The notes beneath the pieces are model-generated. The model was not told the DNA's origin. It saw nothing but the letters and a program-made list of their open reading frames with translations, and searched no databases. From contig CP064978.1 in NCBI GenBank assembly GCA_016699515.1, positions 892,359 to 956,358 on the forward strand: DNA of 64,000 nucleotides. Reading direction: 5' to 3'. Below, piece by piece: positions 1 through 64,000 of the stretch (the first letter of the stretch is position 1; each line of letters begins with the position of its first letter). A program made the position numbers and the translations under genes. Source of the stretch: Candidatus Peregrinibacteria bacterium (GTDB lineage Bacteria > Patescibacteriota > Gracilibacteria > UM-FILTER-43-11).

Positions 1-1069
1 ACTCATTGCGTCGATCGATAAGGATCTTCAATATGTTTGACCGCCTTGGCATTGATTCGGAACTACTCAAACGTCAACAAATCACGCAGCAAGAGGGATT
101 TTGGAATGATCCCAAGGTTGCGGAGGCCGTTTTGAAAGAGTTGAAATATTGGACTCACCTGCAGGAAACTTGGGGGGACATCCGACAAAAAAACTTGATG
201 CGGTTTTGTTTTCCGAAATGATTGATCAAAATAAAGCCGATGAATTGGCCTCGCTCGAAGCGGAATTGACCGCCCTTCATCGGATTCACCAAAAGGCTCA
301 TGTGGAGCTATTTTTGGATGGTCCTTACGATCAAAATGACGCCATTGTGGTTATTTCGGCCGGAACCGGAGGCGTGGACGCTCAGGATTGGGCTGAAATG
401 CTGCTGCGCATGTATGTGCGTTATGCAGAAAAGAAAGAGTTTGGTGTTCTGATTCACGAAAAAACCGTCGCAGCGGAGGCGGGCATTAAAAGTGCCACTT
501 TGGAAATCAAAGGGTTGATGGCGTATGGTTATTTGAAAGGTGAACACGGGGTGCACCGCCTGGTTAGACTTTCGCCTTTTAACGCCAAAAACCTTCGTCA
601 AACTTCGTTTGCCTTGGTGGAGGTATTGCCGGTTTTAAAACAAAACGAAGGCATTGAAATTCATGAAAGCGATCTGCGCATTGATACGTATCGCGCCAGC
701 GGCGCGGGTGGACAGCATGTAAACACTACCGATTCCGCTGTTCGCATCACTCACTTACCCACGGGCCTGGTGGTAGCGTGCCAAAATGAGCGTTCTCAAA
801 TTCAAAATCGGGCCCAGGCCATGCAGGAACTGCGCGCTCGATTGATGAAGCGCATGGAAGAAGAACAAAAAGAAAAAGTGGAAGAGTTAAAAGGCGGCTT
901 TAAAGAAGCGGCTTGGGGTAATCAAATTCGTTCGTATGTATTCCAACCCTACACCATGGTGAAAGATCATCGTACTCACGCCGAAACCAGCCAGGTGCAA
1001 ACGGTGATGGACGGAGATATTGATCTTTTTATTGAAGCTTTTTTGTTATCGGACGTAAAAGCCAGTTAA
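1..1069 (+). CDS. prfB: Peptide chain release factor 2 (5'-partial, two frame changes)
   Basis: ORFs 6..221 and 149..1069 together read as RF2: FWNDP region, SPF tripeptide (RLSPFNAKN) and GGQ (SGAGGQHVN). Frame 2..37 ends at in-frame TGA 38..40, the position of the canonical RF2 +1 site. There is a second frame change in the A7 run 187..193. Confidence 0.9.
32..41 (+). promoter_or_regulatory. Candidate programmed +1 frameshift site of prfB (TAT GTT TGA C)
   Basis: The upstream frame reads ..DKDLQYV then TGA. The +1 frame continues DRLGIDSELL... with the same 22-residue spacing to the W-N-(D/E)-P motif as I recall for E. coli RF2 (YL*DYDAKK...). Confidence 0.55.
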
Positions 1070-1164
1070 GCCTTCGTTTCCTCAGTGGGTAGGAAAGGTA
1101 TTGTTAATTTAAATAAGGTGTACACTTTAATCAGTTTACAATTTAGTTATTTAATAACAATTCT

Positions 1165-1425
1165 ATGCAAAAAAGGACTTATTCAAAAAATGAAGCCCAG
1201 GACGTAGCTTCTAAGATCGGCATTAATTGGGATGGAGTCACTTTTGATCTTGAGCAATTTACGGCAGGGATGAATGTGGAAGCCGAACACGGAGTACATG
1301 ATTCCGAAACCAATGTGACCAATGATGACCCTATCATTACTGGCAAAATTGCTTGGGCACATCTTAAAGAGATTAGTGACTATTATGATCGTTTAGAAAT
1401 AATGGAGAAAGGAGCGGAAAATTAG
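1165..1425 (+). CDS. Small hypothetical protein (86 aa)
   Basis: Clean ORF with ATG start in an otherwise non-coding gap. No motif I can name with certainty. Confidence 0.5.
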   Translation: MQKRTYSKNEAQDVASKIGINWDGVTFDLEQFTAGMNVEAEHGVHDSETNVTNDDPIITGKIAWAHLKEISDYYDRLEIMEKGAEN

Positions 1426-1562
1426 TCTATCTGGCACTCCATCCAAACCCCTCTATTTTTTCAACACCAAATATTGCAAATTGAATTAGGCACTTTCAGA
1501 TGCCTTTTCAAAATACCTAAATCAAACTCATTTCTCCTTTATTATGGATTGATAAGTTTCTT

Positions 1563-1649
1563 TGGTGCCGAAGAGAGGACTTGAACCTCCACGGGACGAA
1601 TCCCACAGCGCCCTGAACGCTGCGTGTCTACCAATTCCACCACTTCGGC
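1563..1649 (-). tRNA. tRNA-Leu (anticodon CAG), type II long variable arm, CCA encoded
   Basis: Reverse complement is GCCGAAG..CTTCGGC-A-CCA. The acceptor stem is 7 bp, the anticodon loop TTCAGGG, the T loop TTCAAGT, and there is a long variable arm. Confidence 0.9.
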
Positions 1650-1721
1650 TTTGCTTTCGCATTTTAAATCATCTGAGCCCATTTTCAAGCCGAATCTATT
1701 CCTAAGCATCGAATCGATTTT

Positions 1722-2216
1722 TTAAATAATCGGATGGCTGAGATTCCTTAAAAGATTTTCGTAGTCGTCGGGATGGATTCGATCGACAAACAACATTCCG
1801 TTCAGATGGTCCAGTTCGTGCTGAATGATCCTGGCGTTAAATCCGGTTAATTTCATGGTTTTTTTCGTGCCCCATTTCGTCTAAATACTGAAGGGTTACT
1901 TCTTTGTAGCGGGGCGTATTGGCCCATTTTCCGGGCAAACTCAAACACCCCTCTTCCATTTCGATGGTTTCACCCACTGAGTAAGAAATAATTTCGGGGT
2001 TCACCATGGCCACCACCCGCTCTTGATCGAGCAATGCCAAAAAAATGCGCTCGTTCACTCCTACTTGAGGCGCAGCAATCCCCACTCCTTTTGCTTTGAA
2101 CATGGTGTCTTCCATATCGCGCAAGAACTTCATCGTTTTTTTGGTGATGGTTTTAACGGACTTGGAGGGGTTCTTAGTACGATGTCTTTTCTGCCTTTTA
2201 CAATAGGAATCAGCAT
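1722..2216 (-). CDS. def: Peptide deformylase (two frame breaks)
   Basis: [18 protein letters not shown] and, in another frame, QHELDHLNG motifs. N-terminus [17 protein letters not shown] lies in a third frame. Breaks are at T7 1859..1865 and G4 2167..2170. Confidence 0.85.
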
Positions 2217-2271
2217 GGATGAAATTAATGACACGTTTAAAATACACAAATATTTCCGCAGCAGGCAAGGG

Positions 2272-2970
2272 CTAATCGAGTTTTTGTCCGATCGGTTTAT
2301 TTGCCTTTGCCACTATTTCCACCTGAGCACTTAAGGGCAATTGATTGACGACTTCCCATTCTACAGTGGGCGTTTGATCACCCCATGCCTCGTTCAATGC
2401 AGCTTCTGCATCTGCTCGATTGACGCTCTTTGGAATATAGACCTGCAATGTATGAACGGAAGCTAGCCCTAATTCAGCCGCCAGAAGCGCCGCACGAATG
2501 TTTTGAATGGTTTGCCGCATTTCAGCCTCCAATCCCCCCTCGACCAAAGCGGGTCTTTCTGATTTAGGATTTAGCCCCACCTGCCCCGACAAATACACCG
2601 GAACTGAATCACTTTCGTCGCCCGCGTTCGTATCATCCCATACGATTACCTGCATGGTCAGATCACCTTGCTCGGGTGCCAAGGCCAAGCGGGCCGGTTT
2701 GTGATCACTAAAGACTTCTGCGTATTTTGCATTCATGGCTGGGTAGCCGCTAATGTCGGGCAAACCCACTTTTACCATTGCCACACGGCTAAGATCTATC
2801 TGTTTTTTTATTTGTTCTAATATTTCAGCAGTTGCTGTGGCAATGTCGGGGTTTGAGGATTCAAAAGTATATGTGCGCTCTTGACCCGGCTTATTCGGGA
2901 CCAAGCCTAACGAATAAGGCCCAACCGCTGCGGGCGCTTCCGTTGAAGTTAAATATCTGAATGTCTCCAT
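2272..2970 (-). CDS. RidA/YjgF-family protein with two RidA-like halves
   Basis: APAAVGPYS motif at the N-terminus. The second half has VYLSGQVGLNP and a RidA-like C-terminal pattern. Confidence 0.6.
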   Translation of the reverse strand: METFRYLTSTEAPAAVGPYSLGLVPNKPGQERTYTFESSNPDIATATAEILEQIKKQIDLSRVAMVKVGLPDISGYPAMNAKYAEVFSDHKPARLALAPEQGDLTMQVIVWDDTNAGDESDSVPVYLSGQVGLNPKSERPALVEGGLEAEMRQTIQNIRAALLAAELGLASVHTLQVYIPKSVNRADAEAALNEAWGDQTPTVEWEVVNQLPLSAQVEIVAKANKPIGQKLD

Positions 2971-3227
2971 GGGGCATTGGTTAACTTATTTGGAGCGCAT
3001 GTTAGTGTTTTTAGGTAGATTTGTCAACCAAGGCCTTTACAAATAGGGTGTGGAACTTTACAATAGCGCCGCCTTAAAAAGCAGCGAGTGAGTGTTTGAA
3101 CTCAAGCCCGGGTGCAAACCTGCGAGCGAAGCGTTTCGGAGCGAAGGCCTCCGAGGCAACGAGGAAACGAAGCGGAGAACAAACATTTGAAAATTGGAGG
3201 AAACAATTTTAAAATGTTTGAGCTTAT

Positions 3228-3312
3228 GCCCGGGTGGTGGAATTGGTAGACACGCTGGTCTTAGGAACCAGTGCAGCAATGCGTGAAGGTTCGAGTCCTT
3301 TCCCGGGCACCA
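3228..3312 (+). tRNA. tRNA-Leu (anticodon TAG), long variable arm, CCA encoded
   Basis: GCCCGGG..CCCGGGC-A-CCA acceptor stem, anticodon loop CTTAGGA, T loop TTCGAGT. Confidence 0.9.
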
Positions 3313-3356
3313 TTACAAAAAATCAATCTTTCGAGGTCAGACGCACGGAAGATTTT

Positions 3357-3576
3357 TTATTTTTTAAATTTTACCCACGTACCAACTCCTATCGCTTGAA
3401 TAACCACCAACCCCACCATTAAATAGAGTGTGAAGTAGGGGCTATTGAGCCATTCATTGACTTTGTTCCCAATAAAATACGCTGGTAGGCCAAATAATAG
3501 GAGTTCCCGATTGGTCCAGGGCCAAGAGTATAAAGATCCCCAAATAACCGTAATTGGAAATTAATTCACTCATCAT
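3357..3576 (-). CDS. Small DedA-like membrane protein fragment (frame-broken, each piece under 60 aa)
   Basis: My own translation gives MMSELISNYGYLGIFILLALDQSGTPI..., then in another frame ..YFIGNKVNEWLNSPYFTLYLMVGLVVIQAIGVGTWVKFKK. Confidence 0.3.
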
Positions 3577-3635
3577 TCCCTGTTACCTTAACGCATTTTG
3601 TGCTATTTTGTGAGTGATTTTTATAACAAAATATT

Positions 3636-4805
3636 ATGAAAAAACTCATTTCACTTTTTGCCCTGGTAGCTCTTTTGGTTCCTATGGTGGCTTTGGGAGC
3701 AGATTTTCGAGCAGAAGAAGATTTGAAAGTTGATCAGCCAATCCCCGAGGATCTTTACGCCGCGGGTGGCAGTATTCATTTAAACAATGGAATTGACGGT
3801 GATGCTTCTTTGGCGGGCGGTCAAATTATGATCGATAGTGTGATTCGGCAAGATCTGAATGTGGCAGGTGGTCGTATTGATTTTAACGGCCAAGTTGAAG
3901 GTGATGCCCGTCTTACCGGCGGGGAAGTTTTTATTAATGGAACCATTCAGGAGGACCTGATTATTGCAGCCGGTCAGGTTAAAATCACCGCAAACTCGGT
4001 GATTGGAGAAGATTTGGTTTTGGGAGCCGGAAGTCTTGTTTTGGACGGTGTGGTGAATGGGGATGTATTTGGGGGGGCGGGCGAACTAAAAATCAACGGT
4101 ACGGTACGGGGAAATGTTAAATTAATGAGCGTTGATCAACTTTCCTTTGGGCCTAATGGTCGTGTTGAAGGAGATTTGAGTTATCGTGCTTCTAAAGAAC
4201 AGCTGGGCTTTAATGAAAAAGTTGGCGGCACTATTCAATTTGAGCCATCTGTTTGGGGGGATCGTGGCGATTCCACCCACTCTGGTTCCACTTTTACTGT
4301 TCACTCATTTAACTGGTTTCGATTGCTAAGCCTACTCTTCGTTGGATTCTTCTTTCTTTGGTTTTTGCGTCATTATGCAGCCGGGGGAACGGCAAAACTT
4401 AAGGAGCGCCCTTTTTTCAGTTTTTTGATTGGTTTTTTGATTGTATTTGTCACGCCTGTACTGGCCGGGTTTTTTGCCATCACACTCATTGGCCTTCCGG
4501 CAGCTTATTTAATTCTATTAACCTGGCTGATGGCACTTTATGTTGTAAAATTAGCGGCTGCTACCGCTATTGGCTTTTTATTGGTCAAAACAAGTGCTAA
4601 AAAGGATTCTTTTGTGCGCGTTTATCTTTCTTATGCGTTGGGAGCGTTTCTATTTACGCTACTGGCCATGTTGCCCGGTGCTATTGGCTGGTCGCTTCAA
4701 TGGGCACTCGTCTTTGTGGCGATTGGAGGCTTTGCTATGTACGAGCTTGAGTTATTTACTTTCCTTCAAAAAAGATTTAATCTAGCGCATGCCCTACGCC
4801 ATTGA
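3636..4805 (+). CDS. Membrane protein with signal peptide, bactofilin-like beta-helical repeats and a multi-TM C-terminus
   Basis: N-terminal signal-like helix, repeated (D/E)L..AGG.I...G.I.GD units, and about 5 hydrophobic helices at the C-terminus. Confidence 0.6.
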   Translation: MKKLISLFALVALLVPMVALGADFRAEEDLKVDQPIPEDLYAAGGSIHLNNGIDGDASLAGGQIMIDSVIRQDLNVAGGRIDFNGQVEGDARLTGGEVFINGTIQEDLIIAAGQVKITANSVIGEDLVLGAGSLVLDGVVNGDVFGGAGELKINGTVRGNVKLMSVDQLSFGPNGRVEGDLSYRASKEQLGFNEKVGGTIQFEPSVWGDRGDSTHSGSTFTVHSFNWFRLLSLLFVGFFFLWFLRHYAAGGTAKLKERPFFSFLIGFLIVFVTPVLAGFFAITLIGLPAAYLILLTWLMALYVVKLAAATAIGFLLVKTSAKKDSFVRVYLSYALGAFLFTLLAMLPGAIGWSLQWALVFVAIGGFAMYELELFTFLQKRFNLAHALRH

Positions 4806-5580
4806 TACTCATTGCCATATTCATCTAATGCCAGAATCTGAGCGAAAGGCCGTGTTTGACCGTGCGCTTGCGGCCGGGGTTCAAAAACTGATCAATGTGG
4901 CCTGTAGCCTGGAAGACGTGGCCTTATGCCTGCCCATCACGGATCAGATGGACAATGTATGGACCAGTGTTGGCCTGCACCCGACTACCCTGGGTTATGA
5001 TTTGGAAAAGGATTTAGAACGGGTTTACGAAGTGGCTAAGGATGAGCGGAAAGTGGTGGGGATCGGTGAGATGGGGCTCGATTATTACCACAATAAATTC
5101 GACCGTGACACGCAGATTGATTATTTGGTGGGACACTTAAACATAGCCAAACAGCTGGATCTGCCCGCCATCATTCATTGTCGCGCGGGCAAAAATCCCG
5201 GAGAAAACGAATCGGCTTTTTTGGATCTGATTAAGGTGCTAAAAAAGGAACGGTTTTCACGAGCGCAAATTCACTGCTTTAGCGGGAATTTGCGCGAGGC
5301 TGATCAGCTTTTGGAGCTGGGTTGCTATCTTTCATTCACCGGAATTATCACCTATTCACGGAACGAGGAGCTTCGAGACATTGTAAAACGCACGCCGCTC
5401 GACCGCATGTTGATTGAAACCGATAGTCCGTATTTAACGCCCGACGGTCATCGTGGTAAACCTAATGAACCAGCCTATGTAATGGAAGTGGCCAAGACGA
5501 TCGCAACTGTAAAACAATTACCCCTTGAGCACGTTCTTTTGCAGACCAGTACGAATGCGGAGGGGTTTTTTAATATTTAG
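4789..5580 (+). CDS. tatD: TatD-family metal-dependent hydrolase
   Basis: IDTHCHI start, GEMGLDY, IIHCR and ETDSPYL motifs. Confidence 0.85.
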   Translation: MPYAIDTHCHIHLMPESERKAVFDRALAAGVQKLINVACSLEDVALCLPITDQMDNVWTSVGLHPTTLGYDLEKDLERVYEVAKDERKVVGIGEMGLDYYHNKFDRDTQIDYLVGHLNIAKQLDLPAIIHCRAGKNPGENESAFLDLIKVLKKERFSRAQIHCFSGNLREADQLLELGCYLSFTGIITYSRNEELRDIVKRTPLDRMLIETDSPYLTPDGHRGKPNEPAYVMEVAKTIATVKQLPLEHVLLQTSTNAEGFFNI

Positions 5581-5630
5581 GGTGTAGGGTGTAGGGCATA
5601 GTGAGTAGGGCATAGTGAGTAGGGCATAGT
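5581..5630. repeat. Left arm of inverted low-complexity repeat (word GTAGGGCATAGTGA)
   Basis: GGTGTAGGGTGTAGGGCATAGTGAGTAGGGCATAGTGAGTAGGGCATAGT, an imperfect reverse complement of 6027..6075. Confidence 0.8.
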
Positions 5631-5641
5631 TTTGGTTATGC

Positions 5642-6005
5642 CTAATATATTTTTTTGAGCATTGCATTTAGCATTCTCATGATTTCATCAAGTAGTTGCT
5701 CCGATTTAACAAAAAACCTTTCGTCAGACATACTTATTTTTGGCAATGATTATTTGAGTTTCCAGCTCTCCTCCGGATGCAAATGATACTTGCAAAAACT
5801 GCCTATACTGCCTAGTTGTCAGTCTTCTGTAACCTTCAGCTATATTTGACGGAATGGAAACTGAACATCGGCGCATCTGAGACACTAGGCCATACATTTC
5901 TGATTTCGGAAAATTCGCTGTTAACATGTAAATCTCCGAGACTAGTTCGATCGATTTTTGCCAAACAATCAGGCTCTTGTAACTTGAAAATTCACTCATA
6001 TACAA
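5642..6005 (-). CDS. Four-helix-bundle protein (23S rRNA intervening-sequence protein / Avd-like family), one frame break
   Basis: YKSLIVWQKSIELV..., RRCSVSIPSNIAEGY, GELETQIIIAK. The C-terminal SDERFFVKSEQLLDEIMRMLNAMLKKIY is in a second frame, with the break near 5727. Confidence 0.7.
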
Positions 6006-6026
6006 AAAAATAAATTATAAACAAAA

Positions 6027-6075
6027 CTATGCTCTACGAACCACACCCTATGCCCTACTCACTACACCCTACCCC
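6027..6075. repeat. Right arm of the inverted repeat pairing with 5581..5630
   Basis: CTATGCTCTACGAACCACACCCTATGCCCTACTCACTACACCCTACCC. It overlaps the last codons and stop of radA. Confidence 0.8.
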
Positions 6076-7403
6076 CTTATTAATTGCTTCTGCCACCGAC
6101 GATACTTGAGTGACCGATAATTTTGAATTCACCTTCATTGTAGGCATAAGGATTTTTTGAAAACCGAGCTGCTCGCATTCCTTGAGCCGTCTTTCGATCT
6201 GCATTACCGAGCGCACCTCGCCCGAAAGGCCAATTTCCCCCATCACCGCCAGATCGGATGGGAGGGGTTTTTTGAGTTTTGAGCTGGCGATTGCCAAGGC
6301 GACGGCTAGATCGACGGCGGGCTCGGAAAGCTTGAGGCCCCCCACTACATTTACGAACACGTCGGAACTGTCGAGTTTGATTTGGGCATAGCGCTCCAAC
6401 ACGGCCATAATAATATTGAGGCGATTGAGCTCAATTCCGCTGGCGGTACGCTTGGGGTAACCAAAGTGAGTGGCCGAGGTTAGTGCCTGCACTTCGACCA
6501 AAAACGTGCGCGTTCCTTCGAGTACCGGTACCACCACCGAGCCAATTGGGTTCTTAGGGCGTCCTTCCAAAAAGATGGCGGATGGGTTTTTCACACTGAT
6601 CATGCCCTCTTCTTTCATGTCAAATACTCCCACTTCGTCGACCGCACCGAAACGATTTTTGGTGGTGCGGAGCAAGCGGTAATGATGATGGGAATCCCCT
6701 TCTAAAAACAAAACCGTATCGACCAGATGGGTTAGCACTTGGGGGCCGGCCAAATTGCCGTCTTTGTTCACATGGCCAATCAGCAAAACGGGAATCCCTT
6801 GAGATTTGGCTAGCTGCATCAACTGTTCCGCCACGTAACGAACCTGAGAAATAGAACCCGCCTGACTTTCGATATTTTCGCTTTGCATCACCTGGACGGA
6901 ATCGACCACCACAAAGCCGGGTTTTTCGGATTGGATGGTGGCCAAGATCGATTCTAAATGATACGCGTTCATCACATGAATGCCTGACTTTAGCCCTAAT
7001 CTTCGCCCGCGCGAGGCGATTTGTTCGACCGATTCTTCGCCCGAAAAATAAAGCACTTTTCGATCGAGTTTGGCCAGTTCGTTGGCCACCTGGAGCGTGA
7101 GCGTTGATTTTCCGATTCCGGGCAAACCGGCCAGCAAGGTGATCGAGTCGGCCACCAGGCCCCGCCCACCGCCCGGTCGAATTCGTCAATGCCGGTGTTC
7201 AAGCGCTTTTTAGTGATTTCGATCGACTGAATGGTGACTTCGGGCTTCAAAGCCATTGCCGAAATCAGCGGTTTATCATTTTTACCCACATTCACCACAT
7301 CTTCCACCAAGGTGTTCCACTGCTTGCACCCCATACATTGCCCCGACCATCGCGAGGATTCTTGGCTACAATTACTGCAAACGTAGATTGATTTTAGTTT
7401 CAT
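6055..7403 (-). CDS. radA: DNA repair protein RadA (one frame break)
   Basis: N-terminal zinc ribbon CSNCSQ..CMGCKQWNT, Walker A GLPGIGKST and a Lon-like C-terminal domain. The break is in the C4 run 7160..7163; one extra base restores ..AVGGGLVADSITLLAG. Confidence 0.9.
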
Positions 7404-7408
7404 CCTTC

Positions 7409-7442
7409 TTAGTTAAGAGTTAATAATTGAGAGTTAAGAGTT
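7409..7442. repeat. Left arm of inverted repeat (word TAAGAGTTAA)
   Basis: TTAGTTAAGAGTTAATAATTGAGAGTTAAGAGTT. It pairs with 7779..7816 and encodes the C-terminus (..LNSQLLTLN) and stop of the enclosed gene. Confidence 0.8.
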
Positions 7443-7777
7443 GTTTTTTTGATTGCGCCCAGGATGCGTAAAAGCTCTTCGCAGTCTTTGATCAGTACCG
7501 TCACTTTATCCAGGGGTGCCAACTCGGAATCCCTAATCAACCTAAGCCAATAATGGGTTTCTCGAGTTTCTTTGTAAGAAATACATAATTTTGCAATGAA
7601 ATCTTTTCGTGATTGTCCACCAGCAGCCTCCTCTACGTTGGCTCCGATGGATGTACCCGACCTTAAAATCTGTTTTGCAATTATGTATTCTCGTTGCTGA
7701 TGAGCAAGATATTTGTAAAAAGATATTATTTTAAGTGCAAAAAAATAACTTTTTTCTTGAATAATGCTACGTTTCAT
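7409..7777 (-). CDS. Four-helix-bundle protein (23S rRNA IVS protein / Avd-like family)
   Basis: 122 aa with SGTSIGANVEEA and ETHYWLRL motifs typical of this family. Confidence 0.8.
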   Translation of the reverse strand: MKRSIIQEKSYFFALKIISFYKYLAHQQREYIIAKQILRSGTSIGANVEEAAGGQSRKDFIAKLCISYKETRETHYWLRLIRDSELAPLDKVTVLIKDCEELLRILGAIKKTTLNSQLLTLN

Positions 7778-7778
7778 T

Positions 7779-7816
7779 TTAATTCTTAATTATTAACTCT
7801 TAATTCTTAACTAAAG
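7779..7816. repeat. Right arm of inverted repeat pairing with 7409..7442
   Basis: TTAATTCTTAATTATTAACTCTTAATTCTTAACTAAAG. Confidence 0.8.
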
Positions 7817-7910
7817 TAAGTATAGTAAACATTCGTTCACCCGTCAACATTTTTCCTCTAGAATCTAAAATCTAAAATCTATACTCTAGGTAGGTCATTA
7901 AGATTATATT

Positions 7911-8687
7911 ATGAGCAGTACCGCCGACAAAATTAAATACATTGAGGAAAACTTAAGTAAGTTTTTGCACTCCATTAATTTCACCAAAGCGGTGGTGGGC
8001 TTAAGCGGGGGGGTCGATTCGGCCTTGGTGGCTAAACTGGCCGTGAATGTTTTGGGAAAGGAAAACGTAATGGCGATCCATATGCCGTATGATGGTCTAA
8101 CGGCCGATCAAAACACGAAGGACGCTGAGGATTGGGCGAAGGAATTGGGAATTTCGTTCGAAGTGATTGAGATCAATGCGTTCACCAAGCCTTTCGATTC
8201 ACTCCCTTGGAATGCCTCGGATTTGGCAAGCATGAATAGTAAGGCCCGGGTGCGTGCGAATATTTTGTATCATTACGCCAATTCGCACGATGCGATTGTA
8301 CTGGGAACGGGGAATAAAACCGAATCGATGCTGGGATACTGCACCAAATATGGCGACGGCGCCGTGGATGTGCAACCGATTGCGACGCTTTATAAAACCG
8401 AAGTGTGGGAGGCGGCCAAACTGCTCAACTTGCCCCGAGCGATCATCGAAAAAACCCCCACGGCGGAACTAGTAGCCGGGCAAACCGACGAAGGCGACAT
8501 AGGCATGAGCTACGCCGCAATGGACCGCATTTTGAAAGACTACGAACTGGGCAATGGTCCGATTACCGACGAAGAGATTTCGATTCACAAACGCATTCAA
8601 AACAATCGCCACAAAAGCGAAATGCCCCCGGTGATCGATTGTAAACCGTGGGAGGAGCCGAAAATGGGGTGTTGCGGGAATTGCTAA
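7911..8687 (+). CDS. nadE: NH3-dependent NAD+ synthetase
   Basis: GLSGGVDSALVA PP-loop, GTGNKTE and YGDG motifs. Confidence 0.85.
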   Translation: MSSTADKIKYIEENLSKFLHSINFTKAVVGLSGGVDSALVAKLAVNVLGKENVMAIHMPYDGLTADQNTKDAEDWAKELGISFEVIEINAFTKPFDSLPWNASDLASMNSKARVRANILYHYANSHDAIVLGTGNKTESMLGYCTKYGDGAVDVQPIATLYKTEVWEAAKLLNLPRAIIEKTPTAELVAGQTDEGDIGMSYAAMDRILKDYELGNGPITDEEISIHKRIQNNRHKSEMPPVIDCKPWEEPKMGCCGNC

Positions 8688-9415
8688 CTGAGTGTGCCAG
8701 CCCGCATTTGTTTTAGGTACGGCTCATATTCTGCCCGGCTTGTACAACCGGTTGTGTGAATAATGTCCGCCATCATAAGGCCAAACCTTGTTTCCAATTC
8801 GGCCTCATTTACCCCTTCGCATTTTAATAATAACATGACGGCATTGCGACTGGCGTGAGTTAAATAAATCGCCCCAAGCAAGCATGAAAGTTCAATGATA
8901 TCTTTTACCGTCATTCCAGCGCTTTTGGCTTGTTTGATGTTAATTGCTTTACCTCCATCCGCCTGCCTGACCCTTTCAACCAAGGTAAGGTCAATGTTCC
9001 CGCTTTTAAATCCTTTTGCCAAGGCGGCCAATTGATACGCATGATATCGAGGCACCCCTTGTGCAATACTAAACGCCTCTTTGCTTCGCTGCGCATCCTC
9101 ATCTTCAGGTTTGTAGCCAAAGGTTTTAAGATACCACGTAATAAGCCCGGCACGGGTTCCACTAAGAATTTGAGTCCGAGCATCGTTCATGTTCACAAGC
9201 CTCAATATTTTCTCGGCCTGATCGGGGTATGCCTCAAAAAACTCCGCTGGATAGGTGGGATCTTCCGCAACTACATCGCCCGAAAAGACCCGGTCTGTTT
9301 GAGCGGCACAAGCGAGCAGTCGATTGATATGGCGTATAAAATCCCCCTTAACTTCCGGAGCAAAAACGTCTTGTCGAATGGCATAGTGCGCCGCATTGAA
9401 TGCCTCTCTATTCAT
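8684..9415 (-). CDS. Hypothetical protein (243 aa)
   Basis: Long clean ORF with ATG start and a promoter-like element upstream. No recognisable motif. Confidence 0.55.
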   Translation of the reverse strand: MNREAFNAAHYAIRQDVFAPEVKGDFIRHINRLLACAAQTDRVFSGDVVAEDPTYPAEFFEAYPDQAEKILRLVNMNDARTQILSGTRAGLITWYLKTFGYKPEDEDAQRSKEAFSIAQGVPRYHAYQLAALAKGFKSGNIDLTLVERVRQADGGKAINIKQAKSAGMTVKDIIELSCLLGAIYLTHASRNAVMLLLKCEGVNEAELETRFGLMMADIIHTTGCTSRAEYEPYLKQMRAGTLS

Positions 9416-9439
9416 GGACTTGACTTTAAAATTTTCTAT

Positions 9440-9467
9440 ATAATACTAAAAATTCTATTTTTGTCAA
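9440..9467 (-). promoter_or_regulatory. Sigma70-like promoter candidate for the 8684..9415 gene
   Basis: On the minus strand: TTGACA (9462..9467), a 16-nt spacer, then TATTAT (9440..9445), about 25 nt upstream of the ATG. Confidence 0.35.
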
Positions 9468-9540
9468 TATTAACCGCCATCTATAAAGAGCTAAGCCGCC
9501 TCGGTATGTGATGCAACTTCGGTTGTTAACTGAGGATCGA

Positions 9541-10248
9541 TCATAACCAACTCAAGTCCCCCGTCTTTTTCGCGAAGCATGCAGTTGGCGGGGTTTTGAT
9601 CGATCCACTGGCCTGCATTTTTCTTATTTCAGCCAAAGTGTCCATGGCTTTTCTTTTCAGTTGAACTACATAACCACCAGTGAGTTTTTCGGCCAATGCT
9701 TGTACTGCTGCAAATTTTGCGACCACTAGCTGATCATATTGATCACCCTCATTTGCTGGTCTATTTAATTTATAAAAAGCGGACGTATTAGGGTCATTAT
9801 CGTATTCCATTACATCCTGCAAACTTGGGCCGTTGATGTATTCCATGATTTGAACTTCTTGCCATCTTCCGTCTACTTTTTTGAGCTCAACTCCGTAAAA
9901 TTTTGGATGAGCGATGTTGAGCCGATCCAATTCGGAATAGCATTTCAGCACAGCCTCAAGGTCGCGACGGACTACCGAAGCCCTATCCACCAAAGCCCGA
10001 TCTCTTTCGGCAAGTTTTTCAGGGGCTGTGAGTTTATAAAGAATTCCGCCTTGCTCGTAACATTGAGCCTGTGTGCCATAACCCACGAAATTTAGCGAAT
10101 CGACCCCCTCTTTTAAAACAGCTTCCACCTGATCTCGGATTCCAGCGGCGGCTGCGGTTAGATAGAGAATTCTATCTGTGCTGTGCGTTAGCGCTACATG
10201 GTCGGACGGTTTTAATTCCCTTAAATAATCGACGGTGGGCAACTGCAT
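9541..10248 (-). CDS. Hypothetical protein with protein-kinase-like N-lobe features only
   Basis: VGYGTQAQCY..ILYKL (Gly-loop/Lys-like) and IMEYINGPSL (hinge-like). I saw no catalytic HxD or DFG motif. Confidence 0.45.
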   Translation of the reverse strand: MQLPTVDYLRELKPSDHVALTHSTDRILYLTAAAAGIRDQVEAVLKEGVDSLNFVGYGTQAQCYEQGGILYKLTAPEKLAERDRALVDRASVVRRDLEAVLKCYSELDRLNIAHPKFYGVELKKVDGRWQEVQIMEYINGPSLQDVMEYDNDPNTSAFYKLNRPANEGDQYDQLVVAKFAAVQALAEKLTGGYVVQLKRKAMDTLAEIRKMQASGSIKTPPTACFAKKTGDLSWL

Positions 10249-10264
10249 TTTTAACTTTTAATCA

Positions 10265-10687
10265 CTAATTGCGAACGGATCGCAAGTAACTTTCTAAAAT
10301 GATTTGGGCGGAAATCATGTCGCGCTGATTTTTTTGATCCCGCGATTTGACCCCCTGCATGCGTAATAATTGATTGGCGTGGCGCGTTGTTAAACGCTCA
10401 TCGAAAAAATCGATATCCGCTTCTACCGCTGTTGCAAGCTTTTTGGCAAACATTCGCGTTTTGTGAGCCCGCTCTCCCTCGGCGCCTTCCAGTTCGATCG
10501 GAAGGCCAATTATGATTTTTGTCACTTTTTCACGCTCGCATAACTCATTGATTTGACGCACCAACTCATCCACAGAAGAAACCAGTAAAAAATCGCGTGG
10601 AAACGCGATTTGTTTGGTTGTGTCCGTAATGGCTAATCCCACTCGCTTGTCGCCAAAGTCGATGGCGAGGTACTTACCGTTTGACAT
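10265..10687 (-). CDS. ruvX: Holliday-junction resolvase-like protein YqgF/RuvX
   Basis: YLAIDFGDKRVGLAITD N-terminus, about 140 aa. Confidence 0.85.
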   Translation of the reverse strand: MSNGKYLAIDFGDKRVGLAITDTTKQIAFPRDFLLVSSVDELVRQINELCEREKVTKIIIGLPIELEGAEGERAHKTRMFAKKLATAVEADIDFFDERLTTRHANQLLRMQGVKSRDQKNQRDMISAQIILESYLRSVRN

Positions 10688-10689
10688 GA

Positions 10690-10998
10690 TTACGCTTTAA
10701 CTTCCTCTTTTTTTGAGGTGGCGGTTGATTTAACAGATTTTGCTGCAGAAAGTGCTCGTTCAATGCGAGATTTCTTTCGAGCGGCATTGTTTTGATGAAT
10801 AATGTTCTTTTTTGCGCAAGTATCAATAGCACTTACCGCTTTTGGCAGCATTTTTACCGCTTTGTCCGATTCATTGGATTTTACCAAGCCCAAAATCAAC
10901 TTAATCATCGACTTCATGTGGCTGTTGTAGTGTCGATTGCGTTGAGTACGAGTTTTGTCTTGCTTAACACGTTTAATGGCTTGCTTGGTGATTGGCAT
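10690..10998 (-). CDS. rpsT: 30S ribosomal protein S20
   Basis: MPITKQAIKRVKQDKTRTQRNR... basic N-terminus typical of S20. Confidence 0.9.
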   Translation of the reverse strand: MPITKQAIKRVKQDKTRTQRNRHYNSHMKSMIKLILGLVKSNESDKAVKMLPKAVSAIDTCAKKNIIHQNNAARKKSRIERALSAAKSVKSTATSKKEEVKA

Positions 10999-11010
10999 TG
11001 TAGCGATTTA

Positions 11011-11075
11011 AGTTGTAGGTAGCAGGTTGCAGGTTGTATGCTTTGATGAATCACTTTTAACATACAACTTTTAAC
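11011..11075. repeat. Low-complexity hairpin (word GGTTGTA)
   Basis: AGGTTGTATG (11031..11040) pairs with CATACAACTT (11061..11070). The left side carries tandem GTTGTAGG/GTTGCAGG words. Confidence 0.6.
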
Positions 11076-11121
11076 AAAGCGCGAGGATTCTACCTAAATA
11101 TTGCGTTTTGTGCAACCCTTT

Positions 11122-12587
11122 TTAAAGTGATAACCCCTCTGAGCCAATCACAATACTCAGGTCGGCGCCGGGGAAATCTTGCGACTGATCGCTTGGGATC
11201 GACTCAACGGATAAAAATTCTTCCAGAGCCTTTATTTGCAGCGGTAATGCCGGAACCACTCTTTCCTTTCGATCCAAAGTCCATTGATTGAATTGAATGA
11301 ATGTTTTTTCTGATTCAATGCGATTTCCAGCCGCGTCAAGATAATCATCGATGTTCACCACGTCGAAGCCATAACGCGTTAACTGAGTAGCGATTTTACG
11401 GGCAGCGCCGGATGCCCCACTAGCATTGAGCACTTCCAGCCGAGCCGGATTGGCCATGGCCATGCCGTGATGAAATAAAAGCGAAGCGTATCGCTGAATC
11501 ATTTTAAAGTCACCTCCAAAAGGCACCAGTACATATAGTCCATCATAATCGTCTCGCAAGGGGACGTATAAAAATCCGCCATCGCGCTCGGGATCGTCAT
11601 TCAACACTTTCATAACCAAATTATTTCGATCAAAATGAGTGGCGAATTTTGCCATCGTGATCAGCTCACGTAATTCCATATCGGTATTCATGTTGTTTTG
11701 AATGGAATTGTAGATGTCTGTGAGCGTGCCGGGGCTAGTGAGCACTCCAGCGGATAAAGCTTTTTCTTTGATCGCCAAAAGCACTTGCTGCTGGCGCAGT
11801 GCACGATCGAAGTCTGAGGTGGTTTTTCGGCTACGCACGTATTTTAGCGCCGTTTCTCCGTCTAATTCTTGGGGCCGGCGGCGATGCGAAACGTTTTATA
11901 ACCCGTGTCGGTGTCGTTGGGATAATATGGATCTTCGATGGAGGCGTGCACGTTGTCGTTTACCCCCCCCATTGCATCGACCACCTCCACAAATCCACCA
12001 AAATCCACTCGAATGTAGTAGTGAATATCAAGATTTAATATATTCGATAATAAGGTTCGATAAACTTCAAAACCCTCCGGGTCGCCTAATGTTTGAGTGT
12101 TAGTGACATAGAACTGGTTAATTTTTCCGCTTCCGTACCCTTCGGTATGCAAAAAGAGGTCTCGTGGAATTGATAACATGGAAACCTGGTAGTTTTCAAA
12201 GTCGATGCTGGCCACAATGATCGTATCAATCAAACCGGCACCGTCACGCTCAAATCCCCCATCACCCAGCAAGACAATGTTGGTGCGCCCGCTTTCATCA
12301 TGTTTTAGCTCTTGCCCCGCCACAAACAGTAGTGACTTGAGGTCAAAATCCCAAATAAACCCAAGAAGCACCCGCGTGATGCTGAAGACCACGACTATGC
12401 TCACCAGCACCATGGTGGTGCCCACCACCACGCTGCGACCACGATACAAACCGATCACCGCACGGCCTAACGGCTTTAGAATTTTTCTTCCCAAAAAGAG
12501 CGCCAGCCACTTTATAAAAGAGAGCACATGTTTTAATGGCTTTAGGGGCGGATTTTTTCTGATTTGTCTTGTTTTGAAAGAGGTCAT
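11122..12587 (-). CDS. LytR-CpsA-Psr (LCP) family protein (one frame break)
   Basis: N-terminal TM, NIVLLGDGG..LIDTIIVASID, LSIPRDL. The break is in the G4 run 11881..11884; an extra base gives ..RIAAGPQELDGETALKYVRSRKTTSDFDRA. Confidence 0.8.
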
Positions 12588-12669
12588 TCGCTTTGGTTAG
12601 CCGCGGAAAACCTTACCACTTTTGCAAGTGGTGGGCAATGCTAAAGACTCCGGGGATTGTGGAGTGATC

Positions 12670-12699
12670 GTAGAGTGTGGTCGTACGACCACACTCTAC
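12670..12699. terminator. Perfect 30-nt palindrome downstream of rplL
   Basis: GTAGAGTGTGGTCGTACGACCACACTCTAC. There is no clear U-tract on the minus strand, so the terminator role is uncertain. Confidence 0.4.
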
Positions 12700-12710
12700 G
12701 CCCTCGTTCA

Positions 12711-13121
12711 CTATTTCAGTGTTACGGTAGCTCCAGCTTCTTCCAACTGAGCCTTCATTTTATCGGCTTCGTCTTTCTTGACACCTTCTTTAACCATCTT
12801 AGGCGCACCATCCACTAGATCTTTAGCTTCTTTCAAGCCAAGACCGGTGATTTCACGCACTACTTTGATGACGGCGATCTTTTGACCTCCGGCGCTGGTC
12901 AATTCAACGTCGAAAGTATCTTTTTCTTCTGCAGCAGCGGCTTCACCTCCTCCGGCTGGAGCAGCAGCAACCGCAACGGGTGCAGCAGCAGAAACACCAA
13001 ATTCTTCTTCCATAGCCTTTACCAAATCGGCTAATTCAAGAACGGTGAGTTTTTTTACTTCATCCAAAATGGATGCAGCGGCTTTGGAAAGTTTAATTTC
13101 CTTTTTTTCTGAGTCAGACAT
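12711..13121 (-). CDS. rplL: 50S ribosomal protein L7/L12
   Basis: Ala/Glu-rich hinge and the C-terminal [19 protein letters not shown] motif. Confidence 0.95.
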
Positions 13122-13165
13122 AATAATAAATTAGTAAGTAAGTAAATAAATTATTAATAAAACGA

Positions 13166-13813
13166 TTACGCTTCCGTGTTCTCTTCTGCTTTTACTTCTT
13201 CGGCGGGCGCTTCTTCTGCAGCCACTTCTTGCGGAGCAGCCACTTCCTCTGCTACGGCCGGCGCCGCTGGAGCCTCTTTTTGCCCTTCGGCAGGCAAGGT
13301 GTCTTTATACGCATTCACCACGCGCACGAAACTGGCAATTAAATTGCCCAACAAACCAACGGTATTGGAAATAGGAGCATTCATTGACCCCATCAACTTG
13401 GCAATCAACTCGTTCTTTCCTGGTAACATTGCCAACTTTTTGATCTCTTCTTCTCCTACTACACGGCCGTCGACCACGCCTCCCAGCAAGATCAATTTAT
13501 CGTTTTGCTTCGCAAAGTTGAACAATACCTTTAGGCCTTCCAATTCATCTTCGTAGCTGAATGTAGCCGCTACGGGCCCTTCCATCATTTCGCGAGTCAG
13601 CCCGTGAATATCGTTCTTTTCGGCTGCAATTCTCATCAATGTTTTTTTTGCCACCGAAACTTCGGAGCCGGTTGCGCGCAATTTTCTGCGTAAATCAGAC
13701 ATTCCCGCTACGTCTAGACCGCGATAACCGGTAAAAACGACGGTTTTTGAGCGGCTGAACTGATCAATCAGTCCGGTTAAAATGTCTTCTTTTTGTTGTT
13801 TAGTAACAGCCAT
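13166..13813 (-). CDS. rplJ: 50S ribosomal protein L10 with an Ala/Glu-rich C-terminal extension
   Basis: L10-like N-terminal 160 aa directly upstream of rplL. The tail is APAAPAVAEEVAAPQEVAAEEAPAEEVKAEE. Confidence 0.9.
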   Translation of the reverse strand: MAVTKQQKEDILTGLIDQFSRSKTVVFTGYRGLDVAGMSDLRRKLRATGSEVSVAKKTLMRIAAEKNDIHGLTREMMEGPVAATFSYEDELEGLKVLFNFAKQNDKLILLGGVVDGRVVGEEEIKKLAMLPGKNELIAKLMGSMNAPISNTVGLLGNLIASFVRVVNAYKDTLPAEGQKEAPAAPAVAEEVAAPQEVAAEEAPAEEVKAEENTEA

Positions 13814-13816
13814 TTT

Positions 13817-13860
13817 CTTAGTAGTTAAGAGTTAAGAGTTAATAATTAAGAGTTATTAAC
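13817..13860. repeat. Solo arm of the TAAGAGTTAA word repeat
   Basis: GTAGTTAAGAGTTAAGAGTTAATAATTAAGAGTTATTAAC directly upstream of the rplJ start. It has the same word and orientation as 7409..7442. Confidence 0.7.
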
Positions 13861-14128
13861 AGACTCAAAAAAATCTCGGGCGAGCGCAGCGAGACGTACT
13901 TATTCAAGATTCAAAATTATAACATTCAAGATTAATTTTGAAACGAATTGTATGTCTGCGGGGCTTCTACCCACCTAAGGCGGGATGCCTGCTTTCTGCG
14001 ACGTGACCATTTTACGGATTTAAATGTAGATGTCAAATCTATTTTGCTGTAAGTTGTAGAATGTTAGTAATGCATAGCTCTTTGCATCCTGACAACCGAT
14101 CCTTTATTAATATGTATTTTTAAGTCCA

Positions 14129-15076
14129 GTGAAACATTTTACCGTTGATGACAAAGGAGCAGACCGACGCTTGGATCAGTATTTATCCTCCGTTCGGCCC
14201 GACCTTACCCGTGCCTTCGTTCAAAAGATGATCAAAGGGGGTTCCGTGTTTGTGAATCAGAAAAAAATTACTAAAGCCTCCCATTCAGTACAAAAAGACG
14301 ATGAATTGGTGGTGCTCATCCCTTCGATTAAAGAAGTAGGCATTGTGGCCGAGGATATTCCACTGGACGTTGTTTATGAAGATCACGACATGCTGGTGAT
14401 TAATAAGCCTGCCGGAATGGTGGTGCACCCCACTGATCATGGGTCCCACGTTTCGGGCACATTGGTCAACGCGGTGATGCACTATTGTCATGATAGTTTG
14501 AGTGGCATTGGCGGGGATCGACGCCCCGGCATCGTTCATCGGCTCGATAAACAGACCTCGGGGCTCATTATGGTGGCCAAACACGATGGCGCCCATCGCG
14601 CCCTGGCGCATCAAATCGAATCCCGAAGTATTGTTAAAGAATATATTACCTTGCTTAAGGGGCGCCTTAAGCCGAAAGAAGGCAGCATAGAAGCTCCGCT
14701 GAAAGCTCAACCCAAGGGGGGGCGAACCGACGTGCAAATTTCCAATTCCATCACGGCAAAATACGCTCTCACTCATTATCATGTGCAGGAGTATTTAGGT
14801 GAATACAGCTTGGTTAACGTGCGCATTATTACCGGAAGAACCCATCAAATTCGCGTCCACTTTGCCGCTATTGGCCATCCGGTGGTGGGTGACGAAATGT
14901 ATGGCGACGCCACGACCAATCAAGCGATCGAATCGCTCAGTGGTTTACGGCGCCAATTTTTACATGCGGCTCAGCTGACTTTTCGACTGCCAAAAAACGA
15001 CGAGGAAATTACGCTTACCTCTGAGCTGCCTGATGATCTCAGTCAAACCATTGAAACGTTGAAGGTTGTAAGTTGA
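14129..15076 (+). CDS. rluD: RluA-family 23S rRNA pseudouridine synthase (RluD-like)
   Basis: S4-like N-terminus (RLDQYLS), catalytic HRLDKQTSGL, GRTHQIRVH. Confidence 0.85.
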   Translation: MKHFTVDDKGADRRLDQYLSSVRPDLTRAFVQKMIKGGSVFVNQKKITKASHSVQKDDELVVLIPSIKEVGIVAEDIPLDVVYEDHDMLVINKPAGMVVHPTDHGSHVSGTLVNAVMHYCHDSLSGIGGDRRPGIVHRLDKQTSGLIMVAKHDGAHRALAHQIESRSIVKEYITLLKGRLKPKEGSIEAPLKAQPKGGRTDVQISNSITAKYALTHYHVQEYLGEYSLVNVRIITGRTHQIRVHFAAIGHPVVGDEMYGDATTNQAIESLSGLRRQFLHAAQLTFRLPKNDEEITLTSELPDDLSQTIETLKVVS

Positions 15077-15126
15077 AGGTTGTAAGTATCGATTTTCCTA
15101 CAACATAAAACTTGCAACTTACAACA
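15058..15126. repeat. Low-complexity hairpin (word GGTTGTAAG) overlapping the rluD stop
   Basis: GTTGTAAGTTG (15065..15075) pairs perfectly with CAACTTACAAC (15115..15125). The left arm encodes the rluD C-terminus ..LKVVS and its stop. Confidence 0.7.
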
Positions 15127-15151
15127 AAAAAGAGCCCGTAGGCTCTTTTTA
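15126..15151. terminator. Bidirectional rho-independent terminator between rluD and rplU
   Basis: AAAAAAGAGCC-CGTA-GGCTCTTTTT: a stem flanked by an A-run and a T-run. Confidence 0.7.
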
Positions 15152-15152
15152 A

Positions 15153-15464
15153 TTATTTAATATTAAGAACCTCAATTTGGCTATACTGTTGGCGATGTCC
15201 TTGAGTGCGTTCGTAGCGTTTTTTTGGCTTCTTTTTATACACTCGAATCTTTTCTCCTTTGGTGTGGGCTTTTACTTCAATTTCGATTCCTGCCCCCGAT
15301 ACAAAAGGAGCCCCAATATCGGTTTTGGCGCCGTTTGACCGAAGGAGCACGGTGTCTAATTTAAGCTTGTCACCCTCTTTGGCATCTTTTAAGTGATCCA
15401 CCTCAACGGTGATTCCCTTTTCAAGCTTGTATTGCTTTCCAGCGATTTCTGCGATTACGAACAT
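15153..15464 (-). CDS. rplU: 50S ribosomal protein L21
   Basis: MFVIAEIAGKQYKLEKG... typical L21, 103 aa. Confidence 0.9.
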   Translation of the reverse strand: MFVIAEIAGKQYKLEKGITVEVDHLKDAKEGDKLKLDTVLLRSNGAKTDIGAPFVSGAGIEIEVKAHTKGEKIRVYKKKPKKRYERTQGHRQQYSQIEVLNIK

Positions 15465-15467
15465 CTT

Positions 15468-15505
15468 CTTTAGTTAGGAGTTAAGCGTTTATAATTAAGA
15501 GTTAG
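15468..15505. repeat. Solo arm of the TAAGAGTTAA word repeat between rplS and rplU
   Basis: CTTTAGTTAGGAGTTAAGCGTTTATAATTAAGAGTTAG. It contains the rplS stop codon (15495..15497) and its last codons. Confidence 0.65.
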
Positions 15506-16031
15506 ACTCTTCTTTCATTTCTTCGGCTGATTCTTCTTGGGGAACTTCTTCGACTACCGGAGCTTCGGCACTTTCTTCGGCTTGATCCATGGCAGTTTCT
15601 TCGGCTTTTTTAGCTGCTTCCGCTTCTACCGCTTCGGCAATCAAAGCGTCCATTTTGGCTTCTTCATCGGCTCGTTCTTGATCCGTCACTTGTTTTTCCT
15701 TCAAGCGAGCAGACTTACCAAAGCGATCGCGCATGTAGTACAGTTTAGCGCGACGCACTTTCGCCTTTTTGCGAATGTCGATCTTTACGATGTTGGCCGA
15801 ATGAAAAGGGAACACTTTTTCCACTCCAATGCCTTCTACCACCTTGCGAACCGTGAAGGTTTTAGAAAGTCCTGATCCACTGGCCACACGAATCACCAAA
15901 CCTTCAAAAATCTGAACGCGCTCTTTACCGGCTTCTTTAATTTTTTGGTGCACACTCACCGTGTATCCCGCACGTACTTCGGGGATGCGTTTGAATTGTG
16001 ACTTCTGTACTTCTTGAATCAGTGGATGCAT
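15495..16031 (-). CDS. rplS: 50S ribosomal protein L19 with an acidic C-terminal extension
   Basis: The L19 core (PEVRAGYTVSVHQKIKE.., RRAKLYYMRD) is followed by about 60 aa rich in E/A. Confidence 0.9.
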   Translation of the reverse strand: MHPLIQEVQKSQFKRIPEVRAGYTVSVHQKIKEAGKERVQIFEGLVIRVASGSGLSKTFTVRKVVEGIGVEKVFPFHSANIVKIDIRKKAKVRRAKLYYMRDRFGKSARLKEKQVTDQERADEEAKMDALIAEAVEAEAAKKAEETAMDQAEESAEAPVVEEVPQEESAEEMKEESNS

Positions 16032-16114
16032 CGGAGAAAATTTAACCTATATAAATGTAAAAAATTTTGCCCGCTTACTTTAGTCAAGTTTTAGCGATAA
16101 AGCAAGTGAATTTT

Positions 16115-16685
16115 TATTGGGCGGCTTTCAGCTCTTTTTGGAGTTTATTGATGGCAAAAATGGACTCGGGGTCTTTGATGAGATCTCGAATGAATTTATC
16201 TTTGCATTCCAAGCGATATAAAAAGTCTTTTTGATTCATGTTGGTAAAGCGCAGATCCTTGCCGGATTTGGAGTTTTCAGAAAGAAAACGCTGCAGTTTT
16301 GCTTGTCTAATTCGCCCACCACCAACAAGTCCACCGCCGACTCTTTGCCGGCGAACACTCCGTTTAGAATCAATAGATCCACCTCCCCCATTTTGGCGAT
16401 TTTTTTGATCAAATCCTGCTCACCGCTCATCGCCTTAAGCAGAATGTTTTTTAGCTCATCAAAAATAACGTATTCGGTATTTACGTAAAAATACTTTTTG
16501 CGGTTTCTCATTCGGCTTTTGAGCAGTCCGATCTTTTTAAGATTGTCCAACTCGCGGCGAATCGAATTGATTTGTTCGTCCAACTTGCGCGTGAGCTCAC
16601 GTATAAAAAATTCCTGATCGGGGTTGAGCAAAAACGTAGTGAGGAGCTTGATGCGCGTGTTGGAACTGAAGAGAGATTTGAGCAT
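16115..16685 (-). CDS. Winged-helix (ArsR-like) transcriptional regulator candidate (one frame break)
   Basis: RIKLLTTFLLNPDQEFFIRELTRKLDEQINSIRRELDNLKKIGLL. The C-terminal part continues in another frame after T4 16297..16300. Confidence 0.5.
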
Positions 16686-17131
16686 AAGTATGAAAACAAA
16701 AAATACCAACAATATTGTTTCATGTAGATTGGTTTTTTGTTTGTTGAGGGTTGTACGTTGAAGGTGAGTTTTGGAGCTTACCGTCTACTACTTAATGTGG
16801 AGCATTTGTGTGCACATATTTTATACATTTAAGTTCATTTCTGATCAACCTCTTTTAAAAAAAAAAGTACCCCCTTGTCCTGTTTTTTGTTTTATATAAG
16901 CCGTATATTTTAATTGACATATTGTTTTTTAATTTCATTTTAAGAACTTCTTTTTTTGTTCAAGTATCTTTTTTTTGTACAATCGGTTTTTGAGCCTTTT
17001 TTAAATGAATAAATATTTTATTCAAATATACGGTTTTTTGTTTTAAAAAGCCCGATTTTATGTGTTAAATTTATCGAGCTTGCTTTTTAAACCGGTGATG
17101 ATGTATAATTTTTTTTAAACCTTAATTTTCT

Positions 17132-17368
17132 TTAATTTAGTTCCGATTCGTCATCGGCATCGGGTGCTTTGGCGCCGGGTTCCTTCCAAAATAAAACGAG
17201 TAGTCCTCCGATGACCGCACCCAGCCCCGCTGCCTGAAAAAGCACAAAGGTGGGGCTACTGTTGGTGCTAATTAAATACCATACGCAGCTTGCGCCAATT
17301 TGAGGAAGACTAAGCACCAGCAGCATTAAAAATACTAAGATGGCGCCAACAAGATAAAAGGTTTTCAT
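17132..17368 (-). CDS. Small two-TM membrane protein (78 aa)
   Basis: Two hydrophobic helices and an acidic tail. No homology recognised. Confidence 0.4.
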   Translation of the reverse strand: MKTFYLVGAILVFLMLLVLSLPQIGASCVWYLISTNSSPTFVLFQAAGLGAVIGGLLVLFWKEPGAKAPDADDESELN

Positions 17369-17426
17369 GAGCTATTTATTTTACTTTGCTTTATTGTATC
17401 ATGTTTTCACCTATTTCACTAGCTGT

Positions 17427-18080
17427 ATGTCTTTCAATAAATCTCATGTGCAGGAACTGATGGCGGAATTTCAGTCAAACCATGTGGTTATGGTGGCCGT
17501 TTGTAAAGGCCGAACGCGCGCCGAGATCAATGAATTGGTTGCGCTGGGCGTGACTCACATTGGGGAAAATCGCCTGCAAGAAGCGCAAGAAAAATTGATG
17601 GGCTTGCCCAGTGGCATCACAAAACATTTTATCGGCCACCTGCAAACCAACAAAGCGGCTGGAGTGGTGCACTTGTTTGACGTCATTCAAAGTGTGGATC
17701 GACTCAAGTTGGCCCAGGCCATTGATCGTGCTGCCGAACAAGCGGGCAAAGTAATGCCCGTTTTAATTCAAGTTAATACAAGCCTGGAGCCGCAAAAAAG
17801 AGGGGTTTCGCCTTCTGAATTGGAGGCGTTGGTTCGCGATATGATGGTCTTGAGTCACCTACGAATTGTGGGACTCATGACGCTGGCGGTTCGTTCGACC
17901 GACTCGGTTTTGGTGCGCCAAAATTTTAAAAAACTGCGAGAGCTTTTTGACTTAATAAAAACAAAAAACCCTTCACTTGAACTAAAATATTGTTCAATGG
18001 GAATGAGCGGTGATTATCCGCTCGCTTTGAGTGAAGGCGCCACGATGGTGCGGATCGGCCGGGGGCTTTTTAGCGACTAG
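17427..18080 (+). CDS. yggS: YggS-family pyridoxal-phosphate homeostasis protein
   Basis: VAVCKGRT, HIGENRLQEA, HFIGHLQTNK, MGMSGDY. I chose the internal ATG at 17427 over the ORF-track start. Confidence 0.8.
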   Translation: MSFNKSHVQELMAEFQSNHVVMVAVCKGRTRAEINELVALGVTHIGENRLQEAQEKLMGLPSGITKHFIGHLQTNKAAGVVHLFDVIQSVDRLKLAQAIDRAAEQAGKVMPVLIQVNTSLEPQKRGVSPSELEALVRDMMVLSHLRIVGLMTLAVRSTDSVLVRQNFKKLRELFDLIKTKNPSLELKYCSMGMSGDYPLALSEGATMVRIGRGLFSD

Positions 18081-18672
18081 CCCCTTGGGTCATTTCGTCG
18101 ATACGGCGAGCGGTGGTTTTGCCTGTGATGGCGTCGATTCCCGCGGAAGTGGGTGATGGCCCTTGCCGCTCCCCTTCGGCCTGAATGCTCGCACGTTCGT
18201 CGGCAGCATTAATGATATCGGCAATATTTTGGTTTAATTCCCCCTTGATCATTGCCTCTAATTTCGGCCCAAAAACCTCCTTCACCTTGGCGTATCTTGC
18301 GTTGATGTCGCTCGGCTGGTCACCTTTGAACCATTGGGGATGCTCGTTTTTTGTTGCTGCGATTACGCTCTGAAGTTCGCTAACCGATTGCTCAAGTAGT
18401 TGGTTCATGTGCGTCGCATAATCCTTTAGCGCTTGATTCACCGCTGCCTCATTGTCAATCACCAAAAATCCTGTGTATTCTTTGAGTGCTGCGGTTTTAA
18501 AGGCATTTAACTGACTTTGAACCAAATCGGTTTGATCCTGCAAATACAACGCCAAATGTTCGTTTTCCTTGGCCAATTGCCCCAAATTTTCTGGGGAAAA
18601 ATTGACTTCGATTTGGTGGACGGCGGATTCAGGATTTTGAGTGACTTTTACGGGTTCGAATACTTCTGGCAT
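18070..18672 (-). CDS. Hypothetical coiled-coil protein (200 aa)
   Basis: Clean ORF abutting the upstream ORF (a 2-nt gap to 18675). No motif recognised. Confidence 0.5.
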   Translation of the reverse strand: MPEVFEPVKVTQNPESAVHQIEVNFSPENLGQLAKENEHLALYLQDQTDLVQSQLNAFKTAALKEYTGFLVIDNEAAVNQALKDYATHMNQLLEQSVSELQSVIAATKNEHPQWFKGDQPSDINARYAKVKEVFGPKLEAMIKGELNQNIADIINAADERASIQAEGERQGPSPTSAGIDAITGKTTARRIDEMTQGASR

Positions 18673-18674
18673 AA

Positions 18675-19004
18675 TTAAAGATTAGAAAGTAGAGAGTCTG
18701 CTGCGGAGTCGTCTTGGTTTTTTTTGGTGTTCTCTGCCTGCTTAAGGACCTGCTTTTTTTCTTCTTGAAGATGATACGAGATGGTATTGAGTGAGTCGCC
18801 TGTTTGCTTAAGTAAGGCGTTTTGTTTTTGCATAAATTCGTGATTGACCGCCAACATTCTTTGCGCAGTATTCAAATAATCGACGATTCGCTGTTTTTCG
18901 TCTTCGGTAAATAGATCGATTTGCTTAATAATACGCTGATAGTTTTCGGCGGTTAGCAAGTCGCGATTTTGATCGATGGTTTTTAATACCTCCGCTTTGG
19001 TCAT
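18675..19004 (-). CDS. Hypothetical coiled-coil protein (109 aa)
   Basis: Clean ORF with a heptad-like charged sequence. Confidence 0.5.
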   Translation of the reverse strand: MTKAEVLKTIDQNRDLLTAENYQRIIKQIDLFTEDEKQRIVDYLNTAQRMLAVNHEFMQKQNALLKQTGDSLNTISYHLQEEKKQVLKQAENTKKNQDDSAADSLLSNL

Positions 19005-19039
19005 TTTTTGTTTTGTTTTCCTTTCATTATAGCAAAAAA

Positions 19040-19720
19040 TCAGTCTTTAAGCAATAAAGTGATGTAATTGGCTATCGCGATCATAAGGCCCTGAAAACGC
19101 TCAAAGCTTCGTGAATCACCCCCGTTTTTTAAATACACCGCTTTTAATGCGTTGTAATGGGTGTTTTCCTCTCTTAGCACAGCCATTAAGGCGGCGGCTT
19201 CTTCGACCAGTCGATCGGTTTCGCTGGCGTCTTTACTGTCAATGGATGCTTGAATCTGTTCAATTAACCCTAAAAAATGGCTATAGGATTCTATTTCATC
19301 AAAGCCAATTTCTTGGGTAAGCGCTGATAATTCCTGCAATGGAAACATTGCTATCTGTGTGTGGATCTGCTCTTTGAAATCTGGAACCCCTTGTTTTTCG
19401 GCTGGTTGAGCAACCGCGACCGCATCCGGCGCGAAACGAACCGGCATTGAACGGGGGCCATCGGCGGAAGTTGGGGCGGAATCGAGTGGGGATGCTACCC
19501 CCTTTTGGGGGGTTTTTCCCGGCAGCATTGGTTTGGACTTCTCCTCCGACCGAACGGATTCAGTCCTTCTTTGCACAGCACAAGGGGCGATAAGTAGGGC
19601 ACCCACCACCGCCAACCCCGCCGCCCGGCGAACCCAAGTACACAGCTTTTCATAGCCGTCGCTCGGTTCGGTTAGACTTTCACGGGCACAACCCCCTCCA
19701 GTTTGTTCGCTATTTCGCAT
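19040..19720 (-). CDS. Hypothetical single-pass membrane protein
   Basis: One TM (RRAAGLAVVGALLIAPCAV), a Pro/Ser-rich linker and a helical C-terminal domain. The start codon is uncertain. Confidence 0.45.
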   Translation of the reverse strand: MRNSEQTGGGCARESLTEPSDGYEKLCTWVRRAAGLAVVGALLIAPCAVQRRTESVRSEEKSKPMLPGKTPQKGVASPLDSAPTSADGPRSMPVRFAPDAVAVAQPAEKQGVPDFKEQIHTQIAMFPLQELSALTQEIGFDEIESYSHFLGLIEQIQASIDSKDASETDRLVEEAAALMAVLREENTHYNALKAVYLKNGGDSRSFERFQGLMIAIANYITLLLKD

Positions 19721-20067
19721 TTGAAAAATAAGTAATATATAAACTCATACATATATATTTTTGTCTCTATTTCATATACTCTTAACATTTGTCGGGTGTT
19801 CGGCAAACAGTTCTGACGATATTTGCCTCCGTCGGGTTGAAAATTTTTCCGGGGAATTATGGGTTTTTCGGCAGGAGCAGGTGTTTGTTGTGAAGCTTTT
19901 GGCCAGTTACATCCTCGGATTGCCAATACTGCGGCAAGTGCACCTAAAACCAATAGACCAAAAATTCTACTGCGAGTTACTTCGCTCGGCGTCATAGGGC
20001 CATATTCATCCTCATGTCGCTCTTCTTGTTCGTCGAGTGGAGGAGGCAGGGTTTCAGCTTGGGGCAT
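19672..20067 (-). CDS. Hypothetical single-pass membrane protein (3' end uncertain)
   Basis: An acidic N-terminus then a TM (RIFGLLVLGALAAVLAI). The ORF runs on into AT-rich sequence, which may be read-through. Confidence 0.4.
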   Translation of the reverse strand: MPQAETLPPPLDEQEERHEDEYGPMTPSEVTRSRIFGLLVLGALAAVLAIRGCNWPKASQQTPAPAEKPIIPRKNFQPDGGKYRQNCLPNTRQMLRVYEIETKIYMYEFIYYLFFKCEIANKLEGVVPVKV

Positions 20068-20100
20068 GCAACGGGATTAGGGGCAAAGAATGGATGCAGG

Positions 20101-22740
20101 TTAGTTATCGAGAGTGCGCTGTACTTTTTCTATTTTGAATGCTTCTAAAATATCCCCCACTTCCACCGGCTTGGGGGTTTTGATCTTAATTCCACACTCC
20201 GAGCCTTTTTCGAGCTCGGCCACCTCTTCTTTTACATGTTTCAAACTTTCCAATTTAGCCTCAAAGAGCAGCTCATCGTGGCGTTTCACCCGCACCAAAG
20301 CTTCTTTTTGAACGCGGCCTTCGGTCACTTTACAACCGGCAATGACCCAAATCTTTTTGTTAAGGAAGATTTGTTTGATTTCGAGTTTGCCCAGTTCGAT
20401 CACATTAATTTCGGGTTCCAGCATGCCAGACATGATCGCTTTTACATCTTCGATCAACTTATAAATGATGGTGTACTCTTTGATATCTACATGCTCTTTT
20501 TCTGCCAGTTTAACTACATGTGCATTGGCTTCTACATGAAAACCAACCAAAAGCGCTTGACTGGCTGATGCCATAATTACGTCGGTGTCGGAAATATTCC
20601 CCACGCCATAATGAATTACTTTTACCGCTATTTCATGGCCTTTGATTTTGTTCAGCGCTTGTGTGATCGCCTCGAGAGAACCTTTGGTGTCGGCCTTGAT
20701 CACCAATTTGAGATATTTCATATCTCCTTTATTGATTTGGGAGACAATGCGCTCCACCATTGAGCCCGATTGCGATTCGTCGTCCAAGCGTTTCATGTCG
20801 ATCAGTTGAGCCAATCGTTGTTTGGCCACTCGTTCGTTCTTGAACGCCTGAAGGATGTCGCCGGCTTTGGGTACTTCTGACAGACCCGAAATACGCGCCG
20901 CCCCCGAAGGAGGGCATTCTTTGAGCACATTTCCATTGTGGTCGTGCATCACTTTGATTTTCCCCAATGTGGTTCCTACCACTACTGAATCGGTAGCGTG
21001 CAGCGTTCCTGTATTGACCAAAATGGTTGCCACAGGCCCCAACGATGGATCGAGATGCGATTCGACCACCGTTCCTACCGCCAAGCGATTTGGATTGGCC
21101 TTCAGCTGCTCGACTTCGGCTACCAACAGAATCATTTCAAGCAAATCATCGATTCCCTGACCTGTATGAGCAGAAACCGGAGCGACCACCGTGCTCCCTC
21201 CCCAGTCTTCGGGCTGCAAACCATGCTCAACCAATTGACCCTTCACTTTATCTAAATTGGCATTGGGCTTATCGATCTTATTAATGGCAACAATGATGGG
21301 GACTCCCGCTTCTTTAGCGTGATTGAGCGCTTCGATGGTTTGCGGTTTTACTCCTTCGTCGGCGGCAACCACCAAAATCGCGATGTCGGTTACTTTGGCC
21401 CCACGGGCGCGCATCGACGTGAATGCTTCGTGACCCGGGGTATCCAAAAAGGTAATGAGTTTGCCGTTCTTTTCTACTTGATACGCTCCAATGTGCTGAG
21501 TGATTCCACCCGCTTCTGCGGCTACCACGTTGCTGCTGCGAATCGTATCGAGCAATTTGGTTTTTCCATGATCCACATGCCCCATGATGGTTACAATCGG
21601 AGGACGAGTTACCAGGAGCGACTTGTCTTCTTCAGCCATCAGGGCGTGCATATCGCCCGCCAGCAGATCTTCGGAACTGACTTCTTTTTCGGTCATTTTT
21701 ACTTCCACCCCCAAATCAGCCGCAACCAACATGGCCGTTTCGAAATCGAGTTGTTGATTAATGGTTGCCATAATGCCGTTTTTAAGCAAATTGGCAATAA
21801 CGTCCATAACGGGCAAACCACACTTTTCGGAAAATTCTTTTAGGCTGATGACGGCTGGAATTTCGATGACACCGGTTTTGGGTTTGATTTGTGGCTGGGC
21901 TTTATGGCCGCGCTTTTGACTGGTGGCGCGATGTTTTTTTTGATCGCGAAAGCGTTCTCGGTCCAATTCGCGTTCAAATTCAATTTCTTCCGCTCGAACG
22001 TTTTCGTCTGCTTGATAGTGTACGCGCGCCACATGCGGCTTGTTGGCGGCATGCGGATGACGCATGACTGAAAGAATTTCCTCTTCGGAATGTCGTTTTT
22101 TTCCTTTCTTTCCCTTGGTTTTGTAATACTTTTTAGGCAGGTGGCTGGTGTCACTTTCTGCCGGCTTAGTGTCCACTTCAATGCGGTGAGAAACGCGCAG
22201 TTGTGCAAAGCCCTTCTTGGGAAGGACCTTGATTTCATTTTTGGCGATCGCGGCGGCAATGCGGTCATTCACCGTTTCTTCGCGCTTTTCTTTTTTTGGT
22301 TCAGCCGCCCCTTTGGCTTTGGGCAAATCCACTTCATCGTTCACCGATGAATCGGCAACGGAACTTTCGCTCTCCTCATCGGTCTCTTTACTATCTTGCT
22401 CTTCTTGCATTGATACCTCCTCGGCTTTTTCGGTGATTTTTTCTTCTACCTGTCCTTCTTTTCCAACGATGAAAATGCGCTTTTCCTTTTTACCCTCTTC
22501 TTTTTTTTCCTTTTCGCTGGACGAAGCCACTCCTGATAAGTCTTCTTGGAACTCGCTTTCCACGCGTCGGTGGGTGAGCGTTGGCTTAACTTTTCCCTTA
22601 AGGAAGCGAACAATCCCTTTTCCTAAATTGTCGTCCACTTCGTGGGCAGCGCTATCGATCCCGAAATTGGTTTTGGTGAGTTCCTTTCGAAGCTCTTGAG
22701 TTGTGATGCGAAGCTCTTTCGCAATGTCCGCCAGACGCAT
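20101..22740 (-). CDS. infB: Translation initiation factor IF-2
   Basis: 879 aa with [13 protein letters not shown] and NKID G-motifs, a Lys/Glu-rich N-terminal region and an IF-2 C-terminal domain. Confidence 0.95.
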
Positions 22741-22824
22741 TAAAAAAGGGTTAAAGGCCCTAGTAAGGTACCACAGAGGGGTGAAAAAACAAAACCCAAA
22801 TATCCGGTGTTGTCCGACGTTTGG

Positions 22825-24616
22825 TTATGAATCTATTTCTTCACTTTTGGCGATGGAATGGGCGATGGCCAGAATGGTTTCTTTAAGCTCCACGGGGCCC
22901 TTCACCACGTAATGGCTCGCTTCATCCCGCGGGACGGTGGCGTAGAATATTCCATTTTCCGTATTTTCGGAGGTGGTTTTTTGGCCTGAATCCAACCACA
23001 ATTCAATCAATGCCTGGTCGAGCTCTTCCACCTCTTTATCGGCGAATCCCACCAGCCATAAATGCCCTTCTGCCGCGCCGAAACTACGAAAATACCAATT
23101 TTTTGGGTAGTAAACATCGAATTGTTTGTGGGTATTTTGGTAGAGCCTCATGTTGTCGAGTGCCACTTGAATAGGCACTAGCTTTTCTTCCGTAAGCTCA
23201 CCGGCTGGTTCGACTGGTTCGGCTGGTTCGACTGGTTCGGCTGGTTCGACTGGCTTAACCGGTTCGACAGGTTCCGGCTCGGCATTTTGAACTTTGGCAA
23301 TTTGAATCGCCTCGCCGGACACCAAAGCCCACTTTGTCTTTTTCTGCTCGATAGAGCGCTTTTTGGTTAAATTGAAGCGATGTGTTATTCACGAGGGTAT
23401 ACTGATACCCCGCCCGGAATGTTTCGCCGTTTTGGGTGTAAATTACAAAAAGGATTTGGTCGGATTCTACCACCTCGTGGCGCACCACTTCGGCGTCGGT
23501 CGGAATAAGGTTTTGTTGATTAAAAAAAGCGATCACATTGCGAGCGGAAGTAATCGGCTCGGTGGAATCGCTCTCTTGTTTTTCGGCGATGAGCGCATCC
23601 AATTGCGCCTGTCGATCCGCCTGCTCGTCAACATCAATTGATGCTTCGGGCATCTTGGGCTCATCTAAACACACATAGCCGGTGGGGCACTTGTTTTGAT
23701 TGTAGGTGCGTGGCTTGTAATTGGTGCAGCCGGCGGGCACGGGAACAAAGGGGCAATTCAAACTTTCGTCGGTTGAATTGATGGGCACACATACCCCTTC
23801 GGAAGCTTGATCGCCGCCATTCAATTCACAGCGAAATCCTTCGGCACAAGCCAGTTGCTCTGCCCCTCCGCATTGATCTCCACTTTTTACGGATGTTTGA
23901 GCGATTTGAATGCTTTCAATCATGGCTAAAAAGTCTCGCTCCACGTTTTCGTCTCTTTTGAGCAATTGAATTTGGATTACTTTTTGGCGGGCGGTGTTTT
24001 CGATATAAAAACGAATTGAGTCGCTGGCTTGAAAACGCAACGCTGACTTGCCCGAAATGGTTACCGGCTGCCCTACGCTATTTTCGCGATCAGCCACCCA
24101 TGCATCGAGCCCCAAATCGGTGTCGATTGTATTGATCTGAACTAGGTCTTCTGCATTGTGGCGAAAGGTAATACTGCCGACCCCCTCACGCTGTTCCCAG
24201 TATGCCGGATATTCAAAGGTAAGGTCGTCGCTGGCACTTTGGTATTGCTTCTTTTGCCCCAAAGCACTTTCGTCCGCCAATTCGATTTGTAATACATTAA
24301 ACACCTGTGTTTTATTGTCGATTAACGTTTGCATTTCGCCTTTCACTTGCACTTTTTGATCCACAAAATTCGACAGCGAAATGCGACTGCTTTGCAGGGC
24401 GATTTCTCCGGTTGCGGTTATCAGTTGATGCGTTCCTCTCTTAAAGCGATTCGAGTCGATTGGTTTTAGCACCCCGATGTACATTTGTGATGCCTCACCG
24501 GTATCGGTCATTTCGCTGCCCGGCTGATTGATGCGATCGTCTAAATTGGGAGTTTTGGGTTGGCAAGCGCTCACCATCAACAAGGTTACTACCGCTAGTA
24601 AAAATTGTTTTTTCAT
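22825..24616 (-). CDS. Large lipoprotein with Cys-rich middle region and PVEPAE tandem repeat (one frame break)
   Basis: Lipobox LLMVSAC. ORFs 23255..24616 and 22825..23325 join (break somewhere in 23310..23365). Tandem repeat at 23203..23280. Confidence 0.6.
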
Positions 24617-24678
24617 AATGCTTTTTTTATTGACGTAACTTATTATACCTAATGCATGACTTAATAATCAATTCGGAT

Positions 24679-25252
24679 ATGTTTATTGTGCTGGAAGGAT
24701 TGGATGGCGCTGGCACCACCACTCAGGCTGAGCGTTTGGCAGGGATGCTAACAAAGAAAGGGCGAACGGTTGTAAGGACCCAAGAGCCTACCGGGGAAGG
24801 TGACATTGGCCAATTGCTGAGAAGAATACTAAAAAAAGAGGTGAAGGTAAGTGCCGAAGCGCTGCAGCTTCTTTTTTGTGCGGATCGCGCGGAACATTTA
24901 AAAAATACTGTTGTTCCCGCTTTGGAGCGCGGCGCAGTGGTGATTTCGGACCGGTATTACTTTTCTACCGTGGCGTACGGGTCGTTGACGATTCCGGATT
25001 ATGAATGGCTTTATCAGCTCAACCGCCTGTTTTTAAAACCGGATTTGACCTTCCTTTTGTCGGTTTCACCGGAAACGTGCTTGGAAAGGATCCGTATGCA
25101 GCGGTGCTGGCGAACTTTTTGAACAAAAGGAAGCGCTCGTTAAGATTGATCAGACCTATCAGGCGATTATGAAAAATGATCCAAGTATTGTTGTGATCGA
25201 TGGAGAAAGGTCACCGGAAGCGATCACGGATGAATTGATTCGCTATATTTAA
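24679..25252 (+). CDS. tmk: Thymidylate kinase (one frame break)
   Basis: FIVLEGLDGAGTTTQ P-loop and DRYYFST. The C-terminal ..GAGELFEQKEALVKIDQTYQAIM.. is in another frame, with the break near 25095. Confidence 0.8.
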
Positions 25253-25263
25253 CCACTAAAAAA

Positions 25264-25292
25264 GACCTGCATCGAATGGTGCAGGTCTTTTT
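25264..25292. terminator. Bidirectional terminator between tmk and the pilin gene
   Basis: GACCTGCA-TCGAATGG-TGCAGGTC followed by TTTTT and preceded by AAA. Confidence 0.65.
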
Positions 25293-25305
25293 GATGATCG
25301 AACCA

Positions 25306-25876
25306 TTATCCACTCACACACATGGCTGGAGTAAGTGAGTTAGGAATTTGACAGCCTCCGTCGGTGTTGAATACTTCTACTCCTTCTGAAATTACATAAA
25401 CACGTGCGACGGTTCCGGTGGTGTCTTGGCACACATGATATCCGGTTCCCCGCTGCATTGTAGGTGCTGGTGTTGGGGTCTACAGGGATTTCTCGCAAGT
25501 AGTCGGGAATTAACACGGTGGAGCAATCAAAGGTGGAGTTTCCAGCGGGAGTTCCTAATTCTACTGCCCCTTCAAACGCACCTGTTCCAGCGCTAGCGCC
25601 ACTTAAATCTGGATCACATTCAGGAATAGCGGTTAAGGTGGGAGTGGCCCCCAATAAACAGCGTGGTAATGCTCCGCGAGCCGTAGGCGACGTTTGGAAT
25701 TGGTAAATAGCGCTTAAAATGGTTCCGATCTCTGACTTGCGTTCAGAGTCGTTTGCTTTACCGAACTGGCGGGCAGGATTGACTGCCACCAACACAATTC
25801 CAGCCAAGATTGATATGATCCCAATAACGATCAAAAGTTCGATCAGGGTGAAGCCTTTACGGTTGGTAGTTTTCAT
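25306..25876 (-). CDS. Type IV pilin (prepilin N-terminal methylation motif), one frame break
   Basis: KGFTLIELLIVIGIISILAG. The C-terminal Cys-containing part ..TGYHVCQDTTGTVARVYVISEGVEVFNTDGGCQIPNSLTPAMCVSG is in another frame, with the break at C4 25447..25450. Confidence 0.75.
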
Positions 25877-25896
25877 TGTAAATGGGTTAGTTATGT

Positions 25897-25942
25897 AAAA
25901 GCCTCGGCGTTCCTTGATTTCTTGAGGATAGGCCGAGGCTTT
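25897..25942. terminator. Hairpin between the two pilin genes (possible attenuator or terminator)
   Basis: AAAAGCCTCGGC (25897..25908) pairs with GCCGAGGCTTTT (25931..25942). Confidence 0.5.
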
Positions 25943-25959
25943 TATAAATCTACAAACGA

Positions 25960-26543
25960 TTATCCTGATACACACATGGCCGGAGTGGTGGTTCCAGGAA
26001 CTTCACAACCACCATCGGTATCGAATACTTCTACTCCTCTGGCAATCACATAAACACGAGAAACTCCTCCGGAAGTTGCTTGACAAACGTAGTATCCGGT
26101 CGCAGCAGTGCTGTAGGTATTGGTGTTTGGATCCACTGGGATTTCACGTAGGTAATCGGGAACCAAGGTGGTGCTGCAATCATAAGTGGCTGCTGTTACG
26201 GGCGAACCCAATTGTACTGCACCTTCGAAGCCCCCATTTCCGCTTCCAACACCGCTGTTATCTGGATCGCATTGAGGAATGGCAGTAGCGGTTCCTGGTG
26301 CAACCCCAACAAACATTGAGGCAATGCGCCACGAGCCGTGGGCGAGGTTTGGAATTGATAAATAGCACTCAGGATGGTGCCGAGTTCAGATTTGCGTTCT
26401 GAATCGTTTGCTTTACAGAACTGCTGAGCAGGATTAACTGCAACCAGAACGACTCCGGCAAGAATGGAAATAATACCGATCACAATCAAAAGCTCAATAA
26501 GAGTGAACCCTTTGGAGCGGTTAGGCAAAACATTTTTAAGCAT
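25960..26543 (-). CDS. Type IV pilin paralog (one frame break)
   Basis: KGFTLIELLIVIGIISILAG. ORFs 26196..26543 and 25960..26316 join at C4 26305..26308. It has the same C-terminal PAMCVSG end as the neighbouring pilin. Confidence 0.75.
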
Positions 26544-26667
26544 AACTTTTAATGTTTATTTAATAAAGTTAAACTCATTGTATCAAAAATTTGACCAACG
26601 ACAAGTTTTACCACCTTTTTAAAGCCAAAATACAATGGCTAAAATGAAAAAATAGTTTAAAAAATAT

Positions 26668-27240
26668 TTATTTCAAATACAGTCGAATGCTCATTTCAAT
26701 CGTGGACAAGCGACTTCGTTGTCCCTGATCCACAACATTATATTTTAAATCGAGTGACATGAGTTTGGTAATGAAGCTTGATTTTTCGATTTCGTACAGA
26801 GCCTCGTAAAGGGTTTGATCGAATGATTCGGGTATTTTAAAACTAACGTGGTAATCGGCATAGTGATCCATAAAAATTTGGCTTTGTTGCCCCCGAATGA
26901 TCACTTGCACTTCGGGGTCGATCGGCACAAAGAGGTTTTCTAAAAATCCAATGAAGGGGACGACTTCTTCAAAATCAGCAAAGGCTTTGTTGGCCACTAA
27001 ACTAATATCGCTCCCAACGATTTCTTGATCGGATGTTTCGATGATTCGCTTTAACCCAATGAATGCTTCTTCATCTTTTTTGATATCCGCTTGAATTTGA
27101 GTGATTTGGTCGCGGTATGAAAATCGAAACCATTGCAAAACGATTCCAGCCAGAAAAAAAATAAAAATCAATATAATTAAGGTGCGCAATAAACGGCTGC
27201 CTTTTAAGATACGCCAATAATTTAAATTAGAGTGATTCAT
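26668..27240 (-). CDS. pilO: PilO-like pilus assembly protein
   Basis: One N-terminal TM (LLRTLIILIFIFFLAGIVL) followed by a coiled coil, positioned after the PilM/PilN-like genes. Internal ATG at 27240 chosen. Confidence 0.45.
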   Translation of the reverse strand: MNHSNLNYWRILKGSRLLRTLIILIFIFFLAGIVLQWFRFSYRDQITQIQADIKKDEEAFIGLKRIIETSDQEIVGSDISLVANKAFADFEEVVPFIGFLENLFVPIDPEVQVIIRGQQSQIFMDHYADYHVSFKIPESFDQTLYEALYEIEKSSFITKLMSLDLKYNVVDQGQRSRLSTIEMSIRLYLK

Positions 27241-27941
27241 CGCTTGAATTAGTGGTTGGAGCAGGGTCGCCTGCGGGCGCGTCTGGCGTTTCTGGGGCTG
27301 GGTCACTTTCTGTCTCTTCAATGGCGTCAACCCCCTCTTGTGTGGCAGATGGGTCAGCGGTGACCTCTTCGTCGTTCGTTCCATGCAGTGAATCAAAAAC
27401 GGCGATCGGGTCGATGGTTAGATCAATATTAATGAAACGCTCGCCTTTGCCCACCAGATTGGAAAGGGGCGAAAAGACTTCGGAAAATAACGTCTGATTG
27501 CTGAGCAGTACGATGAAATTTTCGGTGGCCGGCCTGGAAAGTGCGCGCGCTCGCAACCGCATTAGCATTTCGTCGCGCGCGTTGACCGAAAAATTGGCGG
27601 TGAGCAAACTGACGTCGTCCGTGTTTAAGTCTTCAATCGATTTAATGAGAAAGTCGATCGGGATTGAGGTTTGCAAAATGGTAGCAATTTGGCTGGCCAG
27701 CTGAGCTTTTTGCTGATTGTGTTTTGCCACTTGATTGACATAGGGGTTGGCCAGTTTTCTTTCGAAATGGAGCGCTCTTTCAGCATGGCATTCAACTCGA
27801 AATAGCTGCTGGCCGTTGACATGCCCGAGAAGAGCAAAAGGCGGTCAAAACCGAAAATAGGCCCAACAAGCCGTTTCGTAGCATGGGATAGGTTTGTTTT
27901 TTTTGAAGCGCATCGCGCTTGTCGGTTGGGAGCAGATTGAT
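27227..27941 (-). CDS. pilN: PilN-like segment (several frame breaks; no stop separates it from PilM as assembled)
   Basis: GINLLP signature, a TM (LLGLFSVLTAF..), then a coiled coil and an acidic tail. Breaks are near 27752 and 27838. Confidence 0.45.
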
Positions 27942-28985
27942 TCCTTGCGCCTCTTGTTTTGTTCCTACCAGCGGCCATAGCGCCAGCCCACCAGCAATGG
28001 CGTATTCCGATGTGAGCGATTGAGATGTTAAGTAGCTCATTTCTTTCCATTCCATCTGCGGGAACGCCGCTTGGAGCGCGTCTTTTAAGGAAGGCATTTT
28101 TGCGTAAGGCCCAACCAAATAAACCGTTTTTAATTCAAAATTTTCTTGGTTGCGCGCTGCATTGATTAATTCATTCATACGCCGAATCAAATCCTGGTAA
28201 GATTCCGCGAGGGCTTGCTGTAATTGAGATTCCAAATTGGTGTCGGCTTTTTGACCCCTTGCAACAGCGCCGTTGCGTCTTTGAGTGGGATGCTGAGCGT
28301 CTCTTTTATTTTTTGAGCTAAAAATGCGCCTGCGACTTTTGAACTGAGCGTTTTGTGCTCCTGGCCCGGCTTGCCAATCGTCATCAACGTGCCGTTTTGA
28401 CCCAGGTGGATCGCCATAAAATTTTGTGCATTGACGTTGAATTGATTTTCACACGCGCGGATGAGAGCATGATGCATTACGTCGACCCCACTACATTCAA
28501 CCCAGTCTCGTCGATCCTTGAATCACCGCGGCCACCAGGCCGTCTTGCGCTGCGATAAATTCCAAGGCGGTTTCGACCGGTTTGGGGTCGTTTCCGGCAA
28601 TGGGATAGTAATCAATGATGGCCTGATTGAGCTCGATTGGAATAAAGTCGGCGGCCTCTTTTTTGATCCACTCTTCATCTTCTTTTTGTTCAGGCTTGAG
28701 TGTGATGCGGTGGGAAAAGGTTTTTTCTTCGGGGATGGCAATGACCACCTCTTTGGTTTTGAGGGGCCCATTCTTTCCGTTTTCAATCAATTGTTTTAAC
28801 GCCGCTTTAAATGCCTCGGGGTTATTGATGATGATGTCATCTTCGACCACGCCCAATTCCAGTTCTACTTTGGACGCATTCACCAAAACCAATTGATCTT
28901 TTTTAACCAGCCATTCCACTGCAGTTAATGCGTGGCTGGAAATATCGAGGCCGATTAGTTTTTTGGGGAGACGACTTAGTGACAT
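27942..28985 (-). CDS. pilM: PilM-like actin-fold pilus assembly ATPase (about three frame breaks)
   Basis: KLIGLDISSHALTAV N-terminus and EYAIAGGLAL C-terminus. The fragments 28497..28985, 28187..28477 and 27792..28235 join near 28245, 28480 and 28497. Confidence 0.65.
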
Positions 28986-29004
28986 TCGTTAGTGCAAGTA
29001 GGGG

Positions 29005-29472
29005 CTAGAGTTCGTTGATCGAGAGGATGTCGATCGTGTTGTAGTGGTTCACTCCTGAGTAATTGGCAAAATTTACATCATACGTTTCAATGCGCAATTG
29101 ATACTGAAACGTGCGATTAAATCCATTACTGACCCCGTGTATATCCAAAGTAGCCAGACGCTCTTGAATGCCCGGAGCAATTTGTTGAGGACTGAACCAT
29201 TGCATGGTACTGGTGCAGGTATCATCCGGACCTATTTGGTAGTTCAGATTTCCGGGAAATTGATATTCCTGTTTTAAACGCCACATCACGTCTTCAAAAC
29301 AGGTGCTTACGTTCAAGCGTGCATTTTCGTAATAAATACTGTTCAACGATAACGAGGCGTTATTTACTCCATCCAACAACATTCCCATTGCAAAAAACAT
29401 TGCCACGGTGGTGACAATGAGCAAGCTCACAATTGCGATGAATCCCTGTGGGCGATGAGTTTTTTTTTGCAT
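29005..29472 (-). CDS. PilX-like minor pilin candidate
   Basis: RPQGFIAIVSLLIVTTVAMFF hydrophobic N-terminus resembling the PilX N-terminal domain. Confidence 0.45.
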   Translation of the reverse strand: MQKKTHRPQGFIAIVSLLIVTTVAMFFAMGMLLDGVNNASLSLNSIYYENARLNVSTCFEDVMWRLKQEYQFPGNLNYQIGPDDTCTSTMQWFSPQQIAPGIQERLATLDIHGVSNGFNRTFQYQLRIETYDVNFANYSGVNHYNTIDILSINEL

Positions 29473-29493
29473 AATTCTTAAGGTCGGCTGAAG

Positions 29494-29522
29494 GACTCCG
29501 CCCGCCGTAGGCGGGCGGAGTC
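29494..29522. other. GC-rich 13-bp hairpin inside the pilus operon
   Basis: GACTCCGCCCGCC-GTA-GGCGGGCGGAGTC. Confidence 0.6.
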
Positions 29523-29537
29523 TGTTGGCCTAACGCC

Positions 29538-31647
29538 TTACCATTTTAAATGAAGGGTTAAGTAATCGATCACCATGAAGGCGGGAGCGCTTTCACTGCC
29601 GACCGGTGGTACGCCGTCCCAATTGAATTGGATGCGAGCGCGAATGGTTCGATTTTCAAAGCCTCCGACAAAACGTTTTGCATCGGGGCCGTTGTATAGT
29701 ACTTCGAACGTTTGTTGGTCGCTGCTTTCTCCATCGGCGCCAATCGATCCGACAGTTTCCCACGAATCGCTCACCCAATTAAACAGCTGCACGTTTTGAC
29801 TTCCCATCAAAACCCCCTTCATAGGACAGCTGGATTCCAGCTGATCACAGAAGAATTGCGTGATGCTTTGATAGGCGATTTGACCGCTGACATTGATGCT
29901 TTCAAGCGAATCCACTTGGCTGTCGGAAAGAATGGTTTTGAATTGTTTTTCCCACCATAGGTTGTCTTGACCTTGTTGAGTGCCCCCAATGTAGGCGGGA
30001 TTTAAGCTGTCGTCGTCTCCAATGGTGCTCCAGCGTGAGCACCATTCAGGCAAGGTGCCGTTATTACGGTAGCAACGATCTCCCAAAACATTCAATCCGG
30101 TTAGAATTCCGGTTCCGGTGTCTCCACAGTTTTCACTGCAGCCTCCGGGACAGTAGTACGCGTATCGGTACGTGGTGTAGGCGTCTGATGGATAGGTGAT
30201 GTGTTTTCCTTCACCAAAATTAACTTCAAACGCTTGCAATCCTAATGTGTTTTGAACCGAATTGACCGAGAATACGTATTGTTCCCCAATAATTCCTTCC
30301 AGTTTAATTTCAAAACCATTTTGATCAATGACAGAGTCTCCGGCGTATTGAAGGTAGTTGGTTGATTTATTGTATACCCAACTTTCCGTTCGGGTTTGCG
30401 TGGTAACTTCCACTTCTGATCCGTCGGCGTTATCGACCTGGAAAATGAACACATCGGTTTCTTTGCGGTTGTTGTCCCCAAGCCAGTTGCCCACGCGCCA
30501 TAGTTCGGCATGATAGTCGTCGGGGCTGGCATTAAGATGCACTTCGTATTCGACTTCATTTTCTGGATTCACTCCCAACCATGGAATGTATTCCGATAGG
30601 GCTTGGGCCAAAATGATGAAGGCTTTATCGAATCCGGGTAGGCCGGTCATGTTGAGTACATTCTGGTAAACATCGTCGGGCAACTTGGTGTTGGCCACCA
30701 TGACTTCACGGAAGTGTCGGTGCCACATGACCGGAGGATGATTTTCAATCAACGCATTCAAAACGCTTGGTGGGAGCGGGCTGGAACTCAGCAAAATTTG
30801 ACGCATTTGGAATGTATCGATCGTAGGCTGTTGAGTGATGAGCTCAAGCAAGTGGGCATCGTTGCTGCAATTAAGCGCAAACACGCCAGAGCCTCCAAAG
30901 CTTGCCCCCAAACTTTCGCCACCGGATTCCGCTCCACCGTATGCCGAAGAATCACATCCATCTCCTACTCCATCCAAGTCAAAATCTTCTTGGAACGGAT
31001 TGTAGATCAAGACACAATTATCCATTTCATCACAAATACCATCCGCATCGGCGTCACCGGTGCATTGGGGATGATGAGGAAATTGATCTTGATAATCGGG
31101 ACTTCCATCGTTGTCGTAATCCCCTTTTTCCAAGTTGGCAGATACGATGTATTCCTGTGGCACTCCATCTTGTCCATCTTGAGCGGACAGGCGGGCGGTA
31201 ACCCCCATTACGATTTGCGGGTCATTCAAGCGGTCTTCGATTCGTTCAAAGAACAAACTATGAATATTGAGTGTATCAGGCGACAATCGGCTGGTTTCAC
31301 CCCCCTTCGGTGATCTCGATGGTGTTGTTGGCTGTATCCACTTGGATCACCACCACTTGATCATTGGCATCGAGCATGCTGAGGCGGCCATCCGCCATGT
31401 CAAAAACGGAGTCAGCTACATTCACACGAGTTGCCCCGCTGATGAGGTTGTACATCCGTTCGATCACAAATTGGGCATCCGCATTGGTTTGCTTTTCCCC
31501 TTCGTGCTGACGATCAAATCGCACGGAGTTGATGGATACCGTAAGTAAAGTGGGAGTGATGACCAAGAAAATTGCCACGTACAGCAATAATTCTATGAAG
31601 GTCACTCCCGATTGATTCCTGAGGGGGCTTAGGAGACGCTTGAACAT
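29538..31647 (-). CDS. Large pilin-like protein with thrombospondin-type-3-like Ca-binding repeats (one frame break)
   Basis: Prepilin-like N-terminus SGVTFIELLLYVAIFLV (ORF 31297..31647) joins ORF 29538..31286 at C6 31300..31305. DNDGSPDYQD, DADADGICDEMDNC and DFDLDGVGDGCD repeats. Confidence 0.6.
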
Positions 31648-31687
31648 TATAGAATAAGGTTAAATAAGTAAAAAAATAATAAATGAA

Positions 31688-32222
31688 TCAATAATTGACT
31701 GTTTTAAGCCAATCGGTTACATACACCGTGTGCGAAGCGAGGTCATCGGGAATGTAGTCGGGTGACCAAAGGATGCTGATATCGACGCGCTTGGTGTTGG
31801 TGTCGGTCGATGACTGCCCCGTATCACCATCGAAATAAAGATCATTGCTGCCCGAATGCCTCAGGGCATCCGAAACAGTGATTTGTCGTTCGAAGGTGTC
31901 CATATCGGGGACGTCACTTTTTACCAACCAAGATCCGGTGCCCGGATTTCGAATGAGAAAAAAAGTTCCATTGTTTAATTGGGTAAAATCGAGATTACGT
32001 AAGTGGTGCAAAATATCGTTGGTTTCGCTGAGAGTAATGGCAGCCTGCCCCTGAATGTAGGATTGACCGGTGATTTTGCGGGCACCGATAAATACCCCCA
32101 ACGACGTGGTGGTTAACACTAAAAACAACACTGTTACAATGATCAATTCGACCAAACTGGACCCCTTTTGGATAAGGCTGCTGGGTGAGCATGAATTTTT
32201 TTATTTGTTTTTGTGGAACCAT
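31688..32222 (-). CDS. Minor pilin (one frame break)
   Basis: ..PKG(S)SLVELIIVTVLFLVL prepilin motif is restored by a 1-nt change in C4 32162..32165. Confidence 0.55.
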
Positions 32223-32263
32223 TTGCTTTACATTAGCGTATTTTTTTAAAGAACACCACTTTT

Positions 32264-32728
32264 TTATTCAATCACCCCAAACGTGTTGACGTTAAAAGTA
32301 AAATTCGTGTTTTGATTTCCGATGGTAATGGTGCCGTCGTTTTGCGTGCGCGCCGTGCGATTTTCAAATACGATTTCATTGGTAATGCCCGGCTGCGGAT
32401 TGAGCTCAAAATCAAGAATGTCAAAATATTTAAGGTCTAAGGTAATATTGCCGGAGCCACCGGACGTGTACATGTTTTGGAAGATGGTGAACTGATGATT
32501 GATCGGATCGATATGCACTCCGTAATTCGCGTTCGTCGCATTTTTAAGTGCCAATGATCGCGCGCGCTTTAACAAAGTGAGTGTGCTATTGATATCGATA
32601 TTCCCCAGCGAAGCGCGATAATACTGAAAATAGGCTCCCACCCCCACACTGGCCAAGATAATAAAAATACTGGCGGTGAGCAGTATTTCTGCCAAAGAAA
32701 ATCCCTTTGAATTGCTTTTGATGCTCAT
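32264..32728 (-). CDS. Minor pilin (GspH/FimT-like)
   Basis: KGFSLAEILLTASIFIILASVGV prepilin cleavage/methylation motif. Confidence 0.7.
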   Translation of the reverse strand: MSIKSNSKGFSLAEILLTASIFIILASVGVGAYFQYYRASLGNIDINSTLTLLKRARSLALKNATNANYGVHIDPINHQFTIFQNMYTSGGSGNITLDLKYFDILDFELNPQPGITNEIVFENRTARTQNDGTITIGNQNTNFTFNVNTFGVIE

Positions 32729-32741
32729 GATGGTGAAGGGG

Positions 32742-34063
32742 TTAGGTTTGTCCCACGTCGGAAATAAGTGTGTAAATCGGCCCGATCACGGTGATTACCA
32801 AACCGGCCACCATTAAACCGAGTAGCACCATGATGGCGGGCTCGATGATGGTGGAAATATTTTTTACGTCGGTGTCCACGATTCCTTTGTAATAGCGCGC
32901 CATGTAATCGATTACCTGCGGCAATTTACCAGTGCGTTCGCCCACTCGAATGAGTTTAACAAACATCCCCGGAAACTTGGAGTCTTCTTTAAAGCTTTGC
33001 GAAAGGGCGGCTCCGCCTTTGATTTTTCCCAACATGTACTCAATTTCGGATTGGAATATGCTGTTCCCCACCACTTTTTGCGTGATTTCCAAACAACGAA
33101 GAATGGTGATGCCACTTGCGATCAGTGAACCAAAATGATGACTCACCTGGGCGGTGTTATAATTGCGAACAATTCGCCCAATCACCGGTAATTTAAGATA
33201 CAATCGGTCTTTTATTTTTTTAACTTTGGGCGTCCTTAACAAAGAAAAAAACTCACACCTCCCACCAGCCCGCCCACCATGAGCAAGGCGATGTATTTGT
33301 TGATAAAATTGGTGATCGCAATGATGATTTGAGTGGTGAAAGGAATTTCGGCCCCAAGCTATCAAAGATGGTTAGAATACGAGGCATAACAAACACCGCC
33401 AATACGATCATGAAGGTGAACATAACCGTCATAATGATTTTTGGATAAATCAGCGCCCCTTTTACTTTTGCTTTAAACCGATCGTTTTCTTCTAGATTGT
33501 CGGCCAGCCCCATCATCGTTTCGGAAAGGGTACCCGATTGTTCCCCGACGCTTACGATATTCACATAGATTTCGGGGAATATTTTGGGGTATTTTCGCAT
33601 GGCGGCCGATAGTGACTGACCGTTGTTGAGGCGCTCCAAAATTCCTTCTTAATTTGTATTGAAATGACTTGTTGCCATTTTGCGCAGCCAAAAATTTAAT
33701 CGATTCAAAAATCGTTACTCCTGCGCCCAACATCACCGCCAAATGACGGGTGAATTCGAGCACCTCTTTTTGAGAAACCGTTCCAATGGTGCTCAGCTTT
33801 TCCACCAGGGTCATTTTCTTTTTCTTCTGCACTTGTGGTACTGCTTTTTCGGTGGGGCCTTGTGTGAAATTCTGCGATTCGACTTCCACCACTCCTTCCC
33901 CACCCACGGCTTGCAACACTTCTCCGTCTTCGTCGACCAAGTTTCGCTCAACTTCCGAAGTTCTTTCTTCTTCGATCGCTTTGCTGACCGCTTGAGACGA
34001 ATGTTGCTCAGGTTCGGGCGGCGTGGTTTGGATCCCTGATTTTTTTAAACTTAAGGTAGGCAA
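32742..34063 (-). CDS. pilC: Type IV pilus platform protein PilC (GspF family), three frame breaks
   Basis: Three ORF fragments carry the two GspF-type repeats. Breaks are at A7 33245..33251, C4 33352..33355 and near 33640. It has a long acidic N-terminal extension. Confidence 0.8.
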
Positions 34064-34099
34064 GAACTGAGTGAAAAATTAATGGTTAATAAGCACTTA

Positions 34100-35856
34100 T
34101 TACGTTTTGATAACACGCACCACTTCTTCCAAACTGGTTACGCCCGAGAGCGCTTTGAAAATTCCGTCTTCCAACATGGTGTTCATTCCATTTTCGATAG
34201 CAACCGCTTCAATTTCGTCCGCACTTGCTTGTTTAAGAATGGTTTTTTTAATTGCTTCGTTCATTTCCATGACTTCGTAAAGACCAATTCGGCCTTTGTA
34301 TCCGGTTTGCCCACACGCTTTGCAACCGATTCCTTTATAAAAATAATAGTTGTCTTTAAATTGCAGCGTTTCCAGCTCTTGGTCGGAATAGATTTTTTTA
34401 CTCATTTTTTTGATCAACTCAACCATGTTTTTGTTGTTGTAGATCATGTTGAGCGTTTCGGCATTGTACACTTTGGTTTCGACGCATTGCGTACACACTT
34501 TGCGCACCAACCGTTGGGCGATCATGCAGTTGATGGCCGCCGTGAGCAAAAAGGGTTCAATTCCCATTTCGACCAAGCGCGGAATTCCCACCGCGGTACT
34601 ATTGGCATGCAACGTGGAAAACACCATATGCCCTGTCATCGCCGATTCCACACCAATTTGAGCGGTTTCCTGATCACGAATTTCCCCCACCAAAATATCG
34701 TCGGGATCCTGACGCAACAATGCGCGTAGTCCGTTGGCAAAGGTAAGGTTGGTGGCGTGATTCACTTGTACCTGATTGATACCGTCGATCCCGTATTCGA
34801 TTGGATCTTCGATGGTTGCCACATTGATTTCGGGCGAATTGATCAATTCAATCACATTGTAAAGCGTCGTGGTTTTTCCCGATCCGGTGGGCCCGGTTAC
34901 GATCAACATTCCATACGGTTTGGTGGAATTAGCGATTACTTTTTTGTAATCCGTTTCACTCAATCCGGATTCTCTGAGTCCTACCGAGTCTTCCAGTTCC
35001 ACCAAAATACGCATCACGATTTTTCCCCAAAGTGAGTCGGTAAAATGGACACACGAAATGACACGGAATCGTTATCGAGTTTTAAGTTGATACGACCGTC
35101 CTGAGCGGCACGGGTTTCGTCGATGCGCAAGCTGGATAAAATCTTACATCGGGTTACCAAAGGCTCATGAATGATTTTAGGTAAATTAACAATTTTATGC
35201 AGCACTCCATCGATCCGATAGCGAATGACGGTGTACTGTTTGGTGGCTTCAATGTGTATATCGGACGCGTGGTGACGGTAAGCATGCAACAAGATGGTGT
35301 CAAAAATCTTTACGATCGGAATTTCTTCACTAATGTTGTTAATGATCGCTTCGGATACTTTTTCATCCGGCTTTAGAAAACGAATGTGTTCCGGGAGCAT
35401 GTTCAAAAAAATGTGCTTCAGCTCCTGATTGTATTTTCCGATGATGTTCTTAATATTGCTGGTGGTGGTGTAATACACCTCAGCTTCTCGCCCGGTTTTC
35501 TTTTCCAGATCACTGATCATTTCCAGGTCGAGCGGATTGACGGTCGCGATTTTAATAATGTTCTTTTCCTCGTTCACTTCGAACGTAATCACCCCTTGCT
35601 TAAGGGCGATGTTTTCGGGAACGATTTCGAGCACCTCATTGGGAATTTGAATTTTGGAAAGATTGATGTAAGGGTAGCCTAAAATATCCGCTACCATTTT
35701 TCCTAAAATTTCATCCGCCACAATGTGCCGTTTTTGCAAGGTTTCAAAAAACGGACTTCGGGATTGCCTGGCTTCATCCAGTGTGGACTGGATCAGATCT
35801 TCGGATATTCCCTTTAACCGAAGGGCTTCGATGAGTTTGTTTTCTGGAATCATCAT
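34100..35856 (-). CDS. pilB: Type IV pilus assembly ATPase PilB (one frame break)
   Basis: GspE N-terminal domain, Walker A GPTGSGKTTT, and Cys motifs CTQC..CKAC. Adding one base to T5 35020..35024 gives ..PTHFGEKIVMRILVE. Confidence 0.9.
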
Positions 35857-35860
35857 ACGA

Positions 35861-36673
35861 TTACTGACTTAGGGCTTTAGTGGTATTTTTTGCAGACCGG
35901 GTCGGTCGATTTTCTTTAGGCTCGCTTGCCTTATTGGCAGCCGGTTTTTCGGTTGCCGGTTTTTCGGGCTCTTTCTGGGCAGCCTGCTTTGATACTTCCG
36001 CAGGCTTCACTTCTTTTTTTGCATTTGTTGGCGCGGCGGTTGCCTCACCGGGATTTGACTGTTCTTTTACCGGCTGCTCTTTTGCGGGAACCGGCGCCGT
36101 TAATTTGGCGATTTTCTGACCACAATTATTACAAAAGTGCGAATTTGGGCTGATGACCAAGTGACACTTGGGACACTGAGTGATTTTGGAGCGCACTTGG
36201 TTTTCCAGGTTCGTGATGACTTTTAATTTGTTTTTCAGCTCTAGCACCAATTCATCCAAATTGCGCGGATCGTCCTTTTGATTCACAATGGCTTCGATCA
36301 GCTCGTCGAAACGAGTGAGCTGTTTTAGAAAGATGTTTTGCACTTTGTACGTGGAAAGTTTTGCCAAATCTTCGGCCCCCTTTAAGCGCGAATACACCAC
36401 CACGGGCATAGTGGGCGCAAGGGTTTTAAAGGCTTCCAATAAATAATATCCGTTCACGAGCGGCAAGATGATTTCGAGCACGATTAAATTGAATTCTTTT
36501 TCGGATATTTTTTTGAGCGCCTCTTTGGCATTGGAAACTTGTTCCACATTGACCCCTTGCTTCTCTTTCAACTCATGCGTTTTGATGTATTCTTCGATGC
36601 CATGAACGATGTCTTTATCGTTGTCGATCAAAAGAATGTTCAGTTGCCGAGCGGTTGTTTTAATGGTGTCCAT
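35861..36673 (-). CDS. Atypical receiver-domain protein with C-terminal zinc ribbon and Lys/Pro/Ala-rich tail
   Basis: CheY-like fold pattern (ILLIDND.., ..LIVLEIILPLVNG, ..IFLKQ). Glu sits where the phospho-acceptor Asp is expected. CPKCHLVISPNSHFCNNCG. Confidence 0.65.
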   Translation of the reverse strand: MDTIKTTARQLNILLIDNDKDIVHGIEEYIKTHELKEKQGVNVEQVSNAKEALKKISEKEFNLIVLEIILPLVNGYYLLEAFKTLAPTMPVVVYSRLKGAEDLAKLSTYKVQNIFLKQLTRFDELIEAIVNQKDDPRNLDELVLELKNKLKVITNLENQVRSKITQCPKCHLVISPNSHFCNNCGQKIAKLTAPVPAKEQPVKEQSNPGEATAAPTNAKKEVKPAEVSKQAAQKEPEKPATEKPAANKASEPKENRPTRSAKNTTKALSQ

Positions 36674-36697
36674 AAAGGATGGAAATTGAAATAAGGA

Positions 36698-37762
36698 CTA
36701 TTGGTCAAAAAATACGTCGATCAATTGACGATTGATGGCATAGGCCGAAGCGACCTCGCGCGTGATTTTTCCGTCTTTCGCCAGTTTTACCAAACATTGT
36801 TCCAAGCGAACCATTTCGGTGTTTTCACCCGACTGAAGCGCGTTGTATATTTGCTCGGTTTTTTCGGAACGAATGATGTTGCGAACCGCATCGTTGGCCA
36901 TGAGCTGCTCGTAAGCAAACACCAGTTTTCCATCCACCCCCGGCACCAAGCGTTGCGAGATGATTCCGGTAGGTGCGCCAGATAATTGCTGACGAATTTG
37001 CTTTTGCTTCTGTTCCGGGAACGCGTCGATGATCCGATCCAAGGTTTGAACGGAATTATTGGTGTGCAATGTCGAGAACACCAAATGTCCGGTTTCGGCC
37101 AAGGTAATGGCGGCTTGCATGGTTTCGTGATCGCGCATTTCTCCAATCATAATCACATCGGGATCCTGACGCATAGCCCCGCGCAACGCTTCGTCGAACG
37201 TGGAGGTGTGTTCCCCCACTTCACGCTGTTCAATGATCGATTTTTTGTTATCGATGATGTATTCGATCGGGTCTTCAATGGTGATGATGTGCTCTTCACG
37301 CGTGCTGTTGATGTGATTTAAAATCGATGCCAAGCTGGTCGATTTTCCATGGCCGGTTGGCCCCACAAACAAAAAGAATCCTTGGCGATAGTTTTCGGCT
37401 ATGTCCAAAAAAATATTCGGCAAACCCAGCTGTTCAAAGTTTAAAATATTGTTTCGCACCAAGCGCAAACTGAGCGATAATCCGTGCTGCTGGCGATACA
37501 AGTTCGCGCGAAACCGAAAATCTTTTTTGTAGGCGAACGCAAAGTCGGTACTGCCTTTTTCTCGAAACTCAACTTGAGATTTTTCATTCAGCAATTTAAT
37601 AAAATCTTCGTCGCCTTGTTGCATTTTAAAAATCGGCGCGTCTTCCACTTCGTAGAGCTTTCCCGAAACACGAATAACCGGGCGGCGGTCGCTTTGGTAG
37701 TGAATGTCGGACGCATTTTGGTTGATGGCTAAATCAAACACTTTTTCGTAATCAACGTTCAT
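36698..37762 (-). CDS. pilT: Twitching-motility retraction ATPase PilT
   Basis: ASDIH, Walker A GPTGHGKST, IITIEDPIE, GHLVFSTLHT. 354 aa. Confidence 0.9.
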   Translation of the reverse strand: MNVDYEKVFDLAINQNASDIHYQSDRRPVIRVSGKLYEVEDAPIFKMQQGDEDFIKLLNEKSQVEFREKGSTDFAFAYKKDFRFRANLYRQQHGLSLSLRLVRNNILNFEQLGLPNIFLDIAENYRQGFFLFVGPTGHGKSTSLASILNHINSTREEHIITIEDPIEYIIDNKKSIIEQREVGEHTSTFDEALRGAMRQDPDVIMIGEMRDHETMQAAITLAETGHLVFSTLHTNNSVQTLDRIIDAFPEQKQKQIRQQLSGAPTGIISQRLVPGVDGKLVFAYEQLMANDAVRNIIRSEKTEQIYNALQSGENTEMVRLEQCLVKLAKDGKITREVASAYAINRQLIDVFFDQ

Positions 37763-37863
37763 GATTTTTTGGTTTTTAGTTTTAAAAATCTAATTATTAT
37801 ACCAAAATACAGGGTAAAAGTCCACCCTTGTAGCGCGACTGATGTTTGCAGTGATCCGTACAA

Positions 37864-39168
37864 CTATTTTCGCAAGGCACGCATCATTTCAATTCGCTGA
37901 TCAATGAGCGTTTTGGTGCCAATATCGCGACGAAAAAAGATAGGACCCTGGATGGACTCAACGGCTTTTTGAACGTTTTTTTCAGCTTCTTCCAGCGTAT
38001 CTGCTTTTGCCACGAATGCCATTGCGCGTGAACCACCCAACACCCAATCGTCTCCGGCGGCCTCAACCGATGCATAGTACACGCCCACCCCCTGGAAAGC
38101 CTTTGTTTGATGAATTCGTTCGCCTTTTACTGGATTTTCGGGATACCCCTTGGGAACGATGTACTTACACACGGTGGCTTTCTTTTCAAATTCAATGTTG
38201 AGCTGATCCAATGTTCCGTGAATGATTGCTAGGCACACTTCTACCAAGTCGGTTTTTAAAAGTGTGAGCGCGTTCATCACTTCGGGATCACCAAAGCGCG
38301 CATTGTACTCAATCAAACGCACTCCGTTTTTTACGGCCATGAATCCGCCATACATAATTCCTTTGAATCCGGTGCCCAATTCTTTTTTGAGGGCCGCCGC
38401 GGTTTCGACGGTGATTTGATGAGCGGCGGTTAAGTCGGATGCCTCTAGAAAAGGTAGGTTTTCGCGGTCGCTGTAGGTTCCCATTCCACCCGTGTTTGGG
38501 CCCTGGTCGTTTTCGTACGCCCGTTTGTGATCCTGAATCGGAAGCATGTCGATTACATGGTCGCCGTCCACAAAACTCATTAAACTGAACTCTTGACCGA
38601 CCAATTTTTCTTCGATCACCACCTGTCCGTCGCTCTTTAAAAACGCCCGCGCTTGTTCTACCCCCTGATCGATGGTTTCAAAATGATCCCCCTGCACCAA
38701 TACCCCCTTTCCCCCATGAAGCCCGTCGGCTTTTACCACTATCTGCCCAAGGCTTTCCGCAAATTCTTTTAGGCCATCGGGGGATGTAAATACTTTGAAT
38801 TCAGGGTTTCCGGAAATGCCATATTTTTCGAGCAATTCACGCGTAAACCCTTTGGAACTTTCGAGTTGTGCCATTGCTTGCGTGGGGCTGGCCGATGGTA
38901 TGCCGATCTCTAAAAGCGCATCCACCACGCCGGCAGCCAGGGGTGCCTCGGGGCCCACCACAGCAAAATCCGGTCGGTACTCATCGACAAATGCCTGAAT
39001 GGCTTTGGTATCAGTTAAATTGCCCACATGATACCTGGCAGCCAGCGGCTCAATACCGGGATTCAGCGTATTGCCGAATACGTAAAGCTGATCGCACTGG
39101 GGAGATCGCGCCAGTTGTTCCGCAATGATGTGCTCGCGAGCACCGCTTCCTATCAATGCAATTTTCAT
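37864..39168 (-). CDS. purD: Phosphoribosylamine-glycine ligase
   Basis: MKIALIGSGAREH start, ATP-grasp region and GPNTGGMG motif. Confidence 0.9.
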   Translation of the reverse strand: MKIALIGSGAREHIIAEQLARSPQCDQLYVFGNTLNPGIEPLAARYHVGNLTDTKAIQAFVDEYRPDFAVVGPEAPLAAGVVDALLEIGIPSASPTQAMAQLESSKGFTRELLEKYGISGNPEFKVFTSPDGLKEFAESLGQIVVKADGLHGGKGVLVQGDHFETIDQGVEQARAFLKSDGQVVIEEKLVGQEFSLMSFVDGDHVIDMLPIQDHKRAYENDQGPNTGGMGTYSDRENLPFLEASDLTAAHQITVETAAALKKELGTGFKGIMYGGFMAVKNGVRLIEYNARFGDPEVMNALTLLKTDLVEVCLAIIHGTLDQLNIEFEKKATVCKYIVPKGYPENPVKGERIHQTKAFQGVGVYYASVEAAGDDWVLGGSRAMAFVAKADTLEEAEKNVQKAVESIQGPIFFRRDIGTKTLIDQRIEMMRALRK

Positions 39169-39213
39169 TCTAAGGAGTGAAGGAGTAAGTTTACCAAATT
39201 ATATTAATGCTTT

Positions 39214-40716
39214 TTAAGCTGCGGTTTTGTTTACATCATCCGTGTCGTGATAAGGACGGGCTTCTTCTACTCGTTTTAGCACTTCTTCTGTGATGTTTCC
39301 GGCAGGATAACCACCCCCCATGCATGAAGCGGTGAATTTTTTAATCTTTGGATTTCCCTCGCGCGCGGCCGCAATCAAATCGTCGAGCGTTTGGTAGTAA
39401 AGTTTATCGGCACCGATGGCCTCGCAAACCTGATCGATGGTGCGGTTGTGGGCAACCAGCTCTTTGCGTGTGGGCATATCAATGCCATACACATCCGGAT
39501 TAATGATCGGAGGCGCTGCTGAAGCAAAATATACTTTCCTTGCCCCGGCATCGCGCGCGAGCTGAATGATTTTGCGCGAGGTGTTACCGCGCACAATGCT
39601 GTCATCCACCAACAAAACGTTTTTGTTTTTAAACTCGAGCGGAATTGGGTTGAGTTTGTATCGAATCGACTTTTTGCGCGCCTCTTGATCGGGCATAATG
39701 AACGTGCGCCCGATGTAGCGATTCTTAATAAATCCTTCGCGAAACTTTACTTTAAGCTCATGAGCAAGGGTGAGTGCAATGTGTCGAGAGGTGTCGGGGA
39801 TGGGGATGACGACATCGATTCCCAATTTGTTTTTATTCTCCGGTGGGTTTTGCTTGATTTGCTTGGCCAATTTTACTCCCAAGCGCATGCGCGTTTTATA
39901 CACACTCACCTGGTCGATCAAGCTATCGGGACGAGCCAAATAAACGTGCTCAAAGATGCAGGGTTGCAACTTTCCTTTGACACATTGTTTAGTGTGTAAT
40001 TGGTGATTTTCGTCGATAAATACCGCTTCACCCGGCTGCACATCGCGCACGATTTTGTAGCCCATGGTTTGAAACGCCACACTTTCGGAGGCAATCATGT
40101 ATTCCTTTTTTTTGCCGGCTTCCTCGCGCATGCCAATAATAAGAGGTCGAATGCCAAATGGATCACGAAATGCCAAAAGCCCATGCCCCGCAATCATCGC
40201 CACACATGCATATCCTCCTTCTACTCGTTTAAACAAACGGGTCATCGCCTTGAAGATGCGCGCTGCGCTCAATTTGGATTGCCGATGCGTTTCTTTCATC
40301 AGCTCAAACGCCAATACGTTCAATAAAACTTCTGAGTCGGAGGTGGTGTTTAAGTGGCGCAAATTTTCGGTAACCACTTCGTTTTTGAGCGACTCGTAAT
40401 TGGTTAAGTTTCCATTGTGCGCCAGGGCAATGCCATAGGGAGCGTTCACATAAAATGGTTGGGCTTCTTCGTCGCTCTGACAACCTGCGGTGGGGTAACG
40501 CACATGCCCGAGCCCCATGGTTCCCAGCAATCTAAGAACGTGGCGAGTGTGAAACACATCGCGCACCAGCCCATTGGCTTTGCGTAAATGAATATGGCGA
40601 CCGTCATAAGTGGCCATTCCGGCAGCATCCTGCCCACGGTGCTGCAGTGTGATGAGCCCGTCGTAAAGTTCCTGAACGACATTTTGATTTCCCATGATTC
40701 CAACGACGCCGCACAT
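39214..40716 (-). CDS. purF: Amidophosphoribosyltransferase
   Basis: MCGVVGI N-terminal nucleophile and the PRTase motif VLLVDDSIVRGNT. The start is set at the Met before Cys, because the longer ORF-track N-terminus is translated repeat sequence. Confidence 0.9.
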   Translation of the reverse strand: MCGVVGIMGNQNVVQELYDGLITLQHRGQDAAGMATYDGRHIHLRKANGLVRDVFHTRHVLRLLGTMGLGHVRYPTAGCQSDEEAQPFYVNAPYGIALAHNGNLTNYESLKNEVVTENLRHLNTTSDSEVLLNVLAFELMKETHRQSKLSAARIFKAMTRLFKRVEGGYACVAMIAGHGLLAFRDPFGIRPLIIGMREEAGKKKEYMIASESVAFQTMGYKIVRDVQPGEAVFIDENHQLHTKQCVKGKLQPCIFEHVYLARPDSLIDQVSVYKTRMRLGVKLAKQIKQNPPENKNKLGIDVVIPIPDTSRHIALTLAHELKVKFREGFIKNRYIGRTFIMPDQEARKKSIRYKLNPIPLEFKNKNVLLVDDSIVRGNTSRKIIQLARDAGARKVYFASAAPPIINPDVYGIDMPTRKELVAHNRTIDQVCEAIGADKLYYQTLDDLIAAAREGNPKIKKFTASCMGGGYPAGNITEEVLKRVEEARPYHDTDDVNKTAA

Positions 40717-40728
40717 ATTTTTTGGATT

Positions 40729-40775
40729 AAAAATTACGAATTCACAATGACGAATTACGAATTTTTTCGTAATCG
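40729..40775. repeat. Low-complexity region (word ATTACGAAT) with a small hairpin
   Basis: AAAAATTACGAATTCACAATGACGAATTACGAATTTTTTCGTAATCG between the folD stop and the purF start. Confidence 0.65.
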
Positions 40776-40792
40776 AACTATTATTAAGCTTT

Positions 40793-41650
40793 CTAACTAT
40801 TTTGACGCATTCGTTTCGCTGCATGCACCGTGTTCACCATTAAGGCTGCCACCGTCATTGGACCCACTCCGCCGGGAACCGGCGAAATGTAGCTGGCTTT
40901 TTTACTGACATTTTCAAAATCCACGTCTCCGCAAAGCGATCCATCTTCTCTTCGATTGATTCCAACGTCGACCACCACGACGCCGTCTTTCACCATATCC
41001 GCTGTGATAAGATTTGGCTTTCCTACGGCTACAATCAAAATATCAGCGCGACGGGTGTGACTGGCTAAGTCGCTCGTATAAATGTGACATGTGGTTACGG
41101 TGGCATTGCGATTCAGCAACATGGTGCTGATGGGTTTTCCCACGTGGTTGCTATGCCCCACCACAACGACCTCTCGCCCCTGAATTTGAATGTCGTAATG
41201 GTCCAATAATTTAACAATGCCCAATGGGGTGGCGGGTGGCAAATCTTCAAAGTCCGGGCTTAAAAACATTTTACCCAAATTGTAGGCATGAAAGCCGTCG
41301 ACGTCTTTTTTGGGATCGATCGCCCGAATGATTAAGGGGACTTCAATGTGGGACGGCAGCGGCAATTGAACAATAAAGCCCGTTACCGAATCGTCTTGAT
41401 TGAGTTGTTCCACTTGGGCCAAGAGCTCATTTTGTGTGGTGGAATCGTTTAAATGAATTTTTACAAAATTCACCCCGGCTCTTTCACAGGCGACTTGTTT
41501 ATTACGCACATAAGACGCGGACGCCGGATTATCGCCCACCTGAATCACCACTAATTTTGGTTTTAGGGCCTCGATCTCACTTTTAAGCGAATCGATCAAC
41601 TCAGCAGAGAGTGCTTTGCCGTCTAAAGGGTCATGGTGATAATAAATCAT
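40793..41650 (-). CDS. folD: Bifunctional methylenetetrahydrofolate dehydrogenase/cyclohydrolase
   Basis: VGDNPASASYVRNK and VVVVGHSNHVGKP motifs, 285 aa. Confidence 0.9.
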   Translation of the reverse strand: MIYYHHDPLDGKALSAELIDSLKSEIEALKPKLVVIQVGDNPASASYVRNKQVACERAGVNFVKIHLNDSTTQNELLAQVEQLNQDDSVTGFIVQLPLPSHIEVPLIIRAIDPKKDVDGFHAYNLGKMFLSPDFEDLPPATPLGIVKLLDHYDIQIQGREVVVVGHSNHVGKPISTMLLNRNATVTTCHIYTSDLASHTRRADILIVAVGKPNLITADMVKDGVVVVDVGINRREDGSLCGDVDFENVSKKASYISPVPGGVGPMTVAALMVNTVHAAKRMRQNS

Positions 41651-41743
41651 GGAGGTGCGCCCATAATAACGAATCCTGATTTATTCAAGATTTAAAATAA
41701 AAGATTGGCTGATTTTTTGCCGATGCGACTTGATTTTGAGTGT

Positions 41744-42873
41744 TTAAAGTTCGCGCTGCTCTTGGCGACTACGTAATTCCTGCAGAATTTCCTTCATTTC
41801 GCCGAATGAAGAACAGCGAAACTGACACTCAAACGCCTGCTTATTAAAAACCCACCGACCGATGCAATCGGGGTAGCCGGGCCGGGGGCCAATATGCAAT
41901 TGATTGCTCAGATTGTCGTCGCAACATACATTTTGCCCGTCGACCGTCACCTGCTTGCTGCAGGTTAAACTCACCGGATCGGTTTGTGGGACGCCCGGAG
42001 TTGGAATCACTGGATTGGGTTCTTCGGGTACGGGCGGTTGGCCGTCGAAACAGGTAAACGCGCAACGCTGTTCACTTTCGTTAAATCCCCACGACCCCGA
42101 ACAATTGACGGTGGGCGTGTTGTGATACACATGATAACAACATTGATCTTTGACCGCCTGGGACCCCACACCACATTGTGGAAATGTGGCCGGTGTGTTG
42201 GGAACCACCGGTAGTTCTCCGTTTGGATTGGGATTGGATGGGCCCACTCCGGTATCCAGTTGAACCGGCCCGTTACTTGTTGTTGAATTTGAGTTATTGA
42301 ACGGATTGGATGGTGGAGGCAATGTCACTCCACTGGAGGCCGGAGCATCGGATTGGATTGTGCCCACGCCCGAAATTTGGATGGTCCCATCCGGAATAAA
42401 GGTAATCGTGTCTTGCCCCACAACATTCCCAAAACCCGACGAGGGCGTGTAAAGCCTTCGCCCGCGATCGTCTTGCACGATGACATTTTGGTTGATCAGC
42501 TGAGTGAGGTCAATGCTCACATTGTGTGGCACCACAATAATGCCCGATATCGAGCCTTCCAAACGACCGTCCGCGTAGCGAAATTTGATCGTGTCATCGT
42601 TCACACGAAAAAAACGCACCTGTCGCAGCTCGCTGGGCGGCCCCTCTAAATCGATTGAAATGTAGTCGATATCGGCAGTGATGATTTGTAGTACCGCCCC
42701 GCTGGAATTATCAATTTCCAGCGTATTGCCACCCGCCTTTTTAATGGTGTCGCTCTTATGGTTCGCGCTGGCACCGGAACGCAGCCACCAAAAAACGAGG
42801 AGGGCTATTACACATATTCCCCCTGCGATCAGGGCGATGAGCAGCGGTCGCGTGATTCCTTTTTATTATTCAT
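41744..42873 (-). CDS. Membrane-anchored Cys-rich secreted protein (one frame break)
   Basis: An N-terminal TM (LLIALIAGGICVIALLVFWW) appears once T5 42860..42864 is corrected. There are two C-terminal Cys modules (..QCCYHVY..CSGSWGF..CAFTC and ..VCCDDN..CIGRWVF..CQFRC). Confidence 0.5.
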
Positions 42874-43013
42874 GGGCTTATTTTTTCTGTATTGTACAAG
42901 AATACTCGATTGAATCAAAGTGAAGTCTTGGTTCTGCTGAATCGACCGTGCCCTTACCCCCCTTTCATTTACGCTTAAACTATGATATAATGATTAGATT
43001 TTATTTGTGATGC

Positions 43014-46000
43014 TTGGGTATGGGTTCAGTTGCCTTAAAGCACGGGTTTAGACCTAAAATGGCTTTGATCATTGGGTTTTTTGGCGTGCTGGCCAGCGCA
43101 TTGCTGGTTTCGACCGCCGAACAAGCCGGTACTACGTTTTCACTGACCGCCAATACGGTTCCGGTTGGGCAGTACCCCACCACACTCACTTTGGACATTG
43201 ACCCCAATGCCGAGAGCGCCGGGCTTTTAGGAGCCGAAGTGCATCTCAGCTATGATCCCAATTTACTTTCGATTCAGTCGATTTCTACCAATTGCGGCTT
43301 TAATAGCTGTCTTGATTTTTCGGAATCCGGCACGCTCAAGTTTTTGGGAGCTTCGGGATTGCAGCAAGATGGTGGCCAGATACTCACCACGACTCAAACG
43401 TTCGCCACACTTCAAATTTTAGCTGCTCAAAGCAGTACCCTTACTTTTAGCAAATGTTCCATCATCACCAACCAGGCTTCGTTGGCAACGTGCACGGCAC
43501 TGCCTTTTACGATCCAGGCGAACGGCACCGTTTCGACTTCTTGTGGGAACGCTACCTTGGACACCGGTGAAACGTGTGACGACGGCAATACGGTGAATGG
43601 CGATGGTTGCAGCAGTGTGTGTGCTTTGGAAACCGGTGGAGGAATGTGTGGAAATTCCGCGGTGGACACCGGTGAAACGTGTGACGATGGCAATACGGTG
43701 AATGGCGATGGTTGCAGCAGTGTGTGTGCTTTGGAAATTTGCGGCAATGGTATTTTGAATTTTGGAGAACAGTGTGACGATGGAAACCAAATTGACACCG
43801 ACAGCTGCACGAATACTTGTACCAACACTTCATTGGTGCTGGAAAATCCGATTTGTGGAAATTTGGTGATTGAAGGAAGTGAACAATGTGATGATGGAAA
43901 CGATTTGGCCGGCGACGGCTGCAATCAACAATGTTTGTTAGAAGTGATACGAAGAGAAGTGGCTTTGGACTTTTTGACGTTTAAAACGGTGAGTGGGGTT
44001 AAGAGCGCCTTGGTGGGCAAAACCCTTCCGCTGATCACCAATGCCCATTTTACGGATGAGAGCGTCCAAAACATCACCCAACTTGAAGGTGTGATTTATT
44101 CCAGCTCCAAACCAACTGTTGCCACCATTGAACAAGGGAATTTGATTACCAAGCGCAAAGGAACGACGACATTTTTTGTGAGCTATAGCACCGGTGGAGT
44201 GACTCGCAATGCGCAGTTTAGCTTTACGGTCACCGAACCTGCCCCCGAACCCGTTCCGGTGGCGCCCGTTGAACCAGTGAAAGAACCTGAAACTCCACCC
44301 GTAGTAGAAGCTCCGCCCCAAGAAGATCCATCGAATGAACCGCTTAGACCCGCCGCGCATTCACTGACCGAAGGTGAACTGGGTGCGATTGCTTCCGCCT
44401 CGGAAGTGGTGGAATCCGGTGCGTTTGTGGATCAATTTCAACTTGATCTGCCCGACTCCACTCAAACCATCGACCATCAAATTGAATCGTGCACCGGGAA
44501 TGGTTATTTTAAAGGCATCGATCTTTCTACGCTCATTGGTGATGCGGACGGTGATGGTCTTACCGATCGATCGGAATGTTACGTAGGCACGAATCCACGC
44601 TCGTATGATACCGATCGGGATGGATGCAGCGACGGAGAAGAGGTGAACTTGCTTGCCACCAATCCCACGCGAGCGGGAGATTGTGATGCAAAAGCAGAAT
44701 CGGAAGCGGAACCTATCAAGCCCATGGTTTCTATCACCGATCCCCAACAAGGATGGATTGTGCGCAGCAACACGCCGCGGTTAGCCGGAGTGGTCAGCCG
44801 CAACGCGACTCAGGTGGAATTGGTTGCCTTTCATGCTGATCAGTCCGCCCTGGCCGCCTTAAAAAAAGTGGCTGAACAATTGGCGGCCGATCCGCGAGCC
44901 GACCTGGCGAGCAGCTTAATGGATGAACTGGACAATCGCATAAAACAGCTGAACGCGTTTTGGCTGGAGAATGGAGACTTTTTTGACTATGGCTCACTCA
45001 ATACTTTAATTCGCCGCGTGAGCGATATTGCCACTCAGAATGGCGCAATGGGGTGATTGAAAACGGCGACACTGCAGCGATTCAAGAAGGTGCGACTGCG
45101 ATCCTTGATTTGGTCAATCCCGCGCTTTTGAACCCGATTTATCTTGGTAAAACTCAGGAGTTTTCTGAAACGTTTGTAGGTGAAAAGAAATTGAATCGCT
45201 TTGAAATTAATGCTTTCGAGCTGCAAGATCAAAAGGTGTACAACTTGGTTGCAATTGCCACTTACGAAGATGGAACCACTTTAAAATCGGCCGCTGTTTC
45301 TTTTGGAGTTAATGAAGGCTTGGGCGTTAACGCGCCGGACCCACGCACCCTGGATAACGTACCGATTGAGTCCGATCAACTTAACTTTAGTTGGATTCCC
45401 GGGGCTTATGCACAATCCGACTCCCTCATTCGCATTCATCAGACCCAACCGGTGATTGAAGGCGATTCGGAGTTTGGCACGCAAGTGTATGCCATTTGGA
45501 ATAGTTTGGTTTTGGCTTCATCGGTTATTTCGGATAGTGAGGAGGGCTTCTTTTCGATCAAGGCCCCGCAGGCTTTGGAAGGTGGATCACTTCATCGTGT
45601 GAGCTTGTACGCCTTAAAACGTGTGGGCAATAAGGTGATTCGTTCCGATACGGTCGATGTGCATTTTGAAGTGGCTCCCGCTGCCTTGAGTGTATTGAAT
45701 GTATCGCTCGCCCTTGGCGTGCTGGCCCTTTTGATCGCGATTTATTGGATCGTTCGTCGAGTGCTCATGCGCCGAAAATCATCGTTGAATCCTGATGACT
45801 TGTTGCCCGAGGAAGGGCGTGTGGAACGTGTGCTGCATACCTACGACCATTCCATTGCCAGTTTTTCTCCACTGCCTACTCATCCGCAACCCTTGGTGTT
45901 TCCGGCCGCTCCTTCTCCTTTTCCGGTTACAAAACCGGCTGCTCCGTCGGCAACGCCCGTTGCCTCCTCGCTGATTTCACCGTTCCCCTTACTACTGCCG

Positions 46001-46147
46001 GCACCTTTGCCACCCACTACTCCATTGCCCGAGGCCGGTGATCCCACCTTTGATCTGTTTCAAACCGACTTAACGGAAAATACCGAAGAAGCCCTGCTGG
46101 AGCGGTATGAAGACGATGCCTTGCAAGATCTAGCTCACAAACATTAA
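43014..46147 (+). CDS. Very large surface protein with cohesin-like N-terminus, Cys-rich CxxxGExCDDGN repeats, Ig-like domain, TSP3-like repeats and a C-terminal TM (one frame break)
   Basis: ORFs 43014..45056 and 45053..46147 join if G4 45050..45053 gains one base (..NGAMGVIENGD..). Five repeats are of the type CGN..DTGETCDDGN.VNGDGCSSVC. TM is LALGVLALLIAIYWIV, followed by a Pro-rich tail. Confidence 0.6.
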
Positions 46148-46410
46148 ACTTGTTCAACGGTGATGCGTGGGTCGATCGCCATTTTGAGCGTTTGTTCGAT
46201 GTAGGGAAATGTCGCCGATTCGCCAATGGCACAGTTTCCGCAGGCTCCGTAATAGCGCACTTTGATGTTCGTTCCTTCAATGTCCATAATTTCCATTCCG
46301 CCTCCGTCCATCATGAGCGCAGGGTAAATCTCGGGCTCCAACACTTCGTTGACCCAATCCACTTGATCGTCGATATCCATGGTGGCGAAATCTTTTTTAG
46401 GCGTGCTCAT
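46144..46410 (-). CDS. NifU C-terminal-domain (Nfu-type) Fe-S cluster protein
   Basis: ..ALMMDGGGMEIMDIEG..VRYYGACGNCAIG..: the CxxC motif in its Nfu context. Confidence 0.75.
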   Translation of the reverse strand: MSTPKKDFATMDIDDQVDWVNEVLEPEIYPALMMDGGGMEIMDIEGTNIKVRYYGACGNCAIGESATFPYIEQTLKMAIDPRITVEQV

Positions 46411-47339
46411 GCGGGGTGAGTTTAAGCTGTGAATCCTGCTCCATTTTTTCTTTGATCAATTGAATCTCGTCCAATAGTTTAACAAAATCTTCTTTGGGCA
46501 TGATGTGCGTGCCAACCAATCCCAGCTTGAGATTGAGATCCTTTTTCTTTAACAATCGATTGAGAAACCAGAATCCGCCAAAAAAGTAGACGTACACCAC
46601 CAAAAAAGCCAGAGGGTGCTGCGTAGAAAGAATAAAATCATACATCGCATGGATTCCCATGGCTAAGGTTAAGCCAATCAAATACATTTCGCGATAATAC
46701 AGGTCGGATTTTTTGAAGCGCAAGACATTTTTCATAAACTGCAAAATCGGGTGATGCTCCTTCTTCATGTATTGAATTTTAAGCACGGGTGACGCAAAGT
46801 GAGCCATTCCATAATAATAACCCAATATTCCGGAGCACAACACATGCACCATGGTCACCACCGTAACTCGCATGAGCGCAAATACAAAAAATCCACCCGC
46901 GGAAAGCTGACCCCAATTGTGGCTGAAGTAGACCATGTTTTCATAAAAAGCGAACCCCAACGCGCTAATGATTGCCAGCCGTATGACGTCGTCGATTGAA
47001 TTAAAAAAGCGCCGGCTGACCAGTCTCATCATCCAAAACTTGGCAAATTCCTCGATGACCCCTACCCCCACAAAGCTCAGAAACAGAGCCAACAATGGAT
47101 TTTCAAAAAATAAATTTTTCAAGTTTTCCTGAAAATCAACCGGATTGACCTGAAAGAAAATAAGATTGATGGTTTCGCCCCAATACCCCTGGTAAATCAA
47201 AATCAATCGCCGCGATCATGCCCGCAATAAACGTAATAAGCACCAACCAAGGATTTTTACGGTGATGCCTTAAGAACAAATAAAGCCATGCGATAGCGGG
47301 CAACACAGCACTGAGAAGGACAATGGCGGTTTTGAACAT
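46397..47339 (-). CDS. PrsW-family intramembrane protease (one frame break)
   Basis: Multi-TM protein with VIEEFAKF, FAFYEN and GIHAMYDF motifs. The fragments join near 47207. Confidence 0.6.
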
Positions 47340-47390
47340 TATTTTTGGTTATCTTTGCTTAGTATACTTATATCCTGGGGATTTTCACAA

Positions 47391-47533
47391 GGTCACTGCC
47401 GAGTCACTGGATCACTAGGTCACTCGCTTCGCTTGATCACTAGATCACAAAATTATTAATTATTTTTTGCCCCAGTGATCAAGTCCCGATGATCATCGGG
47501 ACGAGTGATCCAGTGAAGAAGTGATCCAGTGAC
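47391..47533. repeat. 143-nt low-complexity palindrome (word GTGATCCAGTGA / TCACTGGATCAC)
   Basis: The left arm carries tandem GTCACTG/GATCACT words and the right arm their complements. The inner perfect palindrome is CCCGATGATCATCGGG. It abuts the nadB stop. Confidence 0.75.
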
Positions 47534-48725
47534 TTAGATGACATAATGCCCCCCCACGCTTTGGCGTCGCTTTGCGCAGGCGTCTAAAATGGCTTTAGCT
47601 ACCAGTTTTCGGTGATGAATGCGGATATCACGCGAGGGGATCGAGTCGATTTCGACCCGTGCCTGCGCATATCCGTCCGCACTACGAATAATTCCAGCAT
47701 GCTCCCACATGATTTTTCCCAGGCGCTTGGCATAGGCTTTTACCTCGGGGAGAGGTTCGATGATGAGGGTGGGTGGGTTTTCGAATGATGTTTTTTGAAG
47801 GCGCGACCCTTCGACGAGCTCAGGATCATTCGCGCCTTCTTTCGACTCAATACTATTTGCCAAGCGCTCGGCAAATACCATTCCTTCTAAAAGGGCGTTT
47901 GACGCCAGTCGGTTGGCTCCATGCACGCCGGTGCAGGCAACTTCTCCCACGGCATACAAACCCGGCAGCTGGGTTTTTGCATTCAAATCGACCGGAATCC
48001 CGCCGCTGGCAAAGTGGGCCACCGGGGTAATGGGTACGCGGTCTACTGTTAAGTCGATGCCATAGTCTTTCAGGCGTTTATAAATGTTGGGAAACTTTTT
48101 TGATTTCAGCCGCGTTCAAATGATTCATTTGCAAATAAACTCCCCCTTCATTTGCTCAAAATAAATCGCTCGAGTGACGATGTCTCGCGGCGCCAATTCA
48201 GCGTCCACATGAACCTTTTAAAAACTCAACTCCGGCCTCATTTACAATTTTAGCGCCGAAGCCACGCAGCGTTTCGGACAACAAAAAATAACGCCCTGCG
48301 TCTAAATGATCCACCGCGGTGGGAGTAACCTGTTTAATCAAATGATTGAGAATGTCTTGCCCGGTAAAATCACTGGTGTGCCATACGCGCGCATGGCTGT
48401 GTGCCGCTTCGAGCGCGGGTTCCTGCTGAAAGGGAACCCCGATCGATTTTAAAAATCGAATCGAGCGCGGAGCATGCTCCACTAAAACCCGCACCGCCTT
48501 TTCGTCATTCAAATAACTGCCGGCCTTGAGCGTATCTTGAATGTGCGACTCGAAGGAATCTTCCGGCAACATGACCGCAGCCACTCCGCCCTGAGCCCAA
48601 TAAGTATTGGCTTCACGCAATTTTCCTTTGGTTACCACCGTTACCGAGCCTTTATCCTTTAAAAAATAAGCGGCCGAGAGTCCGGCGATACCGGAACCAA
48701 TGATGAGAAAATCGGTTTGATTCAT
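47534..48725 (-). pseudogene. nadB: L-aspartate oxidase, degraded (internal deletion plus at least three frame breaks)
   Basis: FAD N-terminus DFLIIGSGIAGLSAA and C-terminal HGANRLASNALLE are present. About 100 aa between the H..D.TG and LLSE.LRG.GA regions are absent relative to E. coli NadB as I recall it. 48040..48190 needs several frame changes. Confidence 0.7.
47797..47843. repeat. 47-nt palindromic element, copy inside nadB
   Basis: GAAGGCGCGACCCTTCGACGAGCTCAGGATCATTCGCGCCTTCTTTC is the exact reverse complement of 49068..49114. It is translated as KEGANDPELVEGSRL. Confidence 0.85.
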
Positions 48726-48790
48726 TTTTTATAGTCAATCCTTATTCTTATAACTTCTTTTGCGAAAATACCTCCACTTGCCTGTTGATA

Positions 48791-49801
48791 TTATAGCGAT
48801 CCGGTGTTTTTGATACAAAAATAAGCCGCCCCCGCAATCATAGCAGCGTTGTCGGTGCAGTAGATTAGTTTTTGCGGCATGCAAAGCGGCAGGCGGTCGT
48901 TTAATTTTTCGGTGACCGCTTGGCGGAGCGACTGGTTGGCCGACACTCCCCCGGCCAAATGAACCTCTTTTACATCGAAGGCTTCGGCGGCGGCCACGAG
49001 TTTATCGGAAAGGACATCGATTACGGCTGCCTGAAAGCTGGCGGCAAGGTTGTTGATATCCGTTTCTGAAAGAAGGCGCGAATGATCCTGAGCTCGTCGA
49101 AGGGTCGCGCCTTCTTTGGTTAAATTCTCTACCTGGCGCAATACCGCGCTTTTAAGGCCGGAAAACGAAAAATTATAACGATTGTTTTTGTCTAAATGCA
49201 CGCGCGGAAAATTGAAGGCGGCAGGATTACCGGCGGCGGCACGTTTGCTGATGATGGGCCCGCCGGGGTATCCCAGCCCCAACATACGCGCAACTTTATC
49301 AAACGCTTCACCGGCGGCATCATCCAAAGTTTCGCCGATCGATTCAAATTCGTGATGTCCTTTTAACCGTACCAATTCGTTGTGTCCTCCGGAAACCGTG
49401 AGCACCAAAATAGGAAATTGAATTGGCTCGCTGCGCTCCAAAAAATTGGCATAAATATGCCCGGCAATATGGTGCGTGGGAATCAACGGCTTTTGATACA
49501 AATAACTGAGCGCCTGTGCGGTATTCACCCCCACCAAAAGCGAGGCGATCAGGCCCGGCGCGTGCGTAACGGCGATCGCGTCGATGTCACCCCATCCCAC
49601 TCCGGCTTTTTCCAAGGCTTCGTCGATCACCGGATTGATTTGTTTAAGATGCTCACGCGCTGCCACCTCGGGAACTACTCCCCCGGTTTTGGTGTGCAAA
49701 TCCATCGAACTGGCGATCACATTGCTGTGCACCTTGATTCCGTCTTCCACCACGGCGGCTGCCGTTTCGTCACAACTGGTTTCGATTCCGAGTATTTTCA
49801 T
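48791..49801 (-). CDS. tsaD: tRNA N6-adenosine threonylcarbamoyltransferase TsaD
   Basis: ILGIETSCDETAAAV, HIAGH, GGHNEL, GGVSAN. Confidence 0.9.
   Translation of the reverse strand: MKILGIETSCDETAAAVVEDGIKVHSNVIASSMDLHTKTGGVVPEVAAREHLKQINPVIDEALEKAGVGWGDIDAIAVTHAPGLIASLLVGVNTAQALSYLYQKPLIPTHHIAGHIYANFLERSEPIQFPILVLTVSGGHNELVRLKGHHEFESIGETLDDAAGEAFDKVARMLGLGYPGGPIISKRAAAGNPAAFNFPRVHLDKNNRYNFSFSGLKSAVLRQVENLTKEGATLRRAQDHSRLLSETDINNLAASFQAAVIDVLSDKLVAAAEAFDVKEVHLAGGVSANQSLRQAVTEKLNDRLPLCMPQKLIYCTDNAAMIAGAAYFCIKNTGSL
49068..49114. repeat. 47-nt palindromic element, copy inside tsaD
   Basis: GAAAGAAGGCGCGAATGATCCTGAGCTCGTCGAAGGGTCGCGCCTTC is translated on the minus strand as KEGATLRRAQDHSRL within TsaD. 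Confidence 0.85.
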
Positions 49802-49850
49802 AGCTTGAGCTTGGGTCTTATCTTTTTATTCAAGTGACATAATAATACCT

Positions 49851-49971
49851 AATTACGAATACACAAATTACAAACAAATTCAAATACTTAAATACCAAAT
49901 AATTTAAAACTTAAAATTTGAAATTGGTTATTTGGTATTGCTTGTGATTTGTGTATTGGGTATTCGTAATT
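49851..49971. repeat. 121-nt imperfect AT-rich hairpin (word ATTACGAAT), no ORF
   Basis: AATTACGAATACACAAATTACAAACAA...AAATACCAAATAA pairs with TTATTTGGTATT..GTGATTTGTGTATTGGGTATTCGTAATT, in the divergent tsaD-lgt intergenic region. Confidence 0.75.
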
Positions 49972-49977
49972 TAATAT

Positions 49978-50761
49978 ATGAATATGATCAACCCAATCGC
50001 ATTCCAACTTGGCCCCATTTCGGTTCATTGGTATGGCATTCTTTATGGCGTGGGGTTATTTGTGGGCCTGTGGATGCTGACGCAGTTGAACCAAAAACGA
50101 CCGGTTTTTAAAAACAATGATTCATGGTTTGATTTGCTATTTTGGGTATTTTTGCTGGGGGTGATTTTAGGAGGTCGATTGGGCTACGTGCTGTTTTACA
50201 ATCTGCCGTTCTATCTGGAGCCTCTCGCTAAAATTTTTGCCGTGTGGCAAGGCGGCATGTCTTTTCATGGCAGGCTTTTGGGCACTGCACTGGTGACCTA
50301 TTTATATGCCAAAAAGCGCCGCGTCCGTTTTGTGGATGTCGCCGATTTACTCGTTATTCCCAGGGGCGCTGGCCCAAAGCCTGGGCCGATTGGGGAATTT
50401 TATTAATGGTGAATTGATGGGGCGAGTGATTCAAAACGAATCGTGGCAATGGCTGGGGGTCGATTTTGGCGATGGTCTTCTGCGCTACCCTTCCCCCCTT
50501 TTTCAGTCGATCGCTTTATTGGTGAATTTTTTGATCCTGCTCTTTATTTTCAACCAAAAACCCAAACCAGGAACGCTGCTGGCCAGCTACCTGATGATGA
50601 ACGGGGGCTTTCGGCTAGTCACCGAACTCTTCCGCGAACCCGACACCCAGATTGGCTTTCTAATCGGCCATTTAACCTTGGGTCAGATCCTGAGCGTGGG
50701 AGTAATGGGGGTGGGGGTTTGCACGCTCGGCTTTTCTCTAAAATTCAATAAGAGTACTTGA
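49978..50761 (+). CDS. lgt: Prolipoprotein diacylglyceryl transferase (one frame break)
   Basis: VHWYGILY, GGRLGYV and GRLGNFINGEL motifs. The fragments join near 50355. Confidence 0.8.
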
Positions 50762-50799
50762 AACAAGTTTGATAAAAGACCTCACTTGCTCACTCCTCA

Positions 50800-52068
50800 T
50801 TATGAGCTACGTGCGTATTCCATGGCAGTTTCTTTTGCTTCACTTCTATTAATTGCTGGATAAATAGACTGAGGAAACAGTGCCTCATCTAGCCTATGGT
50901 CAAAAAATCTTGCCACCTCGTACTCTTTCCAAGATCCCCCTCGTAAATTCATGTAATTTATAAATTGACGCTGAGTAAATATTTGAAATTCGTAATTTAC
51001 ACCTCCTATTATGTAATTTACCTTTGTCAATTCTAGGGCTGCGGAACCCACATTCCCTTTCTGCCTTCCGTACACCTCACGAAATTCTAATCCTTCGGCT
51101 TTGGCCGCTCTTTGAAGTGCGCTTTGAAATTCATTAATATCCTCTTGAGATTGACAAATAACTTGCAGACCGTTTAAGTCTCTATCTAATAAAGACATAT
51201 CTTTTGTGTCTCTTCTTAACATTTTCAATACGCGAGAAATCGGACTCTTAGTTCTTTGTTCAACTACTATATTTGCTGCAGAGCCGTCTTCTCTAGTGAA
51301 TTGGCGCACTGCAATGGGCGTTAGCTTATGCCCATCTGGAATTTGATCTGGTGGACTAGGAAGACATTCCACTTCAATGCACCTCATTGAAACATCTTCA
51401 TGCTGTGATAATAGGTACATATCGCTGTGTTTACCCATATGCCCATTCCGAACGAAAAGGCGTTCATTCATTAAATCATTTAAACGATCTAATCCATCTT
51501 TTTTTTCTTCAATGTAGGTGTCTATTTTGGCAATTAAATCAATAAGAATCAATTTTCTTTTTGCCTCAAACCGAATGCGCTCATCGTATCGTCTGTCCAT
51601 TGATAATAAAAGGAGCTTAGCCGGATCGTTACAACTTTTTACCTCATTCATATGATCAATTTGCCATTCATCCTCACGAAACATTTTTTGAACTACATCC
51701 GAAATAAGGCTATTCACTATTTGGCCATAGCGAACAAGTATCGACTCTGGCAGCCGACCACAATGTCCAAACACTTTTTCAGTCATTCTATCCCTTATAA
51801 ATTTAGCTAACTCAATATTTGAGGATAACCTGTCTGCTTTTTTAAGATCTCGTAGCGTCACCCCACTTGGCAACAATTCCTCAATCTCCCTCCTTTTTTC
51901 AACAAACTGTTCATATCGACTTGGCCCGTCCACCCCCTTCCCCCTCCCTGTTCGTGCTAGTTTCAACAAAGCGGTGAGATCACTTTTTGCTGTGACTGCA
52001 AAAATGGTTCTTCCGGGCTTATCGCCAAGTTCTGGATAATTTTGCACATATCTCTCGGGCAAAGACAT
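50800..52068 (-). CDS. Orphan 422-aa protein with a possible divergent RelA/SpoT-type nucleotidyltransferase domain at the C-terminus
   Basis: Uninterrupted ORF. Weak motif resemblance: RTKSPISRVLKMLRR, DLNGLQVI, YEFQIFTQRQ. In two hand-counted 60-nt samples GC was 40-43%, against 52% in a tsaD sample. Confidence 0.4.
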   Translation of the reverse strand: MSLPERYVQNYPELGDKPGRTIFAVTAKSDLTALLKLARTGRGKGVDGPSRYEQFVEKRREIEELLPSGVTLRDLKKADRLSSNIELAKFIRDRMTEKVFGHCGRLPESILVRYGQIVNSLISDVVQKMFREDEWQIDHMNEVKSCNDPAKLLLLSMDRRYDERIRFEAKRKLILIDLIAKIDTYIEEKKDGLDRLNDLMNERLFVRNGHMGKHSDMYLLSQHEDVSMRCIEVECLPSPPDQIPDGHKLTPIAVRQFTREDGSAANIVVEQRTKSPISRVLKMLRRDTKDMSLLDRDLNGLQVICQSQEDINEFQSALQRAAKAEGLEFREVYGRQKGNVGSAALELTKVNYIIGGVNYEFQIFTQRQFINYMNLRGGSWKEYEVARFFDHRLDEALFPQSIYPAINRSEAKETAMEYARSS

Positions 52069-52315
52069 AGTGGTTTTATTATATTGTATTAAATAAAATA
52101 ATAACTATACTTGTCAATTTATTCCCCCTGGAACTAAAAAAACCTCCACTGGGGAGTGAGGTGTGTTTTGGGGCTTAAAGCTCAACGTGCAAAACTCACC
52201 TCACGCGGTGTGAAGTTGGACGAGTTTAGTGCAAATTGGGCAATACGAAATGTTCATAGGGCTATTGAGCAATTACTTCTCATTTTATCGAATTTTTAAT
52301 AAATGTCAATAGCTG

Positions 52316-52344
52316 TTGAAAATTTGGCTTAAATATGCTAAAAT
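52316..52344 (+). promoter_or_regulatory. Sigma70-like promoter candidate for the cyclase gene
   Basis: TTGAAA (52316..52321), a 17-nt spacer, then TAAAAT (52339..52344), about 25 nt before GTG 52370. Confidence 0.35.
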
Positions 52345-52369
52345 ATAAAGATATTTTTAAGGTTGGCTG

Positions 52370-54407
52370 GTGAACAAAAAATGGCTGAAATTCATTGGTT
52401 TGAACTTAATTCTGCTCCTTGCGGTTGCGCTCGCGGTGCATCGTGGAATTTTTTGGGCATTCAAACTGGGGTTCAAAATCGTTTTTATGACTTTGATCAG
52501 GCAAGTTCCAACATTGTGGTGATTGCGATCGATGAGCGCACATTGGCCGAAAATGGCTTGGGTCCTTTAAGCCAATGGCAGCGAAATTATTACCGGGTGG
52601 CGATTGAAACCCTGCTGAATGCGGGGGCGCAGGTGGTTGGTCTGGATGTAACCTTGCCCAATGCCTCGGTGAATGGCCCAGAAGACGAAGCGCGTTTGGC
52701 TGATCTTTTGAGCGTCATCACAACGTAGTGGCGGCCGCACGCATGTATACCGATGCTGACGGCGCTCAGGCGGAGCTTCCCAGCCAATCGTGGGCTGTGC
52801 CCACGGCTCAATCGGGATGGATTAATGTGAAGGTGGATGCGGATGGTTCTGTGCGTCAAATTCCTCTGTTTTACTTGTTTGAAAATGAGGTGATTGAGGC
52901 ATTTTCATAGAATTGCACAACATTTTTTGAACACTCATGTGAGTCATTATCCGGTTGATGGAGATTTTTTGACACTAGAACCGTCCGGGTCCGTTCCGGT
53001 GGTGCGACAAGTCGATGAATCTCGTGGGGCGCAGCGTTCGTTGATGAACATCAACTATTTTGCCGGCCCGGGGTCTTACACCACACTTTCGTTTTGGGAT
53101 GTGTATCAGGGTAAATTGGTCGATACTCACGGCCAACCGGTATCACTCAGCGGTAAAATCGCTTTGATCGGGCCCACGGCCATCGACCTGCAAGACACGT
53201 ATCTTTCCCCCGTGAGCGAGGGGGCCCAAATGGCGGGTGTTGAAATTCACGCCAATGCGGTTCAAACCCTCATCGAAGGTCGCTTTTTACGAAATCAATC
53301 TTCGACTTCTTTGTGGATCTTGCTGATTGCCACGCTGCTGATCAATGGACTTTTGTTTGGACTATTGCGGGCGCGTTACGCCACCCCACTTTTTTTGGTG
53401 GAACTGATTGCCTGGCTGATTGCGGGAATTGCCGCTTATGAAAGTGGATTGCTATTGAATGTGGTCTATCCGATTTTTGCATTGATACTAAGCTTTACCG
53501 GTACTTTTTTGGTGCGCTACGTGTTGGAGGCGAAGGATCGACGTTTTTTGGAGCGCGCCTTTGGGCATTACCTGAACCCCACCATGGTTGAGCAAATCAT
53601 TAAAAATCCTTCCCTTTTGAATTTGGGTGGTGAAAAACGCATGGTAACCGTGTTTTTTTCGGACGTTGAACACTTCACGTCGATTTCTGAGCGTATGCCT
53701 CCCGAAGCGCTGATGAGCTTTTTGAATGAGTACTTGGCCGCTATGTCCGATGTGATTTTGAAATACAATGGAACGCTGGATAAATACGAAGGCGATGCCA
53801 TTATGGCATTTTGGAACGCCCTGATTGAGCAAAAGGACCACGCTAAACTGGCTTGTTTGGCCGCACTGGAAAATCAAAAAATACTAAGTCAGCTTGGGGA
53901 AAAATGGGCGGCGAAAGGGTATCCGGCTTTGCATGTGCGCATTGGCCTTAATACCGGTGACGTGATTGTGGGCAATGTGGGGTCCAAAGATCATATTAAT
54001 TACACAGTGATGGGCGACGCGGTGAATTTAGGGTCTCGATTGGAAGGGGTGAATAAAGTGTATTCTACCCGCATCATGATTTCGGAAAGCACCTATGATC
54101 ACGTCAAACAAGACCTCGTTTGCCGCGAGGTTGACCGGATTCGCGTGAAGGGAAAACACGAGGCAGTGCGTATTTTTGAGTTGATTGGGGTGAAAGAGGA
54201 AGTTTCCAGCACTCAAATTGAGCTTATCAAGCGCTTTGAAGAAGGGCTGGAGCACTACCGCACGCGCAACTTTTTAGCCGCAATCGATCTGTTTCGCTCG
54301 CTGGAAAGGATCCGATTGCCCTTTTATTCATTGCGCGCTGCGAACAACTCGAAAACAATCCACCCGCTGCCGACTGGGACGGCGTATGGCAGCTGACCGA
54401 AAAGTAA
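52370..54407 (+). CDS. CHASE2-domain membrane sensor fused to a class III adenylate/guanylate cyclase (at least five frame breaks)
   Basis: IVVIAIDERTL..WQRNYY (CHASE2), TM block, VTVFFSDVEHFTSISE..YEGDAIMAFWNA..GLNTGDVIVGNVGS (cyclase). The breaks lie near 52455, 52715, around 52900 (two, in T runs) and near 54310. Confidence 0.8.
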
Positions 54408-54432
54408 GCCTTGTTTGGCTTTGCGACTACGA

Positions 54433-54996
54433 CTAGGCTTTTAGCAAATAGGCGGCAGCAAACACCACCGAAATCAGCATGGCGTTGATCATCATCATAA
54501 TGTAGTCGCGCGTGTAAGGAGGGTTTTTTGAGCCACTTTGAAAGATCCAGCGCGATACGTCGAAGAAGTAGGTGCCCAATACCAAAACGATCAAATAACT
54601 CATGAGCATTTGATTATAAAAAACCGAGGTGAATGATAATGGAACGGTGGCTTCGACCGGGCCGATTAAATACAGTGAGACCAAAATAATGGTGCCGACA
54701 TGTATGACTTGGTCCAACACGTACAACTCAAATTTGTTCCAATGGGGAACATACTTTTGAGCGCTGATTTTGAGTTGGTCGCTTAGGTTGTGCACCAAAA
54801 AAATCAATCCAATGCCCCACCACACCAGCGGCTGGTTGGAAAAAGGAAATACGAGCAATCCTGAAATCACCAAATGGGCAAAACTGTGGATCAGTACGCC
54901 TAAAAAATGCTTTTCTTTGTATTGCACTAACTGACGAGACTGAAGGGGGAAATCGGCTAGAAAATGAGAAAGAATTAGGTGGAGTGTGAGATACAT
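54433..54996 (-). CDS. DUF3307-like integral membrane protein
   Basis: LILSHFLADFPLQS N-terminal motif and about 6 TM helices. Confidence 0.5.
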   Translation of the reverse strand: MYLTLHLILSHFLADFPLQSRQLVQYKEKHFLGVLIHSFAHLVISGLLVFPFSNQPLVWWGIGLIFLVHNLSDQLKISAQKYVPHWNKFELYVLDQVIHVGTIILVSLYLIGPVEATVPLSFTSVFYNQMLMSYLIVLVLGTYFFDVSRWIFQSGSKNPPYTRDYIMMMINAMLISVVFAAAYLLKA

Positions 54997-55001
54997 TATT
55001 T

Positions 55002-55078
55002 TAATTACGAATGACGAATTACGAATGACGAATGACGAATTATGAATTACGAATTATGAATTACGAATGACGAATTAA
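55002..55078. repeat. Tandem degenerate heptamers GAATTAC/GAATGAC (word ATTACGAAT), single arm
   Basis: TTAATTACGAATGACGAATTACGAATGACGAATGACGAATTATGAATTACGAATTATGAATTACGAATGACGAATTAATA. It contains the stop codon of the cNMP-binding gene. Confidence 0.75.
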
Positions 55079-55467
55079 TAGAGTTCATTGGCTCTTTTCA
55101 CCACTTCGTAACTCACTCGGGTTGCGATCGACTCGTTCGTTTGCAATAAGTGATTGAAGTCCTCTTTGCTCAACGTCAACACTTCAACATCGGTAAGGGT
55201 TTTTAGGGTTGCATTGCGTGGCTCGTTAGACACCAGTGCCATTTCTCCAAAAAATGCATGATCGCCCAAGGTGCTCAAAATGGCATTGTCACGGATGACC
55301 TGAACTTTGCCGCGCTTGATGATGTACATGGTGTCGCCCAGCTGTCCCTCTTCAAAAATAATATGGTCTGCGGGAAAATAATTCATTTGCACCGTGCGGG
55401 CAATTTGATTGAGATCTTCGTCGCTCAATGATGCGAAAAAGGGAATGTTTTTTAGAATTTGTAGCAT
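55075..55467 (-). CDS. Single-domain cyclic-nucleotide-binding protein
   Basis: FFGEMALVSNEPRNATL, the canonical cNMP-binding phosphate-binding cassette pattern. 130 aa. Confidence 0.8.
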   Translation of the reverse strand: MLQILKNIPFFASLSDEDLNQIARTVQMNYFPADHIIFEEGQLGDTMYIIKRGKVQVIRDNAILSTLGDHAFFGEMALVSNEPRNATLKTLTDVEVLTLSKEDFNHLLQTNESIATRVSYEVVKRANELY

Positions 55468-55476
55468 TTTATTTTT

Positions 55477-55559
55477 AGGAGTAAGGATTAAGTGGTAAGG
55501 AATAAGCTCGGGAGGTTGGGATGAGTTTTTTTCATCCTTCCCAATCCCTTATTCCTAAG
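55477..55559. repeat. Low-complexity hairpin (word AGGAGTAAGGA)
   Basis: AGGAGTAAGGATTAAGTGGTAAGGAATAAG ... CTTATTCCTAAG with an inner GGATGA/TCATCC stem. The related word CTAAGGAGTGAAGGAGTAAGT occurs at 39170..39190. Confidence 0.6.
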
Positions 55560-55651
55560 AAGATTTTATCACCCTCCCCCCACTTACACCATTGCTTTTT
55601 TAAAAAAGATATGCTACGGTCGAAGCTCGTGGTCATTTTAATTTTCATCCC

Positions 55652-58546
55652 TTGAATAAAATAATTGTAAAAGGGGCTCGCGCCCATAATTTAAAGAACG
55701 TCGATGTAGAAATTCCACGCGATCAACTCGTGGTTTTAACCGGCCCTTCGGGCTCGGGCAAATCGTCGCTCGCGTTTGATACGATCTACGCCGAAGGTCA
55801 ACGCAGGTATGTGGAAAGTTTGAGCACCTACGCGCGCCAGTTTTTACAATTGATGGAAAAACCCGATGTGGATTCGATTGAAGGTCTTTCGCCCGCTATT
55901 TCGATCGACCAAAAAACCGCCAGCCGCAATCCACGTTCAACCGTAGGAACGGTGACTGAGATTTATGATTATTTACGCCTTTTGTTTGCCAAGGTTGGCA
56001 CGCCTCATTGCCCTGAATGCAATCGATTGATTCAACGTCAATCAGCAAGCCAAATGGTGGATATTATTGCCGACATGCCCGAAGGCAAACGCTTTATGCT
56101 TTTGTCCCCTATCATTAAAGATCGAAAAGGATCGCACGAAAAAGTGATCGAAAAAATCAGAAAAGATGGTTTTGTGCGCTTCCGTGTGAATGGAACTATT
56201 TATACCGTCAATGAAACAGTTGCCTTGGATCCCAAAAAAAAGCATAGCATCGAAATTGTGGTCGATCGCTTGGTGGTGCGCGATTTAAAGAAAAAATGGG
56301 TCACGCTTCAATCGGGCGAAACCGTTGAAGAAAAAAATGAAGATCGTTCGCGCTTGGCTGATTCCCTTGAAACTGCTTTGCGATACGGCGAAGGCATGAT
56401 TAAGGTGGTGGATGCCGATACGAATGAAGAAGAGCTTTTTTCGGAAAATTTTGCCTGCGACCACTGCAACATTTCCATCCCCGAAATTCAGCCTCGCTCG
56501 TTCAGCTTTAATTCGCCCCATGGGGCATGTGAGGATTGTCATGGCCTGGGAACCAAGCAAAAAATCAATCCCGATTTGGTGATGCCTAACCCCAAACTTA
56601 CCATTGCCGAGGGAGCAATTTTGCCTTGGTCGAATTCGTCCATGCGGCTGAATTGGTACAATGGACTTTTAAAAGAGGTGGGCAAAAAACACGGATTCAG
56701 TATCGATACGCCGATCGGCAAGCTGACCGATGAACAAGTGCGACTGATCCTTTATGGCACTGGCGAAGAAACCTATCGCACCCATTACAGCTCGCAACAC
56801 AACAGTCATGAATACACCACCACGTTTGAAGGCGTCATTCCCAATTTGGAGCGGCGCTATCACGAGTCCGAATCGGATTACGTGCGGCATAACATTGAAC
56901 GTTTTATGGAAGAACTGGCCTGCGAAAGCTGTGGTGGACAACGGCTTAAGCGCGAGGCGCTGAGCGTTCAAATCGATCAAAAGTCCATCATTGATGTGAC
57001 CGAGTTTTCCGTGGAGCAGGCGCAAGCATTTTTTGCCAAATTCAAACCTGAACATCCCGATTACTCTTTGAATGATTCCCAATACGCCATTTCGAAATTG
57101 ATCATTCAGGAAATTTCAAATCGCCTGGAGTTTTTGAACAATGTGGGGCTTTCTTATTTAACGCTCAGTCGGGCGGCTAATACCCTTTCGGGCGGAGAAG
57201 CACAACGCATTCGCTTGGCCACTCAAATTGGCTCATCCCTTCAGGGAGTGCTTTATGTTTTGGATGAGCCGTCGATCGGATTGCATCAGCGTGATAACGA
57301 TCGCCTGATTAAAACCATGGAGAATTTACGTGATTTGGGCAATACCGTTTTGGTGGTGGAACATGACGAGGATACGATCAATGCCGCCGATTATGTACTG
57401 GATATCGGTCCGGCTGCCGGAAAACATGGAGGCTATGTGGTGGCAGCGGGAACCGCTGAAGAGATCAAGCAAAATAAACAATCGATCACCGGTGATTATT
57501 TATCGGGACGGAAACAGATTGAAATTCCGGCCAAGCGCCGCAAGGGCAGCAACCATTTTTTAGAGATACTAGGTGCCGAGGAACACAACCTTCGCAAGGT
57601 GAATGTGAAGATTCCTTTGAACTGTTTTATTGGCGTGACCGGTGTATCGGGCTCGGGAAAATCGTCATTGATCAATCATATTTTGTGCCCGGTGCTCAAC
57701 ACCAAGCTCAACCGTGCCAAGCAACGCGCCGGAAAACATGAGGCGATTAAAGGCATTGAACACTTGGACAAAATCATTAACATTGATCAATCCCCCATTG
57801 GCCGTACTCCCCGCAGTAACCCTGCCACCTACACCGGAGTGTTTACGAATATTCGCGAACTGTTTGCCTCAACCAGCGAGGCGCAATTGCGTGGCTACAA
57901 AGAAGGGCGCTTTAGTTTTAATGTAAAAGGCGGCCGTTGTGAATCGTGCAAAGGAGACGGGATTGTGAAAATTGAAATGCACTTTCTACCGGATATTTAT
58001 GTGCCTTGCGAAATTTGTAAAGGCAGACGCTACAATGCCGAAGCGCTGGAAATTACCTGGAGGGGCAGCAACATTGCCGACGTTCTGGACATGACGGTGA
58101 ACGAAGCGCTGGAAGCCTTTGAAAGCATTCCACAAATCAAGAGCAAATTGGAAACCTTGCAAGATGTGGGATTGGGATACATTCACTTGGGTCAGAGCGC
58201 CACCACGCTTTCGGGTGGAGAGGCTCAGCGGGTCAAGCTGGCTACCGAGCTGGCTAAACGTGCTACCGGCCGCACCATTTATGTGTTGGATGAACCCACC
58301 ACCGGGCTTCATTTTGACGACGTTAAAAAACTGCTGAATGTACTTCAGGCCTTGGTAGATAAAGGAAATACGGTGCTGACCATCGAACACAATTTGGATG
58401 TGATCAAGTCGGTGGATTATGTGATCGATTTAGGGCCCGAAGGTGGCACCGGGGGCGGCAACATTGTATGCACCGGTACGCCCGAAGAAGTGGCCAAGCA
58501 CAAAGAAAGCCACACCGGACGCTATTTGGCGAAAATGCTTCTTTAA
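55652..58546 (+). CDS. uvrA: Excinuclease ABC subunit A
   Basis: 964 aa with two ABC ATPase modules (GPSGSGKSS, GVSGSGKSS), zinc-finger Cys clusters and LSGGEAQR signatures. Confidence 0.95.
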   Translation: MNKIIVKGARAHNLKNVDVEIPRDQLVVLTGPSGSGKSSLAFDTIYAEGQRRYVESLSTYARQFLQLMEKPDVDSIEGLSPAISIDQKTASRNPRSTVGTVTEIYDYLRLLFAKVGTPHCPECNRLIQRQSASQMVDIIADMPEGKRFMLLSPIIKDRKGSHEKVIEKIRKDGFVRFRVNGTIYTVNETVALDPKKKHSIEIVVDRLVVRDLKKKWVTLQSGETVEEKNEDRSRLADSLETALRYGEGMIKVVDADTNEEELFSENFACDHCNISIPEIQPRSFSFNSPHGACEDCHGLGTKQKINPDLVMPNPKLTIAEGAILPWSNSSMRLNWYNGLLKEVGKKHGFSIDTPIGKLTDEQVRLILYGTGEETYRTHYSSQHNSHEYTTTFEGVIPNLERRYHESESDYVRHNIERFMEELACESCGGQRLKREALSVQIDQKSIIDVTEFSVEQAQAFFAKFKPEHPDYSLNDSQYAISKLIIQEISNRLEFLNNVGLSYLTLSRAANTLSGGEAQRIRLATQIGSSLQGVLYVLDEPSIGLHQRDNDRLIKTMENLRDLGNTVLVVEHDEDTINAADYVLDIGPAAGKHGGYVVAAGTAEEIKQNKQSITGDYLSGRKQIEIPAKRRKGSNHFLEILGAEEHNLRKVNVKIPLNCFIGVTGVSGSGKSSLINHILCPVLNTKLNRAKQRAGKHEAIKGIEHLDKIINIDQSPIGRTPRSNPATYTGVFTNIRELFASTSEAQLRGYKEGRFSFNVKGGRCESCKGDGIVKIEMHFLPDIYVPCEICKGRRYNAEALEITWRGSNIADVLDMTVNEALEAFESIPQIKSKLETLQDVGLGYIHLGQSATTLSGGEAQRVKLATELAKRATGRTIYVLDEPTTGLHFDDVKKLLNVLQALVDKGNTVLTIEHNLDVIKSVDYVIDLGPEGGTGGGNIVCTGTPEEVAKHKESHTGRYLAKMLL

Positions 58547-58630
58547 ATTACTTATTATCAATTATTTATTACTTATTAACTGCTCGTTCAAATTCCCTGC
58601 CAGTTAATAAGTAATGGTTAATAAGTAATT
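58547..58630. repeat. Low-complexity hairpin (word TTAATAAGTAA) between convergent uvrA and the PP2C gene
   Basis: CTTATTAACTG (58572..58582) pairs perfectly with CAGTTAATAAG (58601..58611). The arms extend with tandem TTACTTATTA words, and the right arm contains the PP2C stop. Confidence 0.75.
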
Positions 58631-59432
58631 ATTCGCTGCGTTTAGCAACCAATAGTGTCATATCATCTTGTTGAGGGGCTCCCCCCATGAATGACTGAAT
58701 GTCTTTAGCAACACGGTCCATAATGGTATTGGCACTTTTGTGATGCGCGTTTTTTACAATCGCATTCATCAACCGCTCCATCCCGTATTGCTCTCGGTGG
58801 TCGCGGCGCGCCTCTAGCACCCCGTCGGTATACAGTACGGCAATGTCGTTGGGCTGCATTTCGATTTGATGCGTGGTGATTCGTGCCGATAGGTCGGGCA
58901 CCATTCCCAATGCCATTCCTCCGATTGGCAAGAGCTCGACTTGATTTTGTTCAGCACGATACAACAAAATAGGGTAATGGCCGGCCTGTGTAAACGAAAG
59001 CGTATTGATGGCGTGATTCCAATTGGCCATCACCATGGTCATAATGAATTCAGAACTGAATTTTCGGTGAAATACCTGATTCAAGGCGATCAAAATTTCT
59101 TCGGTGGAACGATATTGATTCATGAATGCGGTGATGAGCGCATTATTTAACACCGCAATTAAACTTGCGGGCATCCCGTGCCCCATCACATCGCTCACAT
59201 AAAACATCAAATTTCCTTCATCCACGGGCAAAAAATCGTAGTCATCCCCGCCCACCGTTTCGGCCTGCCACAAACCCGCTGCCAGATCGAGATTGGGCAC
59301 TTGTGGCACCGATTGAGGCAATAGTTCGCGCTGGATGCGTCCAGCGAGTTCTAGCTCTTTTATCATTTGCTGCAAACCAAATTGGGTTTGAAGATAAGGA
59401 GTTTTTTGATCGGTAGGGGTCCATTTAGGCAT
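58629..59432 (-). CDS. PP2C/SpoIIE-family serine phosphatase (stand-alone)
   Basis: ELELAGRIQRELLP, GGDDYDF, DVMGHG, TDGVLEA. ATG 59432 preferred over the TTG of the ORF track. Confidence 0.8.
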   Translation of the reverse strand: MPKWTPTDQKTPYLQTQFGLQQMIKELELAGRIQRELLPQSVPQVPNLDLAAGLWQAETVGGDDYDFLPVDEGNLMFYVSDVMGHGMPASLIAVLNNALITAFMNQYRSTEEILIALNQVFHRKFSSEFIMTMVMANWNHAINTLSFTQAGHYPILLYRAEQNQVELLPIGGMALGMVPDLSARITTHQIEMQPNDIAVLYTDGVLEARRDHREQYGMERLMNAIVKNAHHKSANTIMDRVAKDIQSFMGGAPQQDDMTLLVAKRSE

Positions 59433-60999
59433 CGGTTTTTTTAATAACAATTAAAGTGATATCGTCGGCTTGGGGATAACTGCCCATGTAGTCACGCACA
59501 TCTTTCATAATTCCATCATGAATCTCGCGCGCTGTATTTAAATGACTGTTTTTTAAAACTGATTCTTTAAAACGCTCCATTCCATAATTTTTAGTGGGGG
59601 CTGACCAAGCCTCGGGAATCCCGTCGGTGTAAAGTACAATCACGTCTCCTTGAGCTATTTTGACCGACTCCGTTTTAACCACTTTGCTCACGTCGGGAAC
59701 CATTCCCAATGCCATTCCTCCGGACGATAACACTTTGAGTTCGTTTCCACTCACATGGATCATGGGGTCGTGCCCGGCCTGGGTAAAATGAATGGTGGAA
59801 TCGGAAACCGACCAAATCGCCATCAACATTGTCATGAAAACATCTGCACGTGTTTTGGCTTTTAAAATACGGTTCAAATGGATCACTAATTCTTGAGTGG
59901 TGTTGTACCGATCCATAAAAGCCGGGACCAATGCATTGTTAATGGCAGAAACCAATCCGTCCGAAACTCCATGGCCGGTTACGTCGGCAATGTAAAAAAG
60001 CAATTGGTCGTCCCCAATGGGAATGAAGTCGTAACAATCTCCCCCCACCTCTTCGGCCGATTTTAAGCTCGCCGCCATATCCAACCCTTTCATAACCGGC
60101 AGTTCGGTTGGTAGTAACGCGCGCTGAATTTCTCCGGCCAATTCCAACTCACGCGTGAGCTTTTCTTTTTCCACCAATTGGTCGGTACTATTTTTTAAAT
60201 CAGCCGCCATTCGATTGAACGTTTGGGCCAATTGCCCCATTTCGTTTTTGGTATTCACATCGATGTGAGTGTCCAGATCTCCTTTACCAATTTTCAACGC
60301 TCCTTGAGTGAGAGTTTTGATCGGCTTGGTAATTTGTCCGGCAATGATTTGCCCCACCGCTAACGTAATTAAAATGCCCAGCGCCGCCAGAATGATCATG
60401 GAATTGCGTGTGGTGCGAATCCGTTCGGCCAAGGCTTGATACGTGACGCCGTAGCGCACCGAAAATGCGCGGAGAGAATTGTTGGGATCGCGAAAGGGAT
60501 AAATCACGTCGCTGATCTGCTCGTCTGCAGAAATAGGATCCGCTTGCGCTCCATTAAAATCTGTAAAATCCACTTCGGTTTGGCCTTCGGAACGACTGAG
60601 ATACACCACACGACCTTCGACGGTTTTTACCGATGGTAAAATCGCCTGAATGCGCTCCAACAATTCTTCGTCAACCAATTTTACCTGATTATTGGCCGAC
60701 TGATAGAGCGCCTCACCAGCGTAATTGAATACCCCCATTCCATCGATATCTTCGTTTAAGTTAAAAATTTCGGCTTCAACGCGCTTAAAATAAACATCGA
60801 TGCCTTGCAACAAATTATTCTCGTAATTGGCGATCACGCGCTCGTGGGTCAAATCGGCAAAGCTGATGGCATTTTCAAAAATATCCAAGTTAATTTCCTT
60901 CACCTTTTGGTTGACTACAAAATAAGCGGTGGTGATTAAGGTGAGCAAAATCACAAACGAGGTTCCGGCAATGATTTGAGCACGAATAGAACGGAGCAT
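59425..60999 (-). CDS. Membrane sensor with HAMP domain and PP2C/SpoIIE phosphatase domain
   Basis: Two TMs flank a periplasmic region. HAMP (ITKPIKTLTQGALKIGKGDLD), ELELAGEIQRALLP, GGDCYDF, DVTGHG, TDGIPEA. Confidence 0.8.
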   Translation of the reverse strand: MLRSIRAQIIAGTSFVILLTLITTAYFVVNQKVKEINLDIFENAISFADLTHERVIANYENNLLQGIDVYFKRVEAEIFNLNEDIDGMGVFNYAGEALYQSANNQVKLVDEELLERIQAILPSVKTVEGRVVYLSRSEGQTEVDFTDFNGAQADPISADEQISDVIYPFRDPNNSLRAFSVRYGVTYQALAERIRTTRNSMIILAALGILITLAVGQIIAGQITKPIKTLTQGALKIGKGDLDTHIDVNTKNEMGQLAQTFNRMAADLKNSTDQLVEKEKLTRELELAGEIQRALLPTELPVMKGLDMAASLKSAEEVGGDCYDFIPIGDDQLLFYIADVTGHGVSDGLVSAINNALVPAFMDRYNTTQELVIHLNRILKAKTRADVFMTMLMAIWSVSDSTIHFTQAGHDPMIHVSGNELKVLSSGGMALGMVPDVSKVVKTESVKIAQGDVIVLYTDGIPEAWSAPTKNYGMERFKESVLKNSHLNTAREIHDGIMKDVRDYMGSYPQADDITLIVIKKTDA

Positions 61000-61117
61000 C
61001 GAAGAAAGATTAATCTTTTTATTATAGCATTTTTCCCTCGAAAATTCAATGGTAAAACTTGACAAGTAGGCATGCTATTTGGTTTAATTTTCCCCTTAAC
61101 CCCTAACCCATTGCCCT

Positions 61118-61774
61118 ATGGGACGAGCCGGAAAAAAGCCTTCTATTCGACACAATGAAAATGAAGCAATAAAATCCCTTTTAAGAGCCTCAAAAGCCCA
61201 AAACTTTGGGCCGGACCAAATGCCCCTAGCAACCAATGGCAGGCCTGATTTTTTGATTTGCGGCGCCGTACGCGACGCGCTTTTTAGTGTTTTTAAATTA
61301 TCGGGCACTCTTGCCTCCGATAACATTCCAGCACTAAAGGAGCGCTTGGATGATTTACAACTTGAGTTAATGGAAACAATGGAGGCGAGCGGGTTGAACG
61401 AAGGACCACTCACTAATGCACGCGCCTTGGTGGATCAAGTTTTGCAAGCTGCTGGATATGACCCCGAGGCATTTGGAGGAACCGAGGAAATCTATAACTA
61501 CAAAACGCACCAAAAAGAACCGCATGGTCGAACTATGTCTCTGCAAGATTTATGCACAGCTCTCGATCGGCTACCTGTCACCGATGCGCTACAAGCGTTG
61601 CGACAGGGCGTTTTAGAAGCCTTGAAGGCGAACGAAGATTTACAAACCGACCTTAGACTACGATGGGTTGATGAGCAAATGCAAAACCTAGGCGTTGTTA
61701 AGCCCAGCGCAGATCAAGGGAAAACACCAAAAAAACATGTGGGGCCCCGTAGCAATCGTTGGGAATATAGGTAA
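61118..61774 (+). CDS. Hypothetical protein (218 aa)
   Basis: Clean ORF with no recognisable motif. Confidence 0.45.
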   Translation: MGRAGKKPSIRHNENEAIKSLLRASKAQNFGPDQMPLATNGRPDFLICGAVRDALFSVFKLSGTLASDNIPALKERLDDLQLELMETMEASGLNEGPLTNARALVDQVLQAAGYDPEAFGGTEEIYNYKTHQKEPHGRTMSLQDLCTALDRLPVTDALQALRQGVLEALKANEDLQTDLRLRWVDEQMQNLGVVKPSADQGKTPKKHVGPRSNRWEYR

Positions 61775-61776
61775 GC

Positions 61777-62181
61777 CTAAACCGTCAACAAAATAAAGGC
61801 CACTGTTGCCCCAAACAACGCCCCCACAATCACTTCGATGTGAGTGTGACCGAGCGATTCTTCGAGTTTGGCTTTGGGCATTAGTTTGTTTAGCCAGTAG
61901 GCGTGTTGACCGGCTTCGTTGCGCACATTGATGGCGTCATACATCACCACCAGTGCCACCACTGCGCTGGTCATAAACGCGGTGCTTTGAAGTCCTTCGC
62001 GGTAGGCCACCACCACCACCAATGCGGATACAAACGATGAATGGCCACTGGGCATTCCCCCGGTGTTGATGAAGCGGATTTTGTGACGTTGACGAAAAAG
62101 ATCCACCATTGCCTTGGCAATTTCGGCAGCCAAAATGGCCACAAAAGGGATCGAAATGGGATATTCGCGAAAGAATTCCAT
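61777..62181 (-). CDS. Divergent PAP2-family membrane protein (acid phosphatase / vanadium haloperoxidase-related)
   Basis: GGMPSGHSSFVSAL motif, 134 aa, 3-4 TMs. Confidence 0.65.
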   Translation of the reverse strand: MEFFREYPISIPFVAILAAEIAKAMVDLFRQRHKIRFINTGGMPSGHSSFVSALVVVVAYREGLQSTAFMTSAVVALVVMYDAINVRNEAGQHAYWLNKLMPKAKLEESLGHTHIEVIVGALFGATVAFILLTV

Positions 62182-62290
62182 GACAAAAATTTATTACGCT
62201 TATTCTAAGTTAAAAAGGGGGGTCCATGCAAGCGTTGTCGGGTTGTTTGTTTCCCTGTTCTATGGTACTATCCGATCAAACACAAATCCA

Positions 62291-62845
62291 ATGACATACT
62301 TATTTAAACGGCTCATTGCTTCGGCAATGCTTATCGTCACCCTTACGGCTTGCGGCGGATCCACACCCCCCGAGGACACCCTTCAAACCTATCAGGGCGA
62401 TCATTTCACGATCAGCGTTCCCAAGGAGTGGGAAGTTTTGACGCGCTCTGATTTTTTTGCCGATATTCCTCAGCAGGCTTTGGTGGCCTTTACCAGCCCC
62501 GAAGGTTACGACGGGTTCTTTTTGAACATTAGCGTATTGGGTGAAGACCTAAATCAAGCCGTTTCTTCGATCGATTATGGACGTGCCAATATTAATTTAG
62601 CCAATCAAAACGTGGTGGACTACGAAAAAATACAAGAGGCCACGCTCGACGTGGGTGAACAAAAAGCCTTGGTTCATATTTTCCACGGGCGACTAAATCC
62701 GAGCGAGAAATTGATACGTTTTGTGCAAATGTATGTTACCAGCGGAGAAATGGGTTATGTTGTTTCGGCAGGAATGCTGCCCGACACCCCCAAAGATATT
62801 CGTGATCAAATAGGAGCGGCAGTGACCAGCTTTCGGTTGCAGTAA
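62291..62845 (+). CDS. Lipoprotein of unknown function
   Basis: Signal peptide with lipobox LTAC (MTYLFKRLIASAMLIVTLTACGG). Internal ATG chosen. Confidence 0.6.
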   Translation: MTYLFKRLIASAMLIVTLTACGGSTPPEDTLQTYQGDHFTISVPKEWEVLTRSDFFADIPQQALVAFTSPEGYDGFFLNISVLGEDLNQAVSSIDYGRANINLANQNVVDYEKIQEATLDVGEQKALVHIFHGRLNPSEKLIRFVQMYVTSGEMGYVVSAGMLPDTPKDIRDQIGAAVTSFRLQ

Positions 62846-63019
62846 TTTTATAACCTTGGTATTCGAGTTGCTTTTATTGGGCAACTTTGTTAAAAATGCC
62901 TTGCACCCAAAATAAGGTACCGTGGCGAAGCCTGCCTACCGGTAGGTAGGTTGGCTCATTTTCTACCATGGTGCAATCAAGGTTCCGCTCGCGCAGGTTT
63001 CAAGAGCGCTCAAATCAAA

Positions 63020-63096
63020 GGTACCGTGGCGAAGTTGGCTAACGCTGGGCTCTGCAAAAGCTCCATTCGCAGGTTCGAGTCCCGCCGGTACCTCCA
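63020..63096 (+). tRNA. tRNA-Cys (anticodon GCA), CCA encoded
   Basis: GGTACCG/CGGTACC acceptor stem, anticodon stem GGGCT/AGCTC with loop CTGCAAA, T loop TTCGAGT (one A-C mismatch in the T stem), discriminator T, then CCA. Confidence 0.85.
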
Positions 63097-63186
63097 TTAA
63101 TAATAGACTAAGTCGGCGGACGAGAAGTTGATCCGCCGCAGGCGGAAGTCCCGCCGGTACCTCCATTCATTTTTACCTGTTGCCCA

Positions 63187-63882
63187 ATGTCTTCCTCGTC
63201 CGAAGTGGCTCTTTCACCATCGGTAATTCAGCGCCACGAAGGCTTGGGGATAGATTATGTTAAACGGCCTGGCGGACTACCTGACCTGATTAAACTCACG
63301 CGTCGCCGACTCCTTTTGACTCCCCGACCTTTTGCCACTACAAAAACTCATTACACCTTCTGCGTTTTGGGCCATACCGTTCACATCGAAGTGGATCGCG
63401 AAGCGACGCCGGAAGCGGAAAGCTTAAAACAAGTCGAACTGTTTGCTGAAGAGCTGGCGAATTTTTTACGCATAAAACAGCAAGAAGTAGTTCAGTTAGG
63501 CAATGAGGCCTCTCATTTTGAGCAACTCATTGCAGCGTTGGGCCAGGGCAACGCTTGGATTATTACCAGTGTGTTCCGGTTCGCCCATTCGGTGCGCAAC
63601 GTATTTCATTTTCGATCCCCTTTTGTTAAACGATATACGCAAAATCATAGCAATTTGCTGTCGGACACCTTATCGATTGTTCAACAATCTATCCAGTCGG
63701 TTGAAACTTTACACCAACAATTAAACAATACTGGTGATGACTATTCAAATTCATTGCAAGAACTCTTGGGGAAAATATTGGCTGATCTGAATGCTTTAAG
63801 TAGTTCATTCGCATGCCAGATAGCGGCACAAAGCGCGATCCGAAACATCTTGGGCTACAACGACAGTCGCTCAACCTTATAA
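63187..63882 (+). CDS. Hypothetical protein (231 aa)
   Basis: Clean ORF with no recognisable motif. Confidence 0.45.
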   Translation: MSSSSEVALSPSVIQRHEGLGIDYVKRPGGLPDLIKLTRRRLLLTPRPFATTKTHYTFCVLGHTVHIEVDREATPEAESLKQVELFAEELANFLRIKQQEVVQLGNEASHFEQLIAALGQGNAWIITSVFRFAHSVRNVFHFRSPFVKRYTQNHSNLLSDTLSIVQQSIQSVETLHQQLNNTGDDYSNSLQELLGKILADLNALSSSFACQIAAQSAIRNILGYNDSRSTL

Positions 63883-64000
63883 ATCATCCCGCGTTTGTCA
63901 TCGGTGATGTAGAGGGTTCCCCCTGGCTGGATTAAAAGATCGACCGGGCGACCGATTGACTGGCCATTTTCGTCGAGCCACCCAGTAATAAAATCAGATT
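63855..64000 (-). CDS. C-terminal end of a beta-propeller (PQQ/sorbosone-dehydrogenase-like) protein; the gene continues beyond the window
   Basis: My translation is ..SDFITGWLDENGQSIGRPVDLLIQPGGTLYITDDKRGMIYKVERLSL-stop. The GRPV..G.LY..DD..G.IY pattern is typical of that C-terminus. Confidence 0.4.
   Translation of the reverse strand, partial: SDFITGWLDENGQSIGRPVDLLIQPGGTLYITDDKRGMIYKVERLSL

Follow-up and report, generated by a model that had tools for sequence, protein, structure and literature searches.

A 47-nt inverted repeat shared by tsaD and nadB and a probable clade-specific family of short palindromes in Peregrinibacteria

The adjacent genes tsaD and nadB in the DNA stretch analyzed here (hereinafter the window, 64 kb of a 1.34-Mb genome) share a 47-nt sequence in opposite orientations, and this repeat very probably is an expanded-loop member of a genuine, clade-specific family of short GC-rich palindromes. 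Positions 47797-47843 on the plus strand are the perfect reverse complement of 49068-49114 on the minus strand (47/47 nt, no mismatches), as claimed in an earlier note made from the letters alone, and no other locus in the window matches with three or fewer mismatches, against an expectation of 0.00 in 100 dinucleotide shuffles. An exact match of this length excludes chance, in agreement with the view taken in that note that the repeat is a real palindromic element and not a case of convergence. The relevant features, in window coordinates, are these:

47534..48725, minus strand: degraded nadB-like gene (FAD_binding_2, L-aspartate oxidase family), with an N-terminal ORF at 48198-48725 and a C-terminal ORF at 47534-48022
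47797..47843, plus strand: repeat copy 1, in the C-terminal nadB fragment; minus-strand reading (K)EGANDPELVEGSRL; 10-nt arms at 47797-47806 and 47830-47839
47844..49067: segment of 1,224 nt that separates the two inverted copies and comprises the tsaD 3' end, a 65-nt spacer and the 5' portion of nadB; colinear with relatives
48791..49801, minus strand: intact tsaD (t6A37 threonylcarbamoyltransferase subunit), with the catalytic residues (H111, H115 and others) in invariant alignment columns
49068..49114, minus strand: repeat copy 2, in tsaD; encodes residues ~230-245 (EGATLRRAQDHSRLL) of the 336-residue TsaD, according to the exact match, translation and codon layout
49069..49117: full palindrome of the tsaD copy, with 13-nt perfect arms AAAGAAGGCGCGA / TCGCGCCTTCTTT and a 23-nt loop; -24.8 kcal/mol

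The repeat and its two host genes

Both copies possess perfect 10-nt arms (GAAGGCGCGA / TCGCGCCTTC), which in tsaD reach 13 nt (49069-49081 / 49105-49117) on the two sides of a 23-nt loop, in line with the terminal inverted repeats described in the note; the repeat thus measures 47 nt in the part common to both copies and 49 nt with the full tsaD arms. The arm sequences GAAGGCGCG / CGCGCCTTC are confined to these two copies within the window. RNA folding bears out the hairpin, with -22 to -25 kcal/mol per copy (z = -2.2 to -3.7) and a stem of 10-13 bp. The ends of the element read (CCACC)GAAGG / CCTTC(GGTGG), with neither a GTAG nor a CGTC head, and the flanks (ccaaa and agaaa in the tsaD sense; tttttt and gactca for the nadB copy in the same orientation) contain no common direct repeat and hence no target-site duplication. 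Both copies are located within ORFs, not in extragenic DNA. The element does not resemble an intrinsic terminator, having a 23-nt loop, a tail (CUUUCAGAAA) without a U-tract and a location inside ORFs; a terminator scan flags nothing beyond an incomplete stem of 5 bp on the antisense strand, and we rejected this idea. No Rfam family matches the element. We also rejected the possibility that the 47-nt inverted repeats delimit an invertible segment: inversion of the 1,224 nt would fuse tsaD with nadB in antisense, and the present gene order matches that of all relatives (synteny lgt-tsaD-nadB-prsW-nifU), which indicates that the segment has not been inverted.

The assignment of the hosts to tsaD and nadB, both on the minus strand, and the translations given in the note are reproduced here (..KEGATLRRAQDHSRL.. 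in TsaD and ..KEGANDPELVEGSRL.. in the C-terminal nadB ORF 47534-48022). The emphasis placed there on the element being open in both orientations is less well founded, because five of its six reading frames are open, so that the lack of a stop in either orientation is expected and unremarkable, and because nadB is split and degraded, so that 'in frame' carries little meaning in that gene.

The TsaD protein of the window is 100% identical to NCBI QQR83204.1 and is matched by PDB TsaD structures (E = 2.5e-78). The repeat adds 14 residues to the loop between two helices. In the alignment, the closest TsaD relatives (75-78% identity) lack these residues at exactly this site, the segment is missing from the structures of T. 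maritima TsaD as well, and the AlphaFold model has low confidence here (pLDDT <50 for residues 231-233, which lie between the helices formed by residues 214-229 and 246-274), all of which upholds the placement of the element in a variable loop. Of 120 homologues, 58 have insertions of 2-40 residues at this loop; these are unrelated in sequence and can be present in one sister sequence but absent from the other. Judging from the alignments and the structural model, the TsaD loop is tolerant of insertions, and we infer that the 14 extra residues are a tolerated passenger and not an adaptation.

In nadB, three frameshifts break the gene, the middle of which is read in shifted frames, and a deletion has removed ~88 residues of the FAD-binding core in comparison with the orthologues of 484-491 residues; relatives carry intact nadB orthologues in the same synteny. 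The net gain at the repeat relative to eight orthologues is only 15 nt, or 5 residues, which implies that ~30 nt were replaced and that the repeat did not enter nadB as a clean insertion. Thus, of the insertions for which the note suggested an alignment of orthologues of both proteins, that in TsaD was recovered whereas that in NadB was not in this simple form. At the left junction, the nadB orthologues have the native sequence GAAAGAAGT, which matches the element end GAAAGAAGG; the putative microhomology GAAAGAAG at the nadB junction is read from the orthologues only. Furthermore, the peptide encoded by the 23-nt loop in the nadB sense (NDPELVEG) resembles native NadB linkers, namely DKEELSEE (locus L001) and DKEKTVEI (L214), a hint that part of the element might derive from nadB, in which case its history would have been more complex and would have involved two steps. 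All three nadB frameshifts fall in homopolymer runs and lgt is frameshifted too, such that the record resembles a long-read assembly with residual errors.

Palindromes at the tsaD site and elsewhere in the clade

At the DNA level, we compared the tsaD site in a sample of about eight relatives. Seven relatives (L002, L003, L213, L214, L215, L216 and L218) have a palindrome at the same codon of tsaD; the outer arms, GAAGGCG...CGCCTTC, are shared and the inner stems co-vary (for instance, CCCCGAAGGCGCGAATGG / CCATTCGCGCCTTCGGGG in L002 and CCGAAGGCGGGATTCA / TGAATCCCGCCTTCGG in L003); the palindrome of L218 has an 18-nt loop, and in L213-L215 the outer arms are decayed. The window element has a 13-nt end and a 10-nt end in common with the L002 palindrome. 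The peptide encoded at this site is not conserved among the relatives that carry palindromes. That palindromes with these arms recur at this codon suggests that the copy in tsaD was probably not inserted recently but is a long-standing resident of this genome. The site is empty in L001 and L217, which are among the nearest relatives (66 nt from GLK to AASFQ, 42 nt fewer than the 108 nt of the window), and the element is wholly absent in about half of the clade, nearest relatives included; given that no insert is present in the TsaD proteins closest to that of the window (P0002-P0005), the tsaD copy could instead be an independent new insertion that was not inherited. The note conceded that its interpretation would fail if the segment were ancestral, and this concern turned out to be partly justified, in that the palindrome structure at the tsaD site does look ancestral although the peptide is not shared.

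The core of the family comprises 28 nt, GAAGGCG-N14-CGCCTTC, and is often extended to CCACC...GGTGG, with a core range of 28-38 nt. Apart from the tsaD site, family members are found between divergent genes (L003, position 4684), between convergent genes (L216, 12448) and in the linker of a miaB-like gene (L003, 10448; L216, 13378; L215, 11983), where the copies of L003 and L216 are translated in different reading phases. The miaB copy of L215 and the tsaD copy of L216 belong to one variant (GAAGGCGATATT..CAATGTCGCC), which implies copying between loci. Three copies are present per 11-18 kb in L003 and L216 and two in the 64-kb window, where neither BLAST nor a covariance model of the 28-nt family finds a further member; the family thus is sparse here compared with L003 and L216. 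Two perfect palindromes in the window (12669-12700 and 29494-29522) were set aside as intergenic, unlike the family in sequence and without a significant match to the family model. As a negative control, we searched 463 kb of more distant tsaD loci, taken from a metagenome TsaD scan (relatives 46-59% identical among the matches listed), and found no family palindromes. The 28-nt GAAGGCG..CGCCTTC palindromes encountered in other phyla (L028, L075, L078 and L100) lie between genes with A/T runs at their flanks, and we judged them to be terminator-like look-alikes picked out by the pattern.

The arms of the family members co-vary: 92.9% of the cells are paired vs 72.9% in shuffles, none of the 500 shuffles reaches the observed value, and 8 of the 14 pairs, the central one included, change on both sides. 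That the arms are complementary within each copy while the copies diverge, and that this holds through the center of symmetry, is a sign of maintenance of the DNA itself and not of an RNA hairpin function; the co-variation could also reflect selection on a functional hairpin.

The exact 43-mer has no match in a collection with one genome per GTDB species, which does not include the source genome, and with a pattern of the arms only, the window core is absent among the matches listed from the same collection. The matches listed for this pattern are chance hairpins, terminators of GC-rich genomes and an unrelated widespread family, ATTCCCGC-GAAG-GCGGGAAT. Viral contigs, phage records and plasmid records gave unrelated hairpins or no match. 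For further in-frame copies in this genome, a protein search in which the peptides of the five open frames were joined into one query produced one candidate and no match, a weak negative considering that the index did not recover both of the known carriers.

Origin and spread of the copies

The explanation that we favor, although we hold its chances to be evenly balanced, is that the repeat is an expanded-loop member of a selfish or neutral family tolerated in loops, with a resident copy in tsaD and a recent, locally templated copy in nadB. The family palindromes would be selfish or neutral repeat DNA, situated between genes or read through in frame, and the protein sites that tolerate them would include the helix-helix loop of TsaD, the linker of the miaB-like methylthiotransferase and the inter-domain linker of NadB, whereas insertions elsewhere would be purged by selection. 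The nadB copy, with its 47/47 identity, would be a recent secondary copy produced locally from that in tsaD, the likeliest route being hairpin-provoked template switching or short-patch templated repair that involves the two strands of one fork and proceeds via microhomology. Template switching would account for the inverted orientation, the 1.2-kb distance, the lack of a target-site duplication and the replacement of ~30 nt of nadB. A local copy is favored because the 64 kb contain no more than two copies, which lie inverted in neighboring genes and lack flanking direct repeats; taken separately, this local templated-copy step falls slightly short of an even chance. A more far-reaching proposal, which we regard as doubtful, is that Peregrinibacteria harbor undescribed 'self-perfecting' mini-palindromes (28-50 nt) that spread inside genes as well as between them by replication template switching, without a dedicated transposase, and persist for long in essential genes because flexible protein loops are where they land or the sole places that retain them. 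If so, they would continually generate variation in loop length in reduced genomes, and the tsaD/nadB pair would represent a copying event caught shortly after it took place.

Alternatively, an enzyme acting in trans on hairpins of single-stranded DNA, such as a REP-associated tyrosine transposase or a TnpA of the IS200/IS605 type, might move the copies, in which case a REPIN- or MITE-like non-autonomous element would have hopped locally from tsaD to nadB. We consider this a minority possibility. Transposons often hop locally, the IS200/IS605 type leaves no target duplication, consistent with the flanks observed here, and the distribution in relatives (at least four kinds of site, the same miaB-like linker occupied in different reading phases, and the same variant at different loci of different genomes) is compatible with mobilization. 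Nevertheless, no transposase-like ORF is present near the copies or in the gene tables of 10 relatives' loci, no insertion sequence was found in the window or the relatives' loci, nadB shows ~30 nt replaced rather than inserted, and the window holds just two copies, to which the covariance model adds none. The GTAG/CGTC head typical of REPs is missing as well (PMC3733652).

It seems unlikely that the tsaD palindrome is a selected cis-element, be it an mRNA hairpin for stability, processing or translation of tsaD-nadB or an operator for a dimeric protein, with the nadB copy being accidental. Although conservation of the position in seven relatives, strong compensatory co-variation combined with an unconserved peptide, and the terminator- or operator-like placement of the intergenic copies in L216 (convergent) and L003 (divergent) would suit such a role, the complementarity includes the central pair, whose two bases could not bond in an RNA hairpin, the element is lacking in roughly half of the clade, including the nearest relatives, the outer arms have decayed in L213-L215, Rfam offers no match, and the 23-nt loop without a U-tract is not terminator-like. 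Least probable by far is an artefact or coincidence, that is, duplication of 47 nt by an assembly or polishing error, or native chance similarity. The signs of residual errors in the record, with the homopolymer frameshifts in nadB and the frameshifted lgt, lend this option some substance, but each copy has correct colinear gene sequence on both sides, polishing should be unable to move an inverted 47-mer between dissimilar loci, the same family appears in independent assemblies of relatives, and a chance identity of 47 nt is excluded.

Whichever the mechanism, an essential gene, tsaD, has been struck at one loop across many lineages, and the 100%-identical tsaD/nadB pair resembles a recent copying event. 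The family provides a system for asking how palindromes spread without target duplications, how arm complementarity is preserved over evolutionary time and what share of the loop variation in tiny genomes comes from DNA-level processes as opposed to protein selection. Palindrome inserts also inflate the apparent 'lineage-specific insertions' in the marker proteins on which phylogenies of the Candidate Phyla Radiation are based.

Comparison with known repeat systems

Intragenic repeat DNA has hitherto been essentially a matter of Rickettsia, besides scattered intragenic MITEs, and the same behavior is now seen in a lineage of the Candidate Phyla Radiation, with much smaller, near-perfect palindromes. 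The Rickettsia palindromic elements (Ogata et al. 2000) are ~100-150 bp long, fall into ten sequence families and number in the tens per genome, according to a later summary (PMC10969869). They are hairpin-forming repeats that lie in frame in unrelated housekeeping genes at fold-compatible positions, their orthologous insertions persist across species and their means of spread is unknown (PMC10969869), and in each of these respects they are similar to the present family. Here, too, the hairpin is stable and the in-frame insertions are located at fold-keeping positions (the tsaD loop, the nadB linker and the miaB-like linker). The likeness to these elements drawn in the note therefore holds at the level of behavior, on account of the family lying in frame in other genes of relatives, and does not amount to membership: the element has one third of their size, with a core of 28-38 nt (47 nt in this variant), there is no target duplication, the copies are near-perfect palindromes through the center, and the host belongs to the Candidate Phyla Radiation and not to Rickettsia.

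REPs and REPINs mobilized by RAYT transposases are likewise GC-rich palindromes of 20-40 nt with a conserved outer part and a variable inner part or loop, without target-site duplication, and like this family they have intergenic copies able to act as terminators or stabilizers (PMC3733652). REPs, however, are by definition extragenic and carry a GTAG or CGTC head (PMC3733652), whereas the present family is headless and is read through in ORFs; no RAYT transposase gene is found next to the copies. Intragenic MITEs (ERIC, BOX, Correia and cyanobacterial ones) resemble it in their terminal inverted repeats (here 10 nt in nadB and 13 nt in tsaD) and occasional in-frame fusions with host ORFs, but usually span 50-500 bp or more, have target-site duplications and are derived from IS (PMC10969869); the element described here is 47 nt long, without a duplication, and no parent IS is seen.

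In its inverted orientation, the 1,224 nt between the copies, the lack of a duplication and the net gain of 15 nt in nadB, the pair may be the product of a template switch. In quasipalindrome mutagenesis, as reportedly described by Ripley and by the Lovett laboratory, imperfect inverted repeats are 'corrected' to perfect ones and strand switching at the fork writes inverted copies nearby; it is said to be a point-mutation or short-patch mechanism that operates within one palindrome, and we know of no description of such template switching as a route by which a repeat family spreads between genes. The process nonetheless resembles what is observed here in the lack of target duplication and in replacement over pure insertion, and it would explain co-varying, extending arms without selection.

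The 47-nt inverted repeat and its host genes

The plus-strand sequence at 47797-47843 is the reverse complement of 49068-49114, with 0 mismatches over 47 nt as originally claimed, and none of the inverted pairs that a repeat finder lists for the window is longer. We detected no third copy with up to 3 mismatches in the 64-kb window (100 shuffles likewise gave 0 matches), no diverged copies in the 64 kb by word-7 BLAST, and no further copy of the repeat or its family there with a covariance model; within the window, the 9-nt arms are confined to the two copies. The arms are perfect over 10 nt in each copy and lengthen to 13 nt (AAAGAAGGCGCGA / TCGCGCCTTCTTT) in the tsaD copy, where they enclose a 23-nt loop. 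Either strand of either copy folds into a hairpin, with energies between -22 and -25 kcal/mol. The minus-strand placement of both host ORFs proved correct, as did the translation given for each. The absence of a stop in either orientation is true but unremarkable because the element is open in 5 of 6 reading frames, and most 28-mers of the related family (below) lack stops in all six; this openness favours their survival in ORFs.

47797-47843: nadB copy
49068-49114: tsaD copy
47534-48725, minus strand: degraded nadB-like (L-aspartate oxidase-like) gene, ~88 residues of the FAD-binding core deleted in frame, three frameshifts
49978-50761: lgt, split into two overlapping ORFs, 1-nt frameshift near 50360 (..ATTCCCAGGGGCGCT..)

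Relatives share the gene order lgt, tsaD, nadB-like, prsW, nifU (domains assigned with Pfam). The tsaD gene is intact, with the catalytic histidines and other invariant columns present; its product is 100% identical to NCBI QQR83204.1 and hits solved structures of TsaD with E = 2.5e-78. The nadB-like orthologues encode 484-491 residues, of which the window copy lacks ~88 between IKQV and TPTAVD. The remainder requires three frame changes, all in homopolymer runs (A4-5, G5, A6), which could therefore be long-read errors; such an origin is unlikely for the ~88-residue deletion. The C-terminal fragment is annotated by NCBI as a separate, identical protein (QQR83202.1, encoded like QQR83204.1 on a 1,338,661-bp contig of a Candidatus Peregrinibacteria bacterium metagenome-assembled genome). 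Together, the lgt and nadB frameshifts suggest either that long-read errors were left in the sequence or that the genes are still decaying. The 422-residue ORF adjoining lgt (50800-52068) has only sub-threshold matches (RelA_SpoT nucleotidyltransferase region, HNH_3).

The TsaD loop and its palindrome family

The inserted segment is absent from the four nearest TsaD homologues (75-78% identity) among 35 close ones. The GLK-to-AASFQ stretch spans 108 nt in the window versus 66 nt in the relatives L001 and L217, hence a net insertion of 42 nt, or 14 residues; Thermotoga maritima TsaD structures have 17 residues fewer at this segment. In an AlphaFold model (mean pLDDT 80), residues 229-243 fall between helix 214-229 and helix 246-274, and confidence is lowest at 231-233. 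Thus, alignment and model both agree with the initial assignment of this copy to a variable loop before AASFQ. Among 120 homologues, the basal segment length is 20 residues, and in 58 an insertion of 2-40 residues occupies the same point. These inserts are mutually unrelated in sequence and patchily distributed, sister sequences differing in their presence. To the eye, several resemble translated common hairpin or simple repeats (CHSRVGGNL..SHFRGND, CHSERSEES, VKPGMT x3, GVRRQTS x2). Inserted repeat DNA can therefore persist in the TsaD loop.

In all seven insert-bearing relatives sampled, a palindrome begins at the same tsaD codon (AC[CT] GAA GGC), so the age assigned to the tsaD copy needs correction.

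Palindromes at the tsaD site of insert-bearing relatives
L002: CCCCGAAGGCGCGAATGG / CCATTCGCGCCTTCGGGG, 36 nt, perfect
L003: CCGAAGGCGGGATTCA / TGAATCCCGCCTTCGG
L216: CCGAAGGCGATATTGG / CCAATGTCGCCTTCGG
L213: GAAGGCCGGGAT-AATG-ATCCCGGCCTGC
L214: GAAGGCGCGGAA-CCGT-TTCCGCGCATGA
L215: GAAGGCGAGGAT-ATGA-ATCCTCGCCAAT
L218: GAAGGCGC-18 nt-GCGCCTTC

The window element and the L002 palindrome have a 13-nt end and a 10-nt end in common; the window element has ~15 additional bases in its middle and, judged by sequence, belongs to this family (28-nt core GAAGGCG-N14-CGCCTTC). Other copies lie in the lgt-tsaD intergenic region of L003 (a perfect 38-nt palindrome), between nifU and a miaB-like (methylthiotransferase-like) gene in L216, and in the domain linker of the miaB-like product in L003, L216 and L215, where the reading phase differs (L003 PRRRRSASAPSG versus L216 IEGAIGQSRLQ). 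The L215 miaB copy and the L216 tsaD copy are the same variant (GAAGGCGATATT..CAATGTCGCC), indicating that copies at different loci are related. The 463 kb examined around tsaD genes that are more distant contained no family members. The NadB inter-domain linker of L218 (gene 3229-4704) contains a different perfect palindrome (GGGGATAGGCA / TGCCTATCCCC), so this linker also tolerates insertion, and the L215 miaB-like gene contains a 38-nt perfect one at 11617-11654 (TTGTTGTAGTGGACGCAGA / TCTGCGTCCACTACAACAA); intragenic palindromes thus appear to characterise the clade generally.

An alignment of nine 28-mers has 92.9% of its cells paired, versus 72.9% in shuffles, and both sides have changed in 8 of the 14 pairs; the signal is lost when partner columns are slid. 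The central pair, for which pairing within an RNA hairpin would be impossible, co-varies too; several copies are perfectly symmetrical through the axis (GGCC, CATG, GCGC), and outward arm extension is lineage-specific (AAA/TTT in the window, CCCC/GGGG in L002, CCACC/GGTGG in L003). We read these patterns as symmetry held at the DNA level rather than by selection on RNA structure. Template switching within quasipalindromes is the known process that keeps such symmetry.

Origin of the nadB copy

The span between the conserved motifs VF and VKAY comprises 43 residues in the window versus 37-38 in seven orthologues (46 in L218, which has its own palindrome there), a gain of ~5 residues and not the anticipated ~16. 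The 47 nt add only 15 nt net, and ~30 nt of resident nadB sequence were therefore replaced or lost; the picture of clean in-frame insertion does not hold for the degraded nadB. No GAAGGCG-family palindrome occurs at this position in the relatives compared. The copy has no direct repeat at its ends; at or adjoining the left junction, orthologues read GAAAGAAGT (E-R-S), matching the element end GAAAGAAGG, a possible microhomology.

The 47/47 identity, the inversion, the 1,224-nt distance and the lack of a further copy in 64 kb, along with the small net gain, the absence of end repeats and the possible microhomology, lead us to favour recent, local, templated copying of the tsaD element into nadB over classical cut-or-copy transposition. 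The nadB-sense loop NDPELVEG, however, resembles the native linkers DKEELSEE (L001) and DKEKTVEI (L214), so part of the element may originally come from nadB; this would imply a two-step history, in which templated filler from nadB entered the tip of the tsaD palindrome and was then converted back.

Other repeats and comparison with known systems

Several other repeats were also observed in the window.

12669-12700: 32-nt perfect palindrome (CGTAGAGTGTGGTCGT / ACGACCACACTCTACG) directly downstream of an rplL-like ORF, with a GTAG-type head as in classical REP, unrelated in sequence to the 47-nt repeat
29494-29522: GC-rich palindrome with 13-nt arms (GACTCCGCCCGCC..GGCGGGCGGAGTC) between two same-strand ORFs
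23193-23273: tandem 9-nt repeat (CGGCTGGTT / CGACTGGTT, ~9 units) at the overlap of two minus-strand ORFs
43542-43900: Cys-rich ~105-nt repeats (CGN..DTGETCDDGNTVNGDGCSSVC) in a 680-residue ORF
63020-63096: tRNA-Cys; 69 nt downstream, at 63137-63170, part of its 3' end recurs with 85% identity, the usual signature of a remnant attachment site from an integrated element
54989-55093, 40725-40759, 5578-5630 / 6034-6077 and 7405-7445 / 7780-7813 / 13817-13857 / 15466-15506: simple repeats of ~7-nt or 14-nt units (AATTACGAATGACG, TAGGGTG/TAGGGCA, TTAAGAGTTAAT), some as inverted pairs

RIMNHES and GVRRQTS x2 in TsaD loops of other lineages look like translations of such ~7/14-nt repeats. Another repeat, widespread in many phyla including the Candidate Phyla Radiation (L010, L011, L018, L027, L032, L034, L077, L107 and many other loci), consists of two mini-hairpins (ATTCCCGC-GAAG-GCGGGAAT), inverted relative to each other, around a 12-30-nt hypervariable spacer; the loops of the TsaD homologues P0049 and P0060 look like its in-frame translations (CHSRVGGNL.., CHSRENGNP..).

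The 47-nt element has no Rfam match, and full-text literature searches turned up no account of such elements from Peregrinibacteria or from the Candidate Phyla Radiation. It does not fit the definition of an intrinsic terminator. Nor does it fit that of a MITE, for which a target-site duplication and a parent insertion sequence are expected: neither copy has such a duplication, and no insertion sequence is present in the window or in the relatives' loci. REP by definition lie outside genes and bear a GTAG or CGTC head (PMC3733652), and the element shows neither feature. The finding is real and the original idea largely right in kind, although the state of nadB, the age of the tsaD copy and the clean in-frame insertion require revision. 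The element is best filed among intragenic selfish or neutral palindromic repeats of a known kind. Rickettsia palindromic elements are hairpin repeats read in frame within housekeeping genes at fold-compatible positions (PMC10969869), and the proposed analogy captures the behaviour of the window element; at one third of their size, in another phylum and lacking a demonstrated sequence link, it does not belong to that family.
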